IMG/VR virus record: IMGVR_UViG_3300023092_000001
Location: 6,825 to 70,824 of that record
Direction: 5' to 3' (one strand)
Source: a virus
Lineage: Duplodnaviria > Caudoviricetes
DNA: 64,000 bases
Part shown: positions 1 through 64,000 of the stretch, piece by piece
How positions within the stretch are numbered: position 1 is the stretch's first letter
Layout: every line of letters starts with the position of its first letter
Notes under the pieces: model-generated
What the model saw: only the letters and a program-made list of their open reading frames with translations
Told to the model about the DNA's origin: nothing
Databases searched by the model: none
Made by a program: the position numbers and the translations under genes

Positions 1-436
1 CCTTTTTGTAGAGGGGTGATTCGGGCACATACTTGCCATCTTGGAAGACCGAAAAATCGAAGGCGCACCCGTGATTATGCCAGGATGAGCCGGGCTTAGC
101 GCGGGTCACAATCGGTCCCGGCTTAGTTCTACCTTGTGCATATAGGGCGGCCTGCTCCTCATACGTGCGGGTGCCGCTCGTTATCTTGATCTCAATCCCA
201 GCCTCCTTAGCCTTAGTGATCAGCATCCTCGCATACGACCTCACTTGAGGAAGGAGGGTTTGGATGTTCTTCTCGCTGCGGGCGTCGATGCCTGTGGATA
301 GATCCTGGGCTGCCGCTGGAGCGCTGACAGCAGGAAGTTTAGCGTCAAGAGCCGCGATTGTCAGAAGTCCAGGATTACCGTCGTCAGCAACATTCAGGCG
401 GCGCTGAACGAGCTTTATGAAGTCGAGAGGTGTCAT
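1..436 (-). CDS. Endolysin, peptidase M15 family (L-Ala-D-Glu peptidase-like); 3' end truncated by window edge
   Basis: Not in the ORF track. Manual translation from ATG 436: MTPLDFIKLVQRRLNVADDGNPG...ITSGTRTYEEQAALYAQGRTKPGPIVTRAKPGSSWHNHGCAFDFSVF. Contains the SxHxxGxAxD zinc motif and the RTxEEQxxLYAQGRT segment typical of CwlK/Ply500-like enzymes. The start overlaps the upstream stop (TAATG). Confidence 0.85.
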   Translation of the reverse strand, partial: MTPLDFIKLVQRRLNVADDGNPGLLTIAALDAKLPAVSAPAAAQDLSTGIDARSEKNIQTLLPQVRSYARMLITKAKEAGIEIKITSGTRTYEEQAALYAQGRTKPGPIVTRAKPGSSWHNHGCAFDFSVFQDGKYVPESPLYKK

Positions 437-969
437 TACGGATTAGGTAGGTGTTGGCTATACGAAGGGAAGAAGAAGGGGCCTGCGGGATATGGGGCAA
501 CCTTGCCCAAGGGGCCGCTGTTCCAGATTATGGAATTCATGCGGTGTTGCTCGGACATGAAGCGGTTTGTGCCATCGCCAAGGGTCTTGAACTGGCCCTC
601 GACAGCTAAATATTTCTCCTTGTTCGCGGCCATAGCTTCCCGCAAAACGATGATGGACTCGCTGTTGGCGTGCGCCCTGCTCTCTAGGCCCTCCCGGTCC
701 TTGAGACTGATGGCATTAGCGATCATCACAGGGATGAGGCTATTCTGACTCTTGAGGTCGATGATGTACCAAACGCCAGCAGTGACCGTTAGGAGCATGC
801 CCACCAAGCTGATTATCATCGGCCAGTTGGTGCGCTGGCTTGCGCTGAAGGAAGCGGACATTGCCCGGACTTCGGAGGCAATGGAGGCTACCGCGCCCTT
901 AATGCCAGCAACCTCGCTCTCAAGACGAACGATGGCGCTCTTCTGGTCTTCCTCTTCGAGTCCGCTCAT
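436..969 (-). CDS. Single-TM coiled-coil protein (XhlA/holin-accessory-like), paralog of 16771..17325
   Basis: Coiled-coil N-terminus, one hydrophobic helix (WPMIISLVGMLLTVTAGVWYII), coupled to the endolysin start. Confidence 0.6.
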   Translation of the reverse strand: MSGLEEEDQKSAIVRLESEVAGIKGAVASIASEVRAMSASFSASQRTNWPMIISLVGMLLTVTAGVWYIIDLKSQNSLIPVMIANAISLKDREGLESRAHANSESIIVLREAMAANKEKYLAVEGQFKTLGDGTNRFMSEQHRMNSIIWNSGPLGKVAPYPAGPFFFPSYSQHLPNP

Positions 970-1173
970 TTAGGTGAGAGCAAGAAGAAGCTGGATGAGG
1001 TAGATGACGCCAACTAAAGCGATGATGGCTTTTGCGATTTTTGCAAAAGGGTCAGGCAATCCGACATACCCAATGAACCAAAATAGCAAGTACAGCACCA
1101 ACCCAACAACGACGAGTTGGATCAAAATAGGGACAAGGCCCTCAAGCGAGAGGGCGGCAAGGAGAGAGATCAT
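970..1173 (-). CDS. Small two-TM membrane protein, holin candidate
   Basis: From ATG 1173: MISLLAALSLEGLVPILIQLVVVGLVLYLLFWFIGYVGLPDPFAKIAKAIIALVGVIYLIQLLLALT. Two hydrophobic helices around a GLPDPF turn; lies in the lysis cassette. Confidence 0.55.
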   Translation of the reverse strand: MISLLAALSLEGLVPILIQLVVVGLVLYLLFWFIGYVGLPDPFAKIAKAIIALVGVIYLIQLLLALT

Positions 1174-1183
1174 AAGCCTGAGA

Positions 1184-1432
1184 TTACGACACTTTAGGAG
1201 GGGTGGAAAGGGGAATATCCAGGCGCTCCAGCCCAAAGAGGATCATGCCGTCCTTCACGTCCAGGGTCTTCAGCTTCGCCTCTAACTCTTCCGCGAACTT
1301 GCGGGCGAGTTGCCGCTGAAGGCCGTACCGTTTGCAGGTTTCGGGTGAGAGGACGAGCGTTGTGCGTCCATAGGTGGTGAGTTCGGCGGCTAGGCGCTCT
1401 AGGACAGTTTGAGGCGGTGGGGATTCGGGCAT
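1184..1432 (-). CDS. Hypothetical protein
   Basis: 82-aa ORF at the head of the leftward operon; preceded by TTGATC-N16-CATCAT-N6-ATG. Confidence 0.5.
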   Translation of the reverse strand: MPESPPPQTVLERLAAELTTYGRTTLVLSPETCKRYGLQRQLARKFAEELEAKLKTLDVKDGMILFGLERLDIPLSTPPKVS

Positions 1433-1483
1433 GAAAAGATGATGGCAGATTGTTGTTGCAGATCAATACGCATTCTGGCATCA

Positions 1484-1645
1484 GTGCGCACTGTGGCCTA
1501 TAAAAGGATTAACATGACCCTCCCACCCGCCCTCCTCAAGGAGGCGGCTGAGTTTGTGCCTCGTCGAGGCTTATCGGGTCTCGTTGCTCGACTTCTCAGG
1601 AAATGGCTGGACGAAAAGAAGAAGGAGAAAGAAAACGAAGTATGA
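1484..1645 (+). CDS. Ribbon-helix-helix DNA-binding protein
   Basis: From GTG 1484: KRINMTLPPALLKEAAEFVPRRGLSGLVARLLRKWLDE fits the RHH strand-helix-helix pattern; stop overlaps the next ATG. Confidence 0.6.
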   Translation: MRTVAYKRINMTLPPALLKEAAEFVPRRGLSGLVARLLRKWLDEKKKEKENEV

Positions 1646-2148
1646 GTGAAACAGCATTATCACGACCACACCTAGCCAAGTTCTGTGTGGGGCTTGGACT
1701 AGACATTGGCTTTGGGGGCGACGCTATCGTTCCCCACGCAATCACTTTCGATATGCCCCAGCCATACACCAATGTTGGTGGCGACAAGCAGATCATGCGT
1801 GGCGACTGCGCAGATCTGAGCATGTTCTGCGACGAGTCTTTGGCTTGGATTCATAGCTCCCATGTTTTGGAGGACTGGACCTATACTGATTTGGTGGGAA
1901 TTCTACGAGAGTGGCGTCGAGTCCTCAAACCAGATGGCGTGATCGTTACAAATTGCCCGGACCAGAAGAAATTTAAGGCGTACATCGCCATCAGCAAACA
2001 GGGGGATAATTTATCCCACAAGGAGCAGGACTTCTCCCTTCAGAACTTCAAGGATCGTGTCCTTGAGCCCACTGGGCCATGGGAAACGGTGTACGAGATG
2101 CCTGACGATGGGAAGTATTCTTGGTATCTGGCCGTCAAGAAAGTATGA
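1642..2148 (+). CDS. Class I SAM-dependent methyltransferase (small-molecule/glycan type)
   Basis: GLDIGFGG motif I and IHSSHVLED...EWRRVLKPDGV, typical of Methyltransf_11-like proteins; ATGA coupling at 1642. Confidence 0.8.
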   Translation: MSETALSRPHLAKFCVGLGLDIGFGGDAIVPHAITFDMPQPYTNVGGDKQIMRGDCADLSMFCDESLAWIHSSHVLEDWTYTDLVGILREWRRVLKPDGVIVTNCPDQKKFKAYIAISKQGDNLSHKEQDFSLQNFKDRVLEPTGPWETVYEMPDDGKYSWYLAVKKV

Positions 2149-2177
2149 ATTGCCTGATTGCTAGTGCCGTGTTAGTA

Positions 2178-2226
2178 GTTCGCCTCACCACCCAGTTTCC
2201 GCTGGATGGTGAGACTAACCTCAACA
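2178..2226 (+). promoter_or_regulatory. Conserved hairpin leader upstream of HNH gene 1
   Basis: GTTCGC-CTCACCA-c-CCAG-tttccg-CTGG-a-TGGTGAG-a-CTAACC-t-CAACA; same architecture as 6538..6587. Confidence 0.6.
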
Positions 2227-2240
2227 CGACTATTACTCGC

Positions 2241-2915
2241 ATGAAGGCTGAAAATACTGAAGCAGCGTCAAGCCCATTCCGCAATGGCGGAGGTAAATTA
2301 ATTGATCTCACTGGCCGAAAATTTGGAAGATTGTCAGTCATCGGTAGGCATCCACAAAACGCCAAAAACAAATCTCCGATGTGGGAATGCGTATGTGGAT
2401 GTGGCTCCGAGACTATTGTTAGTGGAACTCACCTTAGAGGAGGACATACGCAATCTTGCGGATGTAAAGGCAGGGAGGCTTTAGCTGGGCGATCATGTAC
2501 CCACAAAATGAGTAAAAGCGTTGAGCATAATACATGGTCAAAAATAAAAGCAAGGTGCCACAACCCAACAGATAAATGCTTTAGGTATTACGGAGCACGC
2601 GGGATCTCAGTCTGCGATAGATGGAGGTTCTCATTCGAGAACTTCTTTGCTGATATGGGTTTGCGACCAAGAGGAACAACCATTGATCGCATCGATAATG
2701 ATGGGAACTATGAACCGTCCAACTGTCGTTGGGCTACAAAAACTCAGCAAGCCAGAAACAAAAGGCGCTCTCTCAGATTTGAGTGGGATGGGGCTCTGAT
2801 GCAGATAAATGATATTTGCGACAAGGTAGGGATTCCCCGAGGTCTGGTTTATCAGAGAGTTAGGGCAGGATGGGATCATTACAGGGCCTTCACACAGCCA
2901 ATTCGTCGATCATGA
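2241..2915 (+). CDS. Freestanding HNH-type homing endonuclease
   Basis: DLTGRKFGRL..WECVCGCG..SCGC..ARCHNP..YYGARGISVCDRW..FFADMG.RP..TIDRIDNDGNYEPSNCRWAT; classic phage HNH signature. Probable start ATG 2241, after the hairpin leader. Confidence 0.85.
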   Translation: MKAENTEAASSPFRNGGGKLIDLTGRKFGRLSVIGRHPQNAKNKSPMWECVCGCGSETIVSGTHLRGGHTQSCGCKGREALAGRSCTHKMSKSVEHNTWSKIKARCHNPTDKCFRYYGARGISVCDRWRFSFENFFADMGLRPRGTTIDRIDNDGNYEPSNCRWATKTQQARNKRRSLRFEWDGALMQINDICDKVGIPRGLVYQRVRAGWDHYRAFTQPIRRS

Positions 2916-3877
2916 CTCCAAAGCTTTTTATTTGCAGTTCTCACGCATCAGGCGAAATCGACCCCACGATGATGGCGAACCTCTTCGCTCATCTGCCGAA
3001 TCGCGTTGCATCTGCCCATGAAGCGGACGCCGTGATCGTGGTGGTTGGGTATAGTGGAGACTACCGGTTCAACGAGGCTCTCCGCAGCATCTCGAAGCCC
3101 ATAATCCTGGTCGATTTGCTTGAGTACTTTGGGTTTTGTAGCAACCGCACGCATCTTTTTGGGATCGACGAGCTTCCGCCTAACATGCTTGGCGTGGGTG
3201 AATGGGGCACTCTGGATGAGTGGGTAAAGCACAATCCACCAGCTCTTTACTTCAAGAGGGAGTTATGGGAGGCAGATCGGCATGAGAAACTTCTTCCCAT
3301 CGAGTGGCCGTGCGTTCTTGATGCCTGGGCCATCGAATCCAAGGAGGCCTTCGACCGACGCCCGTTCCAGCTTTATTATTCTTGGGGATATTCCAATCCC
3401 ATCCGCCCGCGCCTCGCCTCGGAGATCTACGAACTCATGGCAGATGGCCTGATTGAGGTCATCGCCTCCCATGACCATATCGACGCCAAGCTCCACGAGA
3501 CCAATCGCCGATGGGTCAGCGTTCATGTCCCGCATACCCACCGCCTCCCTATTGGCGAGCTGATGCGCAGGCAGGCTCAAAGCAAGATGAGCGTGTCGCT
3601 CCCTGGCTCTGGGCGCTGTTGCTTCAGATCGACAGAAGCGCCTCTGCACACCGTTCCTGTGATGCTTGATGACGGCCACGCGTGGTCTCATCCCTGGATT
3701 GAAGGCGAGAACTGCATCCGCATCAACGAGTATCAGATGGGCCGACAACTAGAGCGTGAGACTCAACGCGACGATCTCCACCCCATCTACGTTGCGGCTC
3801 AAGAGAACTTAGAGCGGTATCGCACGATCCCGTACATCAACAACTACATCCTGCCAGCTATCGAAAGAGTTTTATGA
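2912..3877 (+). CDS. Glycosyltransferase, exostosin/GT47-like (GT-B) candidate
   Basis: C-terminal SKMSVSLPGSGRCCFRSTEAP..TVPV resembles the exostosin S.F.L.P.G.G...R..EA....PV block; N-terminal EADAVIVV also fits. Confidence 0.55.
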   Translation: MTPKLFICSSHASGEIDPTMMANLFAHLPNRVASAHEADAVIVVVGYSGDYRFNEALRSISKPIILVDLLEYFGFCSNRTHLFGIDELPPNMLGVGEWGTLDEWVKHNPPALYFKRELWEADRHEKLLPIEWPCVLDAWAIESKEAFDRRPFQLYYSWGYSNPIRPRLASEIYELMADGLIEVIASHDHIDAKLHETNRRWVSVHVPHTHRLPIGELMRRQAQSKMSVSLPGSGRCCFRSTEAPLHTVPVMLDDGHAWSHPWIEGENCIRINEYQMGRQLERETQRDDLHPIYVAAQENLERYRTIPYINNYILPAIERVL

Positions 3878-4395
3878 TCACCCACTTCTTTGTTTTTGAT
3901 GTTGAATCAGTTGGCCTTCATGGGGAGGCTTACGCTGTTGCTGGCGTCGTTATTGACGGCTCAGGCACTGAGCATCTAGCCTTTAAGATGGCGGTCAATC
4001 CAGCGAAGTGCGAGGGGGAGGATGGCGACCGCAAGTGGATTGCTGAAAACGTGCCATTTATAGAGGTGACGCACCAAGAGTCCGTGAAGATGCGCGACTC
4101 ATTTTGGTCCCTATGGCTAAGGGCCAAGGGTGACTATCCTGGGATTGTAATGGCCTCTGAATGCGGCTGGCCTGTAGAATCCAGATTCCTTAATTCAGTG
4201 ATCGACGATGCACGCCATGATCGAAACTGGGATGGCCCGTATCCACTTCATGATGTGGCCTCAGTAATGTTGGCCGCTGGGATGGACCCAATGGCTACCT
4301 ATGACCGGCTTCCAAATGAAGAGCCCAAGCATTGCCCGCTGGCTGATTCTCGTCAGTCTGCTCGGTTGTTGCTTGAGGCGCTAAATACCCTATGA
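3874..4395 (+). CDS. DEDDh 3'-5' exonuclease-like protein
   Basis: FVFDVESVG (ExoI), LHDVAS, and HCPLAD (ExoIII HxxxxD). Confidence 0.7.
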   Translation: MITHFFVFDVESVGLHGEAYAVAGVVIDGSGTEHLAFKMAVNPAKCEGEDGDRKWIAENVPFIEVTHQESVKMRDSFWSLWLRAKGDYPGIVMASECGWPVESRFLNSVIDDARHDRNWDGPYPLHDVASVMLAAGMDPMATYDRLPNEEPKHCPLADSRQSARLLLEALNTL

Positions 4396-5144
4396 AATCC
4401 GTCGAAGAACTACAGCTCTCACACGAGGCCCTCCAAATCGGAGTTCCTGATGGCATGATGCGCTTTACGGAGGACATCACGATTCCCTACACAACCGAGT
4501 CCAAGTTCGGGTTCGAGTTCTTCCGTTGGCGCTCGCCCGAGATGGTGGCCGAGATGGATTGCTTTATCGAACATGCGAGGGGCAAGAAGTGCTTTATGGA
4601 CGTTGGCGCTCTGCATGGCGTGTTCTCGTTGGTGTTCACGGCACTGAATCCTGATGGGGTGGCGTATGCAATCGAACCTCATGCTGAGTCTTTTATCAGT
4701 CTGTGCAAACAGATTAATGGAGACGAGCAGGTGATAGCTTTTTGTGATGCTTTATCAGACCATGATGGGGTTTTATCTATGGGGATGGAGTGGGGTATGC
4801 ATCTTGTTGCAGGCTTGCCGAACGGAGCTTCTGATGTGCCATGTACAACGGCAGATTTATTCTGCGCCGGGTATTTAATTAAGCCAGACCTCATCAAAAT
4901 CGACGTTGAAGGCCACGAGGCTCACGTCCTCCGTGGACTCAAGGCCACAATCGCCGATCACCACCCTACAATCTTCCTTGAGATCCACCCTAAGCGGCTA
5001 GCGGCCTGCGGAGAAGATGTCCAGGAGATGCTCGAAGCCCTGATGACTCAAGGATACTCGGCCACAGATACGCTTACCAATGAGCCTATCGGGTGGATGG
5101 AGATCCTGGCTAAGACCGAAGATTCACGCATCATTTTTACCTAA
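4392..5144 (+). CDS. FkbM-family methyltransferase 1
   Basis: FMDVGALHG, AIEPH, LIKIDVEGHEAHVLRG, PTIFLEIH. Confidence 0.85.
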   Translation: MKSVEELQLSHEALQIGVPDGMMRFTEDITIPYTTESKFGFEFFRWRSPEMVAEMDCFIEHARGKKCFMDVGALHGVFSLVFTALNPDGVAYAIEPHAESFISLCKQINGDEQVIAFCDALSDHDGVLSMGMEWGMHLVAGLPNGASDVPCTTADLFCAGYLIKPDLIKIDVEGHEAHVLRGLKATIADHHPTIFLEIHPKRLAACGEDVQEMLEALMTQGYSATDTLTNEPIGWMEILAKTEDSRIIFT

Positions 5145-5148
5145 CTAC

Positions 5149-5760
5149 ATGGATTTCGAACTGATTAAACGCCATATCGACCCTGTATCGTGCCTTGATA
5201 TTGGAGCTAATTCTGGGGCGTGGCACAACGAGGCCCGCCTCCATTGGCCTAACGCGTACTTCTTTCTGATCGAGGCAAACCCCGAGTGCGCGGAGGCCAT
5301 CGCCCAAACTGGGGCTTCCCACCGCATTACGGCCCTGAGTGACTGTGAAAAGGATGTGACTTTTTACACCCGAAAGGACGCACCTGGGTGTACAGGATGC
5401 AGCTATAAGAAAGAGGTCGGCACACCCTTCTATGAGGGCGAAAAAGCCGTTCCTCACATCATACGGACCCAGCGCCTGGATGACGTGGTCGAGGGGATGC
5501 CGTTTCAGTTGATCAAGATCGACACTCAAGGGAGCGAGCTTGAGATCCTGCGCGGGGGGCTGAATACCCTGGCCTCGGCTAAGGCGGTTGTGATGGAGTT
5601 GAGCCTAACTATCTATAACGAAGGCTCTCCCTTGGCGGATGAGCAGATTGAGTTTATGGCATCCCAGGGCTTCTATCTGGCGGAGAAACTGGGAACAATC
5701 TCACGGTGTATCGAGCCGTTTGACCCCATTCAGGAGGATGCTCTCTTTTTGAGGAAATGA
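5149..5760 (+). CDS. FkbM-family methyltransferase 2
   Basis: CLDIGANSG, LIEANP, RLDD, LIKIDTQGSELEILRGG; start ATG 5149. Confidence 0.85.
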   Translation: MDFELIKRHIDPVSCLDIGANSGAWHNEARLHWPNAYFFLIEANPECAEAIAQTGASHRITALSDCEKDVTFYTRKDAPGCTGCSYKKEVGTPFYEGEKAVPHIIRTQRLDDVVEGMPFQLIKIDTQGSELEILRGGLNTLASAKAVVMELSLTIYNEGSPLADEQIEFMASQGFYLAEKLGTISRCIEPFDPIQEDALFLRK

Positions 5761-6500
5761 ATCTGCAAATCGTAACAGTGGCCGATGGCCCGCCAACGCA
5801 CAGCTATCTCGTTCGAGGGTGGCAGGCTTTCAATGATTCCTGCCGACGTTATGGGTTTGATCCTGTTGTGCTTGGTTGGGGGCAGCTGTGGGGAGGGCTT
5901 GGGACTAAGCCTAAGCTGCTAAAGAGGGCGATTGAGGATGGCGCGGTCAGCGCTGATTATATCATTTTCGCAGATGCGTTTGATGTGGTATTCGCTCGCG
6001 ATCCATTACAGGCGCTAGTCACCTTTCAAGAAAACTGGGAGGAATCATATAAGATCATGTGGAATGCCGAGAAGCCCTGCTTCCCTGACGCCTCATTGGC
6101 TCAATTTCACCCAGAATCACCATTTCCTTGGAAGTATCTAAACAGCGGCCTATCCATAGGTACTCCAACCAGTTATCACCAAATCCTTAGTGAGATGGGT
6201 GTTGATGGGTGGGTTGACGACTTCCAAGTAAACGGAGTATGGTCGCACAAAAATGACCAGTTGGACGTACAGCATAAGTTCTTATTCGGCCAATGCGCTC
6301 CTCACGAGTTGAAGATGGGCCTAGACTCCGAGTGCTCAATGTTCCAGACGATTATTGGCATGGATGAGAGCGAGTTCGAGTGGGAGAATGGCAGGTTCCG
6401 CAATAAACTCACCGGACAATTCCCAACAGCTATCCATTTTAATGGTCCAGCAAAGACCGATGGCCTTATGGAGCCAATCCTGAAACACTTAGGCCTATGA
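5757..6500 (+). CDS. PLOD/LH3-type glycosyltransferase domain protein
   Basis: GWGQLWGG, KPKLL, IIFADAFDV, NAEKPCFP, YLNSGLSIG, DQ, LDSECSMFQT, HFNG in the order of the PLOD N-terminal GT domain; no hydroxylase domain. Confidence 0.75.
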   Translation: MNLQIVTVADGPPTHSYLVRGWQAFNDSCRRYGFDPVVLGWGQLWGGLGTKPKLLKRAIEDGAVSADYIIFADAFDVVFARDPLQALVTFQENWEESYKIMWNAEKPCFPDASLAQFHPESPFPWKYLNSGLSIGTPTSYHQILSEMGVDGWVDDFQVNGVWSHKNDQLDVQHKFLFGQCAPHELKMGLDSECSMFQTIIGMDESEFEWENGRFRNKLTGQFPTAIHFNGPAKTDGLMEPILKHLGL

Positions 6501-6509
6501 ATTATCTCC

Positions 6510-6587
6510 TTGTTGTCGCTATTTTTGGCGTTAAAATGTTCGCGTCACCCACGGGTATTCGGCCCATGGGTGACGCTAACCACAACA
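6510..6587 (+). promoter_or_regulatory. Sigma70-like promoter plus conserved hairpin leader of HNH gene 2
   Basis: TTGTTG(6510)-N16-TAAAAT(6532)-GTTCGC-GTCACCCA-c-GGG-tattcgg-CCC-a-TGGGTGAC-g-CTAACC-a-CAACA. Confidence 0.6.
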
Positions 6588-6604
6588 ACAAGAAGGTAAT
6601 CGTT

Positions 6605-7309
6605 ATGGCTGATAACACCAGATCACACACGGACGCAAACGGCAAGAGGATTGATCGAGTTTTCGACTCAACAGAAAAACCAACTCTTGGAAAGTTCAAA
6701 GAATACACGGGACTGGTTAAGGGTAAATTGCGAGTGATTGGATATGCTGGGAGAAACAAGAATGGTCATTATTGGGATTGTTCATGTGATTGTGGCAAGG
6801 AACTTTCAGTAAGCGCCCAAGCGCTCTTAAGCGATAAGAAGGATTCTTGCGGATGTACAACCAGGGCCAAAATTATCGCAGCCGCTACAAAGCACGGTAG
6901 AACCAGCACCACGGAGTGGAGCATTTGGCATGGGATTCGGAAGCGGTGCTTGTGCGTAACCGATCAGGTATACCATAGATATGGCGGTCGAGGGATTGGC
7001 TTATGCCAAGAGTGGACCGACTCGTTTGAGTCATTCTTGAGGGATATGGGGCCAAGGCCGAGTATGCAGCACACGGTTGATCGTATTGACAACGATAAGG
7101 GCTACAGCCCTGAAAATTGTCGATGGGCTTTGTGGAAGCAACAGCAGCGCAACAGAAGGACTAATCATATATGGGAATATAACGGGAAGCGGTTGTGTAT
7201 AACTGAGTGGGCTGAGTTAACTGGCGTTCGAAAGGATACTCTCCGTAGGCGAGTTGTGGTGTATAAATGGAGCATTGAGAGGGCTCTAACAACGCCTCTA
7301 AATGGGTAG
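6605..7309 (+). CDS. Freestanding HNH-type homing endonuclease 2
   Basis: WDCSCDCG..SCGC..RKRC..YHRYGGRGI..CQEW..FLRDMGPRP..TVDRIDNDKGYSPENCRWA; same family as 2241..2915. Confidence 0.85.
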   Translation: MADNTRSHTDANGKRIDRVFDSTEKPTLGKFKEYTGLVKGKLRVIGYAGRNKNGHYWDCSCDCGKELSVSAQALLSDKKDSCGCTTRAKIIAAATKHGRTSTTEWSIWHGIRKRCLCVTDQVYHRYGGRGIGLCQEWTDSFESFLRDMGPRPSMQHTVDRIDNDKGYSPENCRWALWKQQQRNRRTNHIWEYNGKRLCITEWAELTGVRKDTLRRRVVVYKWSIERALTTPLNG

Positions 7310-8372
7310 CCATTCTTCTAGCGGTGACTGTGGGGACCTCTTCGTGGGGGTTCTTGGAGTGGCAGCGTCCATCCCAGGCAAGCACACAGTTTACCTACGT
7401 GACGATGGCCGAACCAAGGGCATTGTAAAGCGAGAACACATTGTTAGGCCACTCATCGAATCCCAGCCCTACATCGCTGCCTGCAAGGTTTGGAAAGACG
7501 AGCCCATCGAGTGGGAGTCCGAGAAGTTCCGTAACGGCTACCACAGCACGACTAACACCCTGCTCTTTGCCCACGCCCGCCACGCTCGGGATAATGGGGT
7601 AATTACTGAGATCCCAACGGGTGAGTTTGCATGGCTGAAGGTCGATCCTGACAAAGGCATGAGTGAGCGTGTGGTCATCAACCGCTCACCACGCTATCAA
7701 AACGACATGTTTCCGTGGGATGTGGTGGCTCAGAAGTATGGCAAGGCCCTCTTGTTCGTTGGACTTCCCGAGGAGCATTACTGGTTTGAGGAGCGCTTCG
7801 GTAAGGTTGAGTATCGACCCACCAAAGACATGCTGGAGGTCGCAAAGCTAATTGCTGGATCATTCTTGTTCATCGGCAATCAGTCTTCGGCAATGACGCT
7901 CGCAGAAGGCCTCAAAAAACGTAGGCTACAGGAAACCTGCCTAACCGTTCCTGATTGCATCTATCCAGGAGACTCAGGTGCTCAGTATGTGGCAGAAGGA
8001 TCATCCGTTCTTCCAGGCCTCGATGGCGTAGACACCATCACCTCCAGCCGAGCGCTTCGAATCGAGGAAGTCAGCACCATCTTTGTTCCCAAAGGCGGAT
8101 GGCAGTACGACTCGCCCGAGACCGGTCCACTCATGACATCGCACATCGACACCTGTGCTCGTGATGTTCACGCCAAGCTAAAAAGCTCTATCACACGTGA
8201 GCAGGCTCGCGATATGGTATTGCGGTACAATATTCAGCGCTCTCCTCGCTCCTTTATGCCTAGCTTGTCGGTTTCAAGGTTTGCGTTCGTGCAACAGGCA
8301 TTGCAATCTGCCAACATCACCAAGCATCCTGTCCTCGACCTTTTCTCGGGAAATGTTAACTTCAATCTATGA
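7302..8372 (+). CDS. GT9 (heptosyltransferase)-like GT-B protein with C-terminal extra domain
   Basis: N-terminal SGDCGD and C-lobe LEVAKLIAGSFLFIGNQSSAMTLAEGL, matching the L..i..a.lfignDSg.mHlA pattern of GT9. Confidence 0.5.
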   Translation: MGSHSSSGDCGDLFVGVLGVAASIPGKHTVYLRDDGRTKGIVKREHIVRPLIESQPYIAACKVWKDEPIEWESEKFRNGYHSTTNTLLFAHARHARDNGVITEIPTGEFAWLKVDPDKGMSERVVINRSPRYQNDMFPWDVVAQKYGKALLFVGLPEEHYWFEERFGKVEYRPTKDMLEVAKLIAGSFLFIGNQSSAMTLAEGLKKRRLQETCLTVPDCIYPGDSGAQYVAEGSSVLPGLDGVDTITSSRALRIEEVSTIFVPKGGWQYDSPETGPLMTSHIDTCARDVHAKLKSSITREQARDMVLRYNIQRSPRSFMPSLSVSRFAFVQQALQSANITKHPVLDLFSGNVNFNL

Positions 8373-9499
8373 GCAGCTTACTTTTAATCCTCCCCCTCAG
8401 CCATTCCGACGCCGAACTCGCGCAGTCCAAGGTCGATCTCTTCCTGAAGTTCGGCCCCTATCCAGGCCACCATCTGACCATCATGCCCACGGACTCGGTG
8501 CCTGTGACAGTGGCGAACGACATGAAGGCCAAGCTCTCAGTGGCATTCGACAGCGTGGAGGTTGAGCCTATCGTTACCCAGCAGAAGTCCTGGCCTGCGG
8601 GGCCAAACGAGACCTTCCAGCTTGCGGCTAAGTACGCGGTGAAGCGCGGCCTGCCTTGGTGGTTTTTTGAGGCTGACATCGACCCCGTTGCTCCACAGTG
8701 GCTGCAAAAGTGTGCGGCAGAGTTCGAGGCTGAGCGTAAAGGCTACTGGGGCCGCATCGTCCCCACACGAGTCGTTACCAAGACCCCAGACGGCCAAATG
8801 GAGTACGGGACCGAGGGTAAGCACATGGTCGGCTGCGGGATCTACCCGCCGCAATACGGGACTGCCTCCGTGTCGCTGCCAAACCTGAATGTACGCTACA
8901 TTTGGGCGCAAAGTGAGCCTCTAAGGCCCTTTGACATCCAATTGGCAGAAGAAGTCATCCACTGGGCGCATCCCACCGAACTCCTCCAGCACAACTTCAA
9001 AACAGTGAATTACCGTGTCGAAGATGGTCAGATCGTGTGTGACAACATGGACGGTAATCCACCTCACGCCAGCCACGCCAAGCCAATTGATTCACGCGCA
9101 GTTGTAGTTCATGGTTGCAAAGACGGCAGCCTTGCGCGACTCATCCTTTCTGGGCTTGTTCTCCCAGAAACACCCCGTTTTACCGCCAGCAGTGAGGCGG
9201 CTTCGCCAGGGGGAAATGGCGAAGTTTCCTCATCCTCGCGGCCCGCCGAGGTTCACGGCAGCGGGCCTCCTTCACCTCCAGTAGAGGAAGAGGCTAAGGC
9301 TCCGGCCAAGACTCCAGCGCCCAGTTTCCTCGCCTTCAAGGTCCACACCCTACTCAAAGACGGGAAGGCTCGCCGGGTGAAGAACATTGCTGCCGAGCTT
9401 CAGATTCCCGAGGAAGAGATTAGAGCCTCCATTGAGGCGGAGGGGTCTGGACTTGAGATCACCGTCCCTCAGTGGGTTAGGTTTGTTAATGCCAGCTAA
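8369..9499 (+). CDS. Glycosyltransferase-like (GT-A) protein with Pro/Ser linker and C-terminal winged-helix-like domain
   Basis: WWFFEADID (DxD-like), HMVGCGIYP, LLQH, VVVHGCKD; low-complexity linker then a small helical domain. Assignment weak. Confidence 0.4.
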   Translation: MSSLLLILPLSHSDAELAQSKVDLFLKFGPYPGHHLTIMPTDSVPVTVANDMKAKLSVAFDSVEVEPIVTQQKSWPAGPNETFQLAAKYAVKRGLPWWFFEADIDPVAPQWLQKCAAEFEAERKGYWGRIVPTRVVTKTPDGQMEYGTEGKHMVGCGIYPPQYGTASVSLPNLNVRYIWAQSEPLRPFDIQLAEEVIHWAHPTELLQHNFKTVNYRVEDGQIVCDNMDGNPPHASHAKPIDSRAVVVHGCKDGSLARLILSGLVLPETPRFTASSEAASPGGNGEVSSSSRPAEVHGSGPPSPPVEEEAKAPAKTPAPSFLAFKVHTLLKDGKARRVKNIAAELQIPEEEIRASIEAEGSGLEITVPQWVRFVNAS

Positions 9500-9568
9500 C
9501 ACATGCTCATATGCGCATACGTGAATATCCATAGCGCGCCTCGCCGAGAAAGACTATAATCGCCCGCC

Positions 9569-11896
9569 ATGCCCAACCTAGAAACTCCCCTCTCTGGCCT
9601 GCCTGCTCCTTATGTGAATGAGGAGGGGACTCGCGTATTGGATACACGGGTGAAGGATGTGGATGGATTACGCAGCCTGTACGTTAGGTTGCGTGATGCG
9701 GACTTGGTCTCAAACGCTGAGATGGCAAAGCATCAGGCGATGTTTGACGGCGAGCGTCCATTCCCACAAGCTCAGCGCGTCGCCACGGGTCAGGCGTATC
9801 TCTCCAACTTCAATCCTAACGACTGCAAAGCCCTGCTCGACACATCACTGGCCGCCTACACTGACCTCATTTCCGCTGACGAGACGCTGATTGAGATTTA
9901 CACGAACTACGGGGACAAGACCCAGCGAGACGAGTGGAGTCAGATTATGAGCAAAAACATGAGCCGGTCTATTCGCTCATGGCCCCGGTTCTTCTTCCAA
10001 TACGCTTTCATCCCGCATTACTTCACCCTCCACGGGGTCGGAATCGCCTACCACGAGGATTGTTACAACTGGCAATGGGCGGTCTCCAACTTGGCTTTGA
10101 TGAAGATCCCCAGGGAGACTCGTGCTTGCGAGGATGACATCCCGTATGCTTTTGCCCGAGACAAGGCGACACCTCAAAGCCTGCTCAAGTACATCAATAA
10201 CGAGCAATATGCCAAGGATGAGGGTTGGAACATTCCGGCCCTCAAGAAGGCTCTCCTCAAAGTTACCACCAGCAGCATGGACGGCTATCTCAACTGGACC
10301 GAACTAGAGGCACGCTGGAAGAATAACGATTTGGTGTGGAGCGAGCAGTGCCCATCGGTTAAGATCATCTATGGCTGGGTAAAGGAGAACAACGGCAAGA
10401 TCTCCATCTACATCTTCACCGAGGACCAACTCAAAACCAATGGTGAGCCCGAAGAGTTTCTGTGCGTCAAACGCTTTGCCTACAACAATGCCCAAGAGGC
10501 GTTCACGTTCTTTACTCGTGGGATTGGCACCAACGGCACCTACCACTCCATCCGAGGGTTGGCGGCAGACATCTACAACGCCATGCAAGCGCTTATGCGC
10601 TTGGAAAACCGCAAGATGGACATCGCTTTCGAGAGTGGCCCTATGTGGCAGGTGGCGAGTGAGGAGCAGATCGAGACTGCGACTCTGACTCCTTGGGGTG
10701 CTGGCATGTTGATCAGCCAAGGCGTCGCTCCTCTGAGTATGACGATGCCTCTGCTCAATAATACCATTGAGCCAGCGGTCAATTCTCTACGCAACACGAT
10801 CCAGCAGAACAGCGGAACCTACACCTCAGCAAACGCCCTTCAGGGCCAGCGCGAGATGACGAAGGCCGAGACCCTCGCTCGTCTAGAGCAGACGGCCAAT
10901 CTTTCCGTTACCTCCATTAACCTCTTCAACCAGCCGATGGACCGTCTAGCTCGCGAGATTGCGCGCCGGTTTACTCGCAAGGGCTACATGCGCTCCGATC
11001 CTGGGGGCCAGTATGTGCGTGACTGGGTGAAGGACTGCATAGAAGAAGGGGTGCCAGAGGAGGCTTTGCACAACATCAACCATCGACGTACCCGTGCTGC
11101 CCGCGTGATCGGTTTTGGCTCTCCTGCCGCCCGTCGTGTGGCGCTACAGCTTATGATGGAGCTTTATCCGATGATGGATGACGTGGGCCAAGCTCGCCTC
11201 CTTAATAAGGTGGCAGGCGCTACTGTGGGCTTTGAGGAGGCGAACATCTACTTCCCCCCTGGCGAGAAGCGCGAGACCTACGATGCACAGATCGCCGAAC
11301 TGCAAAACAACGAATTGGTTCGTGGCGGAGAGTGCGAAGTTAGCCCAAGTGAGAACAAGCGTGTCCACTTGGATGTTCATATCGCCAAGATGAAGGAATT
11401 CATCGGTGCATTTAGTGAGGCTGGGGAGAATCCTGAGATGTATGCGGAAATCGTTCCTCCTTTGGGCAGTCTCTACAACCATGCGGCCATGACTCTAGAG
11501 GTCTACACAGGCAACGATGCGGGTCAGTATCGCCAAGCGCTCCAACAGGTGGGCGAAATCCTAGTTAATGGCACGCGCCACCTCCAGAAGCAACAGGAGG
11601 CCGAGGCTGAGGCGATGGCACAGATGCCACCTGAAGAAGGTATGCAAGGCGTATCCCCAGAGCAACAGAAGGCGGAACACGAGGACTACACGAAGAACTT
11701 GGAGCTTCAGCGCAGTGTGATTGAGTTCCAAACTCGTATGCGCATCATGGAGGAAGAATCTCAGGCCAAGATAGCTCGTGATGCGGCTGACGCAGCGGCT
11801 AAGCGTGCTCGTGACGACGTGGATGCTGCGGCCAAGTTATTGCGCGAGACTGCCTCTGTGCAAGCAAGAGCCGCAACTAAAAGTTCGATTGTATGA
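9569..11896 (+). CDS. Portal protein
   Basis: 775-aa largely helical protein directly upstream of scaffold and capsid, with a Q/E/A-rich coiled-coil tail; TATAAT 8 nt upstream. Call rests on synteny, size and composition. Confidence 0.75.
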   Translation: MPNLETPLSGLPAPYVNEEGTRVLDTRVKDVDGLRSLYVRLRDADLVSNAEMAKHQAMFDGERPFPQAQRVATGQAYLSNFNPNDCKALLDTSLAAYTDLISADETLIEIYTNYGDKTQRDEWSQIMSKNMSRSIRSWPRFFFQYAFIPHYFTLHGVGIAYHEDCYNWQWAVSNLALMKIPRETRACEDDIPYAFARDKATPQSLLKYINNEQYAKDEGWNIPALKKALLKVTTSSMDGYLNWTELEARWKNNDLVWSEQCPSVKIIYGWVKENNGKISIYIFTEDQLKTNGEPEEFLCVKRFAYNNAQEAFTFFTRGIGTNGTYHSIRGLAADIYNAMQALMRLENRKMDIAFESGPMWQVASEEQIETATLTPWGAGMLISQGVAPLSMTMPLLNNTIEPAVNSLRNTIQQNSGTYTSANALQGQREMTKAETLARLEQTANLSVTSINLFNQPMDRLAREIARRFTRKGYMRSDPGGQYVRDWVKDCIEEGVPEEALHNINHRRTRAARVIGFGSPAARRVALQLMMELYPMMDDVGQARLLNKVAGATVGFEEANIYFPPGEKRETYDAQIAELQNNELVRGGECEVSPSENKRVHLDVHIAKMKEFIGAFSEAGENPEMYAEIVPPLGSLYNHAAMTLEVYTGNDAGQYRQALQQVGEILVNGTRHLQKQQEAEAEAMAQMPPEEGMQGVSPEQQKAEHEDYTKNLELQRSVIEFQTRMRIMEEESQAKIARDAADAAAKRARDDVDAAAKLLRETASVQARAATKSSIV

Positions 11897-12234
11897 CCAA
11901 ACTGGAAGAACTACTTAGAGACTGGAATTCCTCGGAGGACTGTAACGCCCTTCAGCAGGTTATGGCATTGCCTGTGATGCAAAAGGCTCTAGCCATCGTC
12001 GCGGAGGATGCTAAGCCAAGCGCCCCCAAGAACAACGCCTGGATTAAGGGAATGCCCGCAAATGACGCTCAGTTCCATCTTGCTCGGATCTTCGATATGC
12101 AGACAGGCATCCAATCGGCTTTAGACCGCCTGCGCGGCTTGACGCAAAGAGTTCTGCCGACAGCCCCAATCCCCGACCAAGCCCCCTACGCTCACATCAA
12201 ACCCAGTTACCTTGAGGGAGAATCCGCTGAATAA
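11893..12234 (+). CDS. Hypothetical head-module protein
   Basis: Translationally coupled between portal and scaffold. Confidence 0.6.
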   Translation: MTKLEELLRDWNSSEDCNALQQVMALPVMQKALAIVAEDAKPSAPKNNAWIKGMPANDAQFHLARIFDMQTGIQSALDRLRGLTQRVLPTAPIPDQAPYAHIKPSYLEGESAE

Positions 12235-12236
12235 TT

Positions 12237-13340
12237 ATGGAAGACCAAGCCCCACAACTGCCCATTTCGGCAGAATACACTGAGCCCACAGCTCCTAGTG
12301 CTAGCAACATGGTGGCAGCCTTTGCTGCCATGGAACAGAAGCCAGCGGAGACCCCTCCCGCCGAGAAACCAGCGGAAACCACGCCTCCTCCCGCTGATGT
12401 TGGAAATACCGAAACGCCACCCGCTGAGGAAACAAAGCCCGAGCGCGCCAAGTGGGGTGAGTTGAAGTCCAAGGCTCAGGAGCGCGACGAGTTGGTGACG
12501 ACCAAGATTCCTGAATACGAGCGTAAGATCGCGGAGCTTGAGCAAAAGGCGTCCCAGGTCGTGGATACGACCAAGTACGATGAGCAGATCCGCAATCTGG
12601 AGAAGGAGAAAGCGAAGTACGAAGAGATTGTGGCGGTAAAAGCAGTGGAGGAATCGCAACAATTCCAAGACACCGTCATCAAGCCTCTGCGTGATATTGC
12701 AGCAAAAACGGCTCACATCGCCCAAGCTTACGGACTTGCGCCTGCCGACCTCCAATCTGCCATGCAGATCACGGACCCAGCGGCCCAAATGCAGCGCCTC
12801 AACGAGCTGATGGTGGACTTTGATGGAGCCCACAAGGCCAAGATTTGGGAGATGTCCGAGAAGTCGCAAGAACATCTGGCTAAGGCTTGGGACATGCAAC
12901 AAAACGCCATGGAGACCAAGAAAGAGTTGGATTTCCTAGCTCAGCAAGAGCGCCAAAAGGTGGAGCAAGAGCGTTCCCAGAAGCTATCCGTGAGTCAAAA
13001 GGCGGTGCAAGACCAATTTCTCAAGACGCTTCCCGATGTGTTTAGAGATGATGCGATCAAGCAACAGGTTTTCGCGGCCCAGATTACAGACGATCCCGTG
13101 ATGGCGACCTATAACGCCTATGCGGGTCAAGCTCTGGCGGTTGTGGTCAAGGATAGCCGAGCCAAGGATGCAGAGATCGCCCGCCTCAAGGGTGAGTTGG
13201 CCGAACGGGCCTCTGTCGCTGCCAAGATGGGGGGAGCCTCTCAGCAACAAGGAGCTTCCCCTGCCAATCCGCTTCCTGCGGGCGACAGTATGTTTGCCCG
13301 AGCTCAAGCGATGGGTGTGCCTATGGCATCGGCTCGATAA
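12237..13340 (+). CDS. Capsid scaffolding protein
   Basis: Pro/Glu-rich N-terminus, long coiled coil, short C-terminal motif; located between portal and capsid. Confidence 0.7.
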   Translation: MEDQAPQLPISAEYTEPTAPSASNMVAAFAAMEQKPAETPPAEKPAETTPPPADVGNTETPPAEETKPERAKWGELKSKAQERDELVTTKIPEYERKIAELEQKASQVVDTTKYDEQIRNLEKEKAKYEEIVAVKAVEESQQFQDTVIKPLRDIAAKTAHIAQAYGLAPADLQSAMQITDPAAQMQRLNELMVDFDGAHKAKIWEMSEKSQEHLAKAWDMQQNAMETKKELDFLAQQERQKVEQERSQKLSVSQKAVQDQFLKTLPDVFRDDAIKQQVFAAQITDDPVMATYNAYAGQALAVVVKDSRAKDAEIARLKGELAERASVAAKMGGASQQQGASPANPLPAGDSMFARAQAMGVPMASAR

Positions 13341-13355
13341 AGCATAAAAAGGATG

Positions 13356-13395
13356 TTGACGTTGAAGCTCTAATGGTCATACTCACCATTAGAGC
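13356..13395 (+). promoter_or_regulatory. Capsid promoter overlapped by an 11-bp inverted repeat
   Basis: TTGACG(13356)-N16-CATACT(13378). GCTCTAATGGT(13367-13377) and ACCATTAGAGC(13385-13395) form a perfect IR whose 7-nt spacer contains the -10. Confidence 0.65.
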
Positions 13396-13564
13396 GAAAA
13401 TCCTGTTACTCATTTCAGGTGTCGGATAGCTCTCCGACAAAGCAAAGGTGAGGCACTAGAGCTAAACATCGCTGATTCCTAGCTCGGGATTGGAAAGACT
13501 GCTGGAGTCCACACGGACAACCTTCTGGCAGAAGCAACTTTTCAACTTTTCATTGCCTCCTTTT

Positions 13565-14755
13565 ATGGCGCTTCCCGACTGTACCATCATCAACAATCTC
13601 TTTGAGATTGAAGCTAATCGCATCTCCAGCCAAACCTCCCAAAAGAATTGGGTGGGCTCGCCGTGGGACACTAACATGATCGTCCCCAAGACTGACTGGG
13701 AAGACGGCATGGGTGAATCTCCCAACTTCCTGATCTTCGACCGTGTCACGCCTCTTAATGGGCCGATCACTGTTGAGCCTGTGACCTTCAACAACGGTCA
13801 GCAATCCATTCCTGGCGGCACTTGTAACCCTCCTACTGCGGTTCTCTATGAGTCCACTCGCCGCCTCTCGATGGTTCTCAATGTGGGCGCGGTCGAATCC
13901 CGTCCGTTCTGCGTTTGGGATGGCCGGATGAGTTGGGACTTGGCAAAACAGGCTGAAAATGTCCTGCGCCAGATGCAGAGCAACATCCGCTTTGCCTGGA
14001 GTAACTTCCGTCGTGACGAATTCACCCGCATCGTTTCCAACAAGGCTGTGGCTGATGCGGCAATGACCACGAATGCTTCCACCTTCGGGACCAGCACTTC
14101 GATTGGTCAGCTTCAGCGTGAGATGCTCGACTACTGGCGCTACCGCCTGATTAATGATGGCGCGGACATCGATAACTCGATGGTGAGCGACGAATACGGC
14201 CAGCCTGTGCTGCCGCTGATTCTCTCGCCAGAGGCCCAGATGCAGTTGGTCAACAATGGCGTCACCATCCAGAACATCCGCTGGGACTCCGAGAAGGTGA
14301 AGCGTCTCAACAGCGCCCCTGGTGCTTTTGATAGCCTCAACGGCTTCAAGATGCAGATCGACTATCAGGCCCCTCGCTGGAACTTGGTTGGCGGCACATG
14401 GGTTCGCGTTCCATTCTACTCGACTGTCACGACTGCGGGCGACCCTGCGGTGGTTAACCCCGCCTACCAGACCGCCAACTATGAAGACCTCTTCATAGCC
14501 TCCAATAAGGTTGTGAAGTTCGCGATTCCGAAGTCCCAACTCAGCGCTGGCCCTATGAGCTTCCCTGCTCAGGATTACCTGGGCAATGTTCACTGGATCA
14601 ACGAGTACGACCTTCAGTGCAACAAGGACCGCAACATCGGCTACTTCCGCGCTCTTCTGAGCTACGGAGCACAGCCTGTGATTCCTGAATACGGCGTCAC
14701 CCTGCGCTTCCGTCGCTGCCCGCTCAACTGGACGGTGGACACCACCTGCTCCTAA
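13565..14755 (+). CDS. Major capsid protein
   Basis: 396 aa from ATG 13565, after the scaffold, with its own promoter and a downstream hairpin; composition consistent with HK97-fold coats. No motif-level proof. Confidence 0.75.
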   Translation: MALPDCTIINNLFEIEANRISSQTSQKNWVGSPWDTNMIVPKTDWEDGMGESPNFLIFDRVTPLNGPITVEPVTFNNGQQSIPGGTCNPPTAVLYESTRRLSMVLNVGAVESRPFCVWDGRMSWDLAKQAENVLRQMQSNIRFAWSNFRRDEFTRIVSNKAVADAAMTTNASTFGTSTSIGQLQREMLDYWRYRLINDGADIDNSMVSDEYGQPVLPLILSPEAQMQLVNNGVTIQNIRWDSEKVKRLNSAPGAFDSLNGFKMQIDYQAPRWNLVGGTWVRVPFYSTVTTAGDPAVVNPAYQTANYEDLFIASNKVVKFAIPKSQLSAGPMSFPAQDYLGNVHWINEYDLQCNKDRNIGYFRALLSYGAQPVIPEYGVTLRFRRCPLNWTVDTTCS

Positions 14756-14776
14756 TCCCTAACCCTCAAGACTTGG

Positions 14777-14809
14777 GCGGGGTTGTGGTTCTTTGTGACC
14801 CAACCCCGC
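14777..14809 (+). terminator. Stem-loop after capsid gene (weak terminator or processing/stability hairpin)
   Basis: GCGGGGTTG / CAACCCCGC 9-bp stem; only a short T-rich tail (TCTTG). Confidence 0.5.
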
Positions 14810-14824
14810 TCTTGCTAGATACCC

Positions 14825-15061
14825 ATGAAGATCACAATTCCACAGGGGTTTGAAATTCCGCTGGATGCCGACGAGGAGGGCATCTTTCAGGTTGTCGCCA
14901 CCTTCAAAGACAACGGCGACGGCACTATTAATCTCATTGAGGTAGATGGGGCTGAAATCGAAGGCGATGATGATGAAGAGGAAGAAGAGGTGGTGGTGGC
15001 TAAGGCCGCTCCCAGTCTATTCCAAAGAGCCCAAGCGGCAGGTGTGCCGATGAAAGGATAA
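14825..15061 (+). CDS. Small acidic protein carrying a scaffold-like C-terminal motif
   Basis: DDDEEEEE tract; ends SLFQRAQAAGVPMKG, matching the scaffold end SMFARAQAMGVPMASAR. Confidence 0.65.
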   Translation: MKITIPQGFEIPLDADEEGIFQVVATFKDNGDGTINLIEVDGAEIEGDDDEEEEEVVVAKAAPSLFQRAQAAGVPMKG

Positions 15062-15065
15062 ATCT

Positions 15066-15638
15066 ATGCCAGACGACTTTTTCATGCTCCATGTGGGCAG
15101 TCCATCCCGCCAAAACGGCAGTCCCATCAAGCTTGCTGCGACGCGAGATCCAGCGACAGATATTTACTCCCTATCCACCTCAGGAGGAGGGGGTGGTGGA
15201 GGTGGGCAGGCGGGCACAGTGATTGTTGACGCCTCAGCGCCTAATGACTTCACGCCAGGACAAGCAGCAGTTCTCCAAGCTGACGAAAGTGGAGCGCTTT
15301 TAGTCAATCAGTGCAAGCTCACGAGGGTTGACGACAAGGTTTCCGCTGACCCAAATCAGTACGCTACGGTCAGCACCGCAACCCCTGTAACAGCAGATGG
15401 CTCTGTATTCACTCTGGCCGCTGGCGAAAAGGGGTTCATCCAAAACCTGACTACTACCGCTCTATACGTTAAGTTTGGCGCTTCGGCCTCCAGTTCATCT
15501 TTTAACTTTGTGCTCAAGGGCGGAACAGCCACAGATGACGGGTTGGGCGGTAGCCGTGAAATCAATGATTGGATCGGCGTCGTGTCAATTGCCAAAGCCT
15601 CTGGCTCCACCAGAGCCATTGCTTACAAACTATCTTAA
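15066..15638 (+). CDS. Virion structural/decoration protein candidate
   Basis: Poly-Gly linker and beta-rich C-terminal domain (LYVKFGASASSSSFNFVL); structural module context. Confidence 0.5.
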   Translation: MPDDFFMLHVGSPSRQNGSPIKLAATRDPATDIYSLSTSGGGGGGGGQAGTVIVDASAPNDFTPGQAAVLQADESGALLVNQCKLTRVDDKVSADPNQYATVSTATPVTADGSVFTLAAGEKGFIQNLTTTALYVKFGASASSSSFNFVLKGGTATDDGLGGSREINDWIGVVSIAKASGSTRAIAYKLS

Positions 15639-15650
15639 AACTCATCTCCC

Positions 15651-15890
15651 GTGAGTGACCTTTCCCAACCATCGAACCCTATGCCCACATTGTATGGCTT
15701 AGGATCTCCACCTGGGAGTTTGGGCGCACCCGGCCAAACTTACATGGATAACAATAACGGTAAAATCTACAAAAAGACCGGGGATTCATCTTGGGCTTTT
15801 GTGGGCCAATGTGCGTCCTCGGTAACAGATACCGATGTTGGATTCATTGGACCTGATGGAATTGAACGTTTCGCGCCTCTTTCAGCATGA
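15651..15890 (+). CDS. Small fibre-associated protein
   Basis: G.G.P.G..G.PG.TYMD..NGKIYKK pattern, commonly seen at fibre N-termini. Confidence 0.45.
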
Positions 15891-16774
15891 AGATCATCTT
15901 CCTTATACTATTTATCGCCTCCACCGCTTGTGCGCAGTCGGTCGGGGATTGGCGCGTGCCGGTATGGAATAATCCGCCCACCACTACTACCCAGCAAAAC
16001 TTTAGAGGAGCAAATTTGTCTGCGTTGGCAGCAGCAACGCCCGCTTCAAGCTCCTTCTTTGGTAAGGACGCGAGCGGCAACTGGGGATTCTTCCCCACAG
16101 CCGCTTTCATTGGACCCCAGGGCGTCCAAGGGGCATCTGGAGCCACCGGGCCACAAGGCTTAACGGGTGCGAATGGAGCGCAAGGAACCCAAGGAGCAAC
16201 TGGCTCTCAGGGCCCACAAGGAATCCAGGGGCCAAAAGGTGATACTGGAGAAGCTGGTCCTCAAGGAGTGGCTGGCACTAGCGGCTCCCAAGGCCCTCAG
16301 GGAGTTAAGGGTGATACTGGCAATACCGGCTCGACTGGGGCTGTTGGCGCTCAGGGAATCCAAGGCATTCAAGGCGCTACTGGGGCCACGGGCGCAACTG
16401 GCGCTACAGGATCATCAGGCAGCAACGGGACTAACGGGACTAATGGCACCTCTTTTAATGTATCGTCGCCCAGCTCATGGTCATCGGTTACTATAGGTAC
16501 AGCCTTCCAGCCAAACCCAACGGGACCGTGCCTACTGTATATCAAGGCCGCTAATTCCTCCGTAGTTGGATTGGTGGTAACAGCCAAAATAACATGGTGT
16601 GCAACCCAGAATGGCACTTACGCAGATGGGCCTGAATGCTCGTTAACCACGATCCTCGGGCTCCTCAGTCCTGTTGACACCATGACATATGCCGTCCCAA
16701 GTGGGGTTTGGATAAAGATTACTGCCACGGCAGGTGGGACAACAACTGTGACCAAGCAAGTAACTAGCTTATGA
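15887..16774 (+). CDS. Collagen-like protein with N-terminal signal-peptide-like sequence
   Basis: 38 uninterrupted Gly-X-Y triplets (16112-16453); N-terminus [17 protein letters not shown]; beta-rich C-terminal domain. Confidence 0.85.
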
Positions 16775-17325
16775 GCGGACAGGAAACAGACGAGATTCAG
16801 CACCTGAGTACATCCGTTGCCCGACAAGAGCAGCGCCTATCTGGTGTTGAGAACGCTGTTGCGAGCATGGCTGCGGATTTTAAATCGTTTACCCAGAGCT
16901 TTAACACATCCAGGGAAACGAATTGGCCCATGCTGATCTCCATCGCTGGGTTGGTTTTGGTTATCATAGGAGGATTGTGGCAAATCGTTGATCTTAAAAG
17001 CCAAGTTGCCCTGTCTCCAATCCAGGCTCAGAACGCTATATCGGTCATCGAGCGTGGCGAGTTGAGGCGCGAGATTTCAGGTCACTCAGGCCTTATTTCC
17101 GATGAGATTTCACACCGGAAAGAGGCTCTTTCTGCTTTGCAGCAGCAATTGGTAGAAGCGGAGACCCAACACAGGACGAGGGACATTGTCGGGGCTAAGG
17201 ATTACGAAAACGTCATGAGTCATATACGAGTACTTTATGCCTCTATGAAGTTGCCAACACCTGACTCCCCAAGTTTTCACCCATCCATCGGCAGAGAGAT
17301 CTCCACGCCCATACCAAATAACTAA
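16771..17325 (+). CDS. Single-TM coiled-coil protein, paralog of 436..969
   Basis: Shares TNWPM.IS..G.....G.W.I.DLKSQ and NAIS with 436..969. Confidence 0.65.
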
Positions 17326-19073
17326 TGAGCGCTTCATGGAAAACATCTCCACAGTGGAGGATCGCGCCCTCATGGAGGGGAAATCCCACATGGAGAAATA
17401 ATCCATCTTGGCACACACCAAGCCCTCCTAATCCGCCATCGCCACCAACATTTGACTCGACCCCAGCGATACTTAGTGATGGCGATGTAACTCAACCGAT
17501 CACGGGGGACATCTTTACTGCTTCAGTTTCTGTCAGTGGGACAACACCGATTACGACCACATATCAGTGGCAGAAGGACACGGGTGGAGGGTTTGCCAAC
17601 ATTGTTGGTGCAACATCGTCAACATACACCGTGCCATCAGGTCAGACTGGTAATAAGTACCGTGTCGTTGTTGGTATCTCAAACATAGTTGGGAATGACA
17701 GCGCTAATAGCAATGAATCGGGTGTGGTTGTTGCCACAACGACATCAATATTCAACGTTGATAACACTAATTCCACCATCGGACCTCAGGGTGTATTTAC
17801 CACCCCATTCCAGTTCATCAATACAGGCACAATTGCATCGTTCCGTTGTTATGGATACAAGGTGACGCTCAAGAACATGCAGGCCGCTGGAGCAAACGCG
17901 AGGCTGTGGGTTAATGGAGTCCTGTTCGGAACCATTTCGTCCACAAGCTACCACGATGAGATTGTGTGGCATGGTCCTGAGCAATGGGTTTTGGTGGAGG
18001 TTGATTGCCGTAACCAGACGCTTTATTTCGGTACTGTTGGCGCTTGGGTTCAGGTGATAGGGACAGCTCCAGCTATAGGCATTGATCCGGCTATTGGACG
18101 CCGCTTGGGTCCAACGGGCGCAACCGCGTTTAACCCCGTCAATGCGACCGTGATCCCTGAGGATCATTACATATCTCTTATCGCGAAAGCAGATAGCATG
18201 CTTATTCGCACTAATCTCAACTCTGGTTACATTCCTAATTCGGGGGGGTGGACCAATGATCAGCCTCAAGAGAGTACGAATGTGGTAGTTTCCCAGCCTT
18301 GGGGAACATTTAGACGCGTTACGTTGGGTGGAGATCCTCTAGCTGCAAAAGAGCACCTTTATCGCCTCCAAACAAGCGCCATCATCAGCGATATTCTCTT
18401 GCAGGGGGGTGACTCCAGCGCAGACGCCCCAACAACTGTTCGTGAATATGGCCTTGTCGTTACAGGAACCAGCCTCACCACGAGCGTAGAAGGCGTAATT
18501 TTTGGCGGATGGAGCCAGAAGATCACCAACAACCTTCATGGCCGAGTTCAGACGATCAATTTAGGCATCGGCGGAAGCCCCCTTTACCCCAATTACCCAG
18601 GAGAGAGCGGATTCAAGTCCAGCTTCTTCATCAAAGATCAGATCGTTGATAACCTCAATCTTTTCGCTAATCCAATCTTCTTCATCTCACATCTATGCAA
18701 CGATGTGGGCAACCTGAATGTTTCTGGAGTCCCCAAGACTCCGACAGAATTTAAGGACAAGTTGGTGGAGTTGGTGGAGTACATCATTGCCAATGTCCCA
18801 AACCTCTACCATGTCTTCATCGGGGACATCGAGACCCACTACCAAGAGGCGTTCAGACCAACGTGGAGCCCGGCATTGCCTGCTGCGGTGGCTGAACTGA
18901 ATGGCACGTACCCAGGGCTTTGCACCTACATCGCCACAGACCAAGATGTGGGCGGAGGCGTTCTTTGGTATCAAACAGTCGCGGTTGCCGTGGACAATAT
19001 CCACCCAACCGATGCGGGATGTGAGACTATCGCACTCCATCACGGTCCTTATATTGATGCTGTTCTGGTATAG
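17325..19073 (+). CDS. Tail fibre/receptor-binding protein: Trp repeat + Ig-like domain + SGNH hydrolase
   Basis: Ig-like segment (TYQWQKD..FANIVGATSSTYTV..GNKYRVVV); SGNH blocks VTGTSL, NLGIGG, LCND, DNIHP. Confidence 0.7.
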   Translation: MSASWKTSPQWRIAPSWRGNPTWRNNPSWHTPSPPNPPSPPTFDSTPAILSDGDVTQPITGDIFTASVSVSGTTPITTTYQWQKDTGGGFANIVGATSSTYTVPSGQTGNKYRVVVGISNIVGNDSANSNESGVVVATTTSIFNVDNTNSTIGPQGVFTTPFQFINTGTIASFRCYGYKVTLKNMQAAGANARLWVNGVLFGTISSTSYHDEIVWHGPEQWVLVEVDCRNQTLYFGTVGAWVQVIGTAPAIGIDPAIGRRLGPTGATAFNPVNATVIPEDHYISLIAKADSMLIRTNLNSGYIPNSGGWTNDQPQESTNVVVSQPWGTFRRVTLGGDPLAAKEHLYRLQTSAIISDILLQGGDSSADAPTTVREYGLVVTGTSLTTSVEGVIFGGWSQKITNNLHGRVQTINLGIGGSPLYPNYPGESGFKSSFFIKDQIVDNLNLFANPIFFISHLCNDVGNLNVSGVPKTPTEFKDKLVELVEYIIANVPNLYHVFIGDIETHYQEAFRPTWSPALPAAVAELNGTYPGLCTYIATDQDVGGGVLWYQTVAVAVDNIHPTDAGCETIALHHGPYIDAVLV

Positions 19074-19083
19074 TTTGTAAATT

Positions 19084-19689
19084 ATGATCTCTCCAGATTT
19101 AATACTCAGCAAGATCGACATGGCGGCACCTTCCATGCAAGGGATTGAGGCTATGAATGCTTCGTATTTTTACCCACAGACCACCAACCCCACCTGCACC
19201 ATGACGCCTGGATTCCTAGTTTTAGCCTCTGGGATTACGGTCCTTATCGGGGCGGCTCAGATCGAGGTGGCGACCTTGGATTCCATGTTCGCCATCCTAA
19301 CCTTGGCTGGAGCCTTGGTTGCCTCCTCCACGGCCTTTCTTGTTAACCCCACAAGGGAGACAGTCAGCGTGAAAATCGGGCGAACTCTCTTTTCGGGTGC
19401 ATTTGGAGTGGTTGGATCTCGAATGATCTGGCATCTCAGCGCCAAGTACGAATGGTTATCGGGGATTCGCGACATGCTCGCCAGCGACCAGATCGTGCTC
19501 TTTGGAGCGGGCTTGGTAATCGGCCTTATTGGGCTCTGGATTTCGGTCTCGGTCTTTAAGACGGGCGAGCGCCATGCTAAGAATATAGTGGAAAGATACG
19601 CAAATTGGGCCGATCATCGGTATGGTCCTCCTGATGTCGCTCCTCAGATCCGGCACACAGCGGCGGAAGATGACGACAAGAAGAAGTGA
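19084..19689 (+). CDS. Multi-pass membrane protein (holin-like candidate)
   Basis: About four hydrophobic helices and a charged C-terminus (EDDDKKK). Confidence 0.5.
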   Translation: MISPDLILSKIDMAAPSMQGIEAMNASYFYPQTTNPTCTMTPGFLVLASGITVLIGAAQIEVATLDSMFAILTLAGALVASSTAFLVNPTRETVSVKIGRTLFSGAFGVVGSRMIWHLSAKYEWLSGIRDMLASDQIVLFGAGLVIGLIGLWISVSVFKTGERHAKNIVERYANWADHRYGPPDVAPQIRHTAAEDDDKKK

Positions 19690-19723
19690 TGAGCCTTTGA
19701 TCAAACCTTAATATCCCAAGCTA

Positions 19724-20059
19724 ATGTCTTATAATCCATCCCCGGCAGCATGGCTCACAGGTTACTCTCTAGTATCTAGTGAGGCGAAGTTTCGTACCTC
19801 AACCGCAGGATCAAATGTTACCCTAACAAAGCTAACGGACGCCGAGGCAAACGCTACAACTGGGAGTATCGCCGAGTTAATCTGGGCTATGTGCTATGAG
19901 TTTTATGATGCATGGGATGGCATCTCGCCAGTTAATCGACCGCCTATCTTCAATATCACAAAGTCGGTTACGGCAAACCCAGATCTAATCACGCAGAAAG
20001 AGGTGTATACCTTTACTTTTCAAACAACCACGAACGCAACCAACGTGGTTTCTCCGTAA
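19724..20059 (+). CDS. Hypothetical virion protein
   Basis: Thr/Ala-rich ORF in the structural operon. Confidence 0.55.
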   Translation: MSYNPSPAAWLTGYSLVSSEAKFRTSTAGSNVTLTKLTDAEANATTGSIAELIWAMCYEFYDAWDGISPVNRPPIFNITKSVTANPDLITQKEVYTFTFQTTTNATNVVSP

Positions 20060-20063
20060 CATC

Positions 20064-20519
20064 ATGTCAGCCACCGTCATCGTTTACCTCGAAGGACAGC
20101 GTACCGCCAAGATTGACGGTTGTACGGGTGATCCTGTGCTGATGGTGTTCGACATGTCGAGCGGCACATATCGCGATCAGTTCACCATCGCCAACGACAA
20201 TGAGGGCCTGTTCTTCCCTGGTCTAAACAACGATCCTGCGGCCATAGCTATCCAAGTTCCACCAGTGGTACAGGCCGCGCTTGTGCCTACGGGGAATATC
20301 ACCATTGTTCACCCGCTTCCAAGCTCGACCACCTCTAATCTTGAGGCAAGCTCGTTTGCCATCGCGGTGTCAGACGAAATAGCACACACCCCACCACGAA
20401 CTGAGGTGTCGCAGTTATCGTATTGGTGCTTTCCCACCAACAAGGATGGTGTGATCATGTTCCAAAGGTGGAGGATGGATAAAGTCATCGGGTGGTGTAA
20501 TATGCCGCCAACGATCTAA
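20064..20519 (+). CDS. Hypothetical virion protein
   Basis: Tightly packed in the structural operon. Confidence 0.55.
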   Translation: MSATVIVYLEGQRTAKIDGCTGDPVLMVFDMSSGTYRDQFTIANDNEGLFFPGLNNDPAAIAIQVPPVVQAALVPTGNITIVHPLPSSTTSNLEASSFAIAVSDEIAHTPPRTEVSQLSYWCFPTNKDGVIMFQRWRMDKVIGWCNMPPTI

Positions 20520-21331
20520 TGGCATCTACATTCCAGCTTATTGGCACGGACAACCCCACCGAATGGATGGTGGCTATAACGATTCCAGACCAATCCATCA
20601 ACGAGAAGTTGGCGCTGTTGCCAAGCGGAAATATTCTAGAGCAGTATACGCCATACAACAAATTTACCTGGGGAGGTACACTTCCTCGGTCCACCGAGTT
20701 TGGCAATTATCGGTACATGACAAGTAGAAAGAACTCGGCAGATAGCACGACATTCTACTTCGCGAAACCTCGAACCGATGAGGAAAAGAACACTCCCTAT
20801 AAAATAATCTGGGGGACCCACGACTTCGTTTGGCCAGCAGTTTTATTAGATCTGTACTTCATTAAGTCCTCTTTCCCGCAGAACACTTACAACGGGACGA
20901 CAACCGAAAGCGCGATCCGTTACTTCCAGCGCCACAAGTACGTGCCTTCCACACCAGCAAACAGCGTGGTGAAGATCGAGAAGTTCTTGTCAGACACCTC
21001 ATGGACGTACAGCCAACTCACCCACGAACAACCTGTTACGGCTGAGATCGACGGCACATTTCTGGGGCTCCAGGTTACGTTTCCTCGGTGCTTGCATCGT
21101 CGCGTAATCCTCAAGGAACTTGTTCCAGGGGCCCAGATCGTCTATGGCAGTGGCATGGATGGCTCAGACCGCCAGGGCACGCCTAGGCAGCAGATATTCC
21201 CTGCCACCAACTTTGTGGACTGGGATGCTTTTGTCTTTGCGGATGATGCGCCAGAGAACGAGTATAAGATGTTCGAACGGCAAAAGGTGACAATTTACCC
21301 GCCAACTCGAACAGAGCCTATCCAAAACTGA
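20519..21331 (+). CDS. Hypothetical tail protein
   Basis: 270 aa, beta-rich; start overlaps the previous stop. Confidence 0.55.
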   Translation: MASTFQLIGTDNPTEWMVAITIPDQSINEKLALLPSGNILEQYTPYNKFTWGGTLPRSTEFGNYRYMTSRKNSADSTTFYFAKPRTDEEKNTPYKIIWGTHDFVWPAVLLDLYFIKSSFPQNTYNGTTTESAIRYFQRHKYVPSTPANSVVKIEKFLSDTSWTYSQLTHEQPVTAEIDGTFLGLQVTFPRCLHRRVILKELVPGAQIVYGSGMDGSDRQGTPRQQIFPATNFVDWDAFVFADDAPENEYKMFERQKVTIYPPTRTEPIQN

Positions 21332-21335
21332 CCCC

Positions 21336-22097
21336 ATGCCCAAGAGCCCCCAGCCACCATCTCCTACTGGGTCATTCTTTAGTGCGCGCAGGTGGGTTAT
21401 GGGCGATGGCCCAGTGACTAGCTTTAAGTCGTGGGATGGCAAGACTGACATCATTCAGTCGTCTCCGGCCCCCATAGTTAAGCAGGAGAACTACTCGGTG
21501 ACGTTTATCCCGCCACCGACCACCACGAGTACGTCAACAACTCCTGATACCACGACTACGACCACGACAGAGGATACTACCACGACCTCTACCTCAACAA
21601 CCGAGGACACAACGACTACCACAACAGAGGACACGACAACGACCGCAGATACGACTACGACATCGACGACAACAACTGAAGAGACGACCACCACAACAGA
21701 AGAGACGACGACTACAAGTACAACCACGACCGCAGAAACGACCACAAGCACGAGCACAACGCTGCCGCCTGTGGACTACTATTACTTCACGCCATCAGAC
21801 ACCAATCTCCCTATGGAGGACGGGGCCACGGAGCCGCTTTCCGCCACTCTTTATGCCCACACAAGCGGTGGTGATTTCGTGGTTGCTGGGGCTGCCGTGG
21901 ACTTCACGATTATCACGGGTAGCGGATCACTCAGTGCTCCTAGCGGGTTAACGAATGGGTCGGGTGTGGCTACGGTGGATTATACGAATGACGCCTCTGA
22001 TGCCACTATCTCCATTATTGCGGTCGGCAAGCCTAGCATGGGAGGACCAGATGCGAGGTCAGATTTCCATATCCTCAATCCCTCGCCGTCCCCATGA
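21336..22097 (+). CDS. Mucin-like Thr-rich protein with C-terminal Big_1-like Ig domain
   Basis: 81-aa tract (21519-21761) with 57 Thr and 8 Ser; C-terminal VAGAAVDFTI..G.GSLS..SGLTNGSGVATVDYT is an intimin/invasin Big_1-like pattern. Confidence 0.8.
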   Translation: MPKSPQPPSPTGSFFSARRWVMGDGPVTSFKSWDGKTDIIQSSPAPIVKQENYSVTFIPPPTTTSTSTTPDTTTTTTTEDTTTTSTSTTEDTTTTTTEDTTTTADTTTTSTTTTEETTTTTEETTTTSTTTTAETTTSTSTTLPPVDYYYFTPSDTNLPMEDGATEPLSATLYAHTSGGDFVVAGAAVDFTIITGSGSLSAPSGLTNGSGVATVDYTNDASDATISIIAVGKPSMGGPDARSDFHILNPSPSP

Positions 22098-22702
22098 GGC
22101 ACTACGACTTCATCGAAATAGGAACCTCGGACTTTGATTCCATAATCGGTCATTGCAGCGATGATGCGGTTGGCATCTCAATCGAGCCGATCTCATGGTA
22201 CTTGGACTCTCTACCCAACCCGCCCAAGGTGGCTAAGGTCAATGAGGCGATCTCGAACGTTCCAGGGCTATGTGAGATAAGGTATGTGCCAAGGGATAAG
22301 GTGGAACTCTACGGTTTGCCGTTATGGCTGAGAGGCTGTGCTCAGATCGACAGCACTCATCCCATTATCGAGCAATACATCGCTTGCGGAAAACTACCCG
22401 CTGAGGAGGTAATGGTGCGGACTGTGCGCAAAACTACCCTTCTAGACATTTACGACCGCTTTCGGGTGGCGTCAGTGGATCTGCTGAAGATCGACGCCGA
22501 GGGCCATGACACAGTGATCCTGGACGGATTCATCGAGCAGTTCATGGAAACCCAGAGGCGGAAGAAACGCCTGCCCAAGAGGATATTTTTTGAGTCCAAC
22601 TCGCTAACTACACCCCAGGCCTTGGCAAAAACAGTGGGTTTGTACGAGGCTGTCGGATACGAGGTTGAATCCACGGGCTACAATACTACTTTGGTGCGAT
22701 GA
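22094..22702 (+). CDS. FkbM-family methyltransferase 3
   Basis: FIEIGTSDFD, ISIEP, VDLLKIDAEGHDTVIL, P..IFFE; coupled to both neighbours by ATGA overlaps. Confidence 0.8.
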   Translation: MRHYDFIEIGTSDFDSIIGHCSDDAVGISIEPISWYLDSLPNPPKVAKVNEAISNVPGLCEIRYVPRDKVELYGLPLWLRGCAQIDSTHPIIEQYIACGKLPAEEVMVRTVRKTTLLDIYDRFRVASVDLLKIDAEGHDTVILDGFIEQFMETQRRKKRLPKRIFFESNSLTTPQALAKTVGLYEAVGYEVESTGYNTTLVR

Positions 22703-23574
22703 GCGCACTGAAGCTGAGTATTTGTATGGCGACGTTCGATGATTTCGATGGAGTTTCTTTCTCGATTCAGGCTATCCGCATGTACCACAATCTACCTGAT
22801 GTGGAGTTTGTGGTGCTCGACAACAACCCAGACGGAGCCCACGGAAAGGCTGTAAAGCAGTTCCTCCAGGACATCCCGAATCACAAGTACGTCGAAGTTC
22901 GGGATCGCAAGGGAAGCTGGGTGAAGTACTTGGCGGCTCAACATGCCTCACCTGATAGAGACATCGTTTTGGTCCTCGATTGCCATGTGCTGCTCGTGCC
23001 TGGGTTCTTTGACGCGCTCTTCACCTTTTGGGAGAACAACCCCAGGAGTGCCAATATGCTGACTGGGCCGATCATATACAACCGTTTCGATGCTATCAGC
23101 ACGCACATGGACCCTGTGTGGCGAGGTCATGACTTCGGCATCTGGGCAAATCACCCCGACCACGCTCTAGGTCTGCCGTTTGAGATCCCTATGATGGGTA
23201 TGGCCTGCTTTAGTTTCCTCCGCCGAGCTTGGCAGCCGATTACGCCGCTTGTGAAGGGATTCGGCTCCGAGGAGTGGTATATGGCCGAGCACACGCGTAG
23301 GAACGGGGGTATCATTGTTTGCCACCCAAAGATGCGCTGGTGGCACAGGTTTGGCAGGCCATTAGGGATTCCGTTTCCCATCTCGGTCGAGGACAAAGTC
23401 CATAATTACTACGCTGGGTGGCTCGATCTTTATGAAACCTTGAGTCACCCTAGGATCGTGGAGATGAGCCGCTGGTGGTGCAAGGAACCTCAGGCTAACG
23501 GAAGGCCTGTGCTGAGTGAGGGTGTGCTTCGAGGGATTGTGCGCGGGATTACGGACGAGAAGCTTGTGCTGTAG
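22699..23574 (+). CDS. GT-A glycosyltransferase (GT2-like N-terminus; DxH and ppGalNAc-T-like C-terminal motifs)
   Basis: LSICMATFDD, EFVVLDNN, LVLDCH, P.MGMACFS, GFGSEE, NGG....P..RWWHRF. Confidence 0.75.
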   Translation: MSALKLSICMATFDDFDGVSFSIQAIRMYHNLPDVEFVVLDNNPDGAHGKAVKQFLQDIPNHKYVEVRDRKGSWVKYLAAQHASPDRDIVLVLDCHVLLVPGFFDALFTFWENNPRSANMLTGPIIYNRFDAISTHMDPVWRGHDFGIWANHPDHALGLPFEIPMMGMACFSFLRRAWQPITPLVKGFGSEEWYMAEHTRRNGGIIVCHPKMRWWHRFGRPLGIPFPISVEDKVHNYYAGWLDLYETLSHPRIVEMSRWWCKEPQANGRPVLSEGVLRGIVRGITDEKLVL

Positions 23575-23608
23575 GGAAGAGCACATCCGGTAAAGGTGGG
23601 CGCAGGGG

Positions 23609-24130
23609 TTAGGCTAGAGAGGAAAGTTTGATGTCGCCCGACCAACCCCGTTGCCAATGCATCGCCCCAAGTTGAAAGCCAGACTGCGGAAACTCCTTCG
23701 GCATATCGCATAGCAGGATCTCCTTGAGACCGAAGCCTGCCGCCTTCACGTCGCGCACACGGGCCTTGGTCCAACAGTGGTTGACTGTGATGAGGAAGAC
23801 GATGTTATCCGCAAGCTGCATGGAACGTTGCAGGAATGGGCGGAAGAGGGACCAAGGCGGGTTTGTGATGATCCATGTGTATCCCTTCTGAAACTTGGCA
23901 TCCAGAAAATCGCGCCCCTGCTTGATTTCACACCAGTAACCACCATCCAGCGCCGTCCATTCATGCCTCTCGTTGTAGGTGTCAAAAGCCTGAATAAAAG
24001 CACCATCACCACTACATGGCTCCAAGACTGTTCCTCTAGGGCGAAAGTGCGACACAATGGCATCCGCCAAAGCTTGTGGCGTCTGCACGTCGTCATTGCT
24101 GACGTAATCTCGGTTTGGCTGGCTTTTCAT
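23609..24130 (-). CDS. N6-adenine (amino) DNA methyltransferase, orphan
   Basis: TPQ.LA, VLEPCSGDGAF (motif I), ITNPPWS (motif IV); no cognate REase nearby. Confidence 0.85.
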   Translation of the reverse strand: MKSQPNRDYVSNDDVQTPQALADAIVSHFRPRGTVLEPCSGDGAFIQAFDTYNERHEWTALDGGYWCEIKQGRDFLDAKFQKGYTWIITNPPWSLFRPFLQRSMQLADNIVFLITVNHCWTKARVRDVKAAGFGLKEILLCDMPKEFPQSGFQLGAMHWQRGWSGDIKLSSLA

Positions 24131-24888
24131 AATGTTGTTTCTTGCGTTTCTCTTCTCTGCAAAACCCCTCTCTCAGGAACCCTATTTCCTTCGGGACGAG
24201 TCCGGCTTTCGGGGCATAGCTCGCCCATTGCTGGGGAGCCATGTTGAACACCTTCTCCTTGCGGAACTGAGATGGTTTCAGGACATGTGGGCGTGAAGAT
24301 GATTGGCGGACGCTGCATTGGCCTCGCGCTTTCCCTTGAGGCTCGCCTACTTCTTCCCACTCGCTCGCCGGACGGATTGAACATCCCTGCTTACCTGAGT
24401 CACAAGCGCTCAGGATTACCACGCCGCACTTTCGGTCAGGCGTGGCACGTCTTGGGTTTCTACTGACAGAAGGAAGATTTCAGGGGGCAGGTCGCTACTC
24501 CTGCTATGCGCCACGTTCGCGGGTCACTGTTTCCCGCGTTACTTTCACGGGAGGCAATTCGAAACGCCAGGATAGCCTGCTGCGCGTGTCTCTCGATGAT
24601 GGACGATTACGTCTAAGACCTCATCGTATTGGCTTCCACGCCGCCCCTGAAATCTTCCTTCAAATCGTGACCGAAAGCAGAGTTGAGCGGGCCGGGTGGG
24701 ATCAATACTTTTCACAAACTCCCCAGCAACGTCACCTCCAAGTGACCCGAGAGCAGTTCACTCGCGATGTGCTCGCTTGACGCTACTGGCTCTCCGCTTT
24801 TGCCGCTCAACTCTACTTTCAAATCATTCCGCCCCTTCGCCGTCTCGCTGACTCCGCAGAGTGCTGCACGGCTCTAAAACAAGGCAAC
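24131..24888 (-). ncRNA. Candidate large structured non-coding RNA (unassigned family)
   Basis: No convincing ORF; two 18-bp long-range helices and at least seven local hairpins; mismatches resolve as G-U only on the minus strand. Confidence 0.5.
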
Positions 24889-24918
24889 AAAAAAGCTAGG
24901 CCGTTGCGGGGCCTAGCT
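24889..24918 (-). terminator. Rho-independent terminator downstream of terL
   Basis: Minus strand AGCTAGGCC-ccgcaac-GGCCTAGCT followed by a T run. Confidence 0.8.
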
Positions 24919-25015
24919 CAGTTGCAGATTCGCAAGTGGCAAGATCGCTCCCGCAACGGGCGAATCCTTATGTCTAACAGGATTCTGCCACGCCCCCAAA
25001 ACTCTGCAACTAAAA

Positions 25016-26917
25016 TCATGCAGCATAAATCCCCTGGAGAGCAGAAAACCGCTTCTTTATTGGGTTTGGCGCTCCTGGCTCCTTTCGGTCAGCAGGCTTA
25101 TCATCAGAAATTAACTTATGCCTAGTAATACATAATTGTAGGCAAATGAACGAGGCGTCGACCACGTCTGGAGAAGTTTTCGTCCTCCCCTTCATCTCAC
25201 GCTTTGTCTCGACGATGATTTTGTTATCCTTTGCCATCGGCTTTGTCTCGCGGTATTTCCGAGTCACCATCTCTGCGGCCATTGGCTTCCCGATGCCCCT
25301 CAGTTGATCACCTCGGAGAAGCGACTTGCCTGCGTACCAAATCTCACTCACACGGCGGTCATATCGGTCTCGGCACTTCACGTTAGGCTCCATCTTCGAC
25401 ACCGGCTTATCGCTAGGTGCGCCAGAGAAATCGACACTCAGGAACTTGCTCGTCCACTGCGAAATGATGGCATCACGGAAGGCCTTGCCCCCAGGACCGC
25501 TTGCATCAATGGCTAGATTCTCAGGAAGCACGCCTTGCTTCTCGCACTCATCACGCAACTTCCTAACAATCTGTGTAGTTCGGTCAATATCCTTGATGCG
25601 CGTGTCCTCGTTGATCTCAACGAAGTTCTGAAACTCCACGGTGAGACGTCCCTCAACTGACATGCCGATCTTCGCGAAGTAGAGGATGGAGCGGTCTCCG
25701 TCATGGGTGAAGCTTACATCAAATCCCGCCACCATCGTCCACTCGCCACGCCACACAGCAGGCTTGAAGGCGTTACTGAAGAGCAGGTCTCCTTGGGTGT
25801 AGATCGTCTGTTCGGCAGTGGCAGAGCACCACATGCCGCGAACACCACGATAGTAGGCTGGCGTGTTGCGCCCACCCTCACGACGAATGGTATCTTCCAT
25901 CTGCTGCTGAGTCATCAGGAAGTTGTAGATCACCTTGCCCTCCAAGATGTTAGGCGATAGCTCCGCATCTAGGCGAATCACATGCCCACCCTTGCGACTG
26001 TTCCAGTCATAGTCATCGTCCCCAACGGATTCCCATCCAGTCTCTGGCTCGCACAGATCTCCAAAGGCATCGAAGTACGTTCCAGGGTTCCCCAGACCGA
26101 TGAGTTGGCAGTTGTGGTTTCTAGACAAGTTTTCGTCGAATGTGTTTACCAGCGAGTGTCCGCACTCAGGGTGCTCGTCGATAACTAAAATAATAGGGTC
26201 TCCTTTCACGCCTCGAATCTCGTCCGCTGACTTCGCTTCCTGTTTCGCCTCGCCCGCCACTAGCTTAATGCCACACGTGCGGTCAGTCTCTCCAGTTTGG
26301 AGGTTGTGGTAACAAATGAGATACTCCGACGCCATAAGCTTACCGCAAACCGGAGCTATGATGGCGTTCCAATAGCTGATCACCTTCCCCCAAATACGAT
26401 TGTTAGCCGCCCCTTTGGTTGTCGAGGTAACGAGGATCATCGCTCCTGACTGAGGAAAGATCTCACCGTTTTGACCTGTGATGGAATACGGCGCTGGATT
26501 GCTCAAGAAGTTGATGATGGCCCAAATGGCAAAGAAGTCGGACTTGCCTGTAGAGCCAGCCCCAGCCACGCCCAAGCGTTTGTATTTACATGCCGCTTTG
26601 AGCATACGTATGGCGTCAGGATGCCAAACGAAAGGCTTGGTGCTCCCTTGGTAATTCCACAGGATGTCCACAATCTGCATGAAGTGATACCACCTCGGTT
26701 TACCCTTAGTTGGAGTCCCGTCCTTGAAAGTCTTCACTACTCGCGAGACGCCATTCTTGTCCTTGGCAATAACCTGAGAGCCGAATGGGTTGCGAAACAG
26801 CGCTAACTCTTGAGAGAGTGGAGACTTCTGTGGAGTTGCCCACTTCACCCCGTAATCTGGCATGGGACGTGGCGGTAGAACGCCCTTCGGCTTTTGCGGG
26901 GGCTTCTTAGTTGCCAT
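25016..26917 (-). CDS. terL: Terminase large subunit
   Basis: Walker A GAGSTGKS, Walker B ILVIDE, GNP coupling motif, RNase H-like nuclease GFDVS, IDASG and C-terminal SPDVVDA. Start trimmed to MATKK (26917; 26926 or 26935 possible). Confidence 0.9.
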   Translation of the reverse strand: MATKKPPQKPKGVLPPRPMPDYGVKWATPQKSPLSQELALFRNPFGSQVIAKDKNGVSRVVKTFKDGTPTKGKPRWYHFMQIVDILWNYQGSTKPFVWHPDAIRMLKAACKYKRLGVAGAGSTGKSDFFAIWAIINFLSNPAPYSITGQNGEIFPQSGAMILVTSTTKGAANNRIWGKVISYWNAIIAPVCGKLMASEYLICYHNLQTGETDRTCGIKLVAGEAKQEAKSADEIRGVKGDPIILVIDEHPECGHSLVNTFDENLSRNHNCQLIGLGNPGTYFDAFGDLCEPETGWESVGDDDYDWNSRKGGHVIRLDAELSPNILEGKVIYNFLMTQQQMEDTIRREGGRNTPAYYRGVRGMWCSATAEQTIYTQGDLLFSNAFKPAVWRGEWTMVAGFDVSFTHDGDRSILYFAKIGMSVEGRLTVEFQNFVEINEDTRIKDIDRTTQIVRKLRDECEKQGVLPENLAIDASGPGGKAFRDAIISQWTSKFLSVDFSGAPSDKPVSKMEPNVKCRDRYDRRVSEIWYAGKSLLRGDQLRGIGKPMAAEMVTRKYRETKPMAKDNKIIVETKREMKGRTKTSPDVVDASFICLQLCITRHKLISDDKPADRKEPGAPNPIKKRFSALQGIYAA

Positions 26918-26972
26918 AGTTGGCATATATTGCATTGCAGTTTCCACTCTCGCCACTAAAATAGGCCCACCG

Positions 26973-27950
26973 ATGCCCTCTAATCTCACGGTCGAACAAG
27001 CAAGGCAGTTTCCGTCGCTGTGGACTGTGGCTGACCCTTCGGACCCCAACTCCTCTTTATTTCTCCCGCTGATCAACAGCGCGAGCGAAGCGATCATTAC
27101 TGCGGGCCAGTGGAAGGGCACGCTCGGCGAGGTGAACTTCAACTCCTCGACCGGTTATGTCACGCTTCCCCGGCGCTGGGAGTCGATCGTTGCGGACCGC
27201 ATGTGTTGCGGGGGCGTTGCTCCGGTTCTTGGACGCTACTCAGAGTTCAGTTCCAGTGGCCCATGTTTCTTTGCGCTTCCTGAGAACCAACGCTGGAATT
27301 TGCAATGCCTTGTCGATCAAGGGGAGTATCCAACTCAGGTCCACCAGCCAACCGCGCTTCCCATCCGCCTAACCATATCGAACGCCCTAGATGCAGGCCA
27401 AACCGTGCGTCTCTACGGTGTGGGTACGAATGGTGAAACGATCTTCGACTCCGAGGGCTTCGAGGGCGTTAACTACACGACGGTCTACCCATCCGTGGAC
27501 ACCACCGAATCCATGATCGTAACGAACATCGTGAAGCCCATGTTTGATGGGTTTATGTCCATCTCTACGGTTGATGGCACGACCGTTACCCAGCTTTCCA
27601 ATTACGAGCCGACCGAGACCAACCCTCTCTATCGTCGCTACAAGGTTGGAGTTATCGACGCCCACACCAATGGCACGCCCGTCATTCGCACGCTCTGCAA
27701 GCGTCGGTACATCCCTCTGGTCAATGAGGACGACTTGGTGTTTCCTTCGAATGTGAGGGCTTTGGGATTCGCCATGAGTGCCTGTAAGCTGGAGCAACAA
27801 GGTAGCTACGAGGTTGGGCAGAGCCTGCCTTTCTGGGACCAGTGCTATAAAACGCTCAACGACTCCCTCAAGCAGGCCCGAGGCAATATCCGCACCCCAG
27901 CGGCGTTCACTTGGCCGGGAAGCGCAGGTTCACTTCCAACTACTCACTAA
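26973..27950 (+). CDS. Tail/head-tail adaptor protein candidate
   Basis: Start ATG 26973, divergent from terL (TTGCAG-N16-TAAAAT upstream); first gene of the ejection-protein operon. Confidence 0.55.
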   Translation: MPSNLTVEQARQFPSLWTVADPSDPNSSLFLPLINSASEAIITAGQWKGTLGEVNFNSSTGYVTLPRRWESIVADRMCCGGVAPVLGRYSEFSSSGPCFFALPENQRWNLQCLVDQGEYPTQVHQPTALPIRLTISNALDAGQTVRLYGVGTNGETIFDSEGFEGVNYTTVYPSVDTTESMIVTNIVKPMFDGFMSISTVDGTTVTQLSNYEPTETNPLYRRYKVGVIDAHTNGTPVIRTLCKRRYIPLVNEDDLVFPSNVRALGFAMSACKLEQQGSYEVGQSLPFWDQCYKTLNDSLKQARGNIRTPAAFTWPGSAGSLPTTH

Positions 27951-27959
27951 TTACTGATT

Positions 27960-28535
27960 ATGGCACTAAATAATTCGTTTGATCCCCTAGGGACTCCTCG
28001 CCCTAGTGGAAGATCCTGGATGGACCCTGGACGCTACGATGAGCGCAAGGCCAGAATGGAGGACCGTTTAAACCGTCGCCAACTTGCGGATTTTGAAATG
28101 GGTGGCGGTGTCGGCAAGGGCCGCTCTTCGTATGGAGGTGGTGCCAACGGACTTCCCAAGCCTCCATTGCTTGGCATGACGCAACAAAACAAATCACCCC
28201 TCCAGCGCCTCCCGATGGGTCAACCCGTACCTGGACAGGGTGTTCCTAGGCCTCCGCCTGGAGCGAATATCAACGCGCCCTCCATGCTGGGAGACATGGC
28301 ATCCATCAACTTCGGCAACGCCCCATCCTTAGGCACTGATCACGCTAACGCCTCTGCTCGCATTCAAGCTGGTCTAGGCACGGTTGCTGACTTCGCCCTT
28401 GTTCGTCGCAGTCAAAGTCCTCGCTCCAGCCAAGGTTTCAACGATGCTGGGGCGCGTCAACAGTACCGCAGCTACCTCGCTAACCCTCAAACGAGCGGGT
28501 TGGTGGCAGCCGCACAACAAGCCCTCTACGGCTAA
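27960..28535 (+). CDS. Internal virion (ejection) protein candidate
   Basis: Gly/Gln/Ala-rich low-complexity protein upstream of the giant ORF. Confidence 0.55.
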   Translation: MALNNSFDPLGTPRPSGRSWMDPGRYDERKARMEDRLNRRQLADFEMGGGVGKGRSSYGGGANGLPKPPLLGMTQQNKSPLQRLPMGQPVPGQGVPRPPPGANINAPSMLGDMASINFGNAPSLGTDHANASARIQAGLGTVADFALVRRSQSPRSSQGFNDAGARQQYRSYLANPQTSGLVAAAQQALYG

Positions 28536-28540
28536 TCTTT

Positions 28541-29650
28541 ATGGCAGGATACATCCCATCTTCGTTTGTCGCCAATCTTTGGGGCCAAGCTCAACCTCAA
28601 GGGCGTGCCCCGTATGCTAGTGGTCTTGCGGCTCCACGTCCCTACGCCCTTCCTCAGGCCGACCCTTATGGCTTGGGCTTCGCAGCCCCTGATCGTTTGG
28701 CGCAGTGGTCCGAAGCCCAGGCACTAAACCCAAATATGCCTATTGCTGGCAACCGTGAGGCGGCTCAGCAGGCTTATTACTCTCAGATCCAGCGTCAGGC
28801 GCAGATCAACGCAGGCAGGCAACAGGGCCAGAATGCGGTCGCAGAGTTGAAGCGCCAACAATGGCTCAACGGTACTCGTAGTTTGGCTGACGAGGCCCCA
28901 GGCGCTCAACTCACACCTGAGTACTACGCTATGCGAGACGCTAATCCGTTGCCCAACGGTGTAAGAGGTGGCGTGGCGTTTCGAGGTGGGGTTCCTGTGG
29001 GCTTCCAGGGTCAGGTTCCAGGTATTCCTCAAGCGGTTCCAGAGGGCGGCCTCAGACCGGATGAGCAACAGGCGTTTAATAACGCACTGTGGGCTAGGGC
29101 CTCAAAGGCCAACGATCCCTACATGGGCCGCATGGATAATATGGCACCAGGGGCTCTTGCTAGCTCTACTCTAGCCTCTGTTGAGGACGATCCCACTTTG
29201 ACACCAGCCGCCGTCCAATCTTTGGGAGCTATGGACCCTGCTCAGTTTAACTTCGCGTTAGGCGCAAATAGTCCTGTCCGCAGGGCCTTGATGGCGATGG
29301 CTGAAACGGGTGGCGCTGTAGCTCCTCCATCCCCAACGGCGGGGATGAGTTTGGCGGATCGTCGCTCATTCCAAGCCAATGCCAAGAGAGGCACTGAGGC
29401 ACGCAAGGATGTTGAGGCCTTCGAGAAGAGCCTGCCCGCTGTCGTATCACTAGTCTCCAAAGAGAACGGCATTGATGTGACTCCTGATCAGCTTGCGAAG
29501 GAGATCATCGAATCCAAAGACAAGCCCACCACCTTCTTTGGCAGCGATCCTATTCGCGTTCTTCTTTATCAAAAGTTCGGCCTGGACGAGAAGCTTCAAC
29601 TTCGCTGGGCTCAGGATTACCTGAAGAAGCAAGCCAAGAATAAAGGCTAA
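28541..29650 (+). CDS. Internal virion (ejection) protein candidate
   Basis: Ala/Gln/Pro-rich, helical; synteny with podovirus ejectosome genes. Confidence 0.55.
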   Translation: MAGYIPSSFVANLWGQAQPQGRAPYASGLAAPRPYALPQADPYGLGFAAPDRLAQWSEAQALNPNMPIAGNREAAQQAYYSQIQRQAQINAGRQQGQNAVAELKRQQWLNGTRSLADEAPGAQLTPEYYAMRDANPLPNGVRGGVAFRGGVPVGFQGQVPGIPQAVPEGGLRPDEQQAFNNALWARASKANDPYMGRMDNMAPGALASSTLASVEDDPTLTPAAVQSLGAMDPAQFNFALGANSPVRRALMAMAETGGAVAPPSPTAGMSLADRRSFQANAKRGTEARKDVEAFEKSLPAVVSLVSKENGIDVTPDQLAKEIIESKDKPTTFFGSDPIRVLLYQKFGLDEKLQLRWAQDYLKKQAKNKG

Positions 29651-29654
29651 ATTC

Positions 29655-30464
29655 ATGCCACTTCCATCTACTCGCGAAGGCGCTCTGTTGCTTGAGCCAT
29701 TCCTCGAAGATCCCAACGCCCCTCAGGCGGTCTTTGGCCTACCTATGTCCCAGCCTCAGACCCAATACTTCACACCGCTTCAGGGCGCTGGGTCGATGGG
29801 TTATGGTGGTCGTGGCAGATACGATCCTCTAGGAGCTCGTGAAAAGATGGTGGAATATCAAATGCGCGCCGAGGCTGAGCAGCATGCGGCCCAAGCATTC
29901 CAAGCCCTCCAGGCGGTCGATCCATCTGCTCCCGACTATGTGAATAAGCGCACACAGATCGCGGCGGCATTCCCTCTTGCGGCTCAAGACCCTCGTGGCA
30001 AAGCGGTGATCGAAGCTTACGATTACGCGTACAAGGCTGCCCAGCAAGACCCGCAGAAAGCCTATCGTCAACAACTTGCATTATCAGGAGTAACGCCTGA
30101 GGAGTTTGCGATAGTGAAAGACCCCATTGCTCTAGGTAATATCGCACACCAACGGAAGCTGGAAGAGCGCCCTGAGCGCCGAGTGGGCAAATCTGTTGAG
30201 GAGCAGGAGTTGGATGGCCTGCGCAAAGCGTACAAGGATGCCAACGACTTCGGTTTGGGTTCTTCGGTAAAGAAAGCCATCGAGGATCGGTACCAAGAAC
30301 TCCAAGGCAAACTTAGGCCTCAGGTGTTTCAGCCTGCCGCCCCCACAACGCAACCTACTGCCACGCCATCTCTGCCACGTATGTCGTCTCCCGATGAGGC
30401 GATGAAGCTGCCACCTGGAACACAATTCATAGACAATGAAGGCAAAATCCGTATCCGTCCTTAA
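29655..30464 (+). CDS. Internal virion (ejection) protein candidate
   Basis: Ends DEAMKLPPGTQFIDNEGKIRIRP, a C-terminal pattern typical of genes just before giant ejection proteins. Confidence 0.6.
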   Translation: MPLPSTREGALLLEPFLEDPNAPQAVFGLPMSQPQTQYFTPLQGAGSMGYGGRGRYDPLGAREKMVEYQMRAEAEQHAAQAFQALQAVDPSAPDYVNKRTQIAAAFPLAAQDPRGKAVIEAYDYAYKAAQQDPQKAYRQQLALSGVTPEEFAIVKDPIALGNIAHQRKLEERPERRVGKSVEEQELDGLRKAYKDANDFGLGSSVKKAIEDRYQELQGKLRPQVFQPAAPTTQPTATPSLPRMSSPDEAMKLPPGTQFIDNEGKIRIRP

Positions 30465-30466
30465 TT

Positions 30467-33400
30467 ATGGCATCATGGGACGAATTTCCGTTGGCTCAAC
30501 CTGCCGCTCAAAGCAGTTGGGATGCCTTTCCTTTAGCGGCTGAACCCAACGCTGACCGGGGGTACGCGGCCCAGATTGGAGACGCCCTGAGCATCGGTTT
30601 AAGCCAAGTTAACAGCGGCACACGAGCTACTTGGAACGCCGCCACAGGCGACAATGTAGATCTCGCGGCAAACCTTGCTGATTATGGTGCGGCGGCATTA
30701 GCGCAACAGAATCTAGAAACCCCAGAAGATCGCGCTTTGTCTGCGGCGTTTGCGAAAAACGCTCAGGAGCTCAATGATGCGAAAGGCTTCTTCCCGTCCG
30801 TAGCGGCGGCCTCAGGCTATGTTGGCTCCGCTTTGGAGCATCCTGGAGCGGCGGTAAAACAAGCTGTCCAATCGGCACCCAATGCCCTCATATCCCTTGG
30901 CACGCAAGTTTTGGGTCGTGGGCTTGGGGCGGCGGCGGGTGGTTTGGCTGGTATTGAGACTGGCCCTGGTGCTATTGTTACAGGCCTCGTAGGCTACTTC
31001 GGAGGGGGCGTGGCGGCTAACACGCTGATGGAATCAGGCCCCGCGATCTTCGACATCCTCAACGAGAAAACAGGCGGCAGGGCGGCAAGCATGACCGCGC
31101 CCGAGATCGAGGCAGCGCTCAGGGCTGATCCGACAATTGCTACCGAAGGCTTGCTGCGTGGAGCTAAGCGTGGGGCAACTATTGGTGTAGTCGAGGGCCT
31201 TGGTCAGTATGGTGCAGGCCGCTTAGTAGGGGCAGCCGAACGAGCCTCCGTGCGTGCGGTTGAGAAGACATTGGTGGATCAGGGTGTTGATCTAGCCAAC
31301 AAGGCCGCTGTCCAGGCTGCTCTGGAAACTCCAGCCATTCGTGAAGCTGCGTCCGTTGCCGCTAAAGCCGCCGAGGCTGGGTTTAGCAATGCAGGCACCG
31401 CTGCTCGTTGGGCTGGGGCTTCGACCATCGAAACTGGAGCTTCGGGCCTGGGTGAGGCCGGGGCTCAAGTGGCAGCAGGACAAGATCTCGACACCACTGG
31501 AATCTTTCAGGAAATGATGGGTGACGCTGTCATGTCCCCAGCAGCTACAGCCGTTGGCAAATCGGTGGCCTTAGCAGGCTCTGGCGTTGACATGCTACGT
31601 GGGACGAATCAACCCCTTCCCGCCATCGTGGACGAAGTGGGCGCAGACCTCACGCAGGCCGAGCTTCCTCCTCCAGTTAAGCTGGCTACAGAGGTCGCTC
31701 AGGCCGCTGCCCCTGTGGCTCCCGCATCATCTGCTGCTCTCATGCAGGTGACGGCGATGTACGCGGAGCAATCCCAAGCTCCTGTTGTCCAACAAGAGGC
31801 GGTTCAGGATGAGATCGTCCAGCCTATAGAGGAAGTAGTCCCAACTCCTGCGGTTGAAGCCGAGGTTTTGGCTGACGCCCCACTCTTTCCTGCCGCCCCA
31901 CCCATCGCTCGTGCTACGACAGAAGAAATGGCCCGAGATGCGGCTGGGGTACTAAGTGGCGAGATTGCGCCTAACGCACAGCCCGCAGCCTTGCTTCCTC
32001 CAGCGGAACAGCTAATCGAAGCCGCTCCTCCCGAGATGCCAAGCTTCGCATCCTACTTACGCGAGAGAGTTCCTGCTGATAAATGGTCGGACGCCGATAT
32101 TCAGGCAGGAGAGGCCTACGCTCAAAGTGGTGGCGACTTTTCGGCCATCAGCGGCCTATCTCGTGTCAAGCAACGTGCTCTCACACGGATGCTGCAAGAG
32201 TTCTCGCCCGAGATCAGAACAGCACAGGAGATGGCTGAAGCGGAAGCCGATGCAGCCTTCAGAGCACGCAACAAGGAGCGCCCAGACTCGCCAACGCTGG
32301 CTGATGAACTAGCTCAACTCCAAGCTCTGCCGATCAATATTGAGTCAGCCTCCATTTCCCCCGAAGGAGAAACACCAAAAGCGGGCCCAACCCCTCGTGA
32401 GCCATCAATTCCCAAGGCCGAAGCCTATCGCATCCTAGCTGAACGATTGGGCCTAACGAACTTTTCCAACATCGTTCTCGGCAACTACGCGCCCTTGAGT
32501 AACGGCACTGTACTGAAGGGATTCGTATCTCAGAACAGCGACAAGATTTACCTCAATATGGGGTCAATCCACGATGCTGACACGCTGGTTGATGTTTTCA
32601 ATGAGGAGGCGGTTCACTTGGTCTACCGAGATCCTCAGGTCGCTAAAGAATGGGCGCGGCTCAAGGAGCTGGCATCTGACGAACAACTTGAGCAATTGCG
32701 CCGAAAGTTCGACCGCCTTGGGTACAAGGATTCGGTGTGGGACGAAGAGGCCTTTGACGAAATCGCCCGAACAAAAGGCTTGGAGTGGCTGGACACACCT
32801 GCTTGGAAGCGCTTCTGGGAGTCGGTCAAAGCAGCGGTCCGCCGTCTATTTGGCCTAACCGACACCACGGAAATAAACCGAGTTGGGGCTCAAATACTCT
32901 CCTACGCTCTGCGCAATCAGCAGCAGATGGCCGCTGATGCGGTAGACTTTGCGGAAGCTCGTGGCGAGAGCCCGATTCGCATGGCCGTAGGGGGCTTGGA
33001 TGAACAGCTTAGCCAAGCATCCCAAGCACTAAAACGTAAAGCCCAGGTCTCGACCGAGAGTGTGAGATCCGCGTACACGCTGGCGACCCAAGGAAAGTCC
33101 AGCCGATCAGTTTCCCTTAAGGAGCTGTACAACCGCGTCAAGGAGTCCAACCCCGAGGTGACGCCCACTCAGTTCATCGCTCAAATCCAAGCGATGGATC
33201 AATCGGGCGATGCGCTTTTGGAGGTTTTTGATAATCCTCAGCAGCTTCAAGAGGCAGGAGAATTCCAACTCAAGAACGCGAGCGGAATTCCTGCCGTGTC
33301 CGTGATCCTCCCAATGTCAGACACCGAGGCTAGGTTTGCGCTTGAGGAACCCACCCCCGAAGAGAAGCCTCGCGCCAAGGTAATGCTCGATCCTGTGCTC

Positions 33401-36400
33401 GCCGCTCGTGAGGCGTCGGCTAATTACCCTTCGACAGACGTTTCCCCATCCCCAGAAACTTCCCAAACATCTCAAGGACGCTTCCAAAGCCCTAAGGAAG
33501 GCGCAGACCAATACGATCCCATTGCCGCATCTGACGCTCAGGCCAAGGTGGATGCATGGCTGGCGGGCAAGCCTCTGGAAGAAGCTTACCAGGAGCTTCG
33601 CGGGACGATGCCGGATGATATGCGTCCAGGAAGCCCCTATTTCAATGCAGCCTTAGTAACGGTGATGGAGAAGATCAAGGGCGCATTTGACGCCACCCAG
33701 TCCGCAGACGTAAAGGAAGAACTTCAGGCGATGGCGGACCGATTGGGGCGTATGTATGCGCAAGAAGGAACCGCAGAAGGACGCGCCCTCCAGTCTCGCA
33801 TCGTCAGCAATGCGCGCCTCACCCCCATGAAGGGATGGTTGGCTGTGCTCAAGGTTCTGGAAGATCGTCAAGAGAGCTTGATCAAGAATCGCTTCAGAGG
33901 CGATCCAGCGGCTGAGTTCGAGAAAGTGAACGAGATAGCCAAACCCGAAGCGGGCGAGGTTGTGGCAAGCATGCTAGATGAAGACCAGTCCGTTGCCATT
34001 AACGAGGCGGAGACCGATGCCGCTATCGAGTCGGCTAACGACACGATGGCTCGTGAGGAGTTCGAACGCATCTTGGCCGAAGTCCGCGAGGAGTACGTCC
34101 AGACCCTCGAAAAGGCTAACGCCGAGGCTCTCCGCGCCTGGGAGGTATCCCAACGCCTCAACGCTAAGAAAGCCAGTCGCACAAAGGCTGTAGAGTCCTC
34201 GAAAGCTCGCGTGGAAGAGGCATGGGCTCGTATCCGCAAGCGTGAGGGACAGACAAATCTGCCTCTTTTCTTCATCAACCCCGCCAACTTGGCAGACTAC
34301 GGCTCTATCGTTGCGGAATACATCTATCAGGGTGTAACCAAGATTTCGGAACTCAAGGATATCATCATCCAGGACTTCGGACCAGAGTCCGAGCCTCATG
34401 TCCAGGAGCTTATCACGGAGGGCATTTCCCAACATAATCTGCGCATGGAGCAGGAAGGTGTTGCAGTTCCTAAGGCCGCAAAGACTGCCAAGGACAAGGC
34501 CCCAGCCAAGCCTCGTACCAAGAGTGTGAAGACCCTTATGCGTCAGCAGTCGGAAGCCGGTGTGAATAACTACGAGGAAGCTGTGCAGAACGTGGCTCAA
34601 GCGCTATCGCTAACTTCCGCCGAAGTGAAAGCGCAGCTTGCGGGTAAGCCGCCCTCTGCCGAAGTTCTTGCCAATCGCGAGCAACGCCGGAAAGAGTCCG
34701 CTGAGCGTTATGCCAGCCGCTTAATCTACCGTACGGAAGAGAGATTCCGCCAAGGCTCCAAAGATCTAGACGACGGCGCTGGTGGAGACACGATCAACAG
34801 GGCTTTTCGCGAACAGGTGGTTAGCCCGCTTCAGCAGGATGAGTTTCGCGCTCGACTTGCTAAATTGAAGGTAGGTCCAGAAGTGGCAGACCGACTCGCC
34901 CTAACCGCTGAGAGGGAGGCTACAGATCAGCAAGCGATGCTCTTGTTTAAGGAGTCTCAAAAGGTCGCGGACGCCAAGGAGTCCATCCTCTCGAAGGCCT
35001 CTCCAAAGTTGGCAAAGATGGTCAACGAACTCCGCAAGAAGATCGCTCCAGGCATGACTTGGGCTGACATCTTTGCCGACCTTCCTGACAAGCAAAAGAG
35101 CCGTCAGCTTTCGATCTACGACCGCTTGCTCAAAGACGAACGCCTCCAAGGCCTAACGCCTGAAGAACGCCTCGATCTCACCAACGAACTCAACCGCGTC
35201 TGGCAGGTGGAGCGTCGCAAGGTGTTTAATCGTGAACTCAGCAAGTTTGGCATTCTGGGAGAGAAGAGTGAGGAGGACACCAAGAAGATCAAGGCGGCTA
35301 TTCCGCGCCTCATGCGGCAGCTTAATCTCGGCCTCTTTAACTCTGAGATGTTCAGGCAGGCGATGGCGGAGCAGTACGGCTTGCGTAGCATGACTTCCGC
35401 CGAGTCACAGGAACTCCAGCGTCTAGGCCAAGAAGCATGGAATCTACCCGAGGGCAGCATTCAGCGCCGTAGAGCCTTGCAGGCCATGCTGGACAAGATG
35501 CAGACCCTCACTGGTGCGAGTAAGTGGGAGTTGCTCAACAATTACTGGGTGGCCTCCGTGCTCTCGGGCCTGCGCACACAGTTCGATACGCACATGGCGT
35601 TCCTCAACGGAGCCGCAACCATTGCTCGCCTTGCTCCTCAGCTTGCTTTGCGCGGCAAGCGCGGAACGGCGACGATGATCAGCGAGTACTTCAAAGGCTT
35701 GGGTGAGGCCGCGAGAGAGGCTTCACGCATCATCCTAGATGGCGACTTCTCGTACCTGAAGCGCAACGAGGAGAGCGTGATGGCTGCTATTGATGGGGAC
35801 ACCGCAATCCGCGCCACCCCCATCAGCGAGCGCATGCTCAGCCAAGGCAACTGGTGGCACAAATACCCAGCCTTAGTGATGAGCATCGTCTCGCGCAGCA
35901 TGTCGGCAGCCGACCATCTCAACAACACCGCCACGAGTCGTGGAGCGATGGTTTATGCGCGGGCCATGAACCCCGATTTCTACAAGGGGGCGCTGACGCC
36001 ATCTCCACAGGAGCGTGCCGATGCCCGTAAACAGGCCATCCTTGAACTATTCGCTGGCGTAGAGCCAAGGACTTCCAAAGAGAAAGCGGACACCACCGCC
36101 CGCACGCGTGAGATCCTCAATCAAGCCGAAGCCCCCGAGACATTGGAGGAGGGCAACCAGATTGGTGACATTGCCTCATACCAGAACGACCCCACAGGCC
36201 TGTTTGGCGGCTTCTACGAGCTACTCAAGGGCATGTCTCAGTCTTTGGAGCGTCGGGCCACGGACTTTTCCCAAGATGACGAAGTGAGTAAGACCTGGAG
36301 AGCGATTGCGGCCTTTGCGGCAGTTACTTTCCGCAGCCTTATCGGCACTCGCTTTGCCCGCTTTGCCACCAACTTCGCAAGCAACGGCACCTCCTTTATT

Positions 36401-37438
36401 CCTGGGACTTATCTTGCGAAGACCCCCCTCTACGGGCGCAACCTCACCAAGAGCCGAGACAGCCTGATCCTCGCCAATAACTTGATCGGGGCGATGACGA
36501 TCTTGGCCGTTGTGTCCAAGTTTGGGGATGAGGGAGACGATGATGATCTGTGGATTGACGGCACTTGGGCCGGGTTGCCTTACGCTAAGCAAGCAGAGTT
36601 GCGCACCTCTGGACACGAGCCGTTGTCTATCGGATGGCGTGGCAAGGATGGTAAGGTCCACCGTATCAGCTACAGGCAGTGGGAGATCGGCAGCATTCTG
36701 GCCTCCGCTGGGGCGTGGCTGGACAAGCGCAAGTACATGCCGGACAAGTTTAAGGAGGAAGGCCTCCCAGGGCACATCCTGGCCTCGGTCGCGAATGGTG
36801 CGGCTTACGTCAAGGATCTGAGTGCGCTCTCAACCTTCACAGACCTCCTGGGTGTGGGGGCGGGAACAGCCCAAGACAAGGGCGCTGACTTCGCTAAGAA
36901 GATCAACAAGGTGGCGGCAAACTTCGCGGGCGGATTCATCCCCAACACGCTCAAGGATGTGGACGCCTATACAGACCCCAAGGTGTACAAGCCTGACAGC
37001 GCCATGGAAGTCTGGTTCCGTGGGGTGCCTATGGTGCGCAGAACGGTCGCTGGCGGTCGTCCGATGCTCAACCTACTTGGAGACCCCGTGGAACTCGACC
37101 GGAGCCCATGGAGTCGTGTTTACACGGACACAGACCAAGGCTCTGGTTACGATGAGTTGGCTAAGCTCCAGAATCGCGGTATTTGGATGCCAACCCCCTC
37201 CATGACGCGCATCGTAAAGCGCAGTAATGGGGAGAAGGCGACTATCGAATCCCTGGGACAGGACGTGGAGTACAAGTATCAGAAGAGCGTGGGCAAGAAA
37301 TACCGCGCCTACTTGATTGAGAACGGCCCCGACTTCGCGAAGATGACAGACGAGGAGGTGGAGAAGGCCATCAATCGTGACACCGAACGGATTCGCATTG
37401 AGGCGTCCGACGAGCTAGTGGACCAACTGAAACTGTAA
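30467..37438 (+). CDS. Giant DNA-ejection / large polyvalent protein (2323 aa)
   Basis: Duplicated N-terminal SWDxFPLA, Gly/Ala-rich membrane-active segment, degenerate zincin-like domain (NEEAVH), long helical body, C-terminal LNLLGDPV region. Confidence 0.75.
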   Translation: MASWDEFPLAQPAAQSSWDAFPLAAEPNADRGYAAQIGDALSIGLSQVNSGTRATWNAATGDNVDLAANLADYGAAALAQQNLETPEDRALSAAFAKNAQELNDAKGFFPSVAAASGYVGSALEHPGAAVKQAVQSAPNALISLGTQVLGRGLGAAAGGLAGIETGPGAIVTGLVGYFGGGVAANTLMESGPAIFDILNEKTGGRAASMTAPEIEAALRADPTIATEGLLRGAKRGATIGVVEGLGQYGAGRLVGAAERASVRAVEKTLVDQGVDLANKAAVQAALETPAIREAASVAAKAAEAGFSNAGTAARWAGASTIETGASGLGEAGAQVAAGQDLDTTGIFQEMMGDAVMSPAATAVGKSVALAGSGVDMLRGTNQPLPAIVDEVGADLTQAELPPPVKLATEVAQAAAPVAPASSAALMQVTAMYAEQSQAPVVQQEAVQDEIVQPIEEVVPTPAVEAEVLADAPLFPAAPPIARATTEEMARDAAGVLSGEIAPNAQPAALLPPAEQLIEAAPPEMPSFASYLRERVPADKWSDADIQAGEAYAQSGGDFSAISGLSRVKQRALTRMLQEFSPEIRTAQEMAEAEADAAFRARNKERPDSPTLADELAQLQALPINIESASISPEGETPKAGPTPREPSIPKAEAYRILAERLGLTNFSNIVLGNYAPLSNGTVLKGFVSQNSDKIYLNMGSIHDADTLVDVFNEEAVHLVYRDPQVAKEWARLKELASDEQLEQLRRKFDRLGYKDSVWDEEAFDEIARTKGLEWLDTPAWKRFWESVKAAVRRLFGLTDTTEINRVGAQILSYALRNQQQMAADAVDFAEARGESPIRMAVGGLDEQLSQASQALKRKAQVSTESVRSAYTLATQGKSSRSVSLKELYNRVKESNPEVTPTQFIAQIQAMDQSGDALLEVFDNPQQLQEAGEFQLKNASGIPAVSVILPMSDTEARFALEEPTPEEKPRAKVMLDPVLAAREASANYPSTDVSPSPETSQTSQGRFQSPKEGADQYDPIAASDAQAKVDAWLAGKPLEEAYQELRGTMPDDMRPGSPYFNAALVTVMEKIKGAFDATQSADVKEELQAMADRLGRMYAQEGTAEGRALQSRIVSNARLTPMKGWLAVLKVLEDRQESLIKNRFRGDPAAEFEKVNEIAKPEAGEVVASMLDEDQSVAINEAETDAAIESANDTMAREEFERILAEVREEYVQTLEKANAEALRAWEVSQRLNAKKASRTKAVESSKARVEEAWARIRKREGQTNLPLFFINPANLADYGSIVAEYIYQGVTKISELKDIIIQDFGPESEPHVQELITEGISQHNLRMEQEGVAVPKAAKTAKDKAPAKPRTKSVKTLMRQQSEAGVNNYEEAVQNVAQALSLTSAEVKAQLAGKPPSAEVLANREQRRKESAERYASRLIYRTEERFRQGSKDLDDGAGGDTINRAFREQVVSPLQQDEFRARLAKLKVGPEVADRLALTAEREATDQQAMLLFKESQKVADAKESILSKASPKLAKMVNELRKKIAPGMTWADIFADLPDKQKSRQLSIYDRLLKDERLQGLTPEERLDLTNELNRVWQVERRKVFNRELSKFGILGEKSEEDTKKIKAAIPRLMRQLNLGLFNSEMFRQAMAEQYGLRSMTSAESQELQRLGQEAWNLPEGSIQRRRALQAMLDKMQTLTGASKWELLNNYWVASVLSGLRTQFDTHMAFLNGAATIARLAPQLALRGKRGTATMISEYFKGLGEAAREASRIILDGDFSYLKRNEESVMAAIDGDTAIRATPISERMLSQGNWWHKYPALVMSIVSRSMSAADHLNNTATSRGAMVYARAMNPDFYKGALTPSPQERADARKQAILELFAGVEPRTSKEKADTTARTREILNQAEAPETLEEGNQIGDIASYQNDPTGLFGGFYELLKGMSQSLERRATDFSQDDEVSKTWRAIAAFAAVTFRSLIGTRFARFATNFASNGTSFIPGTYLAKTPLYGRNLTKSRDSLILANNLIGAMTILAVVSKFGDEGDDDDLWIDGTWAGLPYAKQAELRTSGHEPLSIGWRGKDGKVHRISYRQWEIGSILASAGAWLDKRKYMPDKFKEEGLPGHILASVANGAAYVKDLSALSTFTDLLGVGAGTAQDKGADFAKKINKVAANFAGGFIPNTLKDVDAYTDPKVYKPDSAMEVWFRGVPMVRRTVAGGRPMLNLLGDPVELDRSPWSRVYTDTDQGSGYDELAKLQNRGIWMPTPSMTRIVKRSNGEKATIESLGQDVEYKYQKSVGKKYRAYLIENGPDFAKMTDEEVEKAINRDTERIRIEASDELVDQLKL

Positions 37439-37445
37439 TTATCGT

Positions 37446-38099
37446 ATGATCAAAATCGTTCGGCAGGTAGAGATTCCGCGAGAGTGGACCCAGGAGCGCC
37501 TCAAAGGCATGTACCCCAACTACACCCTGATAGGGGAGCGCTCAGGATGGTTCTATCCAATTGAGGAGACGAAAGTGGTGTTTGTTGCCTACAATTGGCG
37601 CGAGCTTGTGGGGCGCGTGGAGAAGCATCTCAAGGGCAACGGAATCGCAATTCCAGCCGATCTTAACCTCACGATGATGCGAGTCTTTTGCGAGGCGACG
37701 AAGAGCGAGTATTGCAGCGATGTAGATCCCAACCAAAGTGATAAGGGGCGGCTGTTTGAGCAAGCCCAGCGCTTCCTGCGAACGATTAACAATGTTGTGG
37801 CCTCAGGCGCTTCCTTGGTGTCTCAGGAAGAGGCGGATAGGCGTGCTTCCATTTGTGCCGTGTGCCCGCAGAATCAGCCAACCGATGTTGGCTGTACTGG
37901 ATGTGGCATGAAGACCGCAATCGCTCAGATGGCGAACTTCGCTCTCGGAAAGTCAACTCCCTTGGATAGCCAGCTTCATTGGTGTCAGGTCTGCGGGTGT
38001 AAAAACTCGCTTAAGATATGGGTAGGTCGTGAGGCCATGTCTGAGAAGGATTTGGCCGACAAGTGGGAAAAAGGGTGTTGGATGGTTAACCAATTATGA
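37446..38099 (+). CDS. Cys-rich putative Zn-binding protein
   Basis: CxxC clusters: CAVCPQN, CTGCG, CQVCGC. Confidence 0.6.
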   Translation: MIKIVRQVEIPREWTQERLKGMYPNYTLIGERSGWFYPIEETKVVFVAYNWRELVGRVEKHLKGNGIAIPADLNLTMMRVFCEATKSEYCSDVDPNQSDKGRLFEQAQRFLRTINNVVASGASLVSQEEADRRASICAVCPQNQPTDVGCTGCGMKTAIAQMANFALGKSTPLDSQLHWCQVCGCKNSLKIWVGREAMSEKDLADKWEKGCWMVNQL

Positions 38100-38118
38100 G
38101 GAATTAAATATATTCCCA

Positions 38119-38571
38119 TTATGGTTGGATCAACCTTTCTCTTATCGCGTTCAAGCGCAACTCATCCCACTTTTTAAAGTCCCCATGAGATGCAAATGAC
38201 CAATCGCTCAGTGGAGGTTCTGGAATATCCAGCGCCCACTGAATCGTTAATCGTTGTTTTGCGGAATAAAACGAATCTCTGCCACTAGGCAAATGGTGAG
38301 TTACAAGCCAGCGCTCGCACACTCTGAACCCCTTGGATTTTAATGTATCAATTAGTTTATCAGAAAGACATCCTGAATATTCCACCTCTCCGAACCCAAG
38401 CCTTGCGTGCTCACTGATAAGCACAGCCACCTCACGGGCTGCATTAGCTTCCGCAGGGGAATAAGGCAGAGTGTCGAACACTTTCACGCATTTTCTCGCC
38501 TCCTCCGCTGATAGGTTTTCGAGAGGCTCAGACAGAGCCTGAGAGTTAAGTGGACAGGTTGTTGTTTTCAT
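38119..38571 (-). CDS. Hypothetical protein
   Basis: 150-aa ORF, last of the leftward operon. Confidence 0.55.
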   Translation of the reverse strand: MKTTTCPLNSQALSEPLENLSAEEARKCVKVFDTLPYSPAEANAAREVAVLISEHARLGFGEVEYSGCLSDKLIDTLKSKGFRVCERWLVTHHLPSGRDSFYSAKQRLTIQWALDIPEPPLSDWSFASHGDFKKWDELRLNAIRERLIQP

Positions 38572-38620
38572 GCTCGTAGTTAGTCACTTTGTGTTATTGG
38601 CCGCTTGTTCTTATTTAAGG

Positions 38621-38737
38621 CTAGTCGAGCAACAAGGAAATCGCTGCCCCCATGAGTAATAGGGTAGCAAACACGCCTATATTCTCAAAGAGCGATGCAT
38701 TCTGAAGGGTTTGGGCGATCATGGCAGGAAAAATCAT
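38621..38737 (-). CDS. 38-aa membrane peptide
   Basis: Manual translation MIFPAMIAQTLQNASLFENIGVFATLLLMGAAISLLLD; ATG overlaps the upstream stop. Confidence 0.45.
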   Translation of the reverse strand: MIFPAMIAQTLQNASLFENIGVFATLLLMGAAISLLLD

Positions 38738-38835
38738 CTATTCTTCCGCCTCACCCAAACCCCGAACTCGACAATCCAATCAATGATCTTCATGCCAGCG
38801 AGAACGATGGCGGCGTTAAAGAGGAGATCATTCAT
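38734..38835 (-). CDS. 33-aa membrane peptide
   Basis: Manual translation MNDLLFNAAIVLAGMKIIDWIVEFGVWVRRKNR; ATGA overlaps on both sides. Confidence 0.45.
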   Translation of the reverse strand: MNDLLFNAAIVLAGMKIIDWIVEFGVWVRRKNR

Positions 38836-38990
38836 GGCTGCAAAAGTGGTGAATCTTCTTTAATGCCTAAAGACATCGCAATCTCACGGTTGCTCATTCC
38901 AAGCTTTCGGAATCGGATAACGTCACGACGATTTCCCTTCATTTCCCGAGTCATTTTCCTAACTATGGCATTTGGCGCTTTCTTTTTCAT
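38832..38990 (-). CDS. Small HTH protein
   Basis: RDVIRFRKLGMSNREIAMSLGI HTH pattern; start ATG 38990. Confidence 0.55.
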   Translation of the reverse strand: MKKKAPNAIVRKMTREMKGNRRDVIRFRKLGMSNREIAMSLGIKEDSPLLQP

Positions 38991-39252
38991 AATCTTTTCT
39001 AGATAGAGTTTGAATTTGTTTTGTAATGTCCTGTATCTCCAAATTAACAAGCCTCTCCAAAACCGCCTCCCGTATCTCCTGGGTATGCGCTCCCTCGATC
39101 AGCCACTTTCGCAGCGTGCGAGGATCTTGCTCGTCCACGATAAAGTCGGGGAATTTAGCCCAAGACGCCGCTTCGAGTCCATTGAGTTTCATAGGCTCTT
39201 GCTGCGCTGGGTTGTTAAGTTTCCAACGCGTTCTTGTAAGCGTTAAACTCAT
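38959..39252 (-). CDS. Hypothetical protein
   Basis: ORF track; fits the operon. Confidence 0.45.
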   Translation of the reverse strand: MSLTLTRTRWKLNNPAQQEPMKLNGLEAASWAKFPDFIVDEQDPRTLRKWLIEGAHTQEIREAVLERLVNLEIQDITKQIQTLSRKDYEKESAKCHS

Positions 39253-39430
39253 GAAGGCGTTGCGTTATGATGCTCAGCCTATCGCGTGCTCGTGGCATTG
39301 ATTCGCCAAGCTCCTTTTGATTATTTGCAAATTGGCAATCGTAAAGATCATCGAGGAATAACTCGGCCTCTTTTATGGTTTGTTTGATTGCAGCATCAGC
39401 ACTTTTGGACAGTGATTTTTCGGTTTTCAT
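39215..39430 (-). CDS. Hypothetical protein
   Basis: Start trimmed to MKTEKS (39430), 4 nt after the upstream stop. Confidence 0.5.
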   Translation of the reverse strand: MKTEKSLSKSADAAIKQTIKEAELFLDDLYDCQFANNQKELGESMPRARDRLSIITQRLHEFNAYKNALET

Positions 39431-39434
39431 ATTG

Positions 39435-39812
39435 TTAACAGGTGATTTCGAAGGGGCGTGAATCCCACTTTGGAAAGACCAAAGTGGGTTGTGGAAAGAA
39501 GATTGTTGGAGGTGGCGGTGTATTTTTACCCGCTCTCTCCACCAACTCCTCGTATTCCCGCCGCTTACGGATATCCTCTTTAGGGTCGGTCTTCGGCATA
39601 CCAACCTCTACCCTAAGCAGTCGCAACATCTCATCCAGCCGCTTCACGTGCTCCTGTTGGCTGGCGTTCTGCGCTTTCTCCATCCAGTATTTCACCACCT
39701 CCCGAAGCTCGGCCTTTGTGCCGCTGGCAATCTCCTCCGAGATGTCGTTGCTGAGTTGGTCGATGCGGGACTGGGTGATGGGTGTGTGTTTCTTGGGTGT
39801 ACGCTTCTTCAT
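39435..39812 (-). CDS. Hypothetical protein
   Basis: Helical 125-aa ORF in the operon. Confidence 0.55.
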   Translation of the reverse strand: MKKRTPKKHTPITQSRIDQLSNDISEEIASGTKAELREVVKYWMEKAQNASQQEHVKRLDEMLRLLRVEVGMPKTDPKEDIRKRREYEELVERAGKNTPPPPTIFFPQPTLVFPKWDSRPFEITC

Positions 39813-39819
39813 ACCTGTT

Positions 39820-40062
39820 CTATTCTAGGTATTTCTTCCCCCACTGGATTGCGAGCACCAGTAGCTCCCTCTGGCTTTTGAGCCCCAGCTTGTCCTTAAT
39901 GTTCTGTTTGTGGACATCGGCGGTCTTGCGCGAGATGCCCATAGCGGACGCGATGTCGAGTGAGTTGTGACCAACTGAGAGGCATTGGAAAACATCCATC
40001 TCCCTTTTTGTTAGGAGTGGACGATGTGGCAGAATGAAGTTCTCCTTGGGTTTGTGTCGCAT
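39820..40062 (-). CDS. LuxR/NarL-type HTH transcriptional regulator (DNA-binding domain only)
   Basis: LTKREMDVFQCLSVGHNSLDIASAMGISRKTADVHKQNIKDKLGLKSQRELL, a canonical LuxR C-terminal HTH. Confidence 0.85.
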   Translation of the reverse strand: MRHKPKENFILPHRPLLTKREMDVFQCLSVGHNSLDIASAMGISRKTADVHKQNIKDKLGLKSQRELLVLAIQWGKKYLE

Positions 40063-40089
40063 GAGGTCGTTGTTGGCGGGTGGTTTCGA

Positions 40090-40356
40090 TTACTCAATTA
40101 CTCTGCCGTTGGCTTTAAATTTCTTATCAAGTGCAGCTAGAGACCACCTTGCTTTGGCAGCCCTACGTGCCTGTTCAGAGCATTTCTCCTTACCTAGCTT
40201 TCTCGCCCGAGCCTTGCCGCCTGCGGCCTGGGGTATGCCATCACCGAAGATCGTGCTTGGAGGCGTTCCGCTATCAGCTTGGGCGTCATGGCGCAGAGAG
40301 ACTGGGAAGCCATTAACTTTCACTACGGAGCCCTTTGGAAGGAAAATCTTATGCAT
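40090..40356 (-). CDS. Small basic protein with GGKARA..L...SE.AR.AAKARW motif
   Basis: Motif read directly; start trimmed to MHKIF (40356). Confidence 0.55.
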   Translation of the reverse strand: MHKIFLPKGSVVKVNGFPVSLRHDAQADSGTPPSTIFGDGIPQAAGGKARARKLGKEKCSEQARRAAKARWSLAALDKKFKANGRVIE

Positions 40357-40414
40357 GCTCGGATTATGTATGCGTGCATTGATGCTTGCAACATCTTTCT
40401 TCTCGCGGGTGGAG

Positions 40415-40813
40415 TTAGTCTTGTATCGACTTCTCAAATTCGATTGGGATAATGCCATTCGGCAGACGCTCCCTAAACAAAGGCCCAATGTCCTTGTATT
40501 TGTGGCCCGCTAGCCCGCAACCAACAAGTGTCACAAGGAATGTGAGGCCTGGGTTTGCTTGAGCGCATTCGTAAAACCTCCTAACATGGGTGGCTATTTG
40601 CTCCACCGTCATTTTGGATAAGCTTCTTCCGACAGTGGGAAGCGCATAACACCTTCCCGTTAGACCCTCGGCGTCACCCCATTTAGCGCCAAACTTCTGC
40701 ATTGCGTATTTGGCTGCGCCCTTCCCGTGGCGTCCTTCGGTGTTGCTGCCGAAGACGAATATCTCTCCCTCGGCTAAGGATCGGATGTCTGGAGGCGTGT
40801 TTGTGTATTTCAT
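40415..40813 (-). CDS. A1S_2505-like phage non-structural protein
   Basis: EIFVFGSN.EGRHGKGAA..A..KFGA.WG..EGL.G.CYALPT and FLVT.VGCGLAG signature. Confidence 0.75.
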   Translation of the reverse strand: MKYTNTPPDIRSLAEGEIFVFGSNTEGRHGKGAAKYAMQKFGAKWGDAEGLTGRCYALPTVGRSLSKMTVEQIATHVRRFYECAQANPGLTFLVTLVGCGLAGHKYKDIGPLFRERLPNGIIPIEFEKSIQD

Positions 40814-40826
40814 AATTTAGTGGCTT

Positions 40827-41138
40827 CTACTTGGGGTTGCTACGACGAGCAGACTTCTTCTTGGCAAGCTTGGGGATTTTGTGCTTCGAGCCTCCAAGAG
40901 CCTTCCTTTCGGTTGGCATAACTATAGAACACACATGCTCACGCCAAGTGTGATTTGGGTAGTGATGGTTGTGGTCTGATGCGTCCAGGGCCAGCTTTGG
41001 TGCTCCATTGCCAGTCTGGATAATGGTCTTCGTGCAATACGGGCAAGGATACGGTCCATACCAAACGACATTGGGATCACGCAAGGTCGGGAGGAGATTG
41101 GTGGAGACGAGATATGTTAGAGTGGGCGATTTAGCCAT
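40827..41138 (-). CDS. Hypothetical protein with CxxC/His cluster
   Basis: CPYC...HNHH..EHVC; basic C-terminus. Confidence 0.5.
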   Translation of the reverse strand: MAKSPTLTYLVSTNLLPTLRDPNVVWYGPYPCPYCTKTIIQTGNGAPKLALDASDHNHHYPNHTWREHVCSIVMPTERKALGGSKHKIPKLAKKKSARRSNPK

Positions 41139-41534
41139 GGCCGAATTTTACCTATTCTGTTAGGCTGCGCCACAGCATTCAACCGAAAGGTCACATCAGT
41201 ACTGAATGAGGTTAGGAAAGAATGTACTTAGTACATCCCTCATTCCTTCGATTACTCAAAGAGAAAAGATCCCTCACGACGAATTGAGAGGGTGAGAAAC
41301 CCCGACCCGCGCCCCAAAGCACAAGTTACCCTGCTAAGCGTAACAACATGGACGCAGGCCGGGGAAAGAAAACCGCCGCCAAGGGATGAAACCTTGACGG
41401 CGGGAACAAGAGAACAAAAACAATAAAGCCACACAAACGCCGCTAGGGCCATCCGCGCCGTACGAGTCACCACAGGTCACTCAACGATTGGATTTTAGGC
41501 CCTGACGGCTAGATGGCAAGGGGAATGTTGTGGG

Positions 41535-42494
41535 TCACACAGCGGCGATCACCTTCTTGCTGCACGGAATCCACTCGTTCGAGCCGAATGGGCAACGCTC
41601 CCATCTTTCCGCGAGGGTTCTATAGGTTGGGCAGTGACTGCTAATCTGACGAGAGTGGCAGGTATTCAGCAGCGAAATGTCAACCTCCCCAGCATAGGCC
41701 ACAACCCACCACTGACGATCATACCCCTTCATGCGAAAGCGATCTCCAGGGTTGATGTCAGAAAACTCCAAGGGCACGATGTTGTAGGTGGCCTCTGGGA
41801 GGGGTCGTGAGGTTCTGGCTAAAGTGATGGCGCATTCTTCTGGCGGGAAAACCATCATCCATACGGACCCCGAAAGTGCGCGGAACTCATCAACTCCACC
41901 CACCGTTGTCTCTCCCTCTAATAGCGCCCTCTTTCCATCCTCCCAACACTCTTTGGTAGGGTTATGCCACTGACGACCCTCAGGCGGCTCTGGAGGCGTC
42001 CAAGCGGGATCTGGTGTGGGTTCCTGCGTGGAGACTTTGCGACGACCCTTAAGATCTAGGTTGAGCTTTTGACCAACCACGCTTGGGTCACAGGAGTACC
42101 ACTCTAAGCCAGCACACGACAGCTCATCCCCCTCTTCGAGCTTACTCACGCCAGGGGTGAGGGCAAGGTACGTGGTTTCTGCGACAGGCACGGTCTTCTG
42201 CGCCTCAGCATGCGCGAGGACGGCGTTAGCCACGGCTCCCCACACCTGCTTATCTTCGTAACCATCCCACCTTGAAGGAGCAAGGTGAGCTAGACAGTAG
42301 GTTTCGTATGCCACCTGACCAGGTGATTTTATGGGAAGATCTTCGGGCTTCACGCGGTAATCGTGAACGTCTCCATCCCACTTGTACTCGCCGAAGTCCT
42401 TAAAACGACCGTCCCCATCCCGTTTCTCGACCGTCTTCCCCTCCGCTAAAGCTGTGATTAGCGGGAGCCATTGTGTTGCGTTTTCTTTGTTCAT
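41535..42494 (-). CDS. Modular hypothetical protein, paralog of 47999..48613
   Basis: Shares YRVKP, WTPP, KECWEDGKRALL, RPLPE, VPLE..DI..GD and EW.PC.K with 47999..48613. Confidence 0.65.
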   Translation of the reverse strand: MNKENATQWLPLITALAEGKTVEKRDGDGRFKDFGEYKWDGDVHDYRVKPEDLPIKSPGQVAYETYCLAHLAPSRWDGYEDKQVWGAVANAVLAHAEAQKTVPVAETTYLALTPGVSKLEEGDELSCAGLEWYSCDPSVVGQKLNLDLKGRRKVSTQEPTPDPAWTPPEPPEGRQWHNPTKECWEDGKRALLEGETTVGGVDEFRALSGSVWMMVFPPEECAITLARTSRPLPEATYNIVPLEFSDINPGDRFRMKGYDRQWWVVAYAGEVDISLLNTCHSRQISSHCPTYRTLAERWERCPFGSNEWIPCSKKVIAAV

Positions 42495-42526
42495 TGTACG
42501 TGTTTCTAGTGTGTTTTTGGTTGATT

Positions 42527-42703
42527 CTACTGTTCCTCAGCTTCGATTTGCCGAGCTTCTCTCTTGGCCTTAAAGTGTTCCTCGATGATGGATTCCACCT
42601 CGGCAACGATTGTGCGTCGGTTCCTCGTGGCAGCTGCCCTCAGCTTTGTTTTGATGGCGGGCCGCACTCGGGCGACGATCTGAGATTTGTCTTTTGCGAG
42701 CAT
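42527..42703 (-). CDS. Arc-like RHH repressor
   Basis: KSQIVARVRPAIKTKLRAAATRNRRTIVAEVESIIEE matches the Arc pattern; divergent from the replication operon. Confidence 0.7.
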   Translation of the reverse strand: MLAKDKSQIVARVRPAIKTKLRAAATRNRRTIVAEVESIIEEHFKAKREARQIEAEEQ

Positions 42704-42845
42704 ACGTGGAGCGAGTAAACCATACAAACCCAGAGAGCACAAACATTTTATCACACATTTAAACATTTTACTCGACAGGCCACGGTTCCCACCCAATACT
42801 CACCACACCTCGAATAAATCGAGCAACCAAACACACCAAAACACT
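42704..42845. promoter_or_regulatory. Divergent promoter/operator region
   Basis: Direct repeat AAACATTTTA at 42741 and 42761 (20-bp period; TAAAAT on the minus strand); rightward TCGACA(42772)-N17-AATACT. Confidence 0.5.
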
Positions 42846-43160
42846 ATGAGCACAAAAGCACGAAACATGCTGACCAACGACAAGCGCTACGAGTTGATGA
42901 AACACCTCGATACGAAGCCAAACCGCGAACACCTCGCGGCCTCCGATGACGAGGAAGTTGCGGCCCAAGCAACGAAGAAACTGGGATTCACCGTGACGTA
43001 TCTCAATATCGCCTCGTGCCGGAAGATCCTCAAAATCAAGAAGCGCACAGTCGCGCATCGCAACGGCGTGGACGAGCTTCGGGAGGAGTTGGAGGCGCTG
43101 AAGGATCGGGTGTTGAAGCTGGAGTTGGCGTGCTCGGTTGGGGTCGCTGGAAGGGCTTAA
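42846..43160 (+). CDS. Hypothetical protein (possible HTH + coiled coil)
   Basis: First gene of the rightward operon; A/C-rich leader before ATG 42846. Confidence 0.6.
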   Translation: MSTKARNMLTNDKRYELMKHLDTKPNREHLAASDDEEVAAQATKKLGFTVTYLNIASCRKILKIKKRTVAHRNGVDELREELEALKDRVLKLELACSVGVAGRA

Positions 43161-43165
43161 CCCCT

Positions 43166-43423
43166 ATGTACGAATATTCCAAAGAGCGGCCCAAAGTCCT
43201 TACCGAGGATGGCGTCACCAAACTCCTCGAGGTGTACTCTGCCGTATTGAATCGACAAGACCCAGGAAAACCAATCTCTGCGGGCGAAGTTCTCAACAAG
43301 GTTTGCGGGGTTTCTTGGACGGTCTTTGCCTGCCTCGACTTCTTGAGGGAGAAGAGGTTTGTACATGAGATGTACACGGACCCCGAGACAACCATTGGGC
43401 AGAACCGCATGTTTAGGAGTTAA
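43166..43423 (+). CDS. Winged-helix-like hypothetical protein
   Basis: Start ATG 43166; ISAGEVLNKVCGVSWTVFACLDFLREKRFV. Confidence 0.45.
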   Translation: MYEYSKERPKVLTEDGVTKLLEVYSAVLNRQDPGKPISAGEVLNKVCGVSWTVFACLDFLREKRFVHEMYTDPETTIGQNRMFRS

Positions 43424-43448
43424 CAAGTAAACATAACAAAAGTATTCC

Positions 43449-43670
43449 ATGAACATCGAAATAAAACCATCTCCTCAGAAGAAGACCGAGATTAAGTATC
43501 CGTGCATAATGGAGAGTATAGATGACGATACTATCGTTCTCTTTACCGCCCCAACAAGCGGCGTCGCGCTTCGCTACCTATCTGGAGTCTCCCACTACTC
43601 TACAAGTTGGGTTGAGGCTGACGCGCATCTATGGAAGCCGTTCCTTGGAACGATCACTATCTCGAACTAA
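43449..43670 (+). CDS. Hypothetical protein
   Basis: ORF in operon. Confidence 0.55.
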   Translation: MNIEIKPSPQKKTEIKYPCIMESIDDDTIVLFTAPTSGVALRYLSGVSHYSTSWVEADAHLWKPFLGTITISN

Positions 43671-43685
43671 ACTAAGACAGACCCT

Positions 43686-44057
43686 ATGAATAACTCAATC
43701 ACACCCACGCCAAGCGACCCAAGCAACTTCGAGAAGAAGTACAATTATGACAGGGATAATATACCGACATCACTTGCGCCCATAAGCGTTTGTGGAATTA
43801 TAGCCCTAGCTGCCATTCTTGTCATCTTTCTAGCGCTCGTTTCGTGTACTGAAAACCAGCGCGCCAAGCAGTTTGGAGGAAACGCCACCGTGGATTTACC
43901 ACCTAACACGAAGTTCATCGGGGCCACATGGAAGGCGGATGGTCTTTGGTATTCTTACAGACCCATTCGGGAAGGGGAGAAGCCGGAATCAGTGGTTCTT
44001 AAAGAGCAGTCAAGCTTTGGCCTCATACAAGGCAGCGTAACTTTCACTGAACATTAA
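43686..44057 (+). CDS. Phage lipoprotein
   Basis: Hydrophobic stretch ending in lipobox LVSC, then TENQRAK.FGG..ATWK..LWY. Confidence 0.65.
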   Translation: MNNSITPTPSDPSNFEKKYNYDRDNIPTSLAPISVCGIIALAAILVIFLALVSCTENQRAKQFGGNATVDLPPNTKFIGATWKADGLWYSYRPIREGEKPESVVLKEQSSFGLIQGSVTFTEH

Positions 44058-44079
44058 GTCTAACGAAAAGTATTTTATT

Positions 44080-44964
44080 ATGGCATCAAAACTACGCGCA
44101 AAGTCGCCAGAAGAAACCAATCCAGGGCACATTAAGATGCTCATCTATGGGCCTCCTGGGGTTGGTAAAACGTGGCTCGGGATGGACTTCCCCGAGCCTT
44201 ACTATATTGACACTGAAGGCGGCGCTCGACTCGCCCACTATCAAGCAAAACTAAAGGCTTCAGGTGGTGTTTATATGGGTGTTGAAAGTGGCGCTCTTGA
44301 TTTCCCCACTCTGATTGAAGAGGTAAAGCTACTCGCCACCGAGAAGCATGGATACCGAACACTGGTCATTGATAGCCTAACAAAGGTTTATCAAACGGCC
44401 ATTGCCATTGAGTCCGAGCGCCTTGGAAGCCTCGACCAATTTGGGGCGAGTAAGAAAGCCGGAATTTCAGCCATGAGGCAACTCATTCGCTGGATCATGC
44501 GCCTCGACATGAATGTGGTTTTTATTGCCCACGAAACCTCGGAGTGGGGGAAAAACGAGAAGACGGGTCAGCGTGAAGAGATCGGGAAAATGGCCGATAC
44601 CTGGGAGAAATTACCGTTCGAGCTGGATCTTGCCTTGCAGGCCATCAAGCAAGGATCGACTCGTTATGCCGTCGTCACCAAAACTCGCCTTACCGGGTTC
44701 CCTGATCGCGAACGCTTTCCTTTGTCTTACGCGGAGTTTGCTACTCGTTACGGAAAGGATTTCATCGAGGCCGAGGCCAAGCCAATCGTCCTCGCCACCC
44801 CCGAGCAGGTAGCCGAGATTGAACGCCTCATGCGTGTTGTCAAGGTAGACGAATCCACTGTAGAAAAGTGGAACAAGAAAGCTGGAGCGGACACCTTTGC
44901 CGAATACAGCACAGAGCACGCAGCCGGAGTCATCTCCTTCCTCACAAAGTCAGTCACCCCATAA
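44080..44964 (+). CDS. AAA-family ATPase, Sak4-like recombinase
   Basis: LIYGPPGVGKT, IDTEGG, LVIDSLT, VVFIAHE. Confidence 0.8.
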   Translation: MASKLRAKSPEETNPGHIKMLIYGPPGVGKTWLGMDFPEPYYIDTEGGARLAHYQAKLKASGGVYMGVESGALDFPTLIEEVKLLATEKHGYRTLVIDSLTKVYQTAIAIESERLGSLDQFGASKKAGISAMRQLIRWIMRLDMNVVFIAHETSEWGKNEKTGQREEIGKMADTWEKLPFELDLALQAIKQGSTRYAVVTKTRLTGFPDRERFPLSYAEFATRYGKDFIEAEAKPIVLATPEQVAEIERLMRVVKVDESTVEKWNKKAGADTFAEYSTEHAAGVISFLTKSVTP

Positions 44965-44973
44965 TCACACACC

Positions 44974-45453
44974 ATGCAATTCAAACCGAAAACAGCACAC
45001 GAACTCGCGGAAGAAGAAACACAACGGGAGCTTGAGTTGCTCCTCAAGAAGGGGGTCTATGACTTCGAGGTGTTCCGCGCAGAGGACAAGGTCAGCAATG
45101 CTGGCAACGAAATGATCGCCCTCGGCCTCAAGGTCTACGCGGACGATGGGCGGACCCCCTTCGTCAACGACTGGCTATTGGAGAAGATGGCATTCAAACT
45201 TCGGCATTTCTGTGAGACCACCGAACTCATGGGTGTTTACGAGCGTGGCGATCTCAAGGCGGAGAACTGTCTGCGCGCCTCGGGCCGCGTACAGATCGAT
45301 ATCGAGCCTGCCAAAGATGGGTATGCAGCCAAGAACAAGGTCGTGGACTACGGGGAGCCTGAGAAGGGTGATCCGGCTATGCGGTCCGCAGAAAAGTCCG
45401 CATCAGGAATGAGCGATAAGGATTTAGATTCGATGGATTCGATTCCGTTTTGA
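44974..45453 (+). CDS. ssDNA-binding protein candidate (DUF669-like)
   Basis: G.YDFEV..AE..S..GNEMI.L.LKV, acidic tail ending DSIPF; follows the Sak4-like gene. Confidence 0.65.
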   Translation: MQFKPKTAHELAEEETQRELELLLKKGVYDFEVFRAEDKVSNAGNEMIALGLKVYADDGRTPFVNDWLLEKMAFKLRHFCETTELMGVYERGDLKAENCLRASGRVQIDIEPAKDGYAAKNKVVDYGEPEKGDPAMRSAEKSASGMSDKDLDSMDSIPF

Positions 45454-45500
45454 TGCCCTTTTTGACTTGATCCCTTTTAATTACTCGCCATTCTCCTTGA

Positions 45501-45929
45501 ATGCAAAATAAAGAATGCTTCAAATGCCATAAAATCCTACCCATCGAATCCTTCTACAAACATGGGAAGATGAGTGGCGGCAGAGTTGGTAAGTGCAAAG
45601 AATGCACCAAGGATGATGTGCGAGTACATTATCATGCCAATTTCGAATCTAAAAGGGAGTACGAACAAAAAAGGTTTCAAGACCCTGAGAGAAAGAAGAA
45701 GGTGATGGAATACCAGCGCAAAAGACGAACCCGAGAGCCAGAAAAAAACCTTGCTCGGCAAAGACTTGGATACGCCGTAAAGACGGGGAAAGTGCAGCGC
45801 CTTCCATGCAAATGCGGAGACCCAAAGACCCAAGCTCACCATCACGATTATAGTAAACCGCTGGAGGTGACTTGGCTCTGCTTCAAGTGCCACCGCTTAG
45901 AACACGGACAAACGAACGTTACACGATAG
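45501..45929 (+). CDS. HNH-like endonuclease with N-terminal zinc ribbon
   Basis: CFKC..FY..CKEC and AHHHDYSKPLEVTWLCFKCH..EH; own promoter TTGATC-N16-CATTCT-N6-ATG. Confidence 0.75.
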   Translation: MQNKECFKCHKILPIESFYKHGKMSGGRVGKCKECTKDDVRVHYHANFESKREYEQKRFQDPERKKKVMEYQRKRRTREPEKNLARQRLGYAVKTGKVQRLPCKCGDPKTQAHHHDYSKPLEVTWLCFKCHRLEHGQTNVTR

Positions 45930-45978
45930 CCAATAACCAGGGCGCAGGTCGCGCCCTGCCTTAACCCAACGAAAATAT

Positions 45979-46371
45979 ATGACCGCAGAACAAGAAATCA
46001 AACGCGAGATCCTTCTGGATGCCATCCTCGACAGTCGTATTCAACCTCATCCATCAGGAGAGATCACCTCCGAAAACGTGGACGCCTTTTATCGGGAGGC
46101 TCGGAAGCACGACATCAGTGAATATGCCAACGACTTCCGCACATCAGGAACGGAGACCAAAATAAAGAGTGAGAACTGGAGTCGAAACTACGAATCCGAT
46201 GAGGTCGGCGCTAGGCTCAAGAACGGCCTATGGGTCGGATGGACTTATTGGCATGGTGGCGGCAAGCATGGCGACCCAGAGTCTATCGACTGGATGGACG
46301 GGGCCTACTTTCTCGATGTTAAGGAAGAGGAGAAAATGGTGATTGTTCGTGAATTCAGCAAGAAGGCCTAA
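45979..46371 (+). CDS. Hypothetical protein
   Basis: GWTYWHGGGKHGDP motif; family not recognised by name. Confidence 0.6.
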   Translation: MTAEQEIKREILLDAILDSRIQPHPSGEITSENVDAFYREARKHDISEYANDFRTSGTETKIKSENWSRNYESDEVGARLKNGLWVGWTYWHGGGKHGDPESIDWMDGAYFLDVKEEEKMVIVREFSKKA

Positions 46372-46384
46372 CCAGCGGAATACT

Positions 46385-46849
46385 ATGAGCACGTACAAAG
46401 AAGAATACTACCCAGACGAAGACCTCGAAATAGAGACCGAGCAAGAACGTATTGCCCGAGTTCAAAGGAATATTTCCACCCCATCGCCACGCATTTGTAT
46501 GAACCTCAACGATTTTCGGGACCAATGCCACGCCGCTTCCATCAAATGGTGGCAAGACCCAGAAACCGGCGCTCCCATCCAACGCAACAAGGGCGAACTC
46601 ATCTGTCTCATGCACTCCGAGCTATCGGAGGCCATGGAGGGAGTGCGCAAGGGCTTGATGGACGACAAGCTCCCTCATCGCAAAATGGAGGAGGTGGAGA
46701 TGGTGGACGCCATTATCCGCATCTTCGACTACGCAGGTGGCTTTGGCTTGGATCTCCAAGGGGCCTTCGAAGAAAAGATGGCCTACAACTCCACTAGGGC
46801 TGATCACACTCACGAAGCTCGACTCGCAGCAGGAGGGAAGAAGTTTTGA
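46385..46849 (+). CDS. MazG-like nucleotide pyrophosphohydrolase
   Basis: LMHSELSEAMEG.RK and EEVEMVDAIIRIFD ExxE/ExxD helices. Confidence 0.75.
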   Translation: MSTYKEEYYPDEDLEIETEQERIARVQRNISTPSPRICMNLNDFRDQCHAASIKWWQDPETGAPIQRNKGELICLMHSELSEAMEGVRKGLMDDKLPHRKMEEVEMVDAIIRIFDYAGGFGLDLQGAFEEKMAYNSTRADHTHEARLAAGGKKF

Positions 46850-47049
46850 CCGCCTTCCTCGTCTTTATCGTCACCTCCAGCCTGTGGTTACTAGTGTTTC
46901 ACATGCGGATCACAAGCATCCGTATCGACCACAAGAACGAACTCATCTCGGTCCGTAATCGGGCCTACGATGTGGGATTTAGCGATGGCTACGAGGAGCG
47001 ATCTCTCGTGGCCTTACGGGCAAACAAACCAACACCAGAAGAAATATGA
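46846..47049 (+). CDS. Small membrane-anchored protein
   Basis: N-terminal hydrophobic helix, GFSDGYE motif. Confidence 0.5.
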   Translation: MTAFLVFIVTSSLWLLVFHMRITSIRIDHKNELISVRNRAYDVGFSDGYEERSLVALRANKPTPEEI

Positions 47050-47336
47050 GTAAAATCAACATCGGAGTCATCAACAAGTCGCAACCACTCACTAATGAGT
47101 TCTGTGCCTCATTCTTGGCCCAAGGCTACACCCATGTCGCGATCAATGATGGATCAATTTCCGACGAGGAGATGCGGGCTAAGATTGTCGCCCAGGAGTT
47201 GGCTCGCGAGGAGGAGCGCAAGAAGCCCACGGTATGGCATCGCTTGGAGGTAAGGCCCGAGCTAAAGCTTAGGCCACCACAGGAGCCTCATCCCCAGCCA
47301 TTCTCTACGGCCTTTAAGAGGAGGTGGAAGAATTGA
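47046..47336 (+). CDS. Hypothetical protein
   Basis: Coupled ORF. Confidence 0.5.
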   Translation: MSKINIGVINKSQPLTNEFCASFLAQGYTHVAINDGSISDEEMRAKIVAQELAREEERKKPTVWHRLEVRPELKLRPPQEPHPQPFSTAFKRRWKN

Positions 47337-47355
47337 GTCAGCTTTATAAAAGTAA

Positions 47356-47697
47356 ATGAACTCTAAAGAATTCCAAGAATATTGTGGAGCACTTCTCTCT
47401 GGTCATCAAGTCCCCAGTCCCAAGCCTAAACGCGCTCCTGGGAATGTCGCATTGGCAAAGGCACAAACTCAAAAAGCAGATAGCCGACGATTTCTTGTTG
47501 TCATTACAAGCTATCGACGCCGACTCCTCGACGAGGATAACCTTTGCGGGAAGTACCACTGCGACCTTTTGCGATACGCTGGCATCCTGCCTTCAGACGC
47601 GCCTGGACAAACGCAGATCCAGAATCGCCAAAGCAAAGTTAAATCCAAAGAAGACGAAAAAACGGTAATTGAGGTCACACTGATGGATGATGATTGA
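47356..47697 (+). CDS. RusA-like Holliday junction resolvase (catalytic half)
   Basis: R..LDEDNL..K...D.L..AG....D pattern of RusA-family catalytic residues. Confidence 0.65.
   Translation: MNSKEFQEYCGALLSGHQVPSPKPKRAPGNVALAKAQTQKADSRRFLVVITSYRRRLLDEDNLCGKYHCDLLRYAGILPSDAPGQTQIQNRQSKVKSKEDEKTVIEVTLMDDD
47384..47668 (+). CDS. Overlapping +1-frame ORF resembling the RusA N-terminal half
   Basis: LVIKSPVPSLNALLGMSHWQRHKLKK resembles the PSLN...HW..R.K.K N-terminus of RusA-like proteins. Confidence 0.35.
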   Translation: MEHFSLVIKSPVPSLNALLGMSHWQRHKLKKQIADDFLLSLQAIDADSSTRITFAGSTTATFCDTLASCLQTRLDKRRSRIAKAKLNPKKTKKR

Positions 47698-47812
47698 TGA
47701 ATAATGATGTTGACATGGGTTTGTTCATGCCTATCATGGTCCCATACAGATAGTCGCCCTATTCTCATTCGTCGCAGGCGCTTCAATCCGCACCACGCTC
47801 GACCAGCTACCC

Positions 47813-47998
47813 ATGAAAAACAACCAGATCATCATCAATCGAGTCCCAGAATCCATCCACCAACTCGTCTCGGCTGAGAGCGACAAGGAAAACCGCACTA
47901 TCCGCCAGCAGGTAATCCACATCCTGGAGGAGCGCTACGAAGGAACTCCTCTCGGCAAGACCCTGATGAGACTCACACAAAAGAAAGGAAGCAAGTAG
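47813..47998 (+). CDS. Arc-like RHH protein
   Basis: QIIINRVPESIHQLVSAESDKENRTIRQQVIHILEE. Confidence 0.6.
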   Translation: MKNNQIIINRVPESIHQLVSAESDKENRTIRQQVIHILEERYEGTPLGKTLMRLTQKKGSK

Positions 47999-48613
47999 AT
48001 GACAAGAGAACGAGCAAAAGAGCTTTGGCCTGTAATACAGGCGTACTCCAAGGGAGAAGTTGTCGAGACTCATCCAGATGGTGAAGACTATTGGTATCTG
48101 TGCATATGCCCAAGCTGGCTTGATGGCCATCATTACCGCGTCAAACCCTGGACGCCACCACCACTCCCGCCTCACCTCGCAGATCGTGAGTGGCACATGC
48201 CTATTAAAGAGTGCTGGGAAGACGGTAAGAGGGCGTTGTTAGGCGGAGAGAGACGAGAACCTAAGGATGAATATCTTGATGGAGAGATATGGTTGGAAAC
48301 AGAAAGTGCTGGCCTTGAGCTTCATTACCTTAACCGGGTCCCCTATCGCACAGCCCGCCCCCTTCCTGAGCTTACGCCCGAGCTAGTCCCTCTAGAAAGT
48401 GGCGACATCCGATCAGGAGACAGTCTGTGCGTAAAGGACGCAGAGGACACTTTGATTCTGCGAATAGATGGGCGGAAGGTCTGGTTTCTTGACTCAGATG
48501 GAGAGACCGTGTGTCGATTCCTCGACGAGCTAATGGTGTGCGGTGATTTCTACCGTAAATCAGGCACAACCGAGTGGTTGCCGTGCCATAAGGTGAAGGA
48601 GGCTTCGAAGTGA
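47999..48613 (+). CDS. Modular hypothetical protein, paralog of 41535..42494
   Basis: Shared motif blocks listed under 41535..42494. Confidence 0.65.
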   Translation: MTRERAKELWPVIQAYSKGEVVETHPDGEDYWYLCICPSWLDGHHYRVKPWTPPPLPPHLADREWHMPIKECWEDGKRALLGGERREPKDEYLDGEIWLETESAGLELHYLNRVPYRTARPLPELTPELVPLESGDIRSGDSLCVKDAEDTLILRIDGRKVWFLDSDGETVCRFLDELMVCGDFYRKSGTTEWLPCHKVKEASK

Positions 48614-48813
48614 TGAGCGTTCTCGCCTTCCATCGTCAGGCTATATCTCTCTCAACGGAGGGTTTTCGGAAATGCAGGCAACAGGCTCTCGCATCGCGTG
48701 ATGCTGGTGATATTTATTCGGCCCGCTATTGGGGTCGATGCTCACGTGATTACTTTAAGGCAGCACGCGCTGCCGCTCAAAGCTTCCAGTCATGGATGGG
48801 AGGGTCGAAGTGA
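48610..48813 (+). CDS. Hypothetical protein
   Basis: Coupled ORF. Confidence 0.4.
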   Translation: MMSVLAFHRQAISLSTEGFRKCRQQALASRDAGDIYSARYWGRCSRDYFKAARAAAQSFQSWMGGSK

Positions 48814-48983
48814 TGCACCCATATAAAGCCAAGGAAATCCAAAGCCCAACACTTCGAAGGGTATTCCTAATCACATGCACCCCAATCCTCATCCTGTCTC
48901 CAATCGTTGCGGGCGTGGAAGCTTGGTTTGAGGTTACGTGCGATATTTGGCACGAGATGGTTGTTGTTTGGAGGGGCAAGTGA
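48813..48983 (+). CDS. Small membrane protein
   Basis: Hydrophobic VFLITCTPILILSPIVAGV; TGATG overlap at the start. Confidence 0.4.
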   Translation: MHPYKAKEIQSPTLRRVFLITCTPILILSPIVAGVEAWFEVTCDIWHEMVVVWRGK

Positions 48984-49216
48984 TGAAGGGTAATAGCCTC
49001 ATTCCAACAGAGGCCGAGCACGACGACCATTACGAGCCTAACCCCAAAGAAGAGTACGCTCTAGAGATCCCAGTCACACCACTCGCGCTTAGGCGCTTGC
49101 AGAACATCGAGAAACAATTGGCAGAGATTCAGAAAGAACACATCCATGAACCCACTTCCAGGAGACAAAAAAATAGGCACATTCGAGAAGCTCAAGCGCG
49201 GGGCATCAAAGACTAG
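48983..49216 (+). CDS. Hypothetical protein
   Basis: TGATG overlap start at 48983. Confidence 0.45.
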   Translation: MKGNSLIPTEAEHDDHYEPNPKEEYALEIPVTPLALRRLQNIEKQLAEIQKEHIHEPTSRRQKNRHIREAQARGIKD

Positions 49217-49517
49217 CAAGCCGCGAGGGTTGATTGAGATCCCTGAGGTCGCGCAGCGTAGAGTCCTGAGCGTGAGTCAATTCATATGGAAGAATACTGC
49301 GAAGAAAGATGGAAAGGCGCATTGGAAATGGGAACCGTGCGGTGAGGTCTACGCAACATTCGAAGGCCCAACCGCAAACGAGTCAGCCGCCGAGTACATC
49401 GAACTCATGAAGACGCGCACGGTGGACAACGGCGAACAGTGCGTGGCGGATGGGGTGAGGCTGGATAAGCTCACGAAGTCTAGGGTTGGGGATTCGGAAC
49501 AGATTGGGCTTCTATGA
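49146..49517 (+). CDS. Hypothetical protein
   Basis: ORF track; coupled to the next gene. Confidence 0.5.
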   Translation: MNPLPGDKKIGTFEKLKRGASKTSKPRGLIEIPEVAQRRVLSVSQFIWKNTAKKDGKAHWKWEPCGEVYATFEGPTANESAAEYIELMKTRTVDNGEQCVADGVRLDKLTKSRVGDSEQIGLL

Positions 49518-49696
49518 ATGTTGACCAAACAGTTTGGGTTATACACACCCCCAAGGGCAAGAAGGTAGAGAAACTGTGTCGCGCCACTGTTAAGGAAATC
49601 CACGGGCCAATCGTTCGGCTGAGCGTTTGGACGGGATCGGCATTTGAAAACAAGAACGAAATGATCGCGAAGATTAAACTTACAAAACCGGAATGA
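49514..49696 (+). CDS. Hypothetical protein
   Basis: ATGA-coupled 60-aa ORF. Confidence 0.5.
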   Translation: MNVDQTVWVIHTPKGKKVEKLCRATVKEIHGPIVRLSVWTGSAFENKNEMIAKIKLTKPE

Positions 49697-49825
49697 ACCC
49701 AATCCTAACTTACTTCAAGTCGTGCGATTCATCGACGCCGAACGCAAAGCGATACCTCGGAAACTGGTATGTGTGGGCCTACGACGGGGCGATGGAAGAC
49801 TTCTTAAGGGATCAGACCTCGGTCA

Positions 49826-50227
49826 ATGGAGGGCCTCATTATGAATAACTTAAAACCGAATGCTCCGATTGGGGATCTCACTCCACAGACAGAGGGCCAA
49901 CTACCCTGCAATTGTTGGTGTACTTTGGGCGACTACAAGCAATGCACCGTTTGCCACGGCACAGGATGCCGCAATGGTCAGCCAACCTTAAAGGTTGGGA
50001 CAGCCGCTGACAAAGCAGACCTGTGCCCGCCTCACTACGCAGGCACCGTAACTCCATGGGACTTACAGAAGTGCATGGTTTCTAGCGGCAACGCATTCGT
50101 GGATTCAAGGAGGACAGATGCTATCGAGTACTGCTTTAGGATGAAGGTAGACTTGCTGGGAGATCTCAGGAAAGCGCGCCATTGTTTGGACGAGGCAATC
50201 AAGGTAATGGAACAAACTGAACACTAA
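49826..50227 (+). CDS. DUF3310-like (T7 gp1.7-related) protein
   Basis: PPHY....PWD...AIEYCFR.K...DLRKARHCL pattern. Confidence 0.6.
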   Translation: MEGLIMNNLKPNAPIGDLTPQTEGQLPCNCWCTLGDYKQCTVCHGTGCRNGQPTLKVGTAADKADLCPPHYAGTVTPWDLQKCMVSSGNAFVDSRRTDAIEYCFRMKVDLLGDLRKARHCLDEAIKVMEQTEH

Positions 50228-50231
50228 AAAC

Positions 50232-50663
50232 ATGAAGTACAATTTTACCAACGAAGAAATAAGCCGTCTCCAGCAGGTTTTTAACGAATCGTACCTCAAT
50301 ACAGGCGAGGCCTTTTACGCACAAGAAAACGCCATTAAGGCGGTCATAGCAGCCCTTCCCGAGCCTTCTGCCGCCTCCGCAGTTTTGAGGCCTATTGCGG
50401 AGATGCCGGGAGATGTGCCTAAGTGGTGCTTTCGACAGTATTTTAGAATTTCTGATGGTGACGTGGTCTTCTCTCATGCCAATGTGGATGCTACGTTCTT
50501 TATCGACATAGCACGCCCAACCAATCCTGATATTGAGCGCGCAAAGTTCGAGGAAACCTTCCCCAACCTAGACAAGGAGCTAACTCCATCAGGGATGTAT
50601 AAGAACTGCTATTCCCAAGCATGTTGGGAAGGCTGGAGAGCAAAGTCGGAGGCTAAGCCATGA
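50232..50663 (+). CDS. Hypothetical protein
   Basis: ERAKFEE...Y.N...Q.CWEGW.A C-terminal motif. Confidence 0.55.
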   Translation: MKYNFTNEEISRLQQVFNESYLNTGEAFYAQENAIKAVIAALPEPSAASAVLRPIAEMPGDVPKWCFRQYFRISDGDVVFSHANVDATFFIDIARPTNPDIERAKFEETFPNLDKELTPSGMYKNCYSQACWEGWRAKSEAKP

Positions 50664-50983
50664 CCACCACAGACCAACAAATAGCCGACCTAGAATCTCG
50701 GATAAAGCCTCTAGCGAGTCTCCTCGAAGGACTTCGTGCGGTTAAGCGCAAGGAGGACTCCGTGGAGTTCGTGAGGGTTAACAAGATCACCAAGGAGGAT
50801 GTCGAAAGACCGGATGGGGATGATAAGCCTTGGTTCTTTGATATATGCAAGTTCGCTCGTTGGATGAGAGACAATAATTGCCAGCGCCGTTTCTGCACGT
50901 GGAATGGGCGGATCTACTTTACCTCGGACATCCTTACTGGGCGCATGCCTGGCACTCCTGGGTTGATAGAGGATGTGTTGTGA
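50660..50983 (+). CDS. Hypothetical protein
   Basis: Coupled ORF. Confidence 0.55.
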   Translation: MTTTDQQIADLESRIKPLASLLEGLRAVKRKEDSVEFVRVNKITKEDVERPDGDDKPWFFDICKFARWMRDNNCQRRFCTWNGRIYFTSDILTGRMPGTPGLIEDVL

Positions 50984-51016
50984 AAGTTTGCTGATCCGAG
51001 CAAGGATGAATGTGCT

Positions 51017-51247
51017 ATGCAACTTCTAAAAGAATCGACACCCAGGGCCGCGAAAGAGCACCGATGCTCCTGGTGTGGCGAGAGCATTCCTGTGGGTTCG
51101 ATCTACAGGCGGGTGACGCATGCAAGCTCTAACGACGGTTTCCAGGATCACAAATACCACCCCGAGTGTGAGTCAGCCTGCGTAGATTATTGCTCGAAGT
51201 CTTGGATGGGCATTTTTGATAAAGGTGAGGGGAAGAGGCCGATATGA
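51017..51247 (+). CDS. Zinc-finger protein
   Basis: RAAKEHRCSWCGESI.....Y and YHPEC. Confidence 0.6.
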   Translation: MQLLKESTPRAAKEHRCSWCGESIPVGSIYRRVTHASSNDGFQDHKYHPECESACVDYCSKSWMGIFDKGEGKRPI

Positions 51248-51414
51248 AGCACCATTGCAACATCGAGGATCACGAGTGGGTTCCCAACCCCGAATCAGAC
51301 AGCGGCACGTCTTGCCAAGTTTGTGGCTGCGACTTCGAAGATGCGGTTGAGATTCAGACAAGGAAGGACTTTGCTGAGGTGCCTTGGGAGTCGGAGGATG
51401 TGATGGATGAGTAA
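51244..51414 (+). CDS. Small acidic CxxC protein
   Basis: Manual translation MKHHCNIEDHEW...CQVCGCDFED..., 56 aa, ATGA overlap. Confidence 0.45.
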   Translation: MKHHCNIEDHEWVPNPESDSGTSCQVCGCDFEDAVEIQTRKDFAEVPWESEDVMDE

Positions 51415-51574
51415 ATCCTCTCGACAAGCGGTGGCGGCGGGGTATGGTTGGGGTGTCCGACAATTCACAAGCTACTGTTAAGGCCAGTAACTTCACATCG
51501 ACAAAGCTTTCCCCGCTTCATGCCACCTTCATTGGTGGGCCTTACATGGAGCGGGATTTTTGTGCCTATACCTA

Positions 51575-52018
51575 ATGTCCTTCCGCGTAAAAATTCCCTA
51601 CCTCGACCAACTCAACGATGTCCGTTGGTTGCGGCGTCGTGACGAGATCCTAAAAGCCCATGACTGGGTTTGCCACGAATGCGGCTCAAATGCACCGCCA
51701 GCACGCGAGGTTCATCACCGCTATTACATCGTTGGAAGATACGCCTGGGAATATCCAGACTCGGCCATGGTGCCGCTTTGCTCGAGGCATCACAAAGCAG
51801 TTCACGACGCCGAGCATGAGGGAGAAATGATGGCTTGGGAAAAGATGATTACGCAGATCTTGGCCGACGTATGGATGCCTGCGGGCGCGGATACGATCTG
51901 TGAATTTTGTAAGATGCCATTCCCAGAAAATACTAATGGCGGCAAGGCTGGACGCCACCGATTCATCTGCGAACCATGCGCCAAGAAGAGCGAGGAGGCG
52001 AGGGTTTTGCCACTATGA
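51575..52018 (+). CDS. HNH endonuclease
   Basis: RW...R..IL....W.CHECG...EVHH.YY..WEYPD...VPLC..HH..VH. Confidence 0.8.
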   Translation: MSFRVKIPYLDQLNDVRWLRRRDEILKAHDWVCHECGSNAPPAREVHHRYYIVGRYAWEYPDSAMVPLCSRHHKAVHDAEHEGEMMAWEKMITQILADVWMPAGADTICEFCKMPFPENTNGGKAGRHRFICEPCAKKSEEARVLPL

Positions 52019-52704
52019 ATCTGGAACTAATGAAGAGACTAGCGAAGCTCGACCTTCCGGCAGACAAGCTGGTGGCCGTCATCGAGATTATAGAAGAGGC
52101 TCAAATCTCACCTAAACCTCAGAGATCTAGTAACGCTGATCGTCAAGCACGCTTCCGAAGTCGGAAAGTCGGCATCATTGATAATGAACAATCTACGAAC
52201 ACCGTAACAGGACAAGTAACGCCCATAGTAACGGATAGTAACGCCGCCGTAACGGATGGAGTAACGCCTCCCCTCTCCCCCTTTGCCCCCTCTTCCCAGG
52301 TTTCCTCCACACCTCCTTCCTTCCCTTCTCCCCCTATATCCCCCTCTACCCCTCCAAGTCCTGCGTCTCGCCGTCGCTCAAAACTCTCTGCTCCCGAGTT
52401 CCCCGACGACCTGCCGGAAGCCTACCGAGCCCCGCTAGCGCTGTGGTTCAGCTACAAAATCGAACGGCGGGAGGCCTACAAGCCCATCGGATGGAAGACC
52501 CTCATCGCCCAGCAACGGCGCTTTTCAGCAGGCCGAGTCGCGGCGGGAGTCGAGCTTTCAATGGCGAATAATTACGCCGGTTTGCTGACGGAGAAAACTC
52601 CAGAGGACACCGAGGATCTTCTGACCGCTGAGCCCGAACTTGACCTGATGGCGATGTGGCGGCAAACCCAAGCCGAGCGGGAGGCAAAGGAAAATGGATC
52701 TTAA
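52015..52704 (+). CDS. Replication initiator / helicase-loader-like protein
   Basis: SNADRQARFR motif, Pro/Ser linker, C-terminal W..YK.ERR..YKP.G...S.ANNY.G domain; directly upstream of the primase-helicase. Confidence 0.6.
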   Translation: MNLELMKRLAKLDLPADKLVAVIEIIEEAQISPKPQRSSNADRQARFRSRKVGIIDNEQSTNTVTGQVTPIVTDSNAAVTDGVTPPLSPFAPSSQVSSTPPSFPSPPISPSTPPSPASRRRSKLSAPEFPDDLPEAYRAPLALWFSYKIERREAYKPIGWKTLIAQQRRFSAGRVAAGVELSMANNYAGLLTEKTPEDTEDLLTAEPELDLMAMWRQTQAEREAKENGS

Positions 52705-54448
52705 GGTATCCGAAATATCCGAAAGGCTTTCCGCTCATGCGCCTCAGGTGGCAGCCATGCTGCTTCCTGGTGGTAGGGAATACGGCCAAGAATGGCTGTG
52801 TGGAGACCTGACTGGCAAGCCGGGTGAAAGCCTCAAGGTGACGATTCACAGCACGTATGCGGGCCAATGGGCAGACTGGGCGACTGGTGAGAAGGGCGAC
52901 ATGATCGACCTCTGGCGAATGACAAAAGGGCTGACTCCTGGCGAGACGCTGAAGGAGGTGAAAGCATTCCTTGGAATTGTTGACCCTGTGCGCCAGAGGG
53001 AGCAAAAGCATTACAGCAAGCCGCCACAAGCCAATACAGCAGCCCTCAGTATTGAGGGTGGGGCGATGAAATATCTCACGGGCACACGCCACCTTAGCCG
53101 AGAGATTGTGGAGGCATTGAAAATCGAGGGAGACCCAGTCAAAAAGGCTATTGTCTTTCCCTCTTACTCACCAAGGGGTGATTTGGTGAACCGGTCTTAT
53201 CGGACCCTCACAGAGCCCAAAGAGGTTTGGCAAGACAAGGGTTGCGCGCCCTCTCTGTTCGGGTGGCAGGCTCTTCCAGAAGAGGCGTACAAGACCCGTC
53301 GTGTACTCCTGAGCGAGGGACAAATAGATTGCGCCTCGTGGCTCCAATGGGGAATCCCAGCCCTATCTGTGCCGAACGGCAGCGGATGCTCTTGGGTGGA
53401 TTACGAGTGGGATAACCTCGCTCCGTTTGACACCTTCTACCTCGCCTTTGACCAGGATAAGAGTGGGGAGAAAATAGCCAACGAGGTGATGGCTCGCCTG
53501 GGCCGTCATCGGTGCTTGTTGGTGGCTATGCCGAAGAAGGATGCGAACGCCTGTCTTCAGTCTGGATACACCGCCAAAGATGCGGCTGAATGGGTGCAGA
53601 ACGCCAAGATCCCAATGGTGGATAAGCTCGTCACAGCCCTCGACTTGGAGGAGCGCGTGATCGAGGAGCTGAGGCCCAAGGAAGAGGCCTTCACGCTACC
53701 TTTCCTTGGCAAACAATGGCCGTCTCATGGATTGTACTTCCGCCCATCGGAGGTGACGGTTTGGGGCGGCTATCCAGGAGCAGGCAAGACCACGATGCTA
53801 AACTTCGTCAAGAGCGCCATGCTCTCCAAGGGTAATCATATCTTCGAGGCTTCTATGGAGATGAAGCCCGAAGCCTTGATCGCGCACTTGATGAGGATGT
53901 TCTATAAGGAACCCACAGAAGCGAATGCTCGGGAGTTTGTGGCCCAAATGGGTCATATGATGCTTTTTGCCGATGTGAAGGGGCATATCAGCCAAGAGCG
54001 CCTTTTTGAGATGATGTGGTTTTCCTATCGACGCTATGGTGCCGAGCACTTCGTTATTGATTCCCTGATGCGCATAGATGGGCTGGATGAGAAGTTTCCC
54101 GAGCAGATCGAGTTCATGTCAAAGTTGTCAGAGTTTGCCCATGCCACCAAGGGGCACATCCATCTTGTTGCTCACCTACGCAAACCCACAGGGAAAGATC
54201 CAGGTCAGCCGGATATGAATGCCGTCAAGGGGTCGGGCGGGATTGTTGGAAATGCCGACAATGTTTTGATTGTGGCTCGCAACCCGAAGAAGGATAAGCT
54301 CATCAAAGAGGGAGGTATCACCCCTGACCAGAGGAATCAGATGCACGACACGGAAATCATCGTTGAGAAACAGCGCGCCTCGGGGTGGCTCGGAAAGTTC
54401 CGACTTAAATTCCACCCTCACACGCAATCATTCTCTTCAATGGCTTAA
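52694..54448 (+). CDS. Primase-helicase (T7 gp4/Twinkle-like)
   Basis: TOPRIM (LSEGQID, ALSVPNG, AFDQD, KDAN) and SF4 helicase motifs (GYPGAGKTT, FVIDSL, HLVAHLRK, KGSGGI, EKQR). Confidence 0.9.
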   Translation: MDLKVSEISERLSAHAPQVAAMLLPGGREYGQEWLCGDLTGKPGESLKVTIHSTYAGQWADWATGEKGDMIDLWRMTKGLTPGETLKEVKAFLGIVDPVRQREQKHYSKPPQANTAALSIEGGAMKYLTGTRHLSREIVEALKIEGDPVKKAIVFPSYSPRGDLVNRSYRTLTEPKEVWQDKGCAPSLFGWQALPEEAYKTRRVLLSEGQIDCASWLQWGIPALSVPNGSGCSWVDYEWDNLAPFDTFYLAFDQDKSGEKIANEVMARLGRHRCLLVAMPKKDANACLQSGYTAKDAAEWVQNAKIPMVDKLVTALDLEERVIEELRPKEEAFTLPFLGKQWPSHGLYFRPSEVTVWGGYPGAGKTTMLNFVKSAMLSKGNHIFEASMEMKPEALIAHLMRMFYKEPTEANAREFVAQMGHMMLFADVKGHISQERLFEMMWFSYRRYGAEHFVIDSLMRIDGLDEKFPEQIEFMSKLSEFAHATKGHIHLVAHLRKPTGKDPGQPDMNAVKGSGGIVGNADNVLIVARNPKKDKLIKEGGITPDQRNQMHDTEIIVEKQRASGWLGKFRLKFHPHTQSFSSMA

Positions 54449-54504
54449 GGGGAGACCACCAACCAGAAAGAAACCTTGAGAAAGTGTTTGTTGCAAAGTA
54501 GAAA

Positions 54505-54708
54505 ATGCGTATTGTCGTGTATATGGGTAAATCAATTCGAATCACTGAGTCTTGCCACAAGCGTGTGCGGATGGCGGCAGCAGCTAACGGGATTACCATT
54601 TCCGATCTAGTGCAAGAGGCGATTAGTTATTACCTGCCTAAGGGCAGCTCGAATGAAACGGCTGAGCAAGCCAAACCCACCAAGAAGAAGGGAGGAAAGG
54701 TGTTGTGA
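54505..54708 (+). CDS. RHH DNA-binding protein
   Basis: KSIRITESCHKRVRMAAAANGITISDLVQEAI. Confidence 0.6.
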   Translation: MRIVVYMGKSIRITESCHKRVRMAAAANGITISDLVQEAISYYLPKGSSNETAEQAKPTKKKGGKVL

Positions 54709-55100
54709 GTATCGACACACAAAAACTACGCATAGCCCTAGCAGAATCTGCTGGGTGGACTGACTGTGGATATGCAGGATCTGGAGAGGAGAGGACCACG
54801 CCATTGACTTACGGCGAACTGTGCGGAGTGAATCCATCGCTTTTGCCACAAGTTGTTTACCATGTTCTCCCGAACTACCCCGAAGACCTAAACGCTGCTG
54901 CTGAGTTGGAGAAGCGTCTGAGTGAGAATGAACTCCCTCATTTTGAGTATCATCTCCGAAGAGTTATGTTCAGGGACGACAAGGACGAATTATGGGTTCC
55001 TTGGCGAGTTGCAGCAACATACGTGTGGCACGCCAGCGCCCTGCAAAGGTGCATCGCTTACGCACTAATTAAGGAGATAGAGATTCACGAAGGGGAATAA
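54705..55100 (+). CDS. Hypothetical protein, paralog of 56074..56454
   Basis: RIALAESAG...LPNYPEDLNA. Confidence 0.6.
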   Translation: MSIDTQKLRIALAESAGWTDCGYAGSGEERTTPLTYGELCGVNPSLLPQVVYHVLPNYPEDLNAAAELEKRLSENELPHFEYHLRRVMFRDDKDELWVPWRVAATYVWHASALQRCIAYALIKEIEIHEGE

Positions 55101-55104
55101 AGAC

Positions 55105-55443
55105 ATGAGCAACCTACACGCCCTAGCCCAATTCCTCGAAGAAAGCGAGATTGGCACAGCGCCCGAGGCGAGAACCGAGCAAACCCGTGCCGACTGGCTT
55201 AAGGTTGCGGAGATTGCGAGTGAGTTTCTTTGCGGGTGGAAGCCGATTGAGGAGTCTCCCAGAGACGGCTCTAAGGTTCTTTATTTCAATTCCAAGCTAG
55301 GTGAGAGGGTGGGTAATCAGCCGCCTGGATGTACGCGTGGATTATGGCGTCTCAATGAGACAACGGGCATGTGGTCAGGAAGTTCGTATTTAAGAACCGA
55401 GCTTGATACCCACTGGCAACCCCTACCTGAGCCGCCTCAGTGA
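55105..55443 (+). CDS. DUF551-like protein
   Basis: GWKPIEESPRDGSKVL...THWQPLPEPP. Confidence 0.65.
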   Translation: MSNLHALAQFLEESEIGTAPEARTEQTRADWLKVAEIASEFLCGWKPIEESPRDGSKVLYFNSKLGERVGNQPPGCTRGLWRLNETTGMWSGSSYLRTELDTHWQPLPEPPQ

Positions 55444-55483
55444 TTGAGCGAGGATTTATCTAAACATCTAGAGGAACTAAAAC

Positions 55484-56077
55484 ATGAATGATACAGACAC
55501 GCCAAGGACCGATAAAGAAGCATTCTTTTATCGCCCATATTCGTCAGAAGCGGAAGACGAAGAATGGGTGCAAGCTGGATTATGCAGAGATATCGAGCGA
55601 GAGCTCGCCGCTGTGACCAAGGATCTATTGGAGTCTGAGGCACAGAGGCTTGAATGGGTTCAGCGATGCACGAGCTATGCGGACCAATTGAGGCAGGTTA
55701 GGGCGCGAGAGGTTAGGTATCGCGCAATTTTGGGAAAATTAATGCTCGCCGAAAGGTGGAGTTGCGATGTTTTCACCGGCCTCCTAGGACCAGAGAATGA
55801 TGGACCTTGGGTGATGGTAGATCATGAGGAGATCGAGTCAGCACTGGCCGCGCCTGTGCCCGACTGTCCGCCAAGCGGGCCAACAACAGACGAGATACTG
55901 GATTGGCTGGAATCATGGCTATCGAAAAAAAGCACTATCGCTATTCAGGAGTTCGATCACGACGGGCGCAGGATGTTTAACCGCGTTCTGAATGTTATAA
56001 AGATGAAGGGTCGTGGCGGCGAAGATGAAACCCTGCGCCAAGCCATCGCGGCAGCCATGAAGGAGGATGCACAATGA
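55484..56077 (+). CDS. Hypothetical protein, related to 57722..58498
   Basis: DTPRTD...ERELA...ARE...ALAAP. Confidence 0.55.
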   Translation: MNDTDTPRTDKEAFFYRPYSSEAEDEEWVQAGLCRDIERELAAVTKDLLESEAQRLEWVQRCTSYADQLRQVRAREVRYRAILGKLMLAERWSCDVFTGLLGPENDGPWVMVDHEEIESALAAPVPDCPPSGPTTDEILDWLESWLSKKSTIAIQEFDHDGRRMFNRVLNVIKMKGRGGEDETLRQAIAAAMKEDAQ

Positions 56078-56454
56078 GCCCCGAGAAACAACGCATAGCC
56101 ATCGCGGAGGCGTGTGGCTTAACTCCATGGTTGGAATGCCATCGACACGGTGAAGTGGGAAGAGAAAGAGCCGAATCTTTGGGAGGAGGTGATCTTGGCT
56201 GTCCTTGGTGTGCCTCTGTATTAATCCAGAAGGATCTCCCAGACTACTTGCACGACCTCAACGCCATTCATGAGGCAAAGCGCCAGTTGCTCGCCACTAC
56301 TGGTTTATGTAACGATTTCCAGGTTCATCTTTTGAGCGAGCGGCCAGCGAGGCCAGTGAGGTATGAAACGGATAAGTGGACCTGGGGACAGGAAGCCGCA
56401 ATACAAGCAGTCGCGCTACTTCGCGCCATCGACAAGTGGGAGGACGAGTCATGA
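56074..56454 (+). CDS. Hypothetical protein, paralog of 54705..55100
   Basis: QRIAIAEACG...LPDYLHDLNA. Confidence 0.6.
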   Translation: MSPEKQRIAIAEACGLTPWLECHRHGEVGRERAESLGGGDLGCPWCASVLIQKDLPDYLHDLNAIHEAKRQLLATTGLCNDFQVHLLSERPARPVRYETDKWTWGQEAAIQAVALLRAIDKWEDES

Positions 56455-56831
56455 TCGACCCATTTGAGTATATTCGGACCTATTACCAAGTTCCCGCAGA
56501 GAAAGGGAGGCGAGTCGAGGTGAAGTTTAAAGGTAATCGCCAAGGCGTTATAACCGGCGCGAGAAACCAATACGTGGAGATCCAATTCGACGGAGACAAA
56601 AAGCCATCTGGGGTCTTCCACCCTACTGATGGCATTAAATATCTAGGAATTGGAGATCTACCAAAGATCACACGCTCACAGGAGCGTTACCATCGTTACC
56701 GCGAGGTTGCGGATTGCTTTGATAGCTTTGGGCAGTTTCTTTTACACGAAAAGGATGAGCGCTCAGCCAAGCGCCTTGGGTTTAGACATGCAGGCGAATA
56801 TAGGGATTGGCTGAGGGAGTACGAATTATGA
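56451..56831 (+). CDS. Hypothetical protein
   Basis: FEYIRTYYQVPA..G.RV...G.ITG...Y..I.FDG...HPT..I.YL; start 56451. Confidence 0.6.
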   Translation: MIDPFEYIRTYYQVPAEKGRRVEVKFKGNRQGVITGARNQYVEIQFDGDKKPSGVFHPTDGIKYLGIGDLPKITRSQERYHRYREVADCFDSFGQFLLHEKDERSAKRLGFRHAGEYRDWLREYEL

Positions 56832-57004
56832 ACAAATCCATCCAAGAAGAGATCCTGTGCGCCCTCTGGCTCATCGCCGCCTTTGAGGCTAAGCAGGCTG
56901 GAATTCCAGAATGGGCGTTTTGGTGTCTGATCGGCAAGGCGTGTTTGGATGGTATTTGCGCAATATCAGCAGCATTAAAGGGGGCGAAGGAGGACTCAAG
57001 ATGA
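56828..57004 (+). CDS. Small membrane protein
   Basis: Two short hydrophobic segments; ATGA overlaps. Confidence 0.45.
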   Translation: MNKSIQEEILCALWLIAAFEAKQAGIPEWAFWCLIGKACLDGICAISAALKGAKEDSR

Positions 57005-57198
57005 GCTGCACCACAGGCCTTAGCGCCATCACAGAATCCTCCTGTCAAGATGGGCAGCTAGCTTTTGAGGCTTGGCTTGAGCGTGAAAGCCCTAGCGGAG
57101 ATCATGATTCAATAATGCGCCAATGGGTTCACAGCACCGATTTTGAGGATCTCAAAGATTCAGAGGATGTGAGCAAGCTGTGGGAGGACTACCAATAA
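57001..57198 (+). CDS. Hypothetical protein
   Basis: ATGA-coupled. Confidence 0.45.
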   Translation: MSCTTGLSAITESSCQDGQLAFEAWLERESPSGDHDSIMRQWVHSTDFEDLKDSEDVSKLWEDYQ

Positions 57199-57209
57199 CC
57201 TCAACGATC

Positions 57210-57725
57210 ATGAAGATAATATTCCTCGACTTCGATGGCGTCCTTCTGACTTGCCGCACACGCCTAGGCAGTAATGGTCGAAGTTTCAGTGATTGTCCTC
57301 CTGACCCTTTGGCTTGCGGATTGCTTCAGCGCATATGCAAAGCGGGCTGTCAGATTGTTGTCTCCAGTACATGGCGCGAGACCGCTAATTGGCGCTCTAA
57401 GCTCGTAGAAGGGTGTCTGGAGGCCTTCCTGCACCCCGAAGACCCCACAACCCCATGCCTCCATGCGTTCGGCACCAGATCTCGCCCAAAGGAGATAGAA
57501 GACTGGCTGGAACGTCACCCCGAAGTGACAGACTACCGCATCGTGGATGATGATGCGTGGGAGTGGTTTCCTGGGCAGGAAGAGCATTGGGTGCAATGCG
57601 ACCCTGCCAATGGCCTGCAAAGCTCGGAGATGCATGATCTCATAGCGTGGATGGACCTACAGCCGCACACGCTTCCCAGGATCACGGTAAAGAGAATCGA
57701 ACAATGCGGAGATGATGAATTATGA
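57210..57725 (+). CDS. HAD-superfamily protein (Swiss Army Knife RNA-repair-like HAD)
   Basis: IIFLDFDGVL, IVVSSTWR, IEDWL, YRIVDDD. Confidence 0.8.
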   Translation: MKIIFLDFDGVLLTCRTRLGSNGRSFSDCPPDPLACGLLQRICKAGCQIVVSSTWRETANWRSKLVEGCLEAFLHPEDPTTPCLHAFGTRSRPKEIEDWLERHPEVTDYRIVDDDAWEWFPGQEEHWVQCDPANGLQSSEMHDLIAWMDLQPHTLPRITVKRIEQCGDDEL

Positions 57726-58498
57726 GCGATACACCAAGAACTGATCAAGTGATAGACGATGGGCACAAGGCCGATGTGATTGCAAATCACGATGACCTTA
57801 CCCATTACATGATGAGCGCCGGACGCCTTGCGGGCCATGCTCGAAATCTCGAACGAGAATTAACAGGCCTCAGCAAACAAGGAGACGAGGCCTTATTCGC
57901 TAAGGAGCAGTCCATCAATCGCGAGGCGGAACAGATGGCACGTGCGGATGCGCTTGCACGCTGGAAATACGATATGCTCCAGCTTGAATCGGAATGGGAC
58001 GAGCAGGCTCTAGCCAAGATGCTTGGAGGCGAGTTGGGTAAGAGTTGCCGCAAGATTATTCAGGAGAAGGTGCCGGAGTTGGTGCGCCGTTTGGAGGAAT
58101 CGCGAGCTAGGGAGGCTGGGTTGCGATCCGCTCTTAAGAGGGCGCTGAAGACATTCACGGCCCTTGAAAAGCTTGGCGGATACAGGAGCGTGGAGGCGGA
58201 TGGCAGAGATTCCAAGTTGCCTCCCAACTGCGTCCTGAGAGCTGTGATCGAAATATCTCAAGCGTTAGCCGCGCCAAGGTCGCCTTCCGACACGAACTTT
58301 GCTGAGGCACTCACAGGAACGACTGAGCGCAATCCTAACGGATGCGGATGCTGGACTTGTAACCCCAAGGCTTCCTGGTTTGTTGTTTGCGATATTTGTG
58401 GAAATAAGCGCTGCCCACACGCCACTGATCACGCACTAGGTTGCACGGGCTCAAATGAGCCGGGACAAGAGGGTAGCGTTTTCTCGGCCCTTAAATAA
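57722..58498 (+). CDS. Coiled-coil hypothetical protein with C-terminal Cys cluster
   Basis: DTPRTD start; CGCWTC...CDICGNKRCPHATDH..CTGSNEPGQ.GS. Confidence 0.6.
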   Translation: MSDTPRTDQVIDDGHKADVIANHDDLTHYMMSAGRLAGHARNLERELTGLSKQGDEALFAKEQSINREAEQMARADALARWKYDMLQLESEWDEQALAKMLGGELGKSCRKIIQEKVPELVRRLEESRAREAGLRSALKRALKTFTALEKLGGYRSVEADGRDSKLPPNCVLRAVIEISQALAAPRSPSDTNFAEALTGTTERNPNGCGCWTCNPKASWFVVCDICGNKRCPHATDHALGCTGSNEPGQEGSVFSALK

Positions 58499-58535
58499 CC
58501 TGGACAACAGCCCCAGAGGAACTCACATTAGGCGC

Positions 58536-58718
58536 ATGAAACTCACCCTCTTATTCCTCGCCGCATCTCAACTCGTTTGCTGCACGACCTCCACCTCCAC
58601 TACAACTGACGCTAAGGGAGTAGTCACTATCACGCAAACACGGAAGGTGGACATGGATGTCTTTACCAAGACTGCGGACACGATCACGGTTTTGGCGGAT
58701 CGGTATAGCGGTAAGTAG
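58536..58718 (+). CDS. Small secreted/lipoprotein candidate with its own promoter
   Basis: MKLTLLFLAASQLVCC signal with an imperfect lipobox; TGGACA-N17-CACATT-N6-ATG upstream. Confidence 0.55.
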   Translation: MKLTLLFLAASQLVCCTTSTSTTTDAKGVVTITQTRKVDMDVFTKTADTITVLADRYSGK

Positions 58719-58856
58719 CAGTCCCATCTCAACTATGAGACAACCCCTCACCATCTATGGAAATTAGAAAGCAAGCTACAGGTTCAGCGTCAACGGGTTG
58801 CAGCGAAAGTGAGGAATTTGGGGCCTCTGCTATTGAGACTAGTGGGGATGAAGGCG

Positions 58857-59324
58857 CTAAAAGTAACGACCACTCACAACTCCTAAAGCATAATCAAAGC
58901 AGTACTCGGCCAAGCCGCGATCAGGCCACCAATACTTTAACAGGAACTCTTTTGTTAGCTTGGGTGGAAAGGGGAATGAAATTGGCATATCAGACATTGG
59001 CCCTGGTATGTGGGAAACGGCGAAACGGTGACATCCCGAAAGCGCCACCCGCGCCCAATATCGAGACTCTTCATTCATCTTTACCCCTGCATATTCAGCG
59101 TCGTCGAATACTAGAGAAATTAGGGGATGATGAGGTTTGTAGGCTTGTTCCATGGACCGCGCAACTTGGGCCAATGCCTCCCCGAAATCCTGATTTGGCA
59201 CTGGTTTATGCTGAGGCCGAAAGGTTGATCCTGGAAGACCATCAAGTGAAGCCTTAAGGGAGTAGGCTAGCCACTTCCATCTTTCCTCATCTGTCTCAGC
59301 TTGATTTGGTTCTTCTTGTTCCAT
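58857..59324 (-). CDS. Hypothetical protein (strand assignment uncertain)
   Basis: Start inside the 27-nt repeat; an antiparallel 166-aa ORF (58757..59257) is also open. Confidence 0.35.
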   Translation of the reverse strand: MEQEEPNQAETDEERWKWLAYSLKASLDGLPGSTFRPQHKPVPNQDFGEALAQVARSMEQAYKPHHPLISLVFDDAEYAGVKMNEESRYWARVALSGCHRFAVSHIPGPMSDMPISFPFPPKLTKEFLLKYWWPDRGLAEYCFDYALGVVSGRYF

Positions 59325-59353
59325 CCACGCATCCCGCCAGAAACCCACCCAAA

Positions 59354-59617
59354 ATGCAAACTTTAAGCAAGCCATCAAACCAATGGACGTTCAGCATCGT
59401 CCAGACATATGAGCGCGATGGGACCGCTTACTTCGTGGATGGATTTGGCTGCGAGCAACCCTACATACCGCGCCAGGATCGGTTAGTGTTTACGATAAAC
59501 ACACCGGATGGCGTGCGAGAGATTGACGCCTTTTCAGCCTCGACAACATCTCAGGATCTAGAGGCTTGCGGAATCGATGTGGGCCCCGATTGGGCGTTTC
59601 GTACGGGCGTGCGATGA
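59354..59617 (+). CDS. Hypothetical protein
   Basis: A/C-rich leader before ATG 59354. Confidence 0.45.
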   Translation: MQTLSKPSNQWTFSIVQTYERDGTAYFVDGFGCEQPYIPRQDRLVFTINTPDGVREIDAFSASTTSQDLEACGIDVGPDWAFRTGVR

Positions 59618-59683
59618 ATGCCGAGGAAGGCGCTCATCCCAGCAAATACTATGTCAACCAACACCCACATTGTCAGCCTGCCT

Positions 59684-59914
59684 TTAGGCCAGCTTCCAGA
59701 GCCTGATCGTGCCGTCTTGGGAACTGAGGTAGTTGCCCTTGGGCGGGATGCCATGGACCCTAACAGGGCTGGATTTTATGGCGGTCGCCGCCTCGCCACG
59801 AGGGAGGAGCTTGTACGCAGCTTCGATGGGGAAGGCGGCCTCCCGGCTGGCTGCTATATAGGTGACAGTTCCGAATGACCACTCCCAGAGGTTCCATTGT
59901 TCTTCTTGGCTCAT
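59684..59914 (-). CDS. Hypothetical protein (strand assignment uncertain)
   Basis: Start inside the second 27-nt repeat; competes with + ORF 59618..59878. Confidence 0.3.
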   Translation of the reverse strand: MSQEEQWNLWEWSFGTVTYIAASREAAFPIEAAYKLLPRGEAATAIKSSPVRVHGIPPKGNYLSSQDGTIRLWKLA

Positions 59915-59972
59915 CCCCGCATCCCAGCAAATCTCCATTGCCCTCTCAAGCCTAATCCGTTACTCTCATGCT

Positions 59973-60122
59973 ATGCCACGTCGTCCGACAACCCGCAAGA
60001 CTCCGCGCAAGCTCCACGGCCAGGAGGCGGAGCAGGGGGTGCGCAGCGCACAGAGCGCTTTGGCGCGCATCATCTCCAAGTCCGATCCAGGGGGAACTAA
60101 AATCCCAAAAAAGAGGGCTTAG
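59973..60122 (+). CDS. Small basic protein
   Basis: MPRRPTTRKTPRKLHG...; TTGCCC-N17-TACTCT-N6-ATG upstream. Confidence 0.45.
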   Translation: MPRRPTTRKTPRKLHGQEAEQGVRSAQSALARIISKSDPGGTKIPKKRA

Positions 60123-60561
60123 GCAGAGAGTTTCTCAGGGAGGCGGAAAGCCTAAGAGCGTCCTCTTTGGTGGAAGGCTCGTTGGCATTTTGAGTTCGTT
60201 CGTACAACGAAATTTCCGTGTCTTTGCATTTGCTCCCGTTAAAATCCTGGTAGCCCTTCCATGCATTTTGAGCGCGCTTCTTTTTCTTCTCCCCGAGGTA
60301 AGCCATGCACAACAATACAGCACCTTCCAGGGGAGGGATGGAAGCTCTGTGTGCCTCCAGGATTTCCTTTGGATAGATCATAGTGGACACGGCCTGATCA
60401 AAGGCGTACAACTTAGCCAAGACGTCTCTGATGTGAGAATCACGCTCTTTGGCGAGCGCCCACAAGAAGGAGATCCACGCAACAACGCCTCCGCTTACAA
60501 CGGGGGCCCCGAGCTTGATCAATTCCCACCACCAAGTGTTATGAAAGGCGGCTACGATCAT
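60097..60561 (-). CDS. Membrane-anchored accessory (moron-like) protein
   Basis: N-terminal TM helix (LGAPVVSGGVVAWISFLWAL) then a helical soluble domain. Confidence 0.45.
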   Translation of the reverse strand: MIVAAFHNTWWWELIKLGAPVVSGGVVAWISFLWALAKERDSHIRDVLAKLYAFDQAVSTMIYPKEILEAHRASIPPLEGAVLLCMAYLGEKKKKRAQNAWKGYQDFNGSKCKDTEISLYERTQNANEPSTKEDALRLSASLRNSLPKPSFLGF

Positions 60562-60911
60562 GAGGCTCTTTGGTTGCTTTGGTCTTTTGTGGGTCCGTTT
60601 GTCGGGGCATTTGTTGTGCTATTTGTTCTCGGGCGCAAGCTTAAGGCGATGCAATCCTCGCCTTAAATCACCCCAAACCCAGACGATTCCAATCTAAACA
60701 AGGCCGGCGCGACAAACTTATGACATTAAAACCCCAAGAATTCGCCTCCAGCTTGGGGGTAGCGTTTGCTGAGTTAGGGCAAAAGGTTGACGTTGCATGG
60801 TTGGCCTCTACATCGGCCTTAAGCCTAACCTTCCCCGATCAGGGGAAGATGAGCGTTTCGATCTTTGGGGTTGGTTTTCTTCGGGCCCAGTGTAGCCAGC
60901 GAGGTTTAGGG

Positions 60912-61304
60912 TTAAGCTCGCATGTTTTCTTTAGAGATCAGTCTTGCAGCCTGATAGGAGGTGGGAACGAAGGCAACTTGGTCGCCGGTACTACCGCTTT
61001 CCGCGCTCCATGATAGCGTGATTGAATTGTCATGTTGTGGACCACTTTCACGAAGGCCGACGTCAAGACTAACTCCTTTCCATTTGATTTGAAGATTGCG
61101 ACTTTGCACGAATCGGTCATACCGACTTGGGCCTTGTTGCTCGCCATCGGAAACGTACTCCATGATGGAAATTGGCGATGGGGTTTGGTTGTCACGCCAT
61201 TCCTTTAGTTCACGTACGGCGGTAAAACGTTCGCCCTCCAAGCTTCTGAAGGCGTCTTGCGCCCATTTTGGGAGTTTGGCTAGCTGTTCTGGTGTTGGTT
61301 TCAT
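60912..61304 (-). CDS. Hypothetical early protein
   Basis: Start trimmed to MKPTPEQLAKLPKWAQD. Confidence 0.55.
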   Translation of the reverse strand: MKPTPEQLAKLPKWAQDAFRSLEGERFTAVRELKEWRDNQTPSPISIMEYVSDGEQQGPSRYDRFVQSRNLQIKWKGVSLDVGLRESGPQHDNSITLSWSAESGSTGDQVAFVPTSYQAARLISKENMRA

Positions 61305-61353
61305 ATTCGGTTCTGTTTGTTTTGGGTTTAACCTTGAGTTGTCGCGAGGGCTG

Positions 61354-61455
61354 TTAATTCCTGGCAAGGTAAACCAGGATGAAGGCCATAATAATAAAGA
61401 GCAGGCCAAAACTAATGTTCAGGCGGTCGGCTTTGGGTTCGGGTAGGCGTTGCAT
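61354..61455 (-). CDS. 33-aa membrane peptide
   Basis: Manual translation MQRLPEPKADRLNISFGLLFIIMAFILVYLARN after an A/C-rich leader. Confidence 0.45.
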   Translation of the reverse strand: MQRLPEPKADRLNISFGLLFIIMAFILVYLARN

Positions 61456-61476
61456 GGGTGTGTGTTTGTTTTGAGG

Positions 61477-61695
61477 TTAGAGGGACATATCCCGCGCAAT
61501 TAGGCGAGCGATAGATAGGCCAGACGATTCCGCCTTGGCTTTAAGAGCGTTCCATTCCTTATCCGTGAAGCGCAAGGAATGCTCGTTCGTGCGTTGATCT
61601 TCAGGGAGCGGTGGGCGTCCAACAGGGCGGACTAAGGGTGGTGATGGCTGTTTGTCTGCGAGTAGTTTAGAGAGGAGAGTGCGGGGTTGTGTCAT
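61477..61695 (-). CDS. AT-hook + RHH DNA-binding protein
   Basis: RPVGRPP then SLRFTDKEWNALKAKAESSGLSIARLI. Confidence 0.65.
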   Translation of the reverse strand: MTQPRTLLSKLLADKQPSPPLVRPVGRPPLPEDQRTNEHSLRFTDKEWNALKAKAESSGLSIARLIARDMSL

Positions 61696-61742
61696 GGGGG
61701 TAGGGGGTGGTGCGGGCTGTTTATTGGGTGAGGGTGATGTTC

Positions 61743-61952
61743 TTATCCGTTGTCGGGATGACCCGCGTATTGATTGAGAACCTTCAAAACCCCGTCCTTG
61801 GTAGGTTCCACCTCAATTGGAGTTACCGCGAACGAATGTTCCGTAGAGGCTTGCTTTCCGTCTTGCAGAGCCGAACGCTCCGACGCATGGAAGGCGTAGC
61901 CAGTATGTTGGTCATCCGAAAGTCTATTAAACGATACGCGATATAGTTTCAT
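61743..61952 (-). CDS. Hypothetical early protein
   Basis: Coupled ORF. Confidence 0.55.
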   Translation of the reverse strand: MKLYRVSFNRLSDDQHTGYAFHASERSALQDGKQASTEHSFAVTPIEVEPTKDGVLKVLNQYAGHPDNG

Positions 61953-62182
61953 AGCTTATGGTTAAGTGGTAATGAGCTGCTGTTGTATCCACGAGTTTTT
62001 GCCCACTGTTTTGCTCGCTTTCCGAAAGGGTGCGGAGGGGAGTAGCCGTGGCAGTAGTGAATTTGTTTTGTGATAGGCCATAAAATGGCGACGGTTTGCT
62101 CGCCTATCATGAGACGATCATGATGGCAAAGAGGATCTTGGGTAGACGGTTTGCGTCGGGTGGTAAATGAAATGCAGCTCAT
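61949..62182 (-). CDS. Hypothetical early protein
   Basis: ORF with A-rich leader. Confidence 0.5.
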   Translation of the reverse strand: MSCISFTTRRKPSTQDPLCHHDRLMIGEQTVAILWPITKQIHYCHGYSPPHPFGKRAKQWAKTRGYNSSSLPLNHKL

Positions 62183-62208
62183 AGCTTTTAGTTAGGTAAA
62201 GGTTTCAA

Positions 62209-62640
62209 CTACTCGATGACAGCCGCAAGAATGCCGTCGCCACCCCAGTCAGTCTGCATGCCTTCAGGGATCTTGACCCGCTCGGCGTCCAGCTTGAGAG
62301 CGTGGCCGCGGGCGTCGCCGTTGATAAAGAAACCCTCGGGGACATGGCCGAAGATTTTCACGATTTCGTCTTTGACATAGCAAATAAGTGCGTCCCAAGC
62401 TAGGGAGGAATCGGCACGGTAATCGTGAATCAAAGGAGCCTTCCCCTTGAAGGGGGTGGTGGCTGTATCGCCGTTGCAATACGCTTCGGCGTGACGGTGC
62501 GCGACGCCCTCCAGCTTGCGCAGTGCGCGCCAGATCTTGAGCCCGTCTTTGCCGTTAGTGGCGAGGCTGGCGAGTGCCGTGTTGTGTGCGTCTCTGCGCG
62601 CTTGGATGTGGAGTTGCTTTTGTGCTTTGTCGGTTTTCAT
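62209..62640 (-). CDS. Hypothetical early protein
   Basis: FFINGDARGHALK.D motif, common in phage early genes. Confidence 0.6.
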   Translation of the reverse strand: MKTDKAQKQLHIQARRDAHNTALASLATNGKDGLKIWRALRKLEGVAHRHAEAYCNGDTATTPFKGKAPLIHDYRADSSLAWDALICYVKDEIVKIFGHVPEGFFINGDARGHALKLDAERVKIPEGMQTDWGGDGILAAVIE

Positions 62641-62727
62641 AGATTCGGATTTCTAATACTCGATTTGTTTTTGATCTCTTCAGTATGGCCTTGAGCCATA
62701 GACTCCCGATTAAAGGAGTTTCGATCC

Positions 62728-63345
62728 TTAGGCGTTCGTGTCTTCGGTGGCTGGGAGTTTGGCGAGGGTGTAAGCATCCCAAGTTTTGCCGCTCCCTGTT
62801 TTCTTTAGCGTCCATCCGTAGCGATCGAGTGCCGCCATGATAGAACCTTCCCCGCACCCACCCTTTGCCCAAACTGCATGGTATCCACCGGAACCAATGG
62901 GGAACAGGAAGCGGAGGAAATCGGCGAGGCATTGCGAAAGCTTGTCATAACCGCATCCTGACACGTTGGTTGCCTTGCCGTTGTGAGTCATGATACGCGG
63001 ATTACTGCCCCACGTTGCCGAGTCGATCCATTCGACATGAAAGCATTGGATATTGCTTTGATTGCCCTCACGAACGATTTTGTCGCACCAATCTTTTGCG
63101 CGCTTTTCGCAAGTTGTCAGTTTAGGGGTCTTGGTTTTCTTGACGGTAGGCGGGGTATTACAGGCGTTATAAACCTCTTTCGGAATATCCCCTGCCGTAT
63201 CTTCCGCATGCCATGTGCCACCATTTCGGTAAAACCAAGAGGTAAGAAACCCGCAAGGGTGTTCGAGTTTACCGGTAGAGGGGTAAAACTCCCAAGTGCC
63301 CGACTTGTGAGGTATCTTGAAGGAAGGCGTATTTTCTGTTTTCAT
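62728..63345 (-). CDS. Hypothetical early protein
   Basis: SATWGSNP...SGCGYDKLS...A motif. Confidence 0.6.
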   Translation of the reverse strand: MKTENTPSFKIPHKSGTWEFYPSTGKLEHPCGFLTSWFYRNGGTWHAEDTAGDIPKEVYNACNTPPTVKKTKTPKLTTCEKRAKDWCDKIVREGNQSNIQCFHVEWIDSATWGSNPRIMTHNGKATNVSGCGYDKLSQCLADFLRFLFPIGSGGYHAVWAKGGCGEGSIMAALDRYGWTLKKTGSGKTWDAYTLAKLPATEDTNA

Positions 63346-63381
63346 GATGTGCTTTCGGTTAGCGGTTACTCGATTTCTGAT

Positions 63382-63582
63382 TTACTGAGCGCTTGCCGGG
63401 GTTAGAGCCCCGTTGCGTCTGGCTTTCTCGCCAACTGCGCGAACAATCATAGGCGAAAGAAAGGATGAGCTGGCGATGAAGTCCCCACAAAAGCGTAGGA
63501 CGTATTGAGGTTTTCCGGATTCGTGGCCCGTGTACTCTTGGGTGATAGTGTAGCGGGAGTCGGATTTGATGGGGTGAGTCAT
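63382..63582 (-). CDS. Hypothetical early protein
   Basis: YTITQEYTGH..GKPQYVLRFCG.FI. Confidence 0.55.
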   Translation of the reverse strand: MTHPIKSDSRYTITQEYTGHESGKPQYVLRFCGDFIASSSFLSPMIVRAVGEKARRNGALTPASAQ

Positions 63583-63618
63583 ATTGTTACTCGATTGTTC
63601 TTTTGTTCGGCTTGCTCT

Positions 63619-63660
63619 AACCCATTAACGTAACGTATATAAGGGAGATTGCAATGGGTT
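63619..63660 (-). promoter_or_regulatory. Sigma70-like promoter bracketed by an 8-bp inverted repeat
   Basis: Minus strand TTGCAA-N16-TACGTT; AACCCATT(63619-63626) / AATGGGTT(63653-63660). Confidence 0.5.
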
Positions 63661-63679
63661 TGTGTGAGGTGGGAATATT

Positions 63680-64000
63680 CTATTCGGCGCTGCAAAGTGC
63701 AGACTCCAAAAGCGCGTATTCTTTTGCCGTCTCTTCGATGTGATAATCGATAGATGCCCTTGCCGAATCCATGAGCCCGCTTTTCTCATGGTCGGAGCCG
63801 TAAAACCCCCACACGCTTCCTTCCTCTAATTCGTTACCTTCAGGATCGGTGATAGAAGTGATGCCGTAAACGTCGCCCCATGCCCAAGCTGAATAAAGGT
63901 CAAAGGCAGACTCACAAGCCGATTGCACGTTCTCGGGCGCAATGCCTACGTCACCTATCCACTCGGGGGTGGCGATGACAAGAACAAGCGTGGAGTCACC
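63680..64000 (-). CDS. Hypothetical early protein, 5' end outside the window
   Basis: Frame open to the edge (GDSTLVLVIATPEW...AWAWGDVYG...SVWGFYG). Confidence 0.6.
   Translation of the reverse strand, partial: GDSTLVLVIATPEWIGDVGIAPENVQSACESAFDLYSAWAWGDVYGITSITDPEGNELEEGSVWGFYGSDHEKSGLMDSARASIDYHIEETAKEYALLESALCSAE

Follow-up and report, generated by a model that had tools for sequence, protein, structure and literature searches.

Mucin-type O-glycosylation initiated by glycosyltransferases of family GT27 is regarded as a eukaryotic process. Its enzymes, such as human GalNAc-T1, GalNAc-T2 and GalNAc-T10 or Toxoplasma GalNAc-T3, act on dense Thr/Ser tracts in the secretory pathway, with a catalytic domain that is accompanied by a ricin-type lectin domain and a type II membrane anchor. 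The protist polypeptide alpha-GlcNAc-transferases (GT60; PF11397) are GT27-related and cytoplasmic, and they include soluble members without a lectin domain, which initiate O-glycans on Thr or hydroxyproline. FkbM-family enzymes (PF05050), among them FkbM of FK506 synthesis and rhizobial NoeI, methylate hydroxyl groups, those of sugars in the case of NoeI, and often act on glycolipids and polysaccharides. Exposed Ig-like modules on low-complexity spacers are found in T4 Hoc and in secreted bacterial enzymes with O-glycosylated Pro/Thr linkers. Glycosylated Thr-rich linkers resist proteases; we know of no report that Hoc is glycosylated. Glycosylation of phage-particle proteins has, to our knowledge, been demonstrated only in mycobacteriophages. 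In Che8 and its relatives (Freeman et al. 2023, in the summary given by PMC11256854), glycans are carried by the major capsid protein, and structural proteins of the phages themselves are the proposed or demonstrated targets of phage-encoded glycosyltransferases.

The locus described here, from an uncultured phage, shares features with each of these systems. Its 291-aa GT-A transferase has its closest fold among the GT27 enzymes, which it also resembles in a DxH motif and a downstream His as putative metal ligands, in a second half of the Gal/GalNAc-T type and in its genetic pairing with a dense Thr/Ser acceptor tract. Unlike those enzymes, it is soluble and cytoplasmic, lacks the lectin domain, the anchor and the secretory pathway, occurs in phages and bacteria and has its acceptor encoded next door; its donor sugar is not known. 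The methyltransferase shares PF05050 membership with FkbM and NoeI, but its substrate is not known. The stalk protein is similar to Hoc in its architecture, except that enzymes for modifying the spacer are encoded along with it. The mycobacteriophage system differs in that it has been demonstrated experimentally, whereas the present cassette has not; in the latter, a GT27-like enzyme and a translationally coupled methyltransferase accompany a dedicated poly-Thr stalk protein. We consider it probable that these genes form a cytoplasmic, phage-encoded cassette for mucin-type protein O-glycosylation, although no biochemical evidence exists and glycosylation itself is inferred.

Results

The cassette lies on the plus strand of the window, the whole 64-kb stretch of DNA that was analysed (Table 1). 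The sequence-only reading had described three translationally coupled genes in the same direction. The expected ATGA overlaps were seen at 22094 (ccccATGAgg) and at 22699 (gcgATGAgc), and the transferase start at 22699 was backed by homologues. The first ORF (21336-22097, plus strand) encodes a stalk protein of 253 aa. All three products are predicted to be soluble, and codon differences relative to the homologous locus L219 showed purifying selection on all three genes. A minus-strand poly-Val ORF (21491-21757) was rejected as a gene, being the mirror image of the Thr tract.

Table 1 Features of the cassette and of the gene that precedes it
Feature	Position	Strand	Remark
c10, 270 aa, function not assigned	20519..21331	+	conserved gene directly 5' of the stalk-protein gene across this phage lineage
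Stalk-protein N-terminal module, aa 1-61, W-x-x-G-D/W-x-W-G motif	21336..21518	+	putative attachment part
Poly-Thr tract, aa 62-142, 57 Thr and 8 Ser with short acidic interruptions	21519..21761	+	proposed O-glycan acceptor
Big_1-like Ig domain, aa 143-253, and stop codon	21762..22097	+	C-terminal part of the stalk protein
FkbM-family SAM-dependent methyltransferase, 202 aa, soluble	22094..22702	+	PF05050
GT-A glycosyltransferase with GT27-like catalytic domain, 291 aa, soluble	22699..23574	+	fold, motifs; no lectin domain, no membrane anchor

Homologues of c10 were found directly 5' of the tract gene in nine loci. Neither Pfam nor PHROG searches gave a match for this protein, which in the ESM Atlas neighbours hypothetical proteins of viruses. 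PHROGs likewise gave no match for the stalk protein, the transferase or the genes of head and tail, so that a virion location of the stalk protein has no support from homology; it is inferred from gene order only, that is, from the position in the late operon.

The composition read from the letters, an 81-aa stalk with 57 Thr and 8 Ser, matched the translation exactly. The tract is written with all four ACN codons, as had been stated (ACG 20, ACA 16, ACC 15 and ACT 7 among the Thr codons of a wider tract of 89 aa), and Tandem Repeats Finder detected degenerate repeats only (best period 75, 2.4 copies, 74% matches), which agrees with the claim that it is not a slipped microsatellite. In a comparison with the 90%-identical L219 homologue, codon differences in the tract are synonymous in 20 cases and non-synonymous in 2, indicating that Thr is kept by selection at the protein level. 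No other real T/S tract is present in the whole window. Good GalNAc-T sites do not typically contain acidic residues such as those interrupting the tract.

The motif of the N-terminal module is common to orthologues encoded after c10 that have T/S, Pro-rich or collagen-like tails, and this module differs from L219 by 6 synonymous and 1 non-synonymous codons. The C-terminal part had been taken for a Big_1-like Ig domain, an assignment that receives moderate support overall. It is in line with the ESM Atlas, where all ten feature matches among those listed belonged to Big_1/Invasin_D3 clusters (scores 0.91-0.94) and the Atlas model of the domain (pLDDT 0.57) matched mostly Big_1-containing proteins with a TM of about 0.7, but the score of Pfam Big_1 (PF02369; E 3.2e-5, 24.4 bits) stayed under the cut-off of 34.9. 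An AF2 model of the whole stalk protein, built on an alignment of three sequences, reached a pLDDT of only 34 and was discarded. The domain evolves fast (46 synonymous and 22 non-synonymous differences from L219) and is missing from the L220 orthologue.

The earlier reading would have been refuted if homologues of the transferase had shown no linkage to Thr-rich genes. A strong linkage was found. Across 80 IMG/VR loci carrying the enzyme, 24 of the 26 T/S-tract ORFs are located within 4.5 kb upstream of it on the same strand, a zone covering 13.8% of the strand-bases surveyed (binomial p 5e-19, with loci that are not independent). The tract proteins are mutually unrelated, range from 154 to 1184 aa and carry Ig, fn3, lectin, CBM or propeller domains. 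The linkage recurs in at least six separately supported clades of the enzyme tree, which is a quick tree, and the co-occurrence statistics are uncorrected for shared descent. The genes between acceptor and enzyme vary and include FkbM, class I methyltransferases, a GT9-like gene, a pyruvyl transferase and a second GT2. In bacteria, the gene just before the homologue often encodes a small protein that has a poly-Thr tail and a twin-arginine-like signal motif; cultured examples with an exported poly-Thr protein beside the homologue include Labrys, Desulfofustis glycolicus and Devosia.

In the reverse direction, 4 of 69 random IMG/VR loci with an ORF of T>=10 carried the enzyme, and in three of these four it abutted the tract gene. 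Most of the poly-Thr ORFs on viral contigs lack a transferase at a distance of up to 2.5 kb, and a gene census around random viral poly-Thr ORFs gave a modest transferase signal only; poly-Thr is therefore not claimed as a general predictor of a neighbouring transferase. In the IMG/VR sample, one PF11397 gene was no more than 2.5 kb away from a poly-Thr ORF.

Adjacency of the enzyme to a T/S gene is not universal. About half of the viral homologues (38 of the 80 loci) are situated in a replication module without an adjacent T/S gene, next to DnaB, primase, dNMP kinase, PD-(D/E)XK nuclease and Pol III alpha. A search with an ACN x8 pattern had pointed to replication-module phages without Thr tracts; this was rejected once a composition scan of a complete genome found alternating Thr-Ser tracts. 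That genome encodes two (TS)n proteins about 58 kb from the enzyme, a result for which no chance baseline exists in 160-kb phages. In eight loci the enzyme lies between terL and portal, and no tract was present on those short contigs.

The association persisted when the lineage was controlled for. With c10 as the anchor, and among loci extending downstream by 4.5 kb or more, 14 had both tract and enzyme and 15 had neither; a weak tract without the enzyme occurred twice, and the enzyme without a tract never (Fisher p 5e-7). A pure T/S stalk appears in these relatives only alongside the GT27-like enzyme. Where the enzyme is absent, the tail of the orthologue consists instead of PPTT, PSPS, PTPT or collagen-like repeats, and different enzymes follow, including a distant GT-A of 487 aa. 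Three near-complete relatives have no member of the transferase family anywhere in the genome. The lineage relatives without the enzyme cannot be described as devoid of any glycosyltransferase, an option that was rejected because in the group with PPTT tails the 487-aa GT-A comes directly after the tail gene.

These data bear on the alternative that transferase and methylase glycosylate other virion proteins, such as the capsid or the collagen-like fibre encoded at 15887-16774, as in mycobacteriophages, and that the Thr tract is an unmodified flexible linker. The presence of this fibre is in line with it, as is a further glycan toolkit beside the head genes, in which a PLOD-type GT and a class I methyltransferase accompany two more FkbM genes, and the replication-module phages have the enzyme far from any T/S gene. 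However, it does not account for pure T/S tails that occur only with the enzyme, and Pro-rich or collagen-like tails otherwise, within the c10 lineage, and it leaves unexplained the unrelated tract proteins directly upstream in at least six enzyme clades. This alternative is therefore judged unlikely, and modification of the tract itself remains the preferred reading.

The AF2 model of the transferase had a pLDDT of 92.6. The motifs pointed out by the sequence-only reading (LVLDCH, PMMGMACFS, GFGSEE and NGGIIVCHPKMRWWHRF) are all present, and the comparison that it had called for, GT27 against GT2, placed the structure with GT27 and not with polysaccharide GT2 enzymes. With Foldseek against the PDB, all matches listed, down to rank 49, were GT27 ppGalNAc-transferases, with E-values as low as 1e-14. 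VIA-align, an all-against-all comparison independent of Foldseek, gave GalNAc-T1 (Z 22.4, 260 aligned residues, rmsd 3.1) and TgGalNAc-T3 (Z 21.5), while the best non-GT27 GT-A chain among the matches listed was K4CP (Z 17.6). The family profile matched GalNAc-T10 (E 4e-4, residues 37-244) and, with E of about 5e-3, GalNAc-T4 and T12. In the alignment with GalNAc-T10, the DxH falls on DSH, the invariant His falls on the His of VGH, and the Gal/GalNAc-T motif is spanned. Sequence identity to GT27 is only 13-16%.

Across 38 homologues, residues D41, N43, D94, H96, E191, H216 and R217 do not vary; D94, H96 and H216 are putative metal (Mn2+) ligands, in the absence of metal-binding data. The catalytic domain fills the protein. 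Since no ricin-type lectin domain and no hydrophobic membrane anchor were found, the enzyme is named GT27-like and not a member of GT27. As to GT60, PF11397 gave no match at E <= 0.1, and no GT60 structure was among the fold-search matches listed. The family comprises at least 394 protein clusters; at least 369 loci are viral, and species-representative genomes of bacteria contribute at least 334. It is common in nature yet absent from studied phages: tblastn of the transferase gave no match in the GenBank phage collection (50,697 records). Megablast of 10 kb against this collection gave none either.

The assignment of the middle gene to the FkbM family held, with a PF05050 score of 23.4 bits against a cut-off of 22.7. 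The homologues agree: the majority of 155 have PF05050, several are named FkbM by their sources, and one scores 36.9 bits. The protein has no hydrophobic segment and differs from its L219 counterpart by 40 synonymous and 6 non-synonymous codons. A search of the FkbM profile against PDB sequences gave no meaningful match.

A second alternative takes the substrate of the enzymes to be a polymer of the host envelope (LPS, capsule or teichoic acid), modified for receptor masking or serotype conversion as by prophage TarP or Gtr, the Thr gene being a hitch-hiker in a mobile cassette. Over its N-terminal half, the family profile matches TarP, which transfers GlcNAc to teichoic acid, with an E-value of 1e-6, and Pfam calls the protein GT2 (Glycos_transf_2, PF00535; 24.2 bits against a gathering threshold of 23.3, residues 7-146); the generic PF00535 model also covers GT27 catalytic domains. 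The glycolipid and polysaccharide substrates frequent among FkbM enzymes would fit as well. Nevertheless, over the full length both fold and profile match GT27 better than TarP (Z 22.4 against 14.4), no membrane segment, flippase or undecaprenyl-linked partner was found, the genes overlap with the late structural operon, and the co-variation of tract and enzyme would be left unexplained, all of which makes this alternative decidedly improbable. Glycosylation of phage DNA or of a nucleotide precursor, suggested by the 38 of 80 homologues between dNMP kinase, PD-(D/E)XK nuclease and DNA polymerase and by the opposite-strand DNA methyltransferase gene that abuts the window transferase gene, can scarcely be upheld, given that no DNA glycosyltransferase was among the 50 VIA-align matches listed, that the phage DNA glucosyltransferases known to us have other folds, that the transferase is translationally coupled to the stalk-protein operon and not to the DNA methylase, and that replication-module genomes still encode (TS)n proteins.

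Discussion

The first reading of the three genes as a cassette of acceptor, transferase and methylase is supported by these analyses, with the identity of the sugar as GalNAc and the capping of the glycan by the methylase remaining inferences, like the virion location and glycosylation itself. In the proposed mechanism, the soluble, lectin-less relative of the GT27 catalytic domain would take a UDP-sugar from the host, bind a divalent metal through D94, H96 and H216, and place the first sugar on the hydroxyl groups of Thr and Ser in the 81-aa tract, whose gene lies two positions upstream. Both the donor sugar and a retaining mechanism are inferred. The FkbM-family enzyme may then O-methylate this first sugar or its extension, a target that is also inferred, and other transferases of the phage's 5' glycan island may extend the glycan. 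The result would be a bottle-brush stalk that is stiff and resists proteases, attached to the particle by its conserved N-terminal module and displaying the Big_1-like Ig domain at its tip. Its biological role, adhesion or shielding, can only be inferred.

No publication on a phage pairing of poly-Thr with a GT27-like enzyme was found in a literature search. On a wider reading, soluble GT27-like polypeptide O-glycosyltransferases would form a large, uncharacterised family common to phages and many bacteria, each member being paired with an encoded poly-Thr/Ser acceptor whose composition co-evolves with the enzyme type (pure T/S here; PPTT, PS, PT or collagen with other enzymes). Eukaryotic mucin-type O-glycosylation would then have a counterpart in prokaryotes and viruses, from which it may itself have evolved, and phages would have a general route to glycosylated surface stalks. 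The present evidence leaves this generalization evenly balanced between right and wrong.

The cassette is a compact unit of acceptor, methylase and lectin-less GT27-like enzyme. If the proposal is true, it would offer a minimal, testable three-gene system for dense Thr O-glycosylation in the bacterial cytoplasm, of interest for glyco-engineering, together with data on the origin of the GT27 catalytic domain. It would also give a handle on how uncultured environmental phages shield their particles or make them stick.

Gene arrangement and threonine tract

The three-gene cassette described in the sequence-only reading was recovered with the same boundaries, all on the + strand, with an ATGA overlap at each of its two junctions. 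Just 4 nt lie between the stalk gene and the gene before it, so the unit is the end of a long co-directional operon. Residues 62-142 of the stalk protein form an 81-residue tract with 57 Thr and 8 Ser. As claimed, the tract threonines are written with all four ACN codons (20, 16, 15 and 7, counted over a wider 89-aa tract) and the tract is not a simple microsatellite, the repeats at DNA level being only degenerate.

A 90%-identical homologue with identical gene order was found in another metagenome (L219). Compared with it, 20 codon differences in the tract were synonymous and 2 non-synonymous; the corresponding counts were 40 and 6 for the FkbM gene and 68 and 13 for the transferase gene. As these differences are mostly synonymous, selection keeps threonine in the tract, and each of the three genes is functional. 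The virus record has 70.8 kb, of which the window covers nearly all; no relative of the phage was found among GenBank phages.

Features of the window and of the related loci
Feature	Location	Remarks
Class I methyltransferase	1603-2145	just upstream of head genes
FkbM methyltransferases (two further)	4392-5141, 5080-5757	5' island
PLOD-type glycosyltransferase	5757-6497	5' island
Collagen-like tail-fibre protein	15887-16774	many PHROG tail-fibre matches; precedes cassette
582-aa protein	17325-19073	precedes cassette
c10, 270-aa protein	20519-21331	lineage anchor
Stalk protein	21336-22097	
FkbM gene	22094-22702	
Transferase	22699-23574	
DNA methyltransferase (phrog_799)		next gene downstream of transferase; opposite strand
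Alternative-tail loci	L303:9007-10467, L345:9211-10641, L310:2620-3711, L316:8771-9511	relatives of window phage
Replication-module class	38 loci within L016-L080, e.g. L050	phages of ~160 kb, large clade
Bacterial examples	L234:4434-6840, L297:203-946, L286:4389-4898	among L221-L300 genome contigs

Five other ORFs in the 1603-6497 block had no Pfam match. In L220, a relative of the window phage, a 478-aa protein with a GDSL/SGNH esterase domain is encoded further upstream in the operon (L220:1510-2946). The esterase would fit a receptor-modifying fibre; its relation to the 582-aa protein of the window was not tested.

FkbM gene and Ig-like tip

The middle gene passed the FkbM model narrowly (23.4 against a cut-off of 22.7). 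Its predicted membership of the FkbM family, as originally proposed, is sound because PF05050 is found in the majority of its 155 homologues. The Big_1-like domain proposed for the stalk tip fared less clearly: the Big_1 match of the C-terminal 111 residues stayed below the cut-off (E 3.2e-5), while all ten ESM Atlas feature matches listed were Big_1/Invasin_D3 clusters, and the structure matches (TM about 0.7) were mostly Big_1-containing proteins. "Big_1-like" remains a fair description. The domain differs from that of L219 (window 21762-22094 versus L219:5124-5450) by 46 synonymous and 22 non-synonymous codons, a much faster divergence than that of the tract or the enzymes, and it is wholly absent from the L220 orthologue, as expected of an exchangeable binding module.

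The transferase

The transferase has hundreds of homologues of ~280 aa, and its only Pfam match was a marginal one to GT2 (24.2 bits, cut-off 23.3). An alignment of 38 homologues backed the start at 22699 and revealed D41, N43, D94, H96, E191, H216 and R217 as invariant; the AlphaFold2 model built from it reached a pLDDT of 92.6. In a Foldseek search against the PDB, all matches listed (to rank 49) were GT27 polypeptide GalNAc-transferases, with E down to 1e-14 and TM 0.71 on the query. A Foldseek-independent structure search gave Z 22.4 for GalNAc-T1 (260 residues, rmsd 3.1) and 21.5 for Toxoplasma GalNAc-T3, against 17.6, 17.5 and 17.1 for the best non-GT27 GT-A enzymes (chondroitin polymerase, B4GALNT1 and GlfT2, respectively) and 14.4 for TarP, a prophage teichoic-acid enzyme. 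The family profile aligned with GalNAc-T10 over residues 37-244 (E 4e-4), matching DxH to DSH, PFEIP-MxGxG to PFESPVMAGG, GFGxEE to WGGEQ and the invariant His to the VGH His; its match to TarP was confined to the nucleotide-binding half. The structure searches agree with the earlier assignment in placing the product of the third gene closer to GT27 than to other GT-A enzymes, and the profile, taken over its full length, favours GT27 over TarP. No membrane anchor was found in the transferase, and there is no room for a lectin domain. What the phage encodes is a GT27-like catalytic domain and not a true member of GT27. Initiation of the GT27 type is known from eukaryotes; a full-text literature search turned up no account of poly-Thr acceptors paired with a GT27-like enzyme in phages or bacteria.

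Association of transferase and tract genes

Eighty viral loci with the transferase were fetched and searched for tract ORFs (Thr+Ser making up 70% or more of a 30-aa stretch). Co-occurrence with poly-Thr genes was evident: 24 of the 26 tract ORFs lay upstream on the same strand within 4.5 kb, a zone that accounts for 13.8% of all strand-bases surveyed (p 5e-19, the loci not being independent), and two lay just downstream. The tract proteins are mutually unrelated (154 to 1184 aa), with the tract N-terminal, central or C-terminal, and several carry adhesin-type modules (Ig-like, fn3, ConA-like lectin, CBM5/12, beta-propeller). On a quick enzyme tree, the association requires at least six origins over well-supported branches. 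The window enzyme belongs to a fully supported clade of 16, where a tract gene accompanies it in every locus having upstream sequence. The genes between acceptor and transferase vary, including FkbM-like and class I methyltransferases, a second GT2 and a capsule/polysialyltransferase-like gene.

In 38 of the 80 loci the enzyme sits inside a replication module without a T/S gene nearby (DnaB helicase, primase, dNMP kinase, PD-(D/E)XK nuclease, enzyme, unknown 330-aa gene, Pol III alpha). Why a protein glycosyltransferase is placed there is unexplained. These phages seemed to lack any Thr tract, since the first pattern search was blind to Thr-Ser alternation; tracts were found later. G005 (L085-L093), the one complete genome of this class at 161 kb, encodes two adjacent (TS)n proteins (38833-42367) roughly 58 kb away from the enzyme. 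Of two other records, one contains a large T/S tract and the other probably does. With this the counter-example falls away, yet the support gained is weak, as the background frequency of such tracts in large phages is not established. A further eight loci, on short contigs that allow no verdict on tract presence, place the enzyme between the terL and portal genes.

Conversely, 69 IMG/VR loci encoding ten or more consecutive Thr were taken at random; the enzyme was present in four, abutting the tract gene in three. Transferases (four GT2, one GT60-type) and methyltransferases were few in a Pfam census of 123 neighbours of such poly-Thr ORFs. Poly-Thr is not a general predictor of a neighbouring transferase. 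The neighbours counted, ORFs within 2.5 kb of random poly-Thr ORFs (L101-L180, several contigs being giant-virus bins), included one strong match to PF11397, a GT60-type polypeptide GlcNAc-transferase (E 3e-31), two 2OG-Fe(II) oxygenases and two collagen-repeat proteins.

Beyond viruses, species-representative genomes of bacteria contain at least 334 loci of the family, mainly in Alphaproteobacteria, Desulfobulbaceae (including cable bacteria), Arenicellales and Thermomicrobiales, with cultured strains among them. In these bacteria the GT27-like domain makes up the C-terminal half of a ~610-aa protein, often preceded by a small-protein family with a twin-arginine-like signal motif and C-terminal poly-Thr. 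This pairing is an independent recurrence outside phages. The small proteins carry the motif RRxAIKKI...LPAHA and a beta-rich domain, and the arrangement is present in cable bacteria (Electrothrix, Electronema), other Desulfobulbaceae and Hyphomicrobiales. One ~610-aa protein had a weak HPr-kinase-like match in its N-terminal half.

Lineage-controlled comparison

The c10 gene, conserved in the lineage of the window phage, served as anchor. Fifty-three loci were fetched, and those with at least 4.5 kb downstream were tabulated. The next gene had a T/S tract and the transferase was present in 14 loci, both were missing in 15, and a weak tract (PSTSAS-type, 0.67) without transferase was seen in two; no locus had the transferase without the tract (Fisher's exact test, p 5e-7, uncorrected for descent). 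A genome-wide search of three 96-100% complete relatives found no member of the transferase family. In relatives without the enzyme the stalk orthologue persists and keeps its N-terminal module, and its tail consists of PPTT, PSPS, PTPT or collagen-like Gly-Pro-rich (GPxGP) repeats instead of pure T/S. In the PPTT group the next gene encodes 487 aa, including a distant GT-A domain that matches the family model at E 4e-11. The gene after the PTPT tail specifies a 477-aa protein whose weak similarity (BLAST E 1e-4) is to the N-terminal part of the 487-aa protein, and one PSPS tail is followed by a methyltransferase fused to a segment resembling the sialyltransferase ST3Gal1. As tails and following genes both differ, tail chemistry and enzyme type change together, which is predicted by an acceptor-enzyme pair and not by a hitch-hiking linker.

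Proposed function

We consider it probable that the Thr tract is O-glycosylated in the cytoplasm by the GT27-like enzyme, which would be metal-dependent, probably retaining, and use a host UDP-sugar as donor. The FkbM enzyme would then O-methylate the glycan in a SAM-dependent step, and the phage's other transferases (the PLOD-type enzyme and the two FkbM genes of the 5' island) may lengthen it. The product would be a stiff glycosylated stalk with an Ig-like tip on the particle. In mycobacteriophages, phage enzymes are known to glycosylate the virion, according to the summary in PMC11256854. The enzyme could instead glycosylate different virion proteins while the tract serves as a mere linker; this is unlikely and would leave the co-variation of tail chemistry and enzyme unexplained. 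Modification of a host envelope polymer, which accounts for that co-variation no better, seems more doubtful still, and glycosylation of DNA, which also fails to explain it, is very improbable.

The tail and enzyme combinations of the relatives look like a natural series of acceptor-enzyme swaps. In one relative (L001:8363-10019) the poly-T/S and GT27-like genes are separated by a GT9-like gene (heptosyltransferase family) and one for a polysaccharide pyruvyl transferase, which suggests that lineages make different glycans on like stalks.

Follow-up and report, generated by a model that had tools for sequence, protein, structure and literature searches.

The question raised by this locus is what a long stretch without genes, between two neighbouring genes of a phage, could encode. 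The phage is uncultured; its genome is complete, with a length of 70.8 kb and direct terminal repeats (IMG/VR record), and the window, i.e., the whole stretch of 64,000 nucleotides which was analysed, is a part of it. The genes are mostly on the plus strand, with a minus-strand island of two genes, for proteins of 639 and 173 amino acids (aa). The gap between these two genes measures 885 nt and is the longest which was seen; further stretches of 400–760 nt are also devoid of open reading frames (ORFs) of at least 100 aa. Our analysis makes it likely that the element in this gap is a gene for a structured noncoding RNA (ncRNA) of an uncatalogued family, located at 24131–24884 on the minus strand and, as predicted from the sequence, about 650–750 nt long in this phage.

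Flanking genes

The gene upstream of the element (25016–26935, minus strand; the mechanical ORF extends to 27142) encodes the 639-aa protein and is probably that of the terminase large subunit (terL), as judged from an ESM Atlas feature score of 0.98 and from structure matches to clusters of Terminase_6N and Terminase_3. No match to this protein was present in Pfam, PHROG or PDB sequences; its homologs showed identities of 31–69%. One of the homologs, P0011 (911 aa), exceeds the other relatives by about 300 aa and contains a Hint (intein) domain.

The downstream neighbour (23609–24130, minus strand), which lies outside the RNA, encodes a methyltransferase of 173 aa of the gamma-class (NPPW), N6-adenine type. 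The protein matches phrog_799, annotated as DNA methyltransferase, with an E value of 2e-30, contains the motifs LEPxxGxG and NPPW of gamma-class N6-adenine enzymes and showed a weak match to M.TaqI. The designations of the flanking genes as terL and DNA methyltransferase had been given already in an earlier note on this DNA and agree with the terminase clusters of the ESM Atlas and with phrog_799, respectively. A split methyltransferase was considered, the 173 aa covering only positions 204–370 of the 458-position PHROG profile, and was rejected, since homologs which are complete at about 170 aa exist in large numbers. The nearest cellular homologs are almost all from Verrucomicrobiota, mainly from Opitutaceae; together with the prophage copy of the element described below, this suggests that the host phylum may be Verrucomicrobiota.

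Architecture of the element

All parts of the element are read on the minus strand. Just upstream of the RNA is an intrinsic terminator-like hairpin with a U tract (24885–24919, with the hairpin at 24893–24919), which consists of a 10-bp stem followed by TTTTTTG. The 5' leader (24826–24884) is presumed to hold the start of transcription. A promoter of the sigma-70 type was not found at the window element; the leader sequences GCGGAGUCA and GCAGCACU are common to the window and the prophage copy.

The leader is followed by two units of the same layout: flanks GAUUU (5') and (G/U)GUCA (3'), a closing helix of 18 bp, and an interior with several hairpins. Unit 1 (24668–24825), with the flanks GAUUU and GGUCA, is closed by the helix 24803–24820/24673–24690 around a variable interior of 112 nt; its paralog, unit 2 (24464–24666), has a perfect closing helix (24644–24661/24469–24486) and an interior of 157 nt. 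Stretches of 24 nt which include the 5' arms of the two units are 79% identical (repeat family D1), and where the 5' arms differ, the partner arms differ complementarily. With covariance model R1 (see below), the minus and plus strands scored 85.9 and 26.7 bits, respectively, for unit 1, and 117.7 and 29.8 bits for unit 2.

Both closing helices had been pointed out in the earlier note as long-range helices of 18 bp, and were found as described there, with 18 of 18 complementary positions (157 nt apart) and 17 of 18 (112 nt apart); the one position of the latter which is not complementary reads as U-G on the minus and as C-A on the plus strand, as had been claimed. The note had also proposed one large structured RNA between terL and the methyltransferase gene. 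The structured RNA stands, but the helices close two paralogous domains, and the element is not bound to terL.

In unit 2, the first interior hairpin (GCGUG...CACGC, 24584–24641) carries an extra inserted hairpin in the window phage, and the last one (GCAGG-loop-CCUGC, 24487–24504) is stacked on the closing helix. The 3' domain contains a hairpin with a conserved GACYGA loop (24417–24447), whose stem differs among loci and is fully paired, and a GNRA tetraloop hairpin (UUCC-GCAA-GGAG, 24255–24266), which has GAAA loops and different stems in other loci. A conserved GGCUCC motif (24235–24240) follows 14–20 nt after the GNRA hairpin in the window, L098, L091 and G005. The 3' tail (24131–24234) reaches up to the start codon of the methyltransferase gene; no terminator was seen there. 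The local hairpins proposed in the earlier note (24321–24342, 24394–24414, 24419–24445, 24487–24504, 24518–24538 and 24731–24746) are present in the sequence and in the minimum free energy (MFE) fold of the minus strand; the GNRA hairpin TCC-GCAA-GGA is present as well, but its position had been given with a shift of 2 nt and is 24256–24265.

Several minor features were observed. The loop UGACCGAAAG of the GACYGA hairpin (24429–24438, minus strand) is a perfect 10-nt complement of the linker CUUUCGGUCA following unit 1 (24668–24677), which, from the sequences, might make a tertiary or kissing contact; this complementarity is only partial elsewhere in the family, with 5–6 pairs including wobbles. 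A second copy of UGACCGAAAG is located inside the 3' end of terL (25082–25091). T-arm-like hairpins are found inside some unit interiors, namely GCGGG-UUCGAAU-CCCGC (L006, 2945–2961), GGCAG-UUCGAUU-CUGCC (unit 1 of L091) and one at 24558–24573 of the window. The arms were also compared with attC sites (GTTRRRY core); this was rejected, the order of the core sites being reversed and unit 2 being without cores.

Homologous loci

Pattern scans and a covariance model yielded five further loci, four on metagenomic phage contigs and one in a prophage of Verrucomicrobiota. With the window, where two units follow after terL, the family comprises six loci, and the arms are nearly identical in four of them. 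L006, which is the same locus as L096, is from a phage of 61.9 kb, contains three units and was found by blastn against loci of methyltransferase relatives; three blocks of it are 96–98% identical to the four arms of the window, and the remainder is unalignable. Pattern scans of metagenomes provided L098 (three units), a close relative with a terL gene 93% identical in DNA, L091 (three units), a short contig, and L089 (two units), with a different gene context. The prophage copy, L256, has one unit and resides in the genome of a Phragmitibacter sp. (G005; Verrucomicrobiota); it was detected with 48.9 bits by model R1, which had been built from the 13 units known before this copy. The third unit of L098, L096 and L091 is a more distant paralog.

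Between otherwise diverged phages the arms are conserved at 96–100%. The unit interiors, of 52–186 nt, are too different for alignment, even in the pair of the window and L098.

No further members were found by blastn in phage GenBank records. In the GTDB species genomes, the arm pattern gave 57 matches, none of them with a partner arm. Scanning of IMG/VR with patterns of the unit-3 arm, the junction and the GACYGA hairpin resulted in the contig of L006 as the sole genuine match; nineteen identical prophage matches and four proteobacterial matches were discarded, since the stem is absent and they look like chance or another sequence. Likewise, L082 and eight metagenome matches were not accepted as members, because they had no partner arm. 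A covariance-model search of 151 Verrucomicrobiota genomes, with only 19 candidates scored per genome, missed the known positive G005 for this reason and hence does not speak for absence from these genomes. A full-text search of the literature found no description of this RNA.

Comparison with RNA families and search for coding signals

The earlier note had left open whether the RNA belongs to a known class (GOLLD, ROOL or HEARO) or is new. There was no match in Rfam 15, and it is thus new to Rfam. The cmscan search with Rfam 15 gave no match at the gathering score in the whole window; for the region 23500–25500, with E values up to 10 allowed, three matches at chance level were obtained, all to eukaryotic families, and for four homologous loci only a T-loop match of 17 nt to the tmRNA model. 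GOLLD, ROOL, HEARO, OLE and raiA did not reach the gathering threshold, and covariance models of tmRNA, tRNA, RNase P, group I and II introns and self-cleaving ribozymes did not match. ARAGORN detected 0 tRNA or tmRNA genes in the window and L006.

The short ORFs of the gap, for which a protein-coding signal had been considered in the earlier note, showed no frame-specific conservation. When the loci were compared in six frames, matches occurred in every frame and on both strands, and only over blocks which are conserved as nucleotides; furthermore, interior lengths differ by non-multiples of three. ORFs within the gap had no match in Pfam or PHROG. An ORF of 112 aa on the plus strand had no relatives among 5.8 billion protein clusters, except for a fragment from L089.

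Covariation, folding and strand

Covariation among homologs, which the earlier note had proposed as a check, was present in the closing helix: in an alignment of 13 units, both sides vary in 13 of the 18 pairs, and pairing is kept in 97.9% of the cells. For the whole tested structure, i.e., the closing helix and the last interior hairpin, 17 of 23 pairs change on both sides, with 93.2% of the cells paired; none of 500 shuffles reached the observed values, and sliding of the partner by 1–3 columns reduced the pairing to 41–52%. Much of the covariation signal is between paralogous units and not from many independent lineages. An alignment from the model search (A4), which mixes both strands, was left out of the counts. 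Orthologous change was seen in unit 3, with three compensatory double changes between L091 and L098; between unit 1 and the unit of the prophage there are four such changes, besides one A-A mismatch.

The interior hairpins vary in a similar manner. The first hairpin GCGUG/CACGC is also found after the 5' arm of unit 2 in L098, L096 and L089, and of unit 1 in L091; its place is taken by GUGCG/CGCAC in G005 and in the second unit of L091, which amounts to two compensatory changes. The last interior hairpin (helix 2 of the tested structure) has the variants GCAGG/CCUGC, GUGAG/CUCAC, GUAGG/CCUAC and CUUGG/CCAAG; four of its five pairs change on both sides, and 74.6% of the cells are paired. In the 3' domain, the GACYGA loop was recognised in the window, L098, L096, L091 and G005, on four different and fully paired stems (UGCCACGCC, GGCGUC, GGGC and UCCCGGC). 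The counterparts of the GNRA hairpin are CCC-GAAA-GGG in L098, GUCCC-GAAA-GGGGU in L091 and GAGC-GAAA-GCUC in G005. These hairpins of the 3' domain were matched by eye and by script; the MAFFT alignment of the 3' domains was poor, and RNAalifold was unusable on it.

The folding energy, which had been suggested earlier for comparison with dinucleotide shuffles, was lower than that of the shuffled sequences, with z values of −4.9 for the minus strand and −3.9 for the plus strand (20 shuffles each), and is only modestly unusual. Its GC-corrected residual was the most negative of 44 segments (the 43 others, of 758 nt, being from the same genome), only about 2 standard deviations out. Thermodynamics alone is thus not striking, and the case therefore rests on the comparison with relatives. 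Other inverted repeats of at least 18 bp with a spacing of 40–260 nt were not found outside the element when both strands of 84 further phage loci, with a total of about 600 kb, were searched.

As to the strand, the cells of the closing helix contain 11 G-U pairs and 6 mismatches when read on the element strand (minus in the window), versus 3 and 14, respectively, on the opposite strand; counted as independent events, the bias is roughly 7–8 versus 2–3. The GNRA loops are readable only on the minus strand of the window. Terminator-like hairpins on the element strand precede the element in five of the six loci, with different stems; in L098, L096, L091 and G005, a hairpin with a T-run, of differing stem sequence, is located 55–100 nt before the first unit. 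In L089 a terminator lies directly after unit 2, and in L091 a weak hairpin with a U-run follows GGCUCC. A contrary sign is a mid-helix A-C mismatch in unit 2 of L096 and L091, which would be G-U on the opposite strand.

The comparison of units and loci shows base pairing which, as read from the sequences, has been kept by selection and which reads best on the minus strand. We regard it as very likely that a structured RNA on the minus strand is real. The proposal of the earlier note, a large structured ncRNA transcribed in the direction of terL, thus agrees with the covariation of the closing helix, the G-U bias and GNRA loops of the minus strand, the absence of a coding signal and the presence of five other loci.

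Gene context and mobility

In three loci the element is situated right after terL. Homologs next to related terL genes had been anticipated in the earlier note; this was the case for L098, but four terL relatives with 62–69% identity have no gap, and converging genes follow directly after terL. Similarly, four relatives of the methyltransferase (68–73% identity) and L002 are without the gap, other genes directly preceding them. The phage of L006 (G001) has no homolog of the window terL. The element of the G005 prophage is found on the opposite strand and lies between a gene for a protein of 2540 aa and the portal gene, to both of which it is antisense; a gene for the terminase small subunit is located a few kb before the element. 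Because relatives of both neighbours occur without the gap, G001 is without this terL and the context in the prophage differs, the RNA and its upstream terminator would appear to be an accessory module which was moved between unrelated phages. The gene contexts show the element to be a mobile accessory module, as far as sequence comparison can tell, which occurs in phages unrelated to each other and in a prophage, with hosts of the Verrucomicrobiota type.

The stretch between the terL stop codon and the terminator (24920–25015 in the window) is identical in L098 and partly conserved in L091 (approximately 770–830), where it reads CCACUUGC.A.UCUGC.ACUGAGC and where no terL homolog was detected upstream. 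Because of this partial conservation without a detected terL, the mobile module may start before the terminator. In the G005 prophage, an ORF of 41 codons for a small hydrophobic protein is present just upstream of the element, on the same strand (L256, approximately 1750–2010, minus); beside it is an extra hairpin (GGCA..AGAUUGCU / AGCAAUCU..GCC), and the terminator comes then.

A small methyltransferase gene adjoins the element in three of the four readable contexts; it follows the element in the same direction in the window and L096. The methyltransferase of L006/L096 (225 aa; L006 3647–4324) is 79% identical to that of the window in its C-terminal 107 aa, and the N-terminal 118 aa are unrelated to the window protein and match no methyltransferase profile. 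By its sequence, the gene looks chimeric, and the protein may be without the SAM-binding motif I. The methyltransferase gene of L089 is convergent, and its product belongs to a different family, with 22% identity to that of the window. This protein (2832–3461, plus strand; 209 aa) is of the NPPF type and matches Pfam MTS (small methyltransferase domain), as well as PHROGs with profiles of 1259–3925 positions; the length of the profiles suggests giant phage proteins which carry a methyltransferase domain. Beside the prophage element no methyltransferase was recognised.

Possible function and alternative explanations

The element has a modular build, with a short 5' leader, one to three tandem paralogous domains, of which the window phage has two, and a 3' domain. 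Each tandem domain is, by its pairing, a multi-branch fold closed by a nearly perfect helix of 18–19 bp, and the 3' domain is composed of the GACYGA-loop hairpin, the GNRA hairpin and the GGCUCC motif. We propose that transcription begins after the upstream terminator and ahead of the first domain. The RNA would act in trans as a stable fold and would most likely serve during infection as a scaffold or decoy, to which a protein would bind by the helices and junctions, and not as the leader of the methyltransferase mRNA. The long perfect helices may be suited for double-strand-specific binding, or may be RNase III sites, by which the domains would be freed as separate hairpin RNAs; processing by RNase III is conceivable, though we are doubtful about it. 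Because the element often adjoins genes for small adenine methyltransferases, the RNA may travel in a counter-restriction gene island, and perhaps serves it. Antisense targets of the conserved arms were not found beyond chance in four Verrucomicrobiota genomes at up to two mismatches.

A different function would be that of a long structured 5' leader of the methyltransferase mRNA, acting in cis, e.g., as a sensor for a ligand or protein which controls translation or read-through. In the window and L096 the element runs into the co-directional methyltransferase gene with no recognisable terminator in between, and here co-transcription as a leader may well occur; in L091, too, a gene starts just after the element, and the 40 nt which immediately precede its ATG resemble those of L096. 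The co-directional position upstream of a methyltransferase, seen in the window and L096, is not constant, however, and is lacking in L089 and G005: the only adjacent methyltransferase gene of L089 is convergent, with a terminator after unit 2, and the element of the prophage is antisense to both of its large neighbours. Moreover, homologs of the methyltransferase with 68–73% identity are without such a leader, the methyltransferase gene has an ordinary leader of its own, as was pointed out in the earlier note, and a number of domains varying from one to three would be unusual for a sensor. We consider a leader in cis unlikely as the general explanation, and on balance favour a stand-alone RNA.

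The element could also act at the level of DNA, with hairpins in single-stranded DNA as a signal for replication or priming, with recombination sites, or as invertible segments. With inverted repeats of 18–19 bp around 52–186 bp, the units have the layout of invertons and of certain origins; the arms are 96–100% conserved between otherwise diverged phages, and pairing with G-T wobbles would also suit hairpins of single-stranded DNA. Yet protein-binding sites in DNA need no compensatory changes between arms, and GNRA tetraloops and T-loop-like hairpins are motifs of RNA. For an inverton, the first and last interior hairpins should not be on the same side in every locus, as they are; no inversion was seen, and no recombinase gene is adjacent. 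For an origin, the region is not AT-rich (GC content 0.54–0.58) and contains no iterons. A DNA element thus seems improbable to us, although hairpins of single-stranded DNA are conceivable as far as the sequence goes.

There is only a slim chance that the units are selfish palindromic repeats (MITE- or Correia-like), inserted in tandem and of no use to the phage: terminal inverted repeats around a variable core, one to three copies per locus and a module in unrelated genomes would fit, but G000, G001 and the 6.4-Mb genome of G005 have a single locus each and the GTDB species genomes have none (pattern scan), the units are always accompanied by the same leader and 3' domain, and the interior hairpins are conserved with covariation. 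In the complete phage genomes G000 and G001 no dispersed copies were detected, the model finding the known tandem units only, and a search of the G005 genome with the arm of the prophage unit, at 0–1 mismatches, returned only the two arms of its one unit.

The small adenine methyltransferases as neighbours of the RNA lead to a concrete hypothesis on its role. The RNA could be a partner of the adjacent enzymes, either supplying specificity, as in RNA-directed methylation of DNA or RNA, or being itself the methylated substrate. Specificity supplied by the RNA is conceivable because the enzymes are catalytic Rossmann cores of about 170–210 aa with no obvious target-recognition domain, and the RNA is a conserved scaffold with fast-changing interiors. 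Against this partnership, close homologs of the enzymes are common without an adjacent RNA, and, from the sequences at hand, we would give it very little credence.

Relation to known systems

Large, intricately folded RNAs of unassigned function are rare, and new biology has come from them repeatedly, examples being ribozymes, OMEGA guide RNAs and the cages formed by the RNAs ROOL and GOLLD. The latter two, encoded by phages and prophages, belong to the large ornate RNAs (Weinberg et al. 2017, PMC5737381; cryo-EM by Kretsch et al. 2025, PMC12286853). The RNA described here resembles them in its size of about 450–750 nt, its occurrence in phages and prophages, the many hairpins, long-range helices and variable periphery, and in having no constant partner protein. 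In contrast, there was no cmscan match between them even at E values up to 10, the new RNA consists of tandem paralogous domains, one to three in number, and no tRNA genes are near it. Judged by sequence and predicted fold, it forms a new family, without a match in Rfam 15, in the known kind of large ornate phage RNAs. A variable number (1–3) of repeated long-stemmed domains is unusual among known large RNAs. The element moves among unrelated phages, whose presumed host phylum, the Verrucomicrobiota, has been little studied, and the RNA occupies space in the genome which otherwise would be annotated as empty.

With HEARO/OMEGA RNAs of IS200/IS605-family elements, the new RNA shares the combination of a large structured RNA and a protein gene on a mobile module, with a scaffold and variable parts. 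It differs in having no adjacent gene for IscB, TnpB or an HNH protein, the neighbours being methyltransferases or unrelated, and in the lack of an Rfam match.

Palindromic repeats of the Correia/MITE type are transcribed and cut by RNase III. The units are similar to these in their inverted repeats of about 18–26 bp around a core of 50–190 nt, giving long RNA hairpins which would suit RNase III; unlike such repeats, the new element is single-copy per genome and always within a larger conserved RNA.

The pRNA of phage phi29 has about 170 nt and a defined fold. It is likewise a structured RNA encoded by a phage, and here three loci have the element after terL, with the prophage copy between the genes for the terminase small subunit and the portal protein. 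However, the new RNA matches no Rfam family, and relatives of the terL exist without the element; phages with this terminase type are not known to require an RNA.

Giant proteins

Proteins of 2300–2540 aa with no match in Pfam or PHROG are encoded in the window (30467–37438), in the G005 prophage (L257, 7261–14883) and in the terL relative L161 (1–662); the giant protein of L161 showed a weak match to ART-PolyVal.
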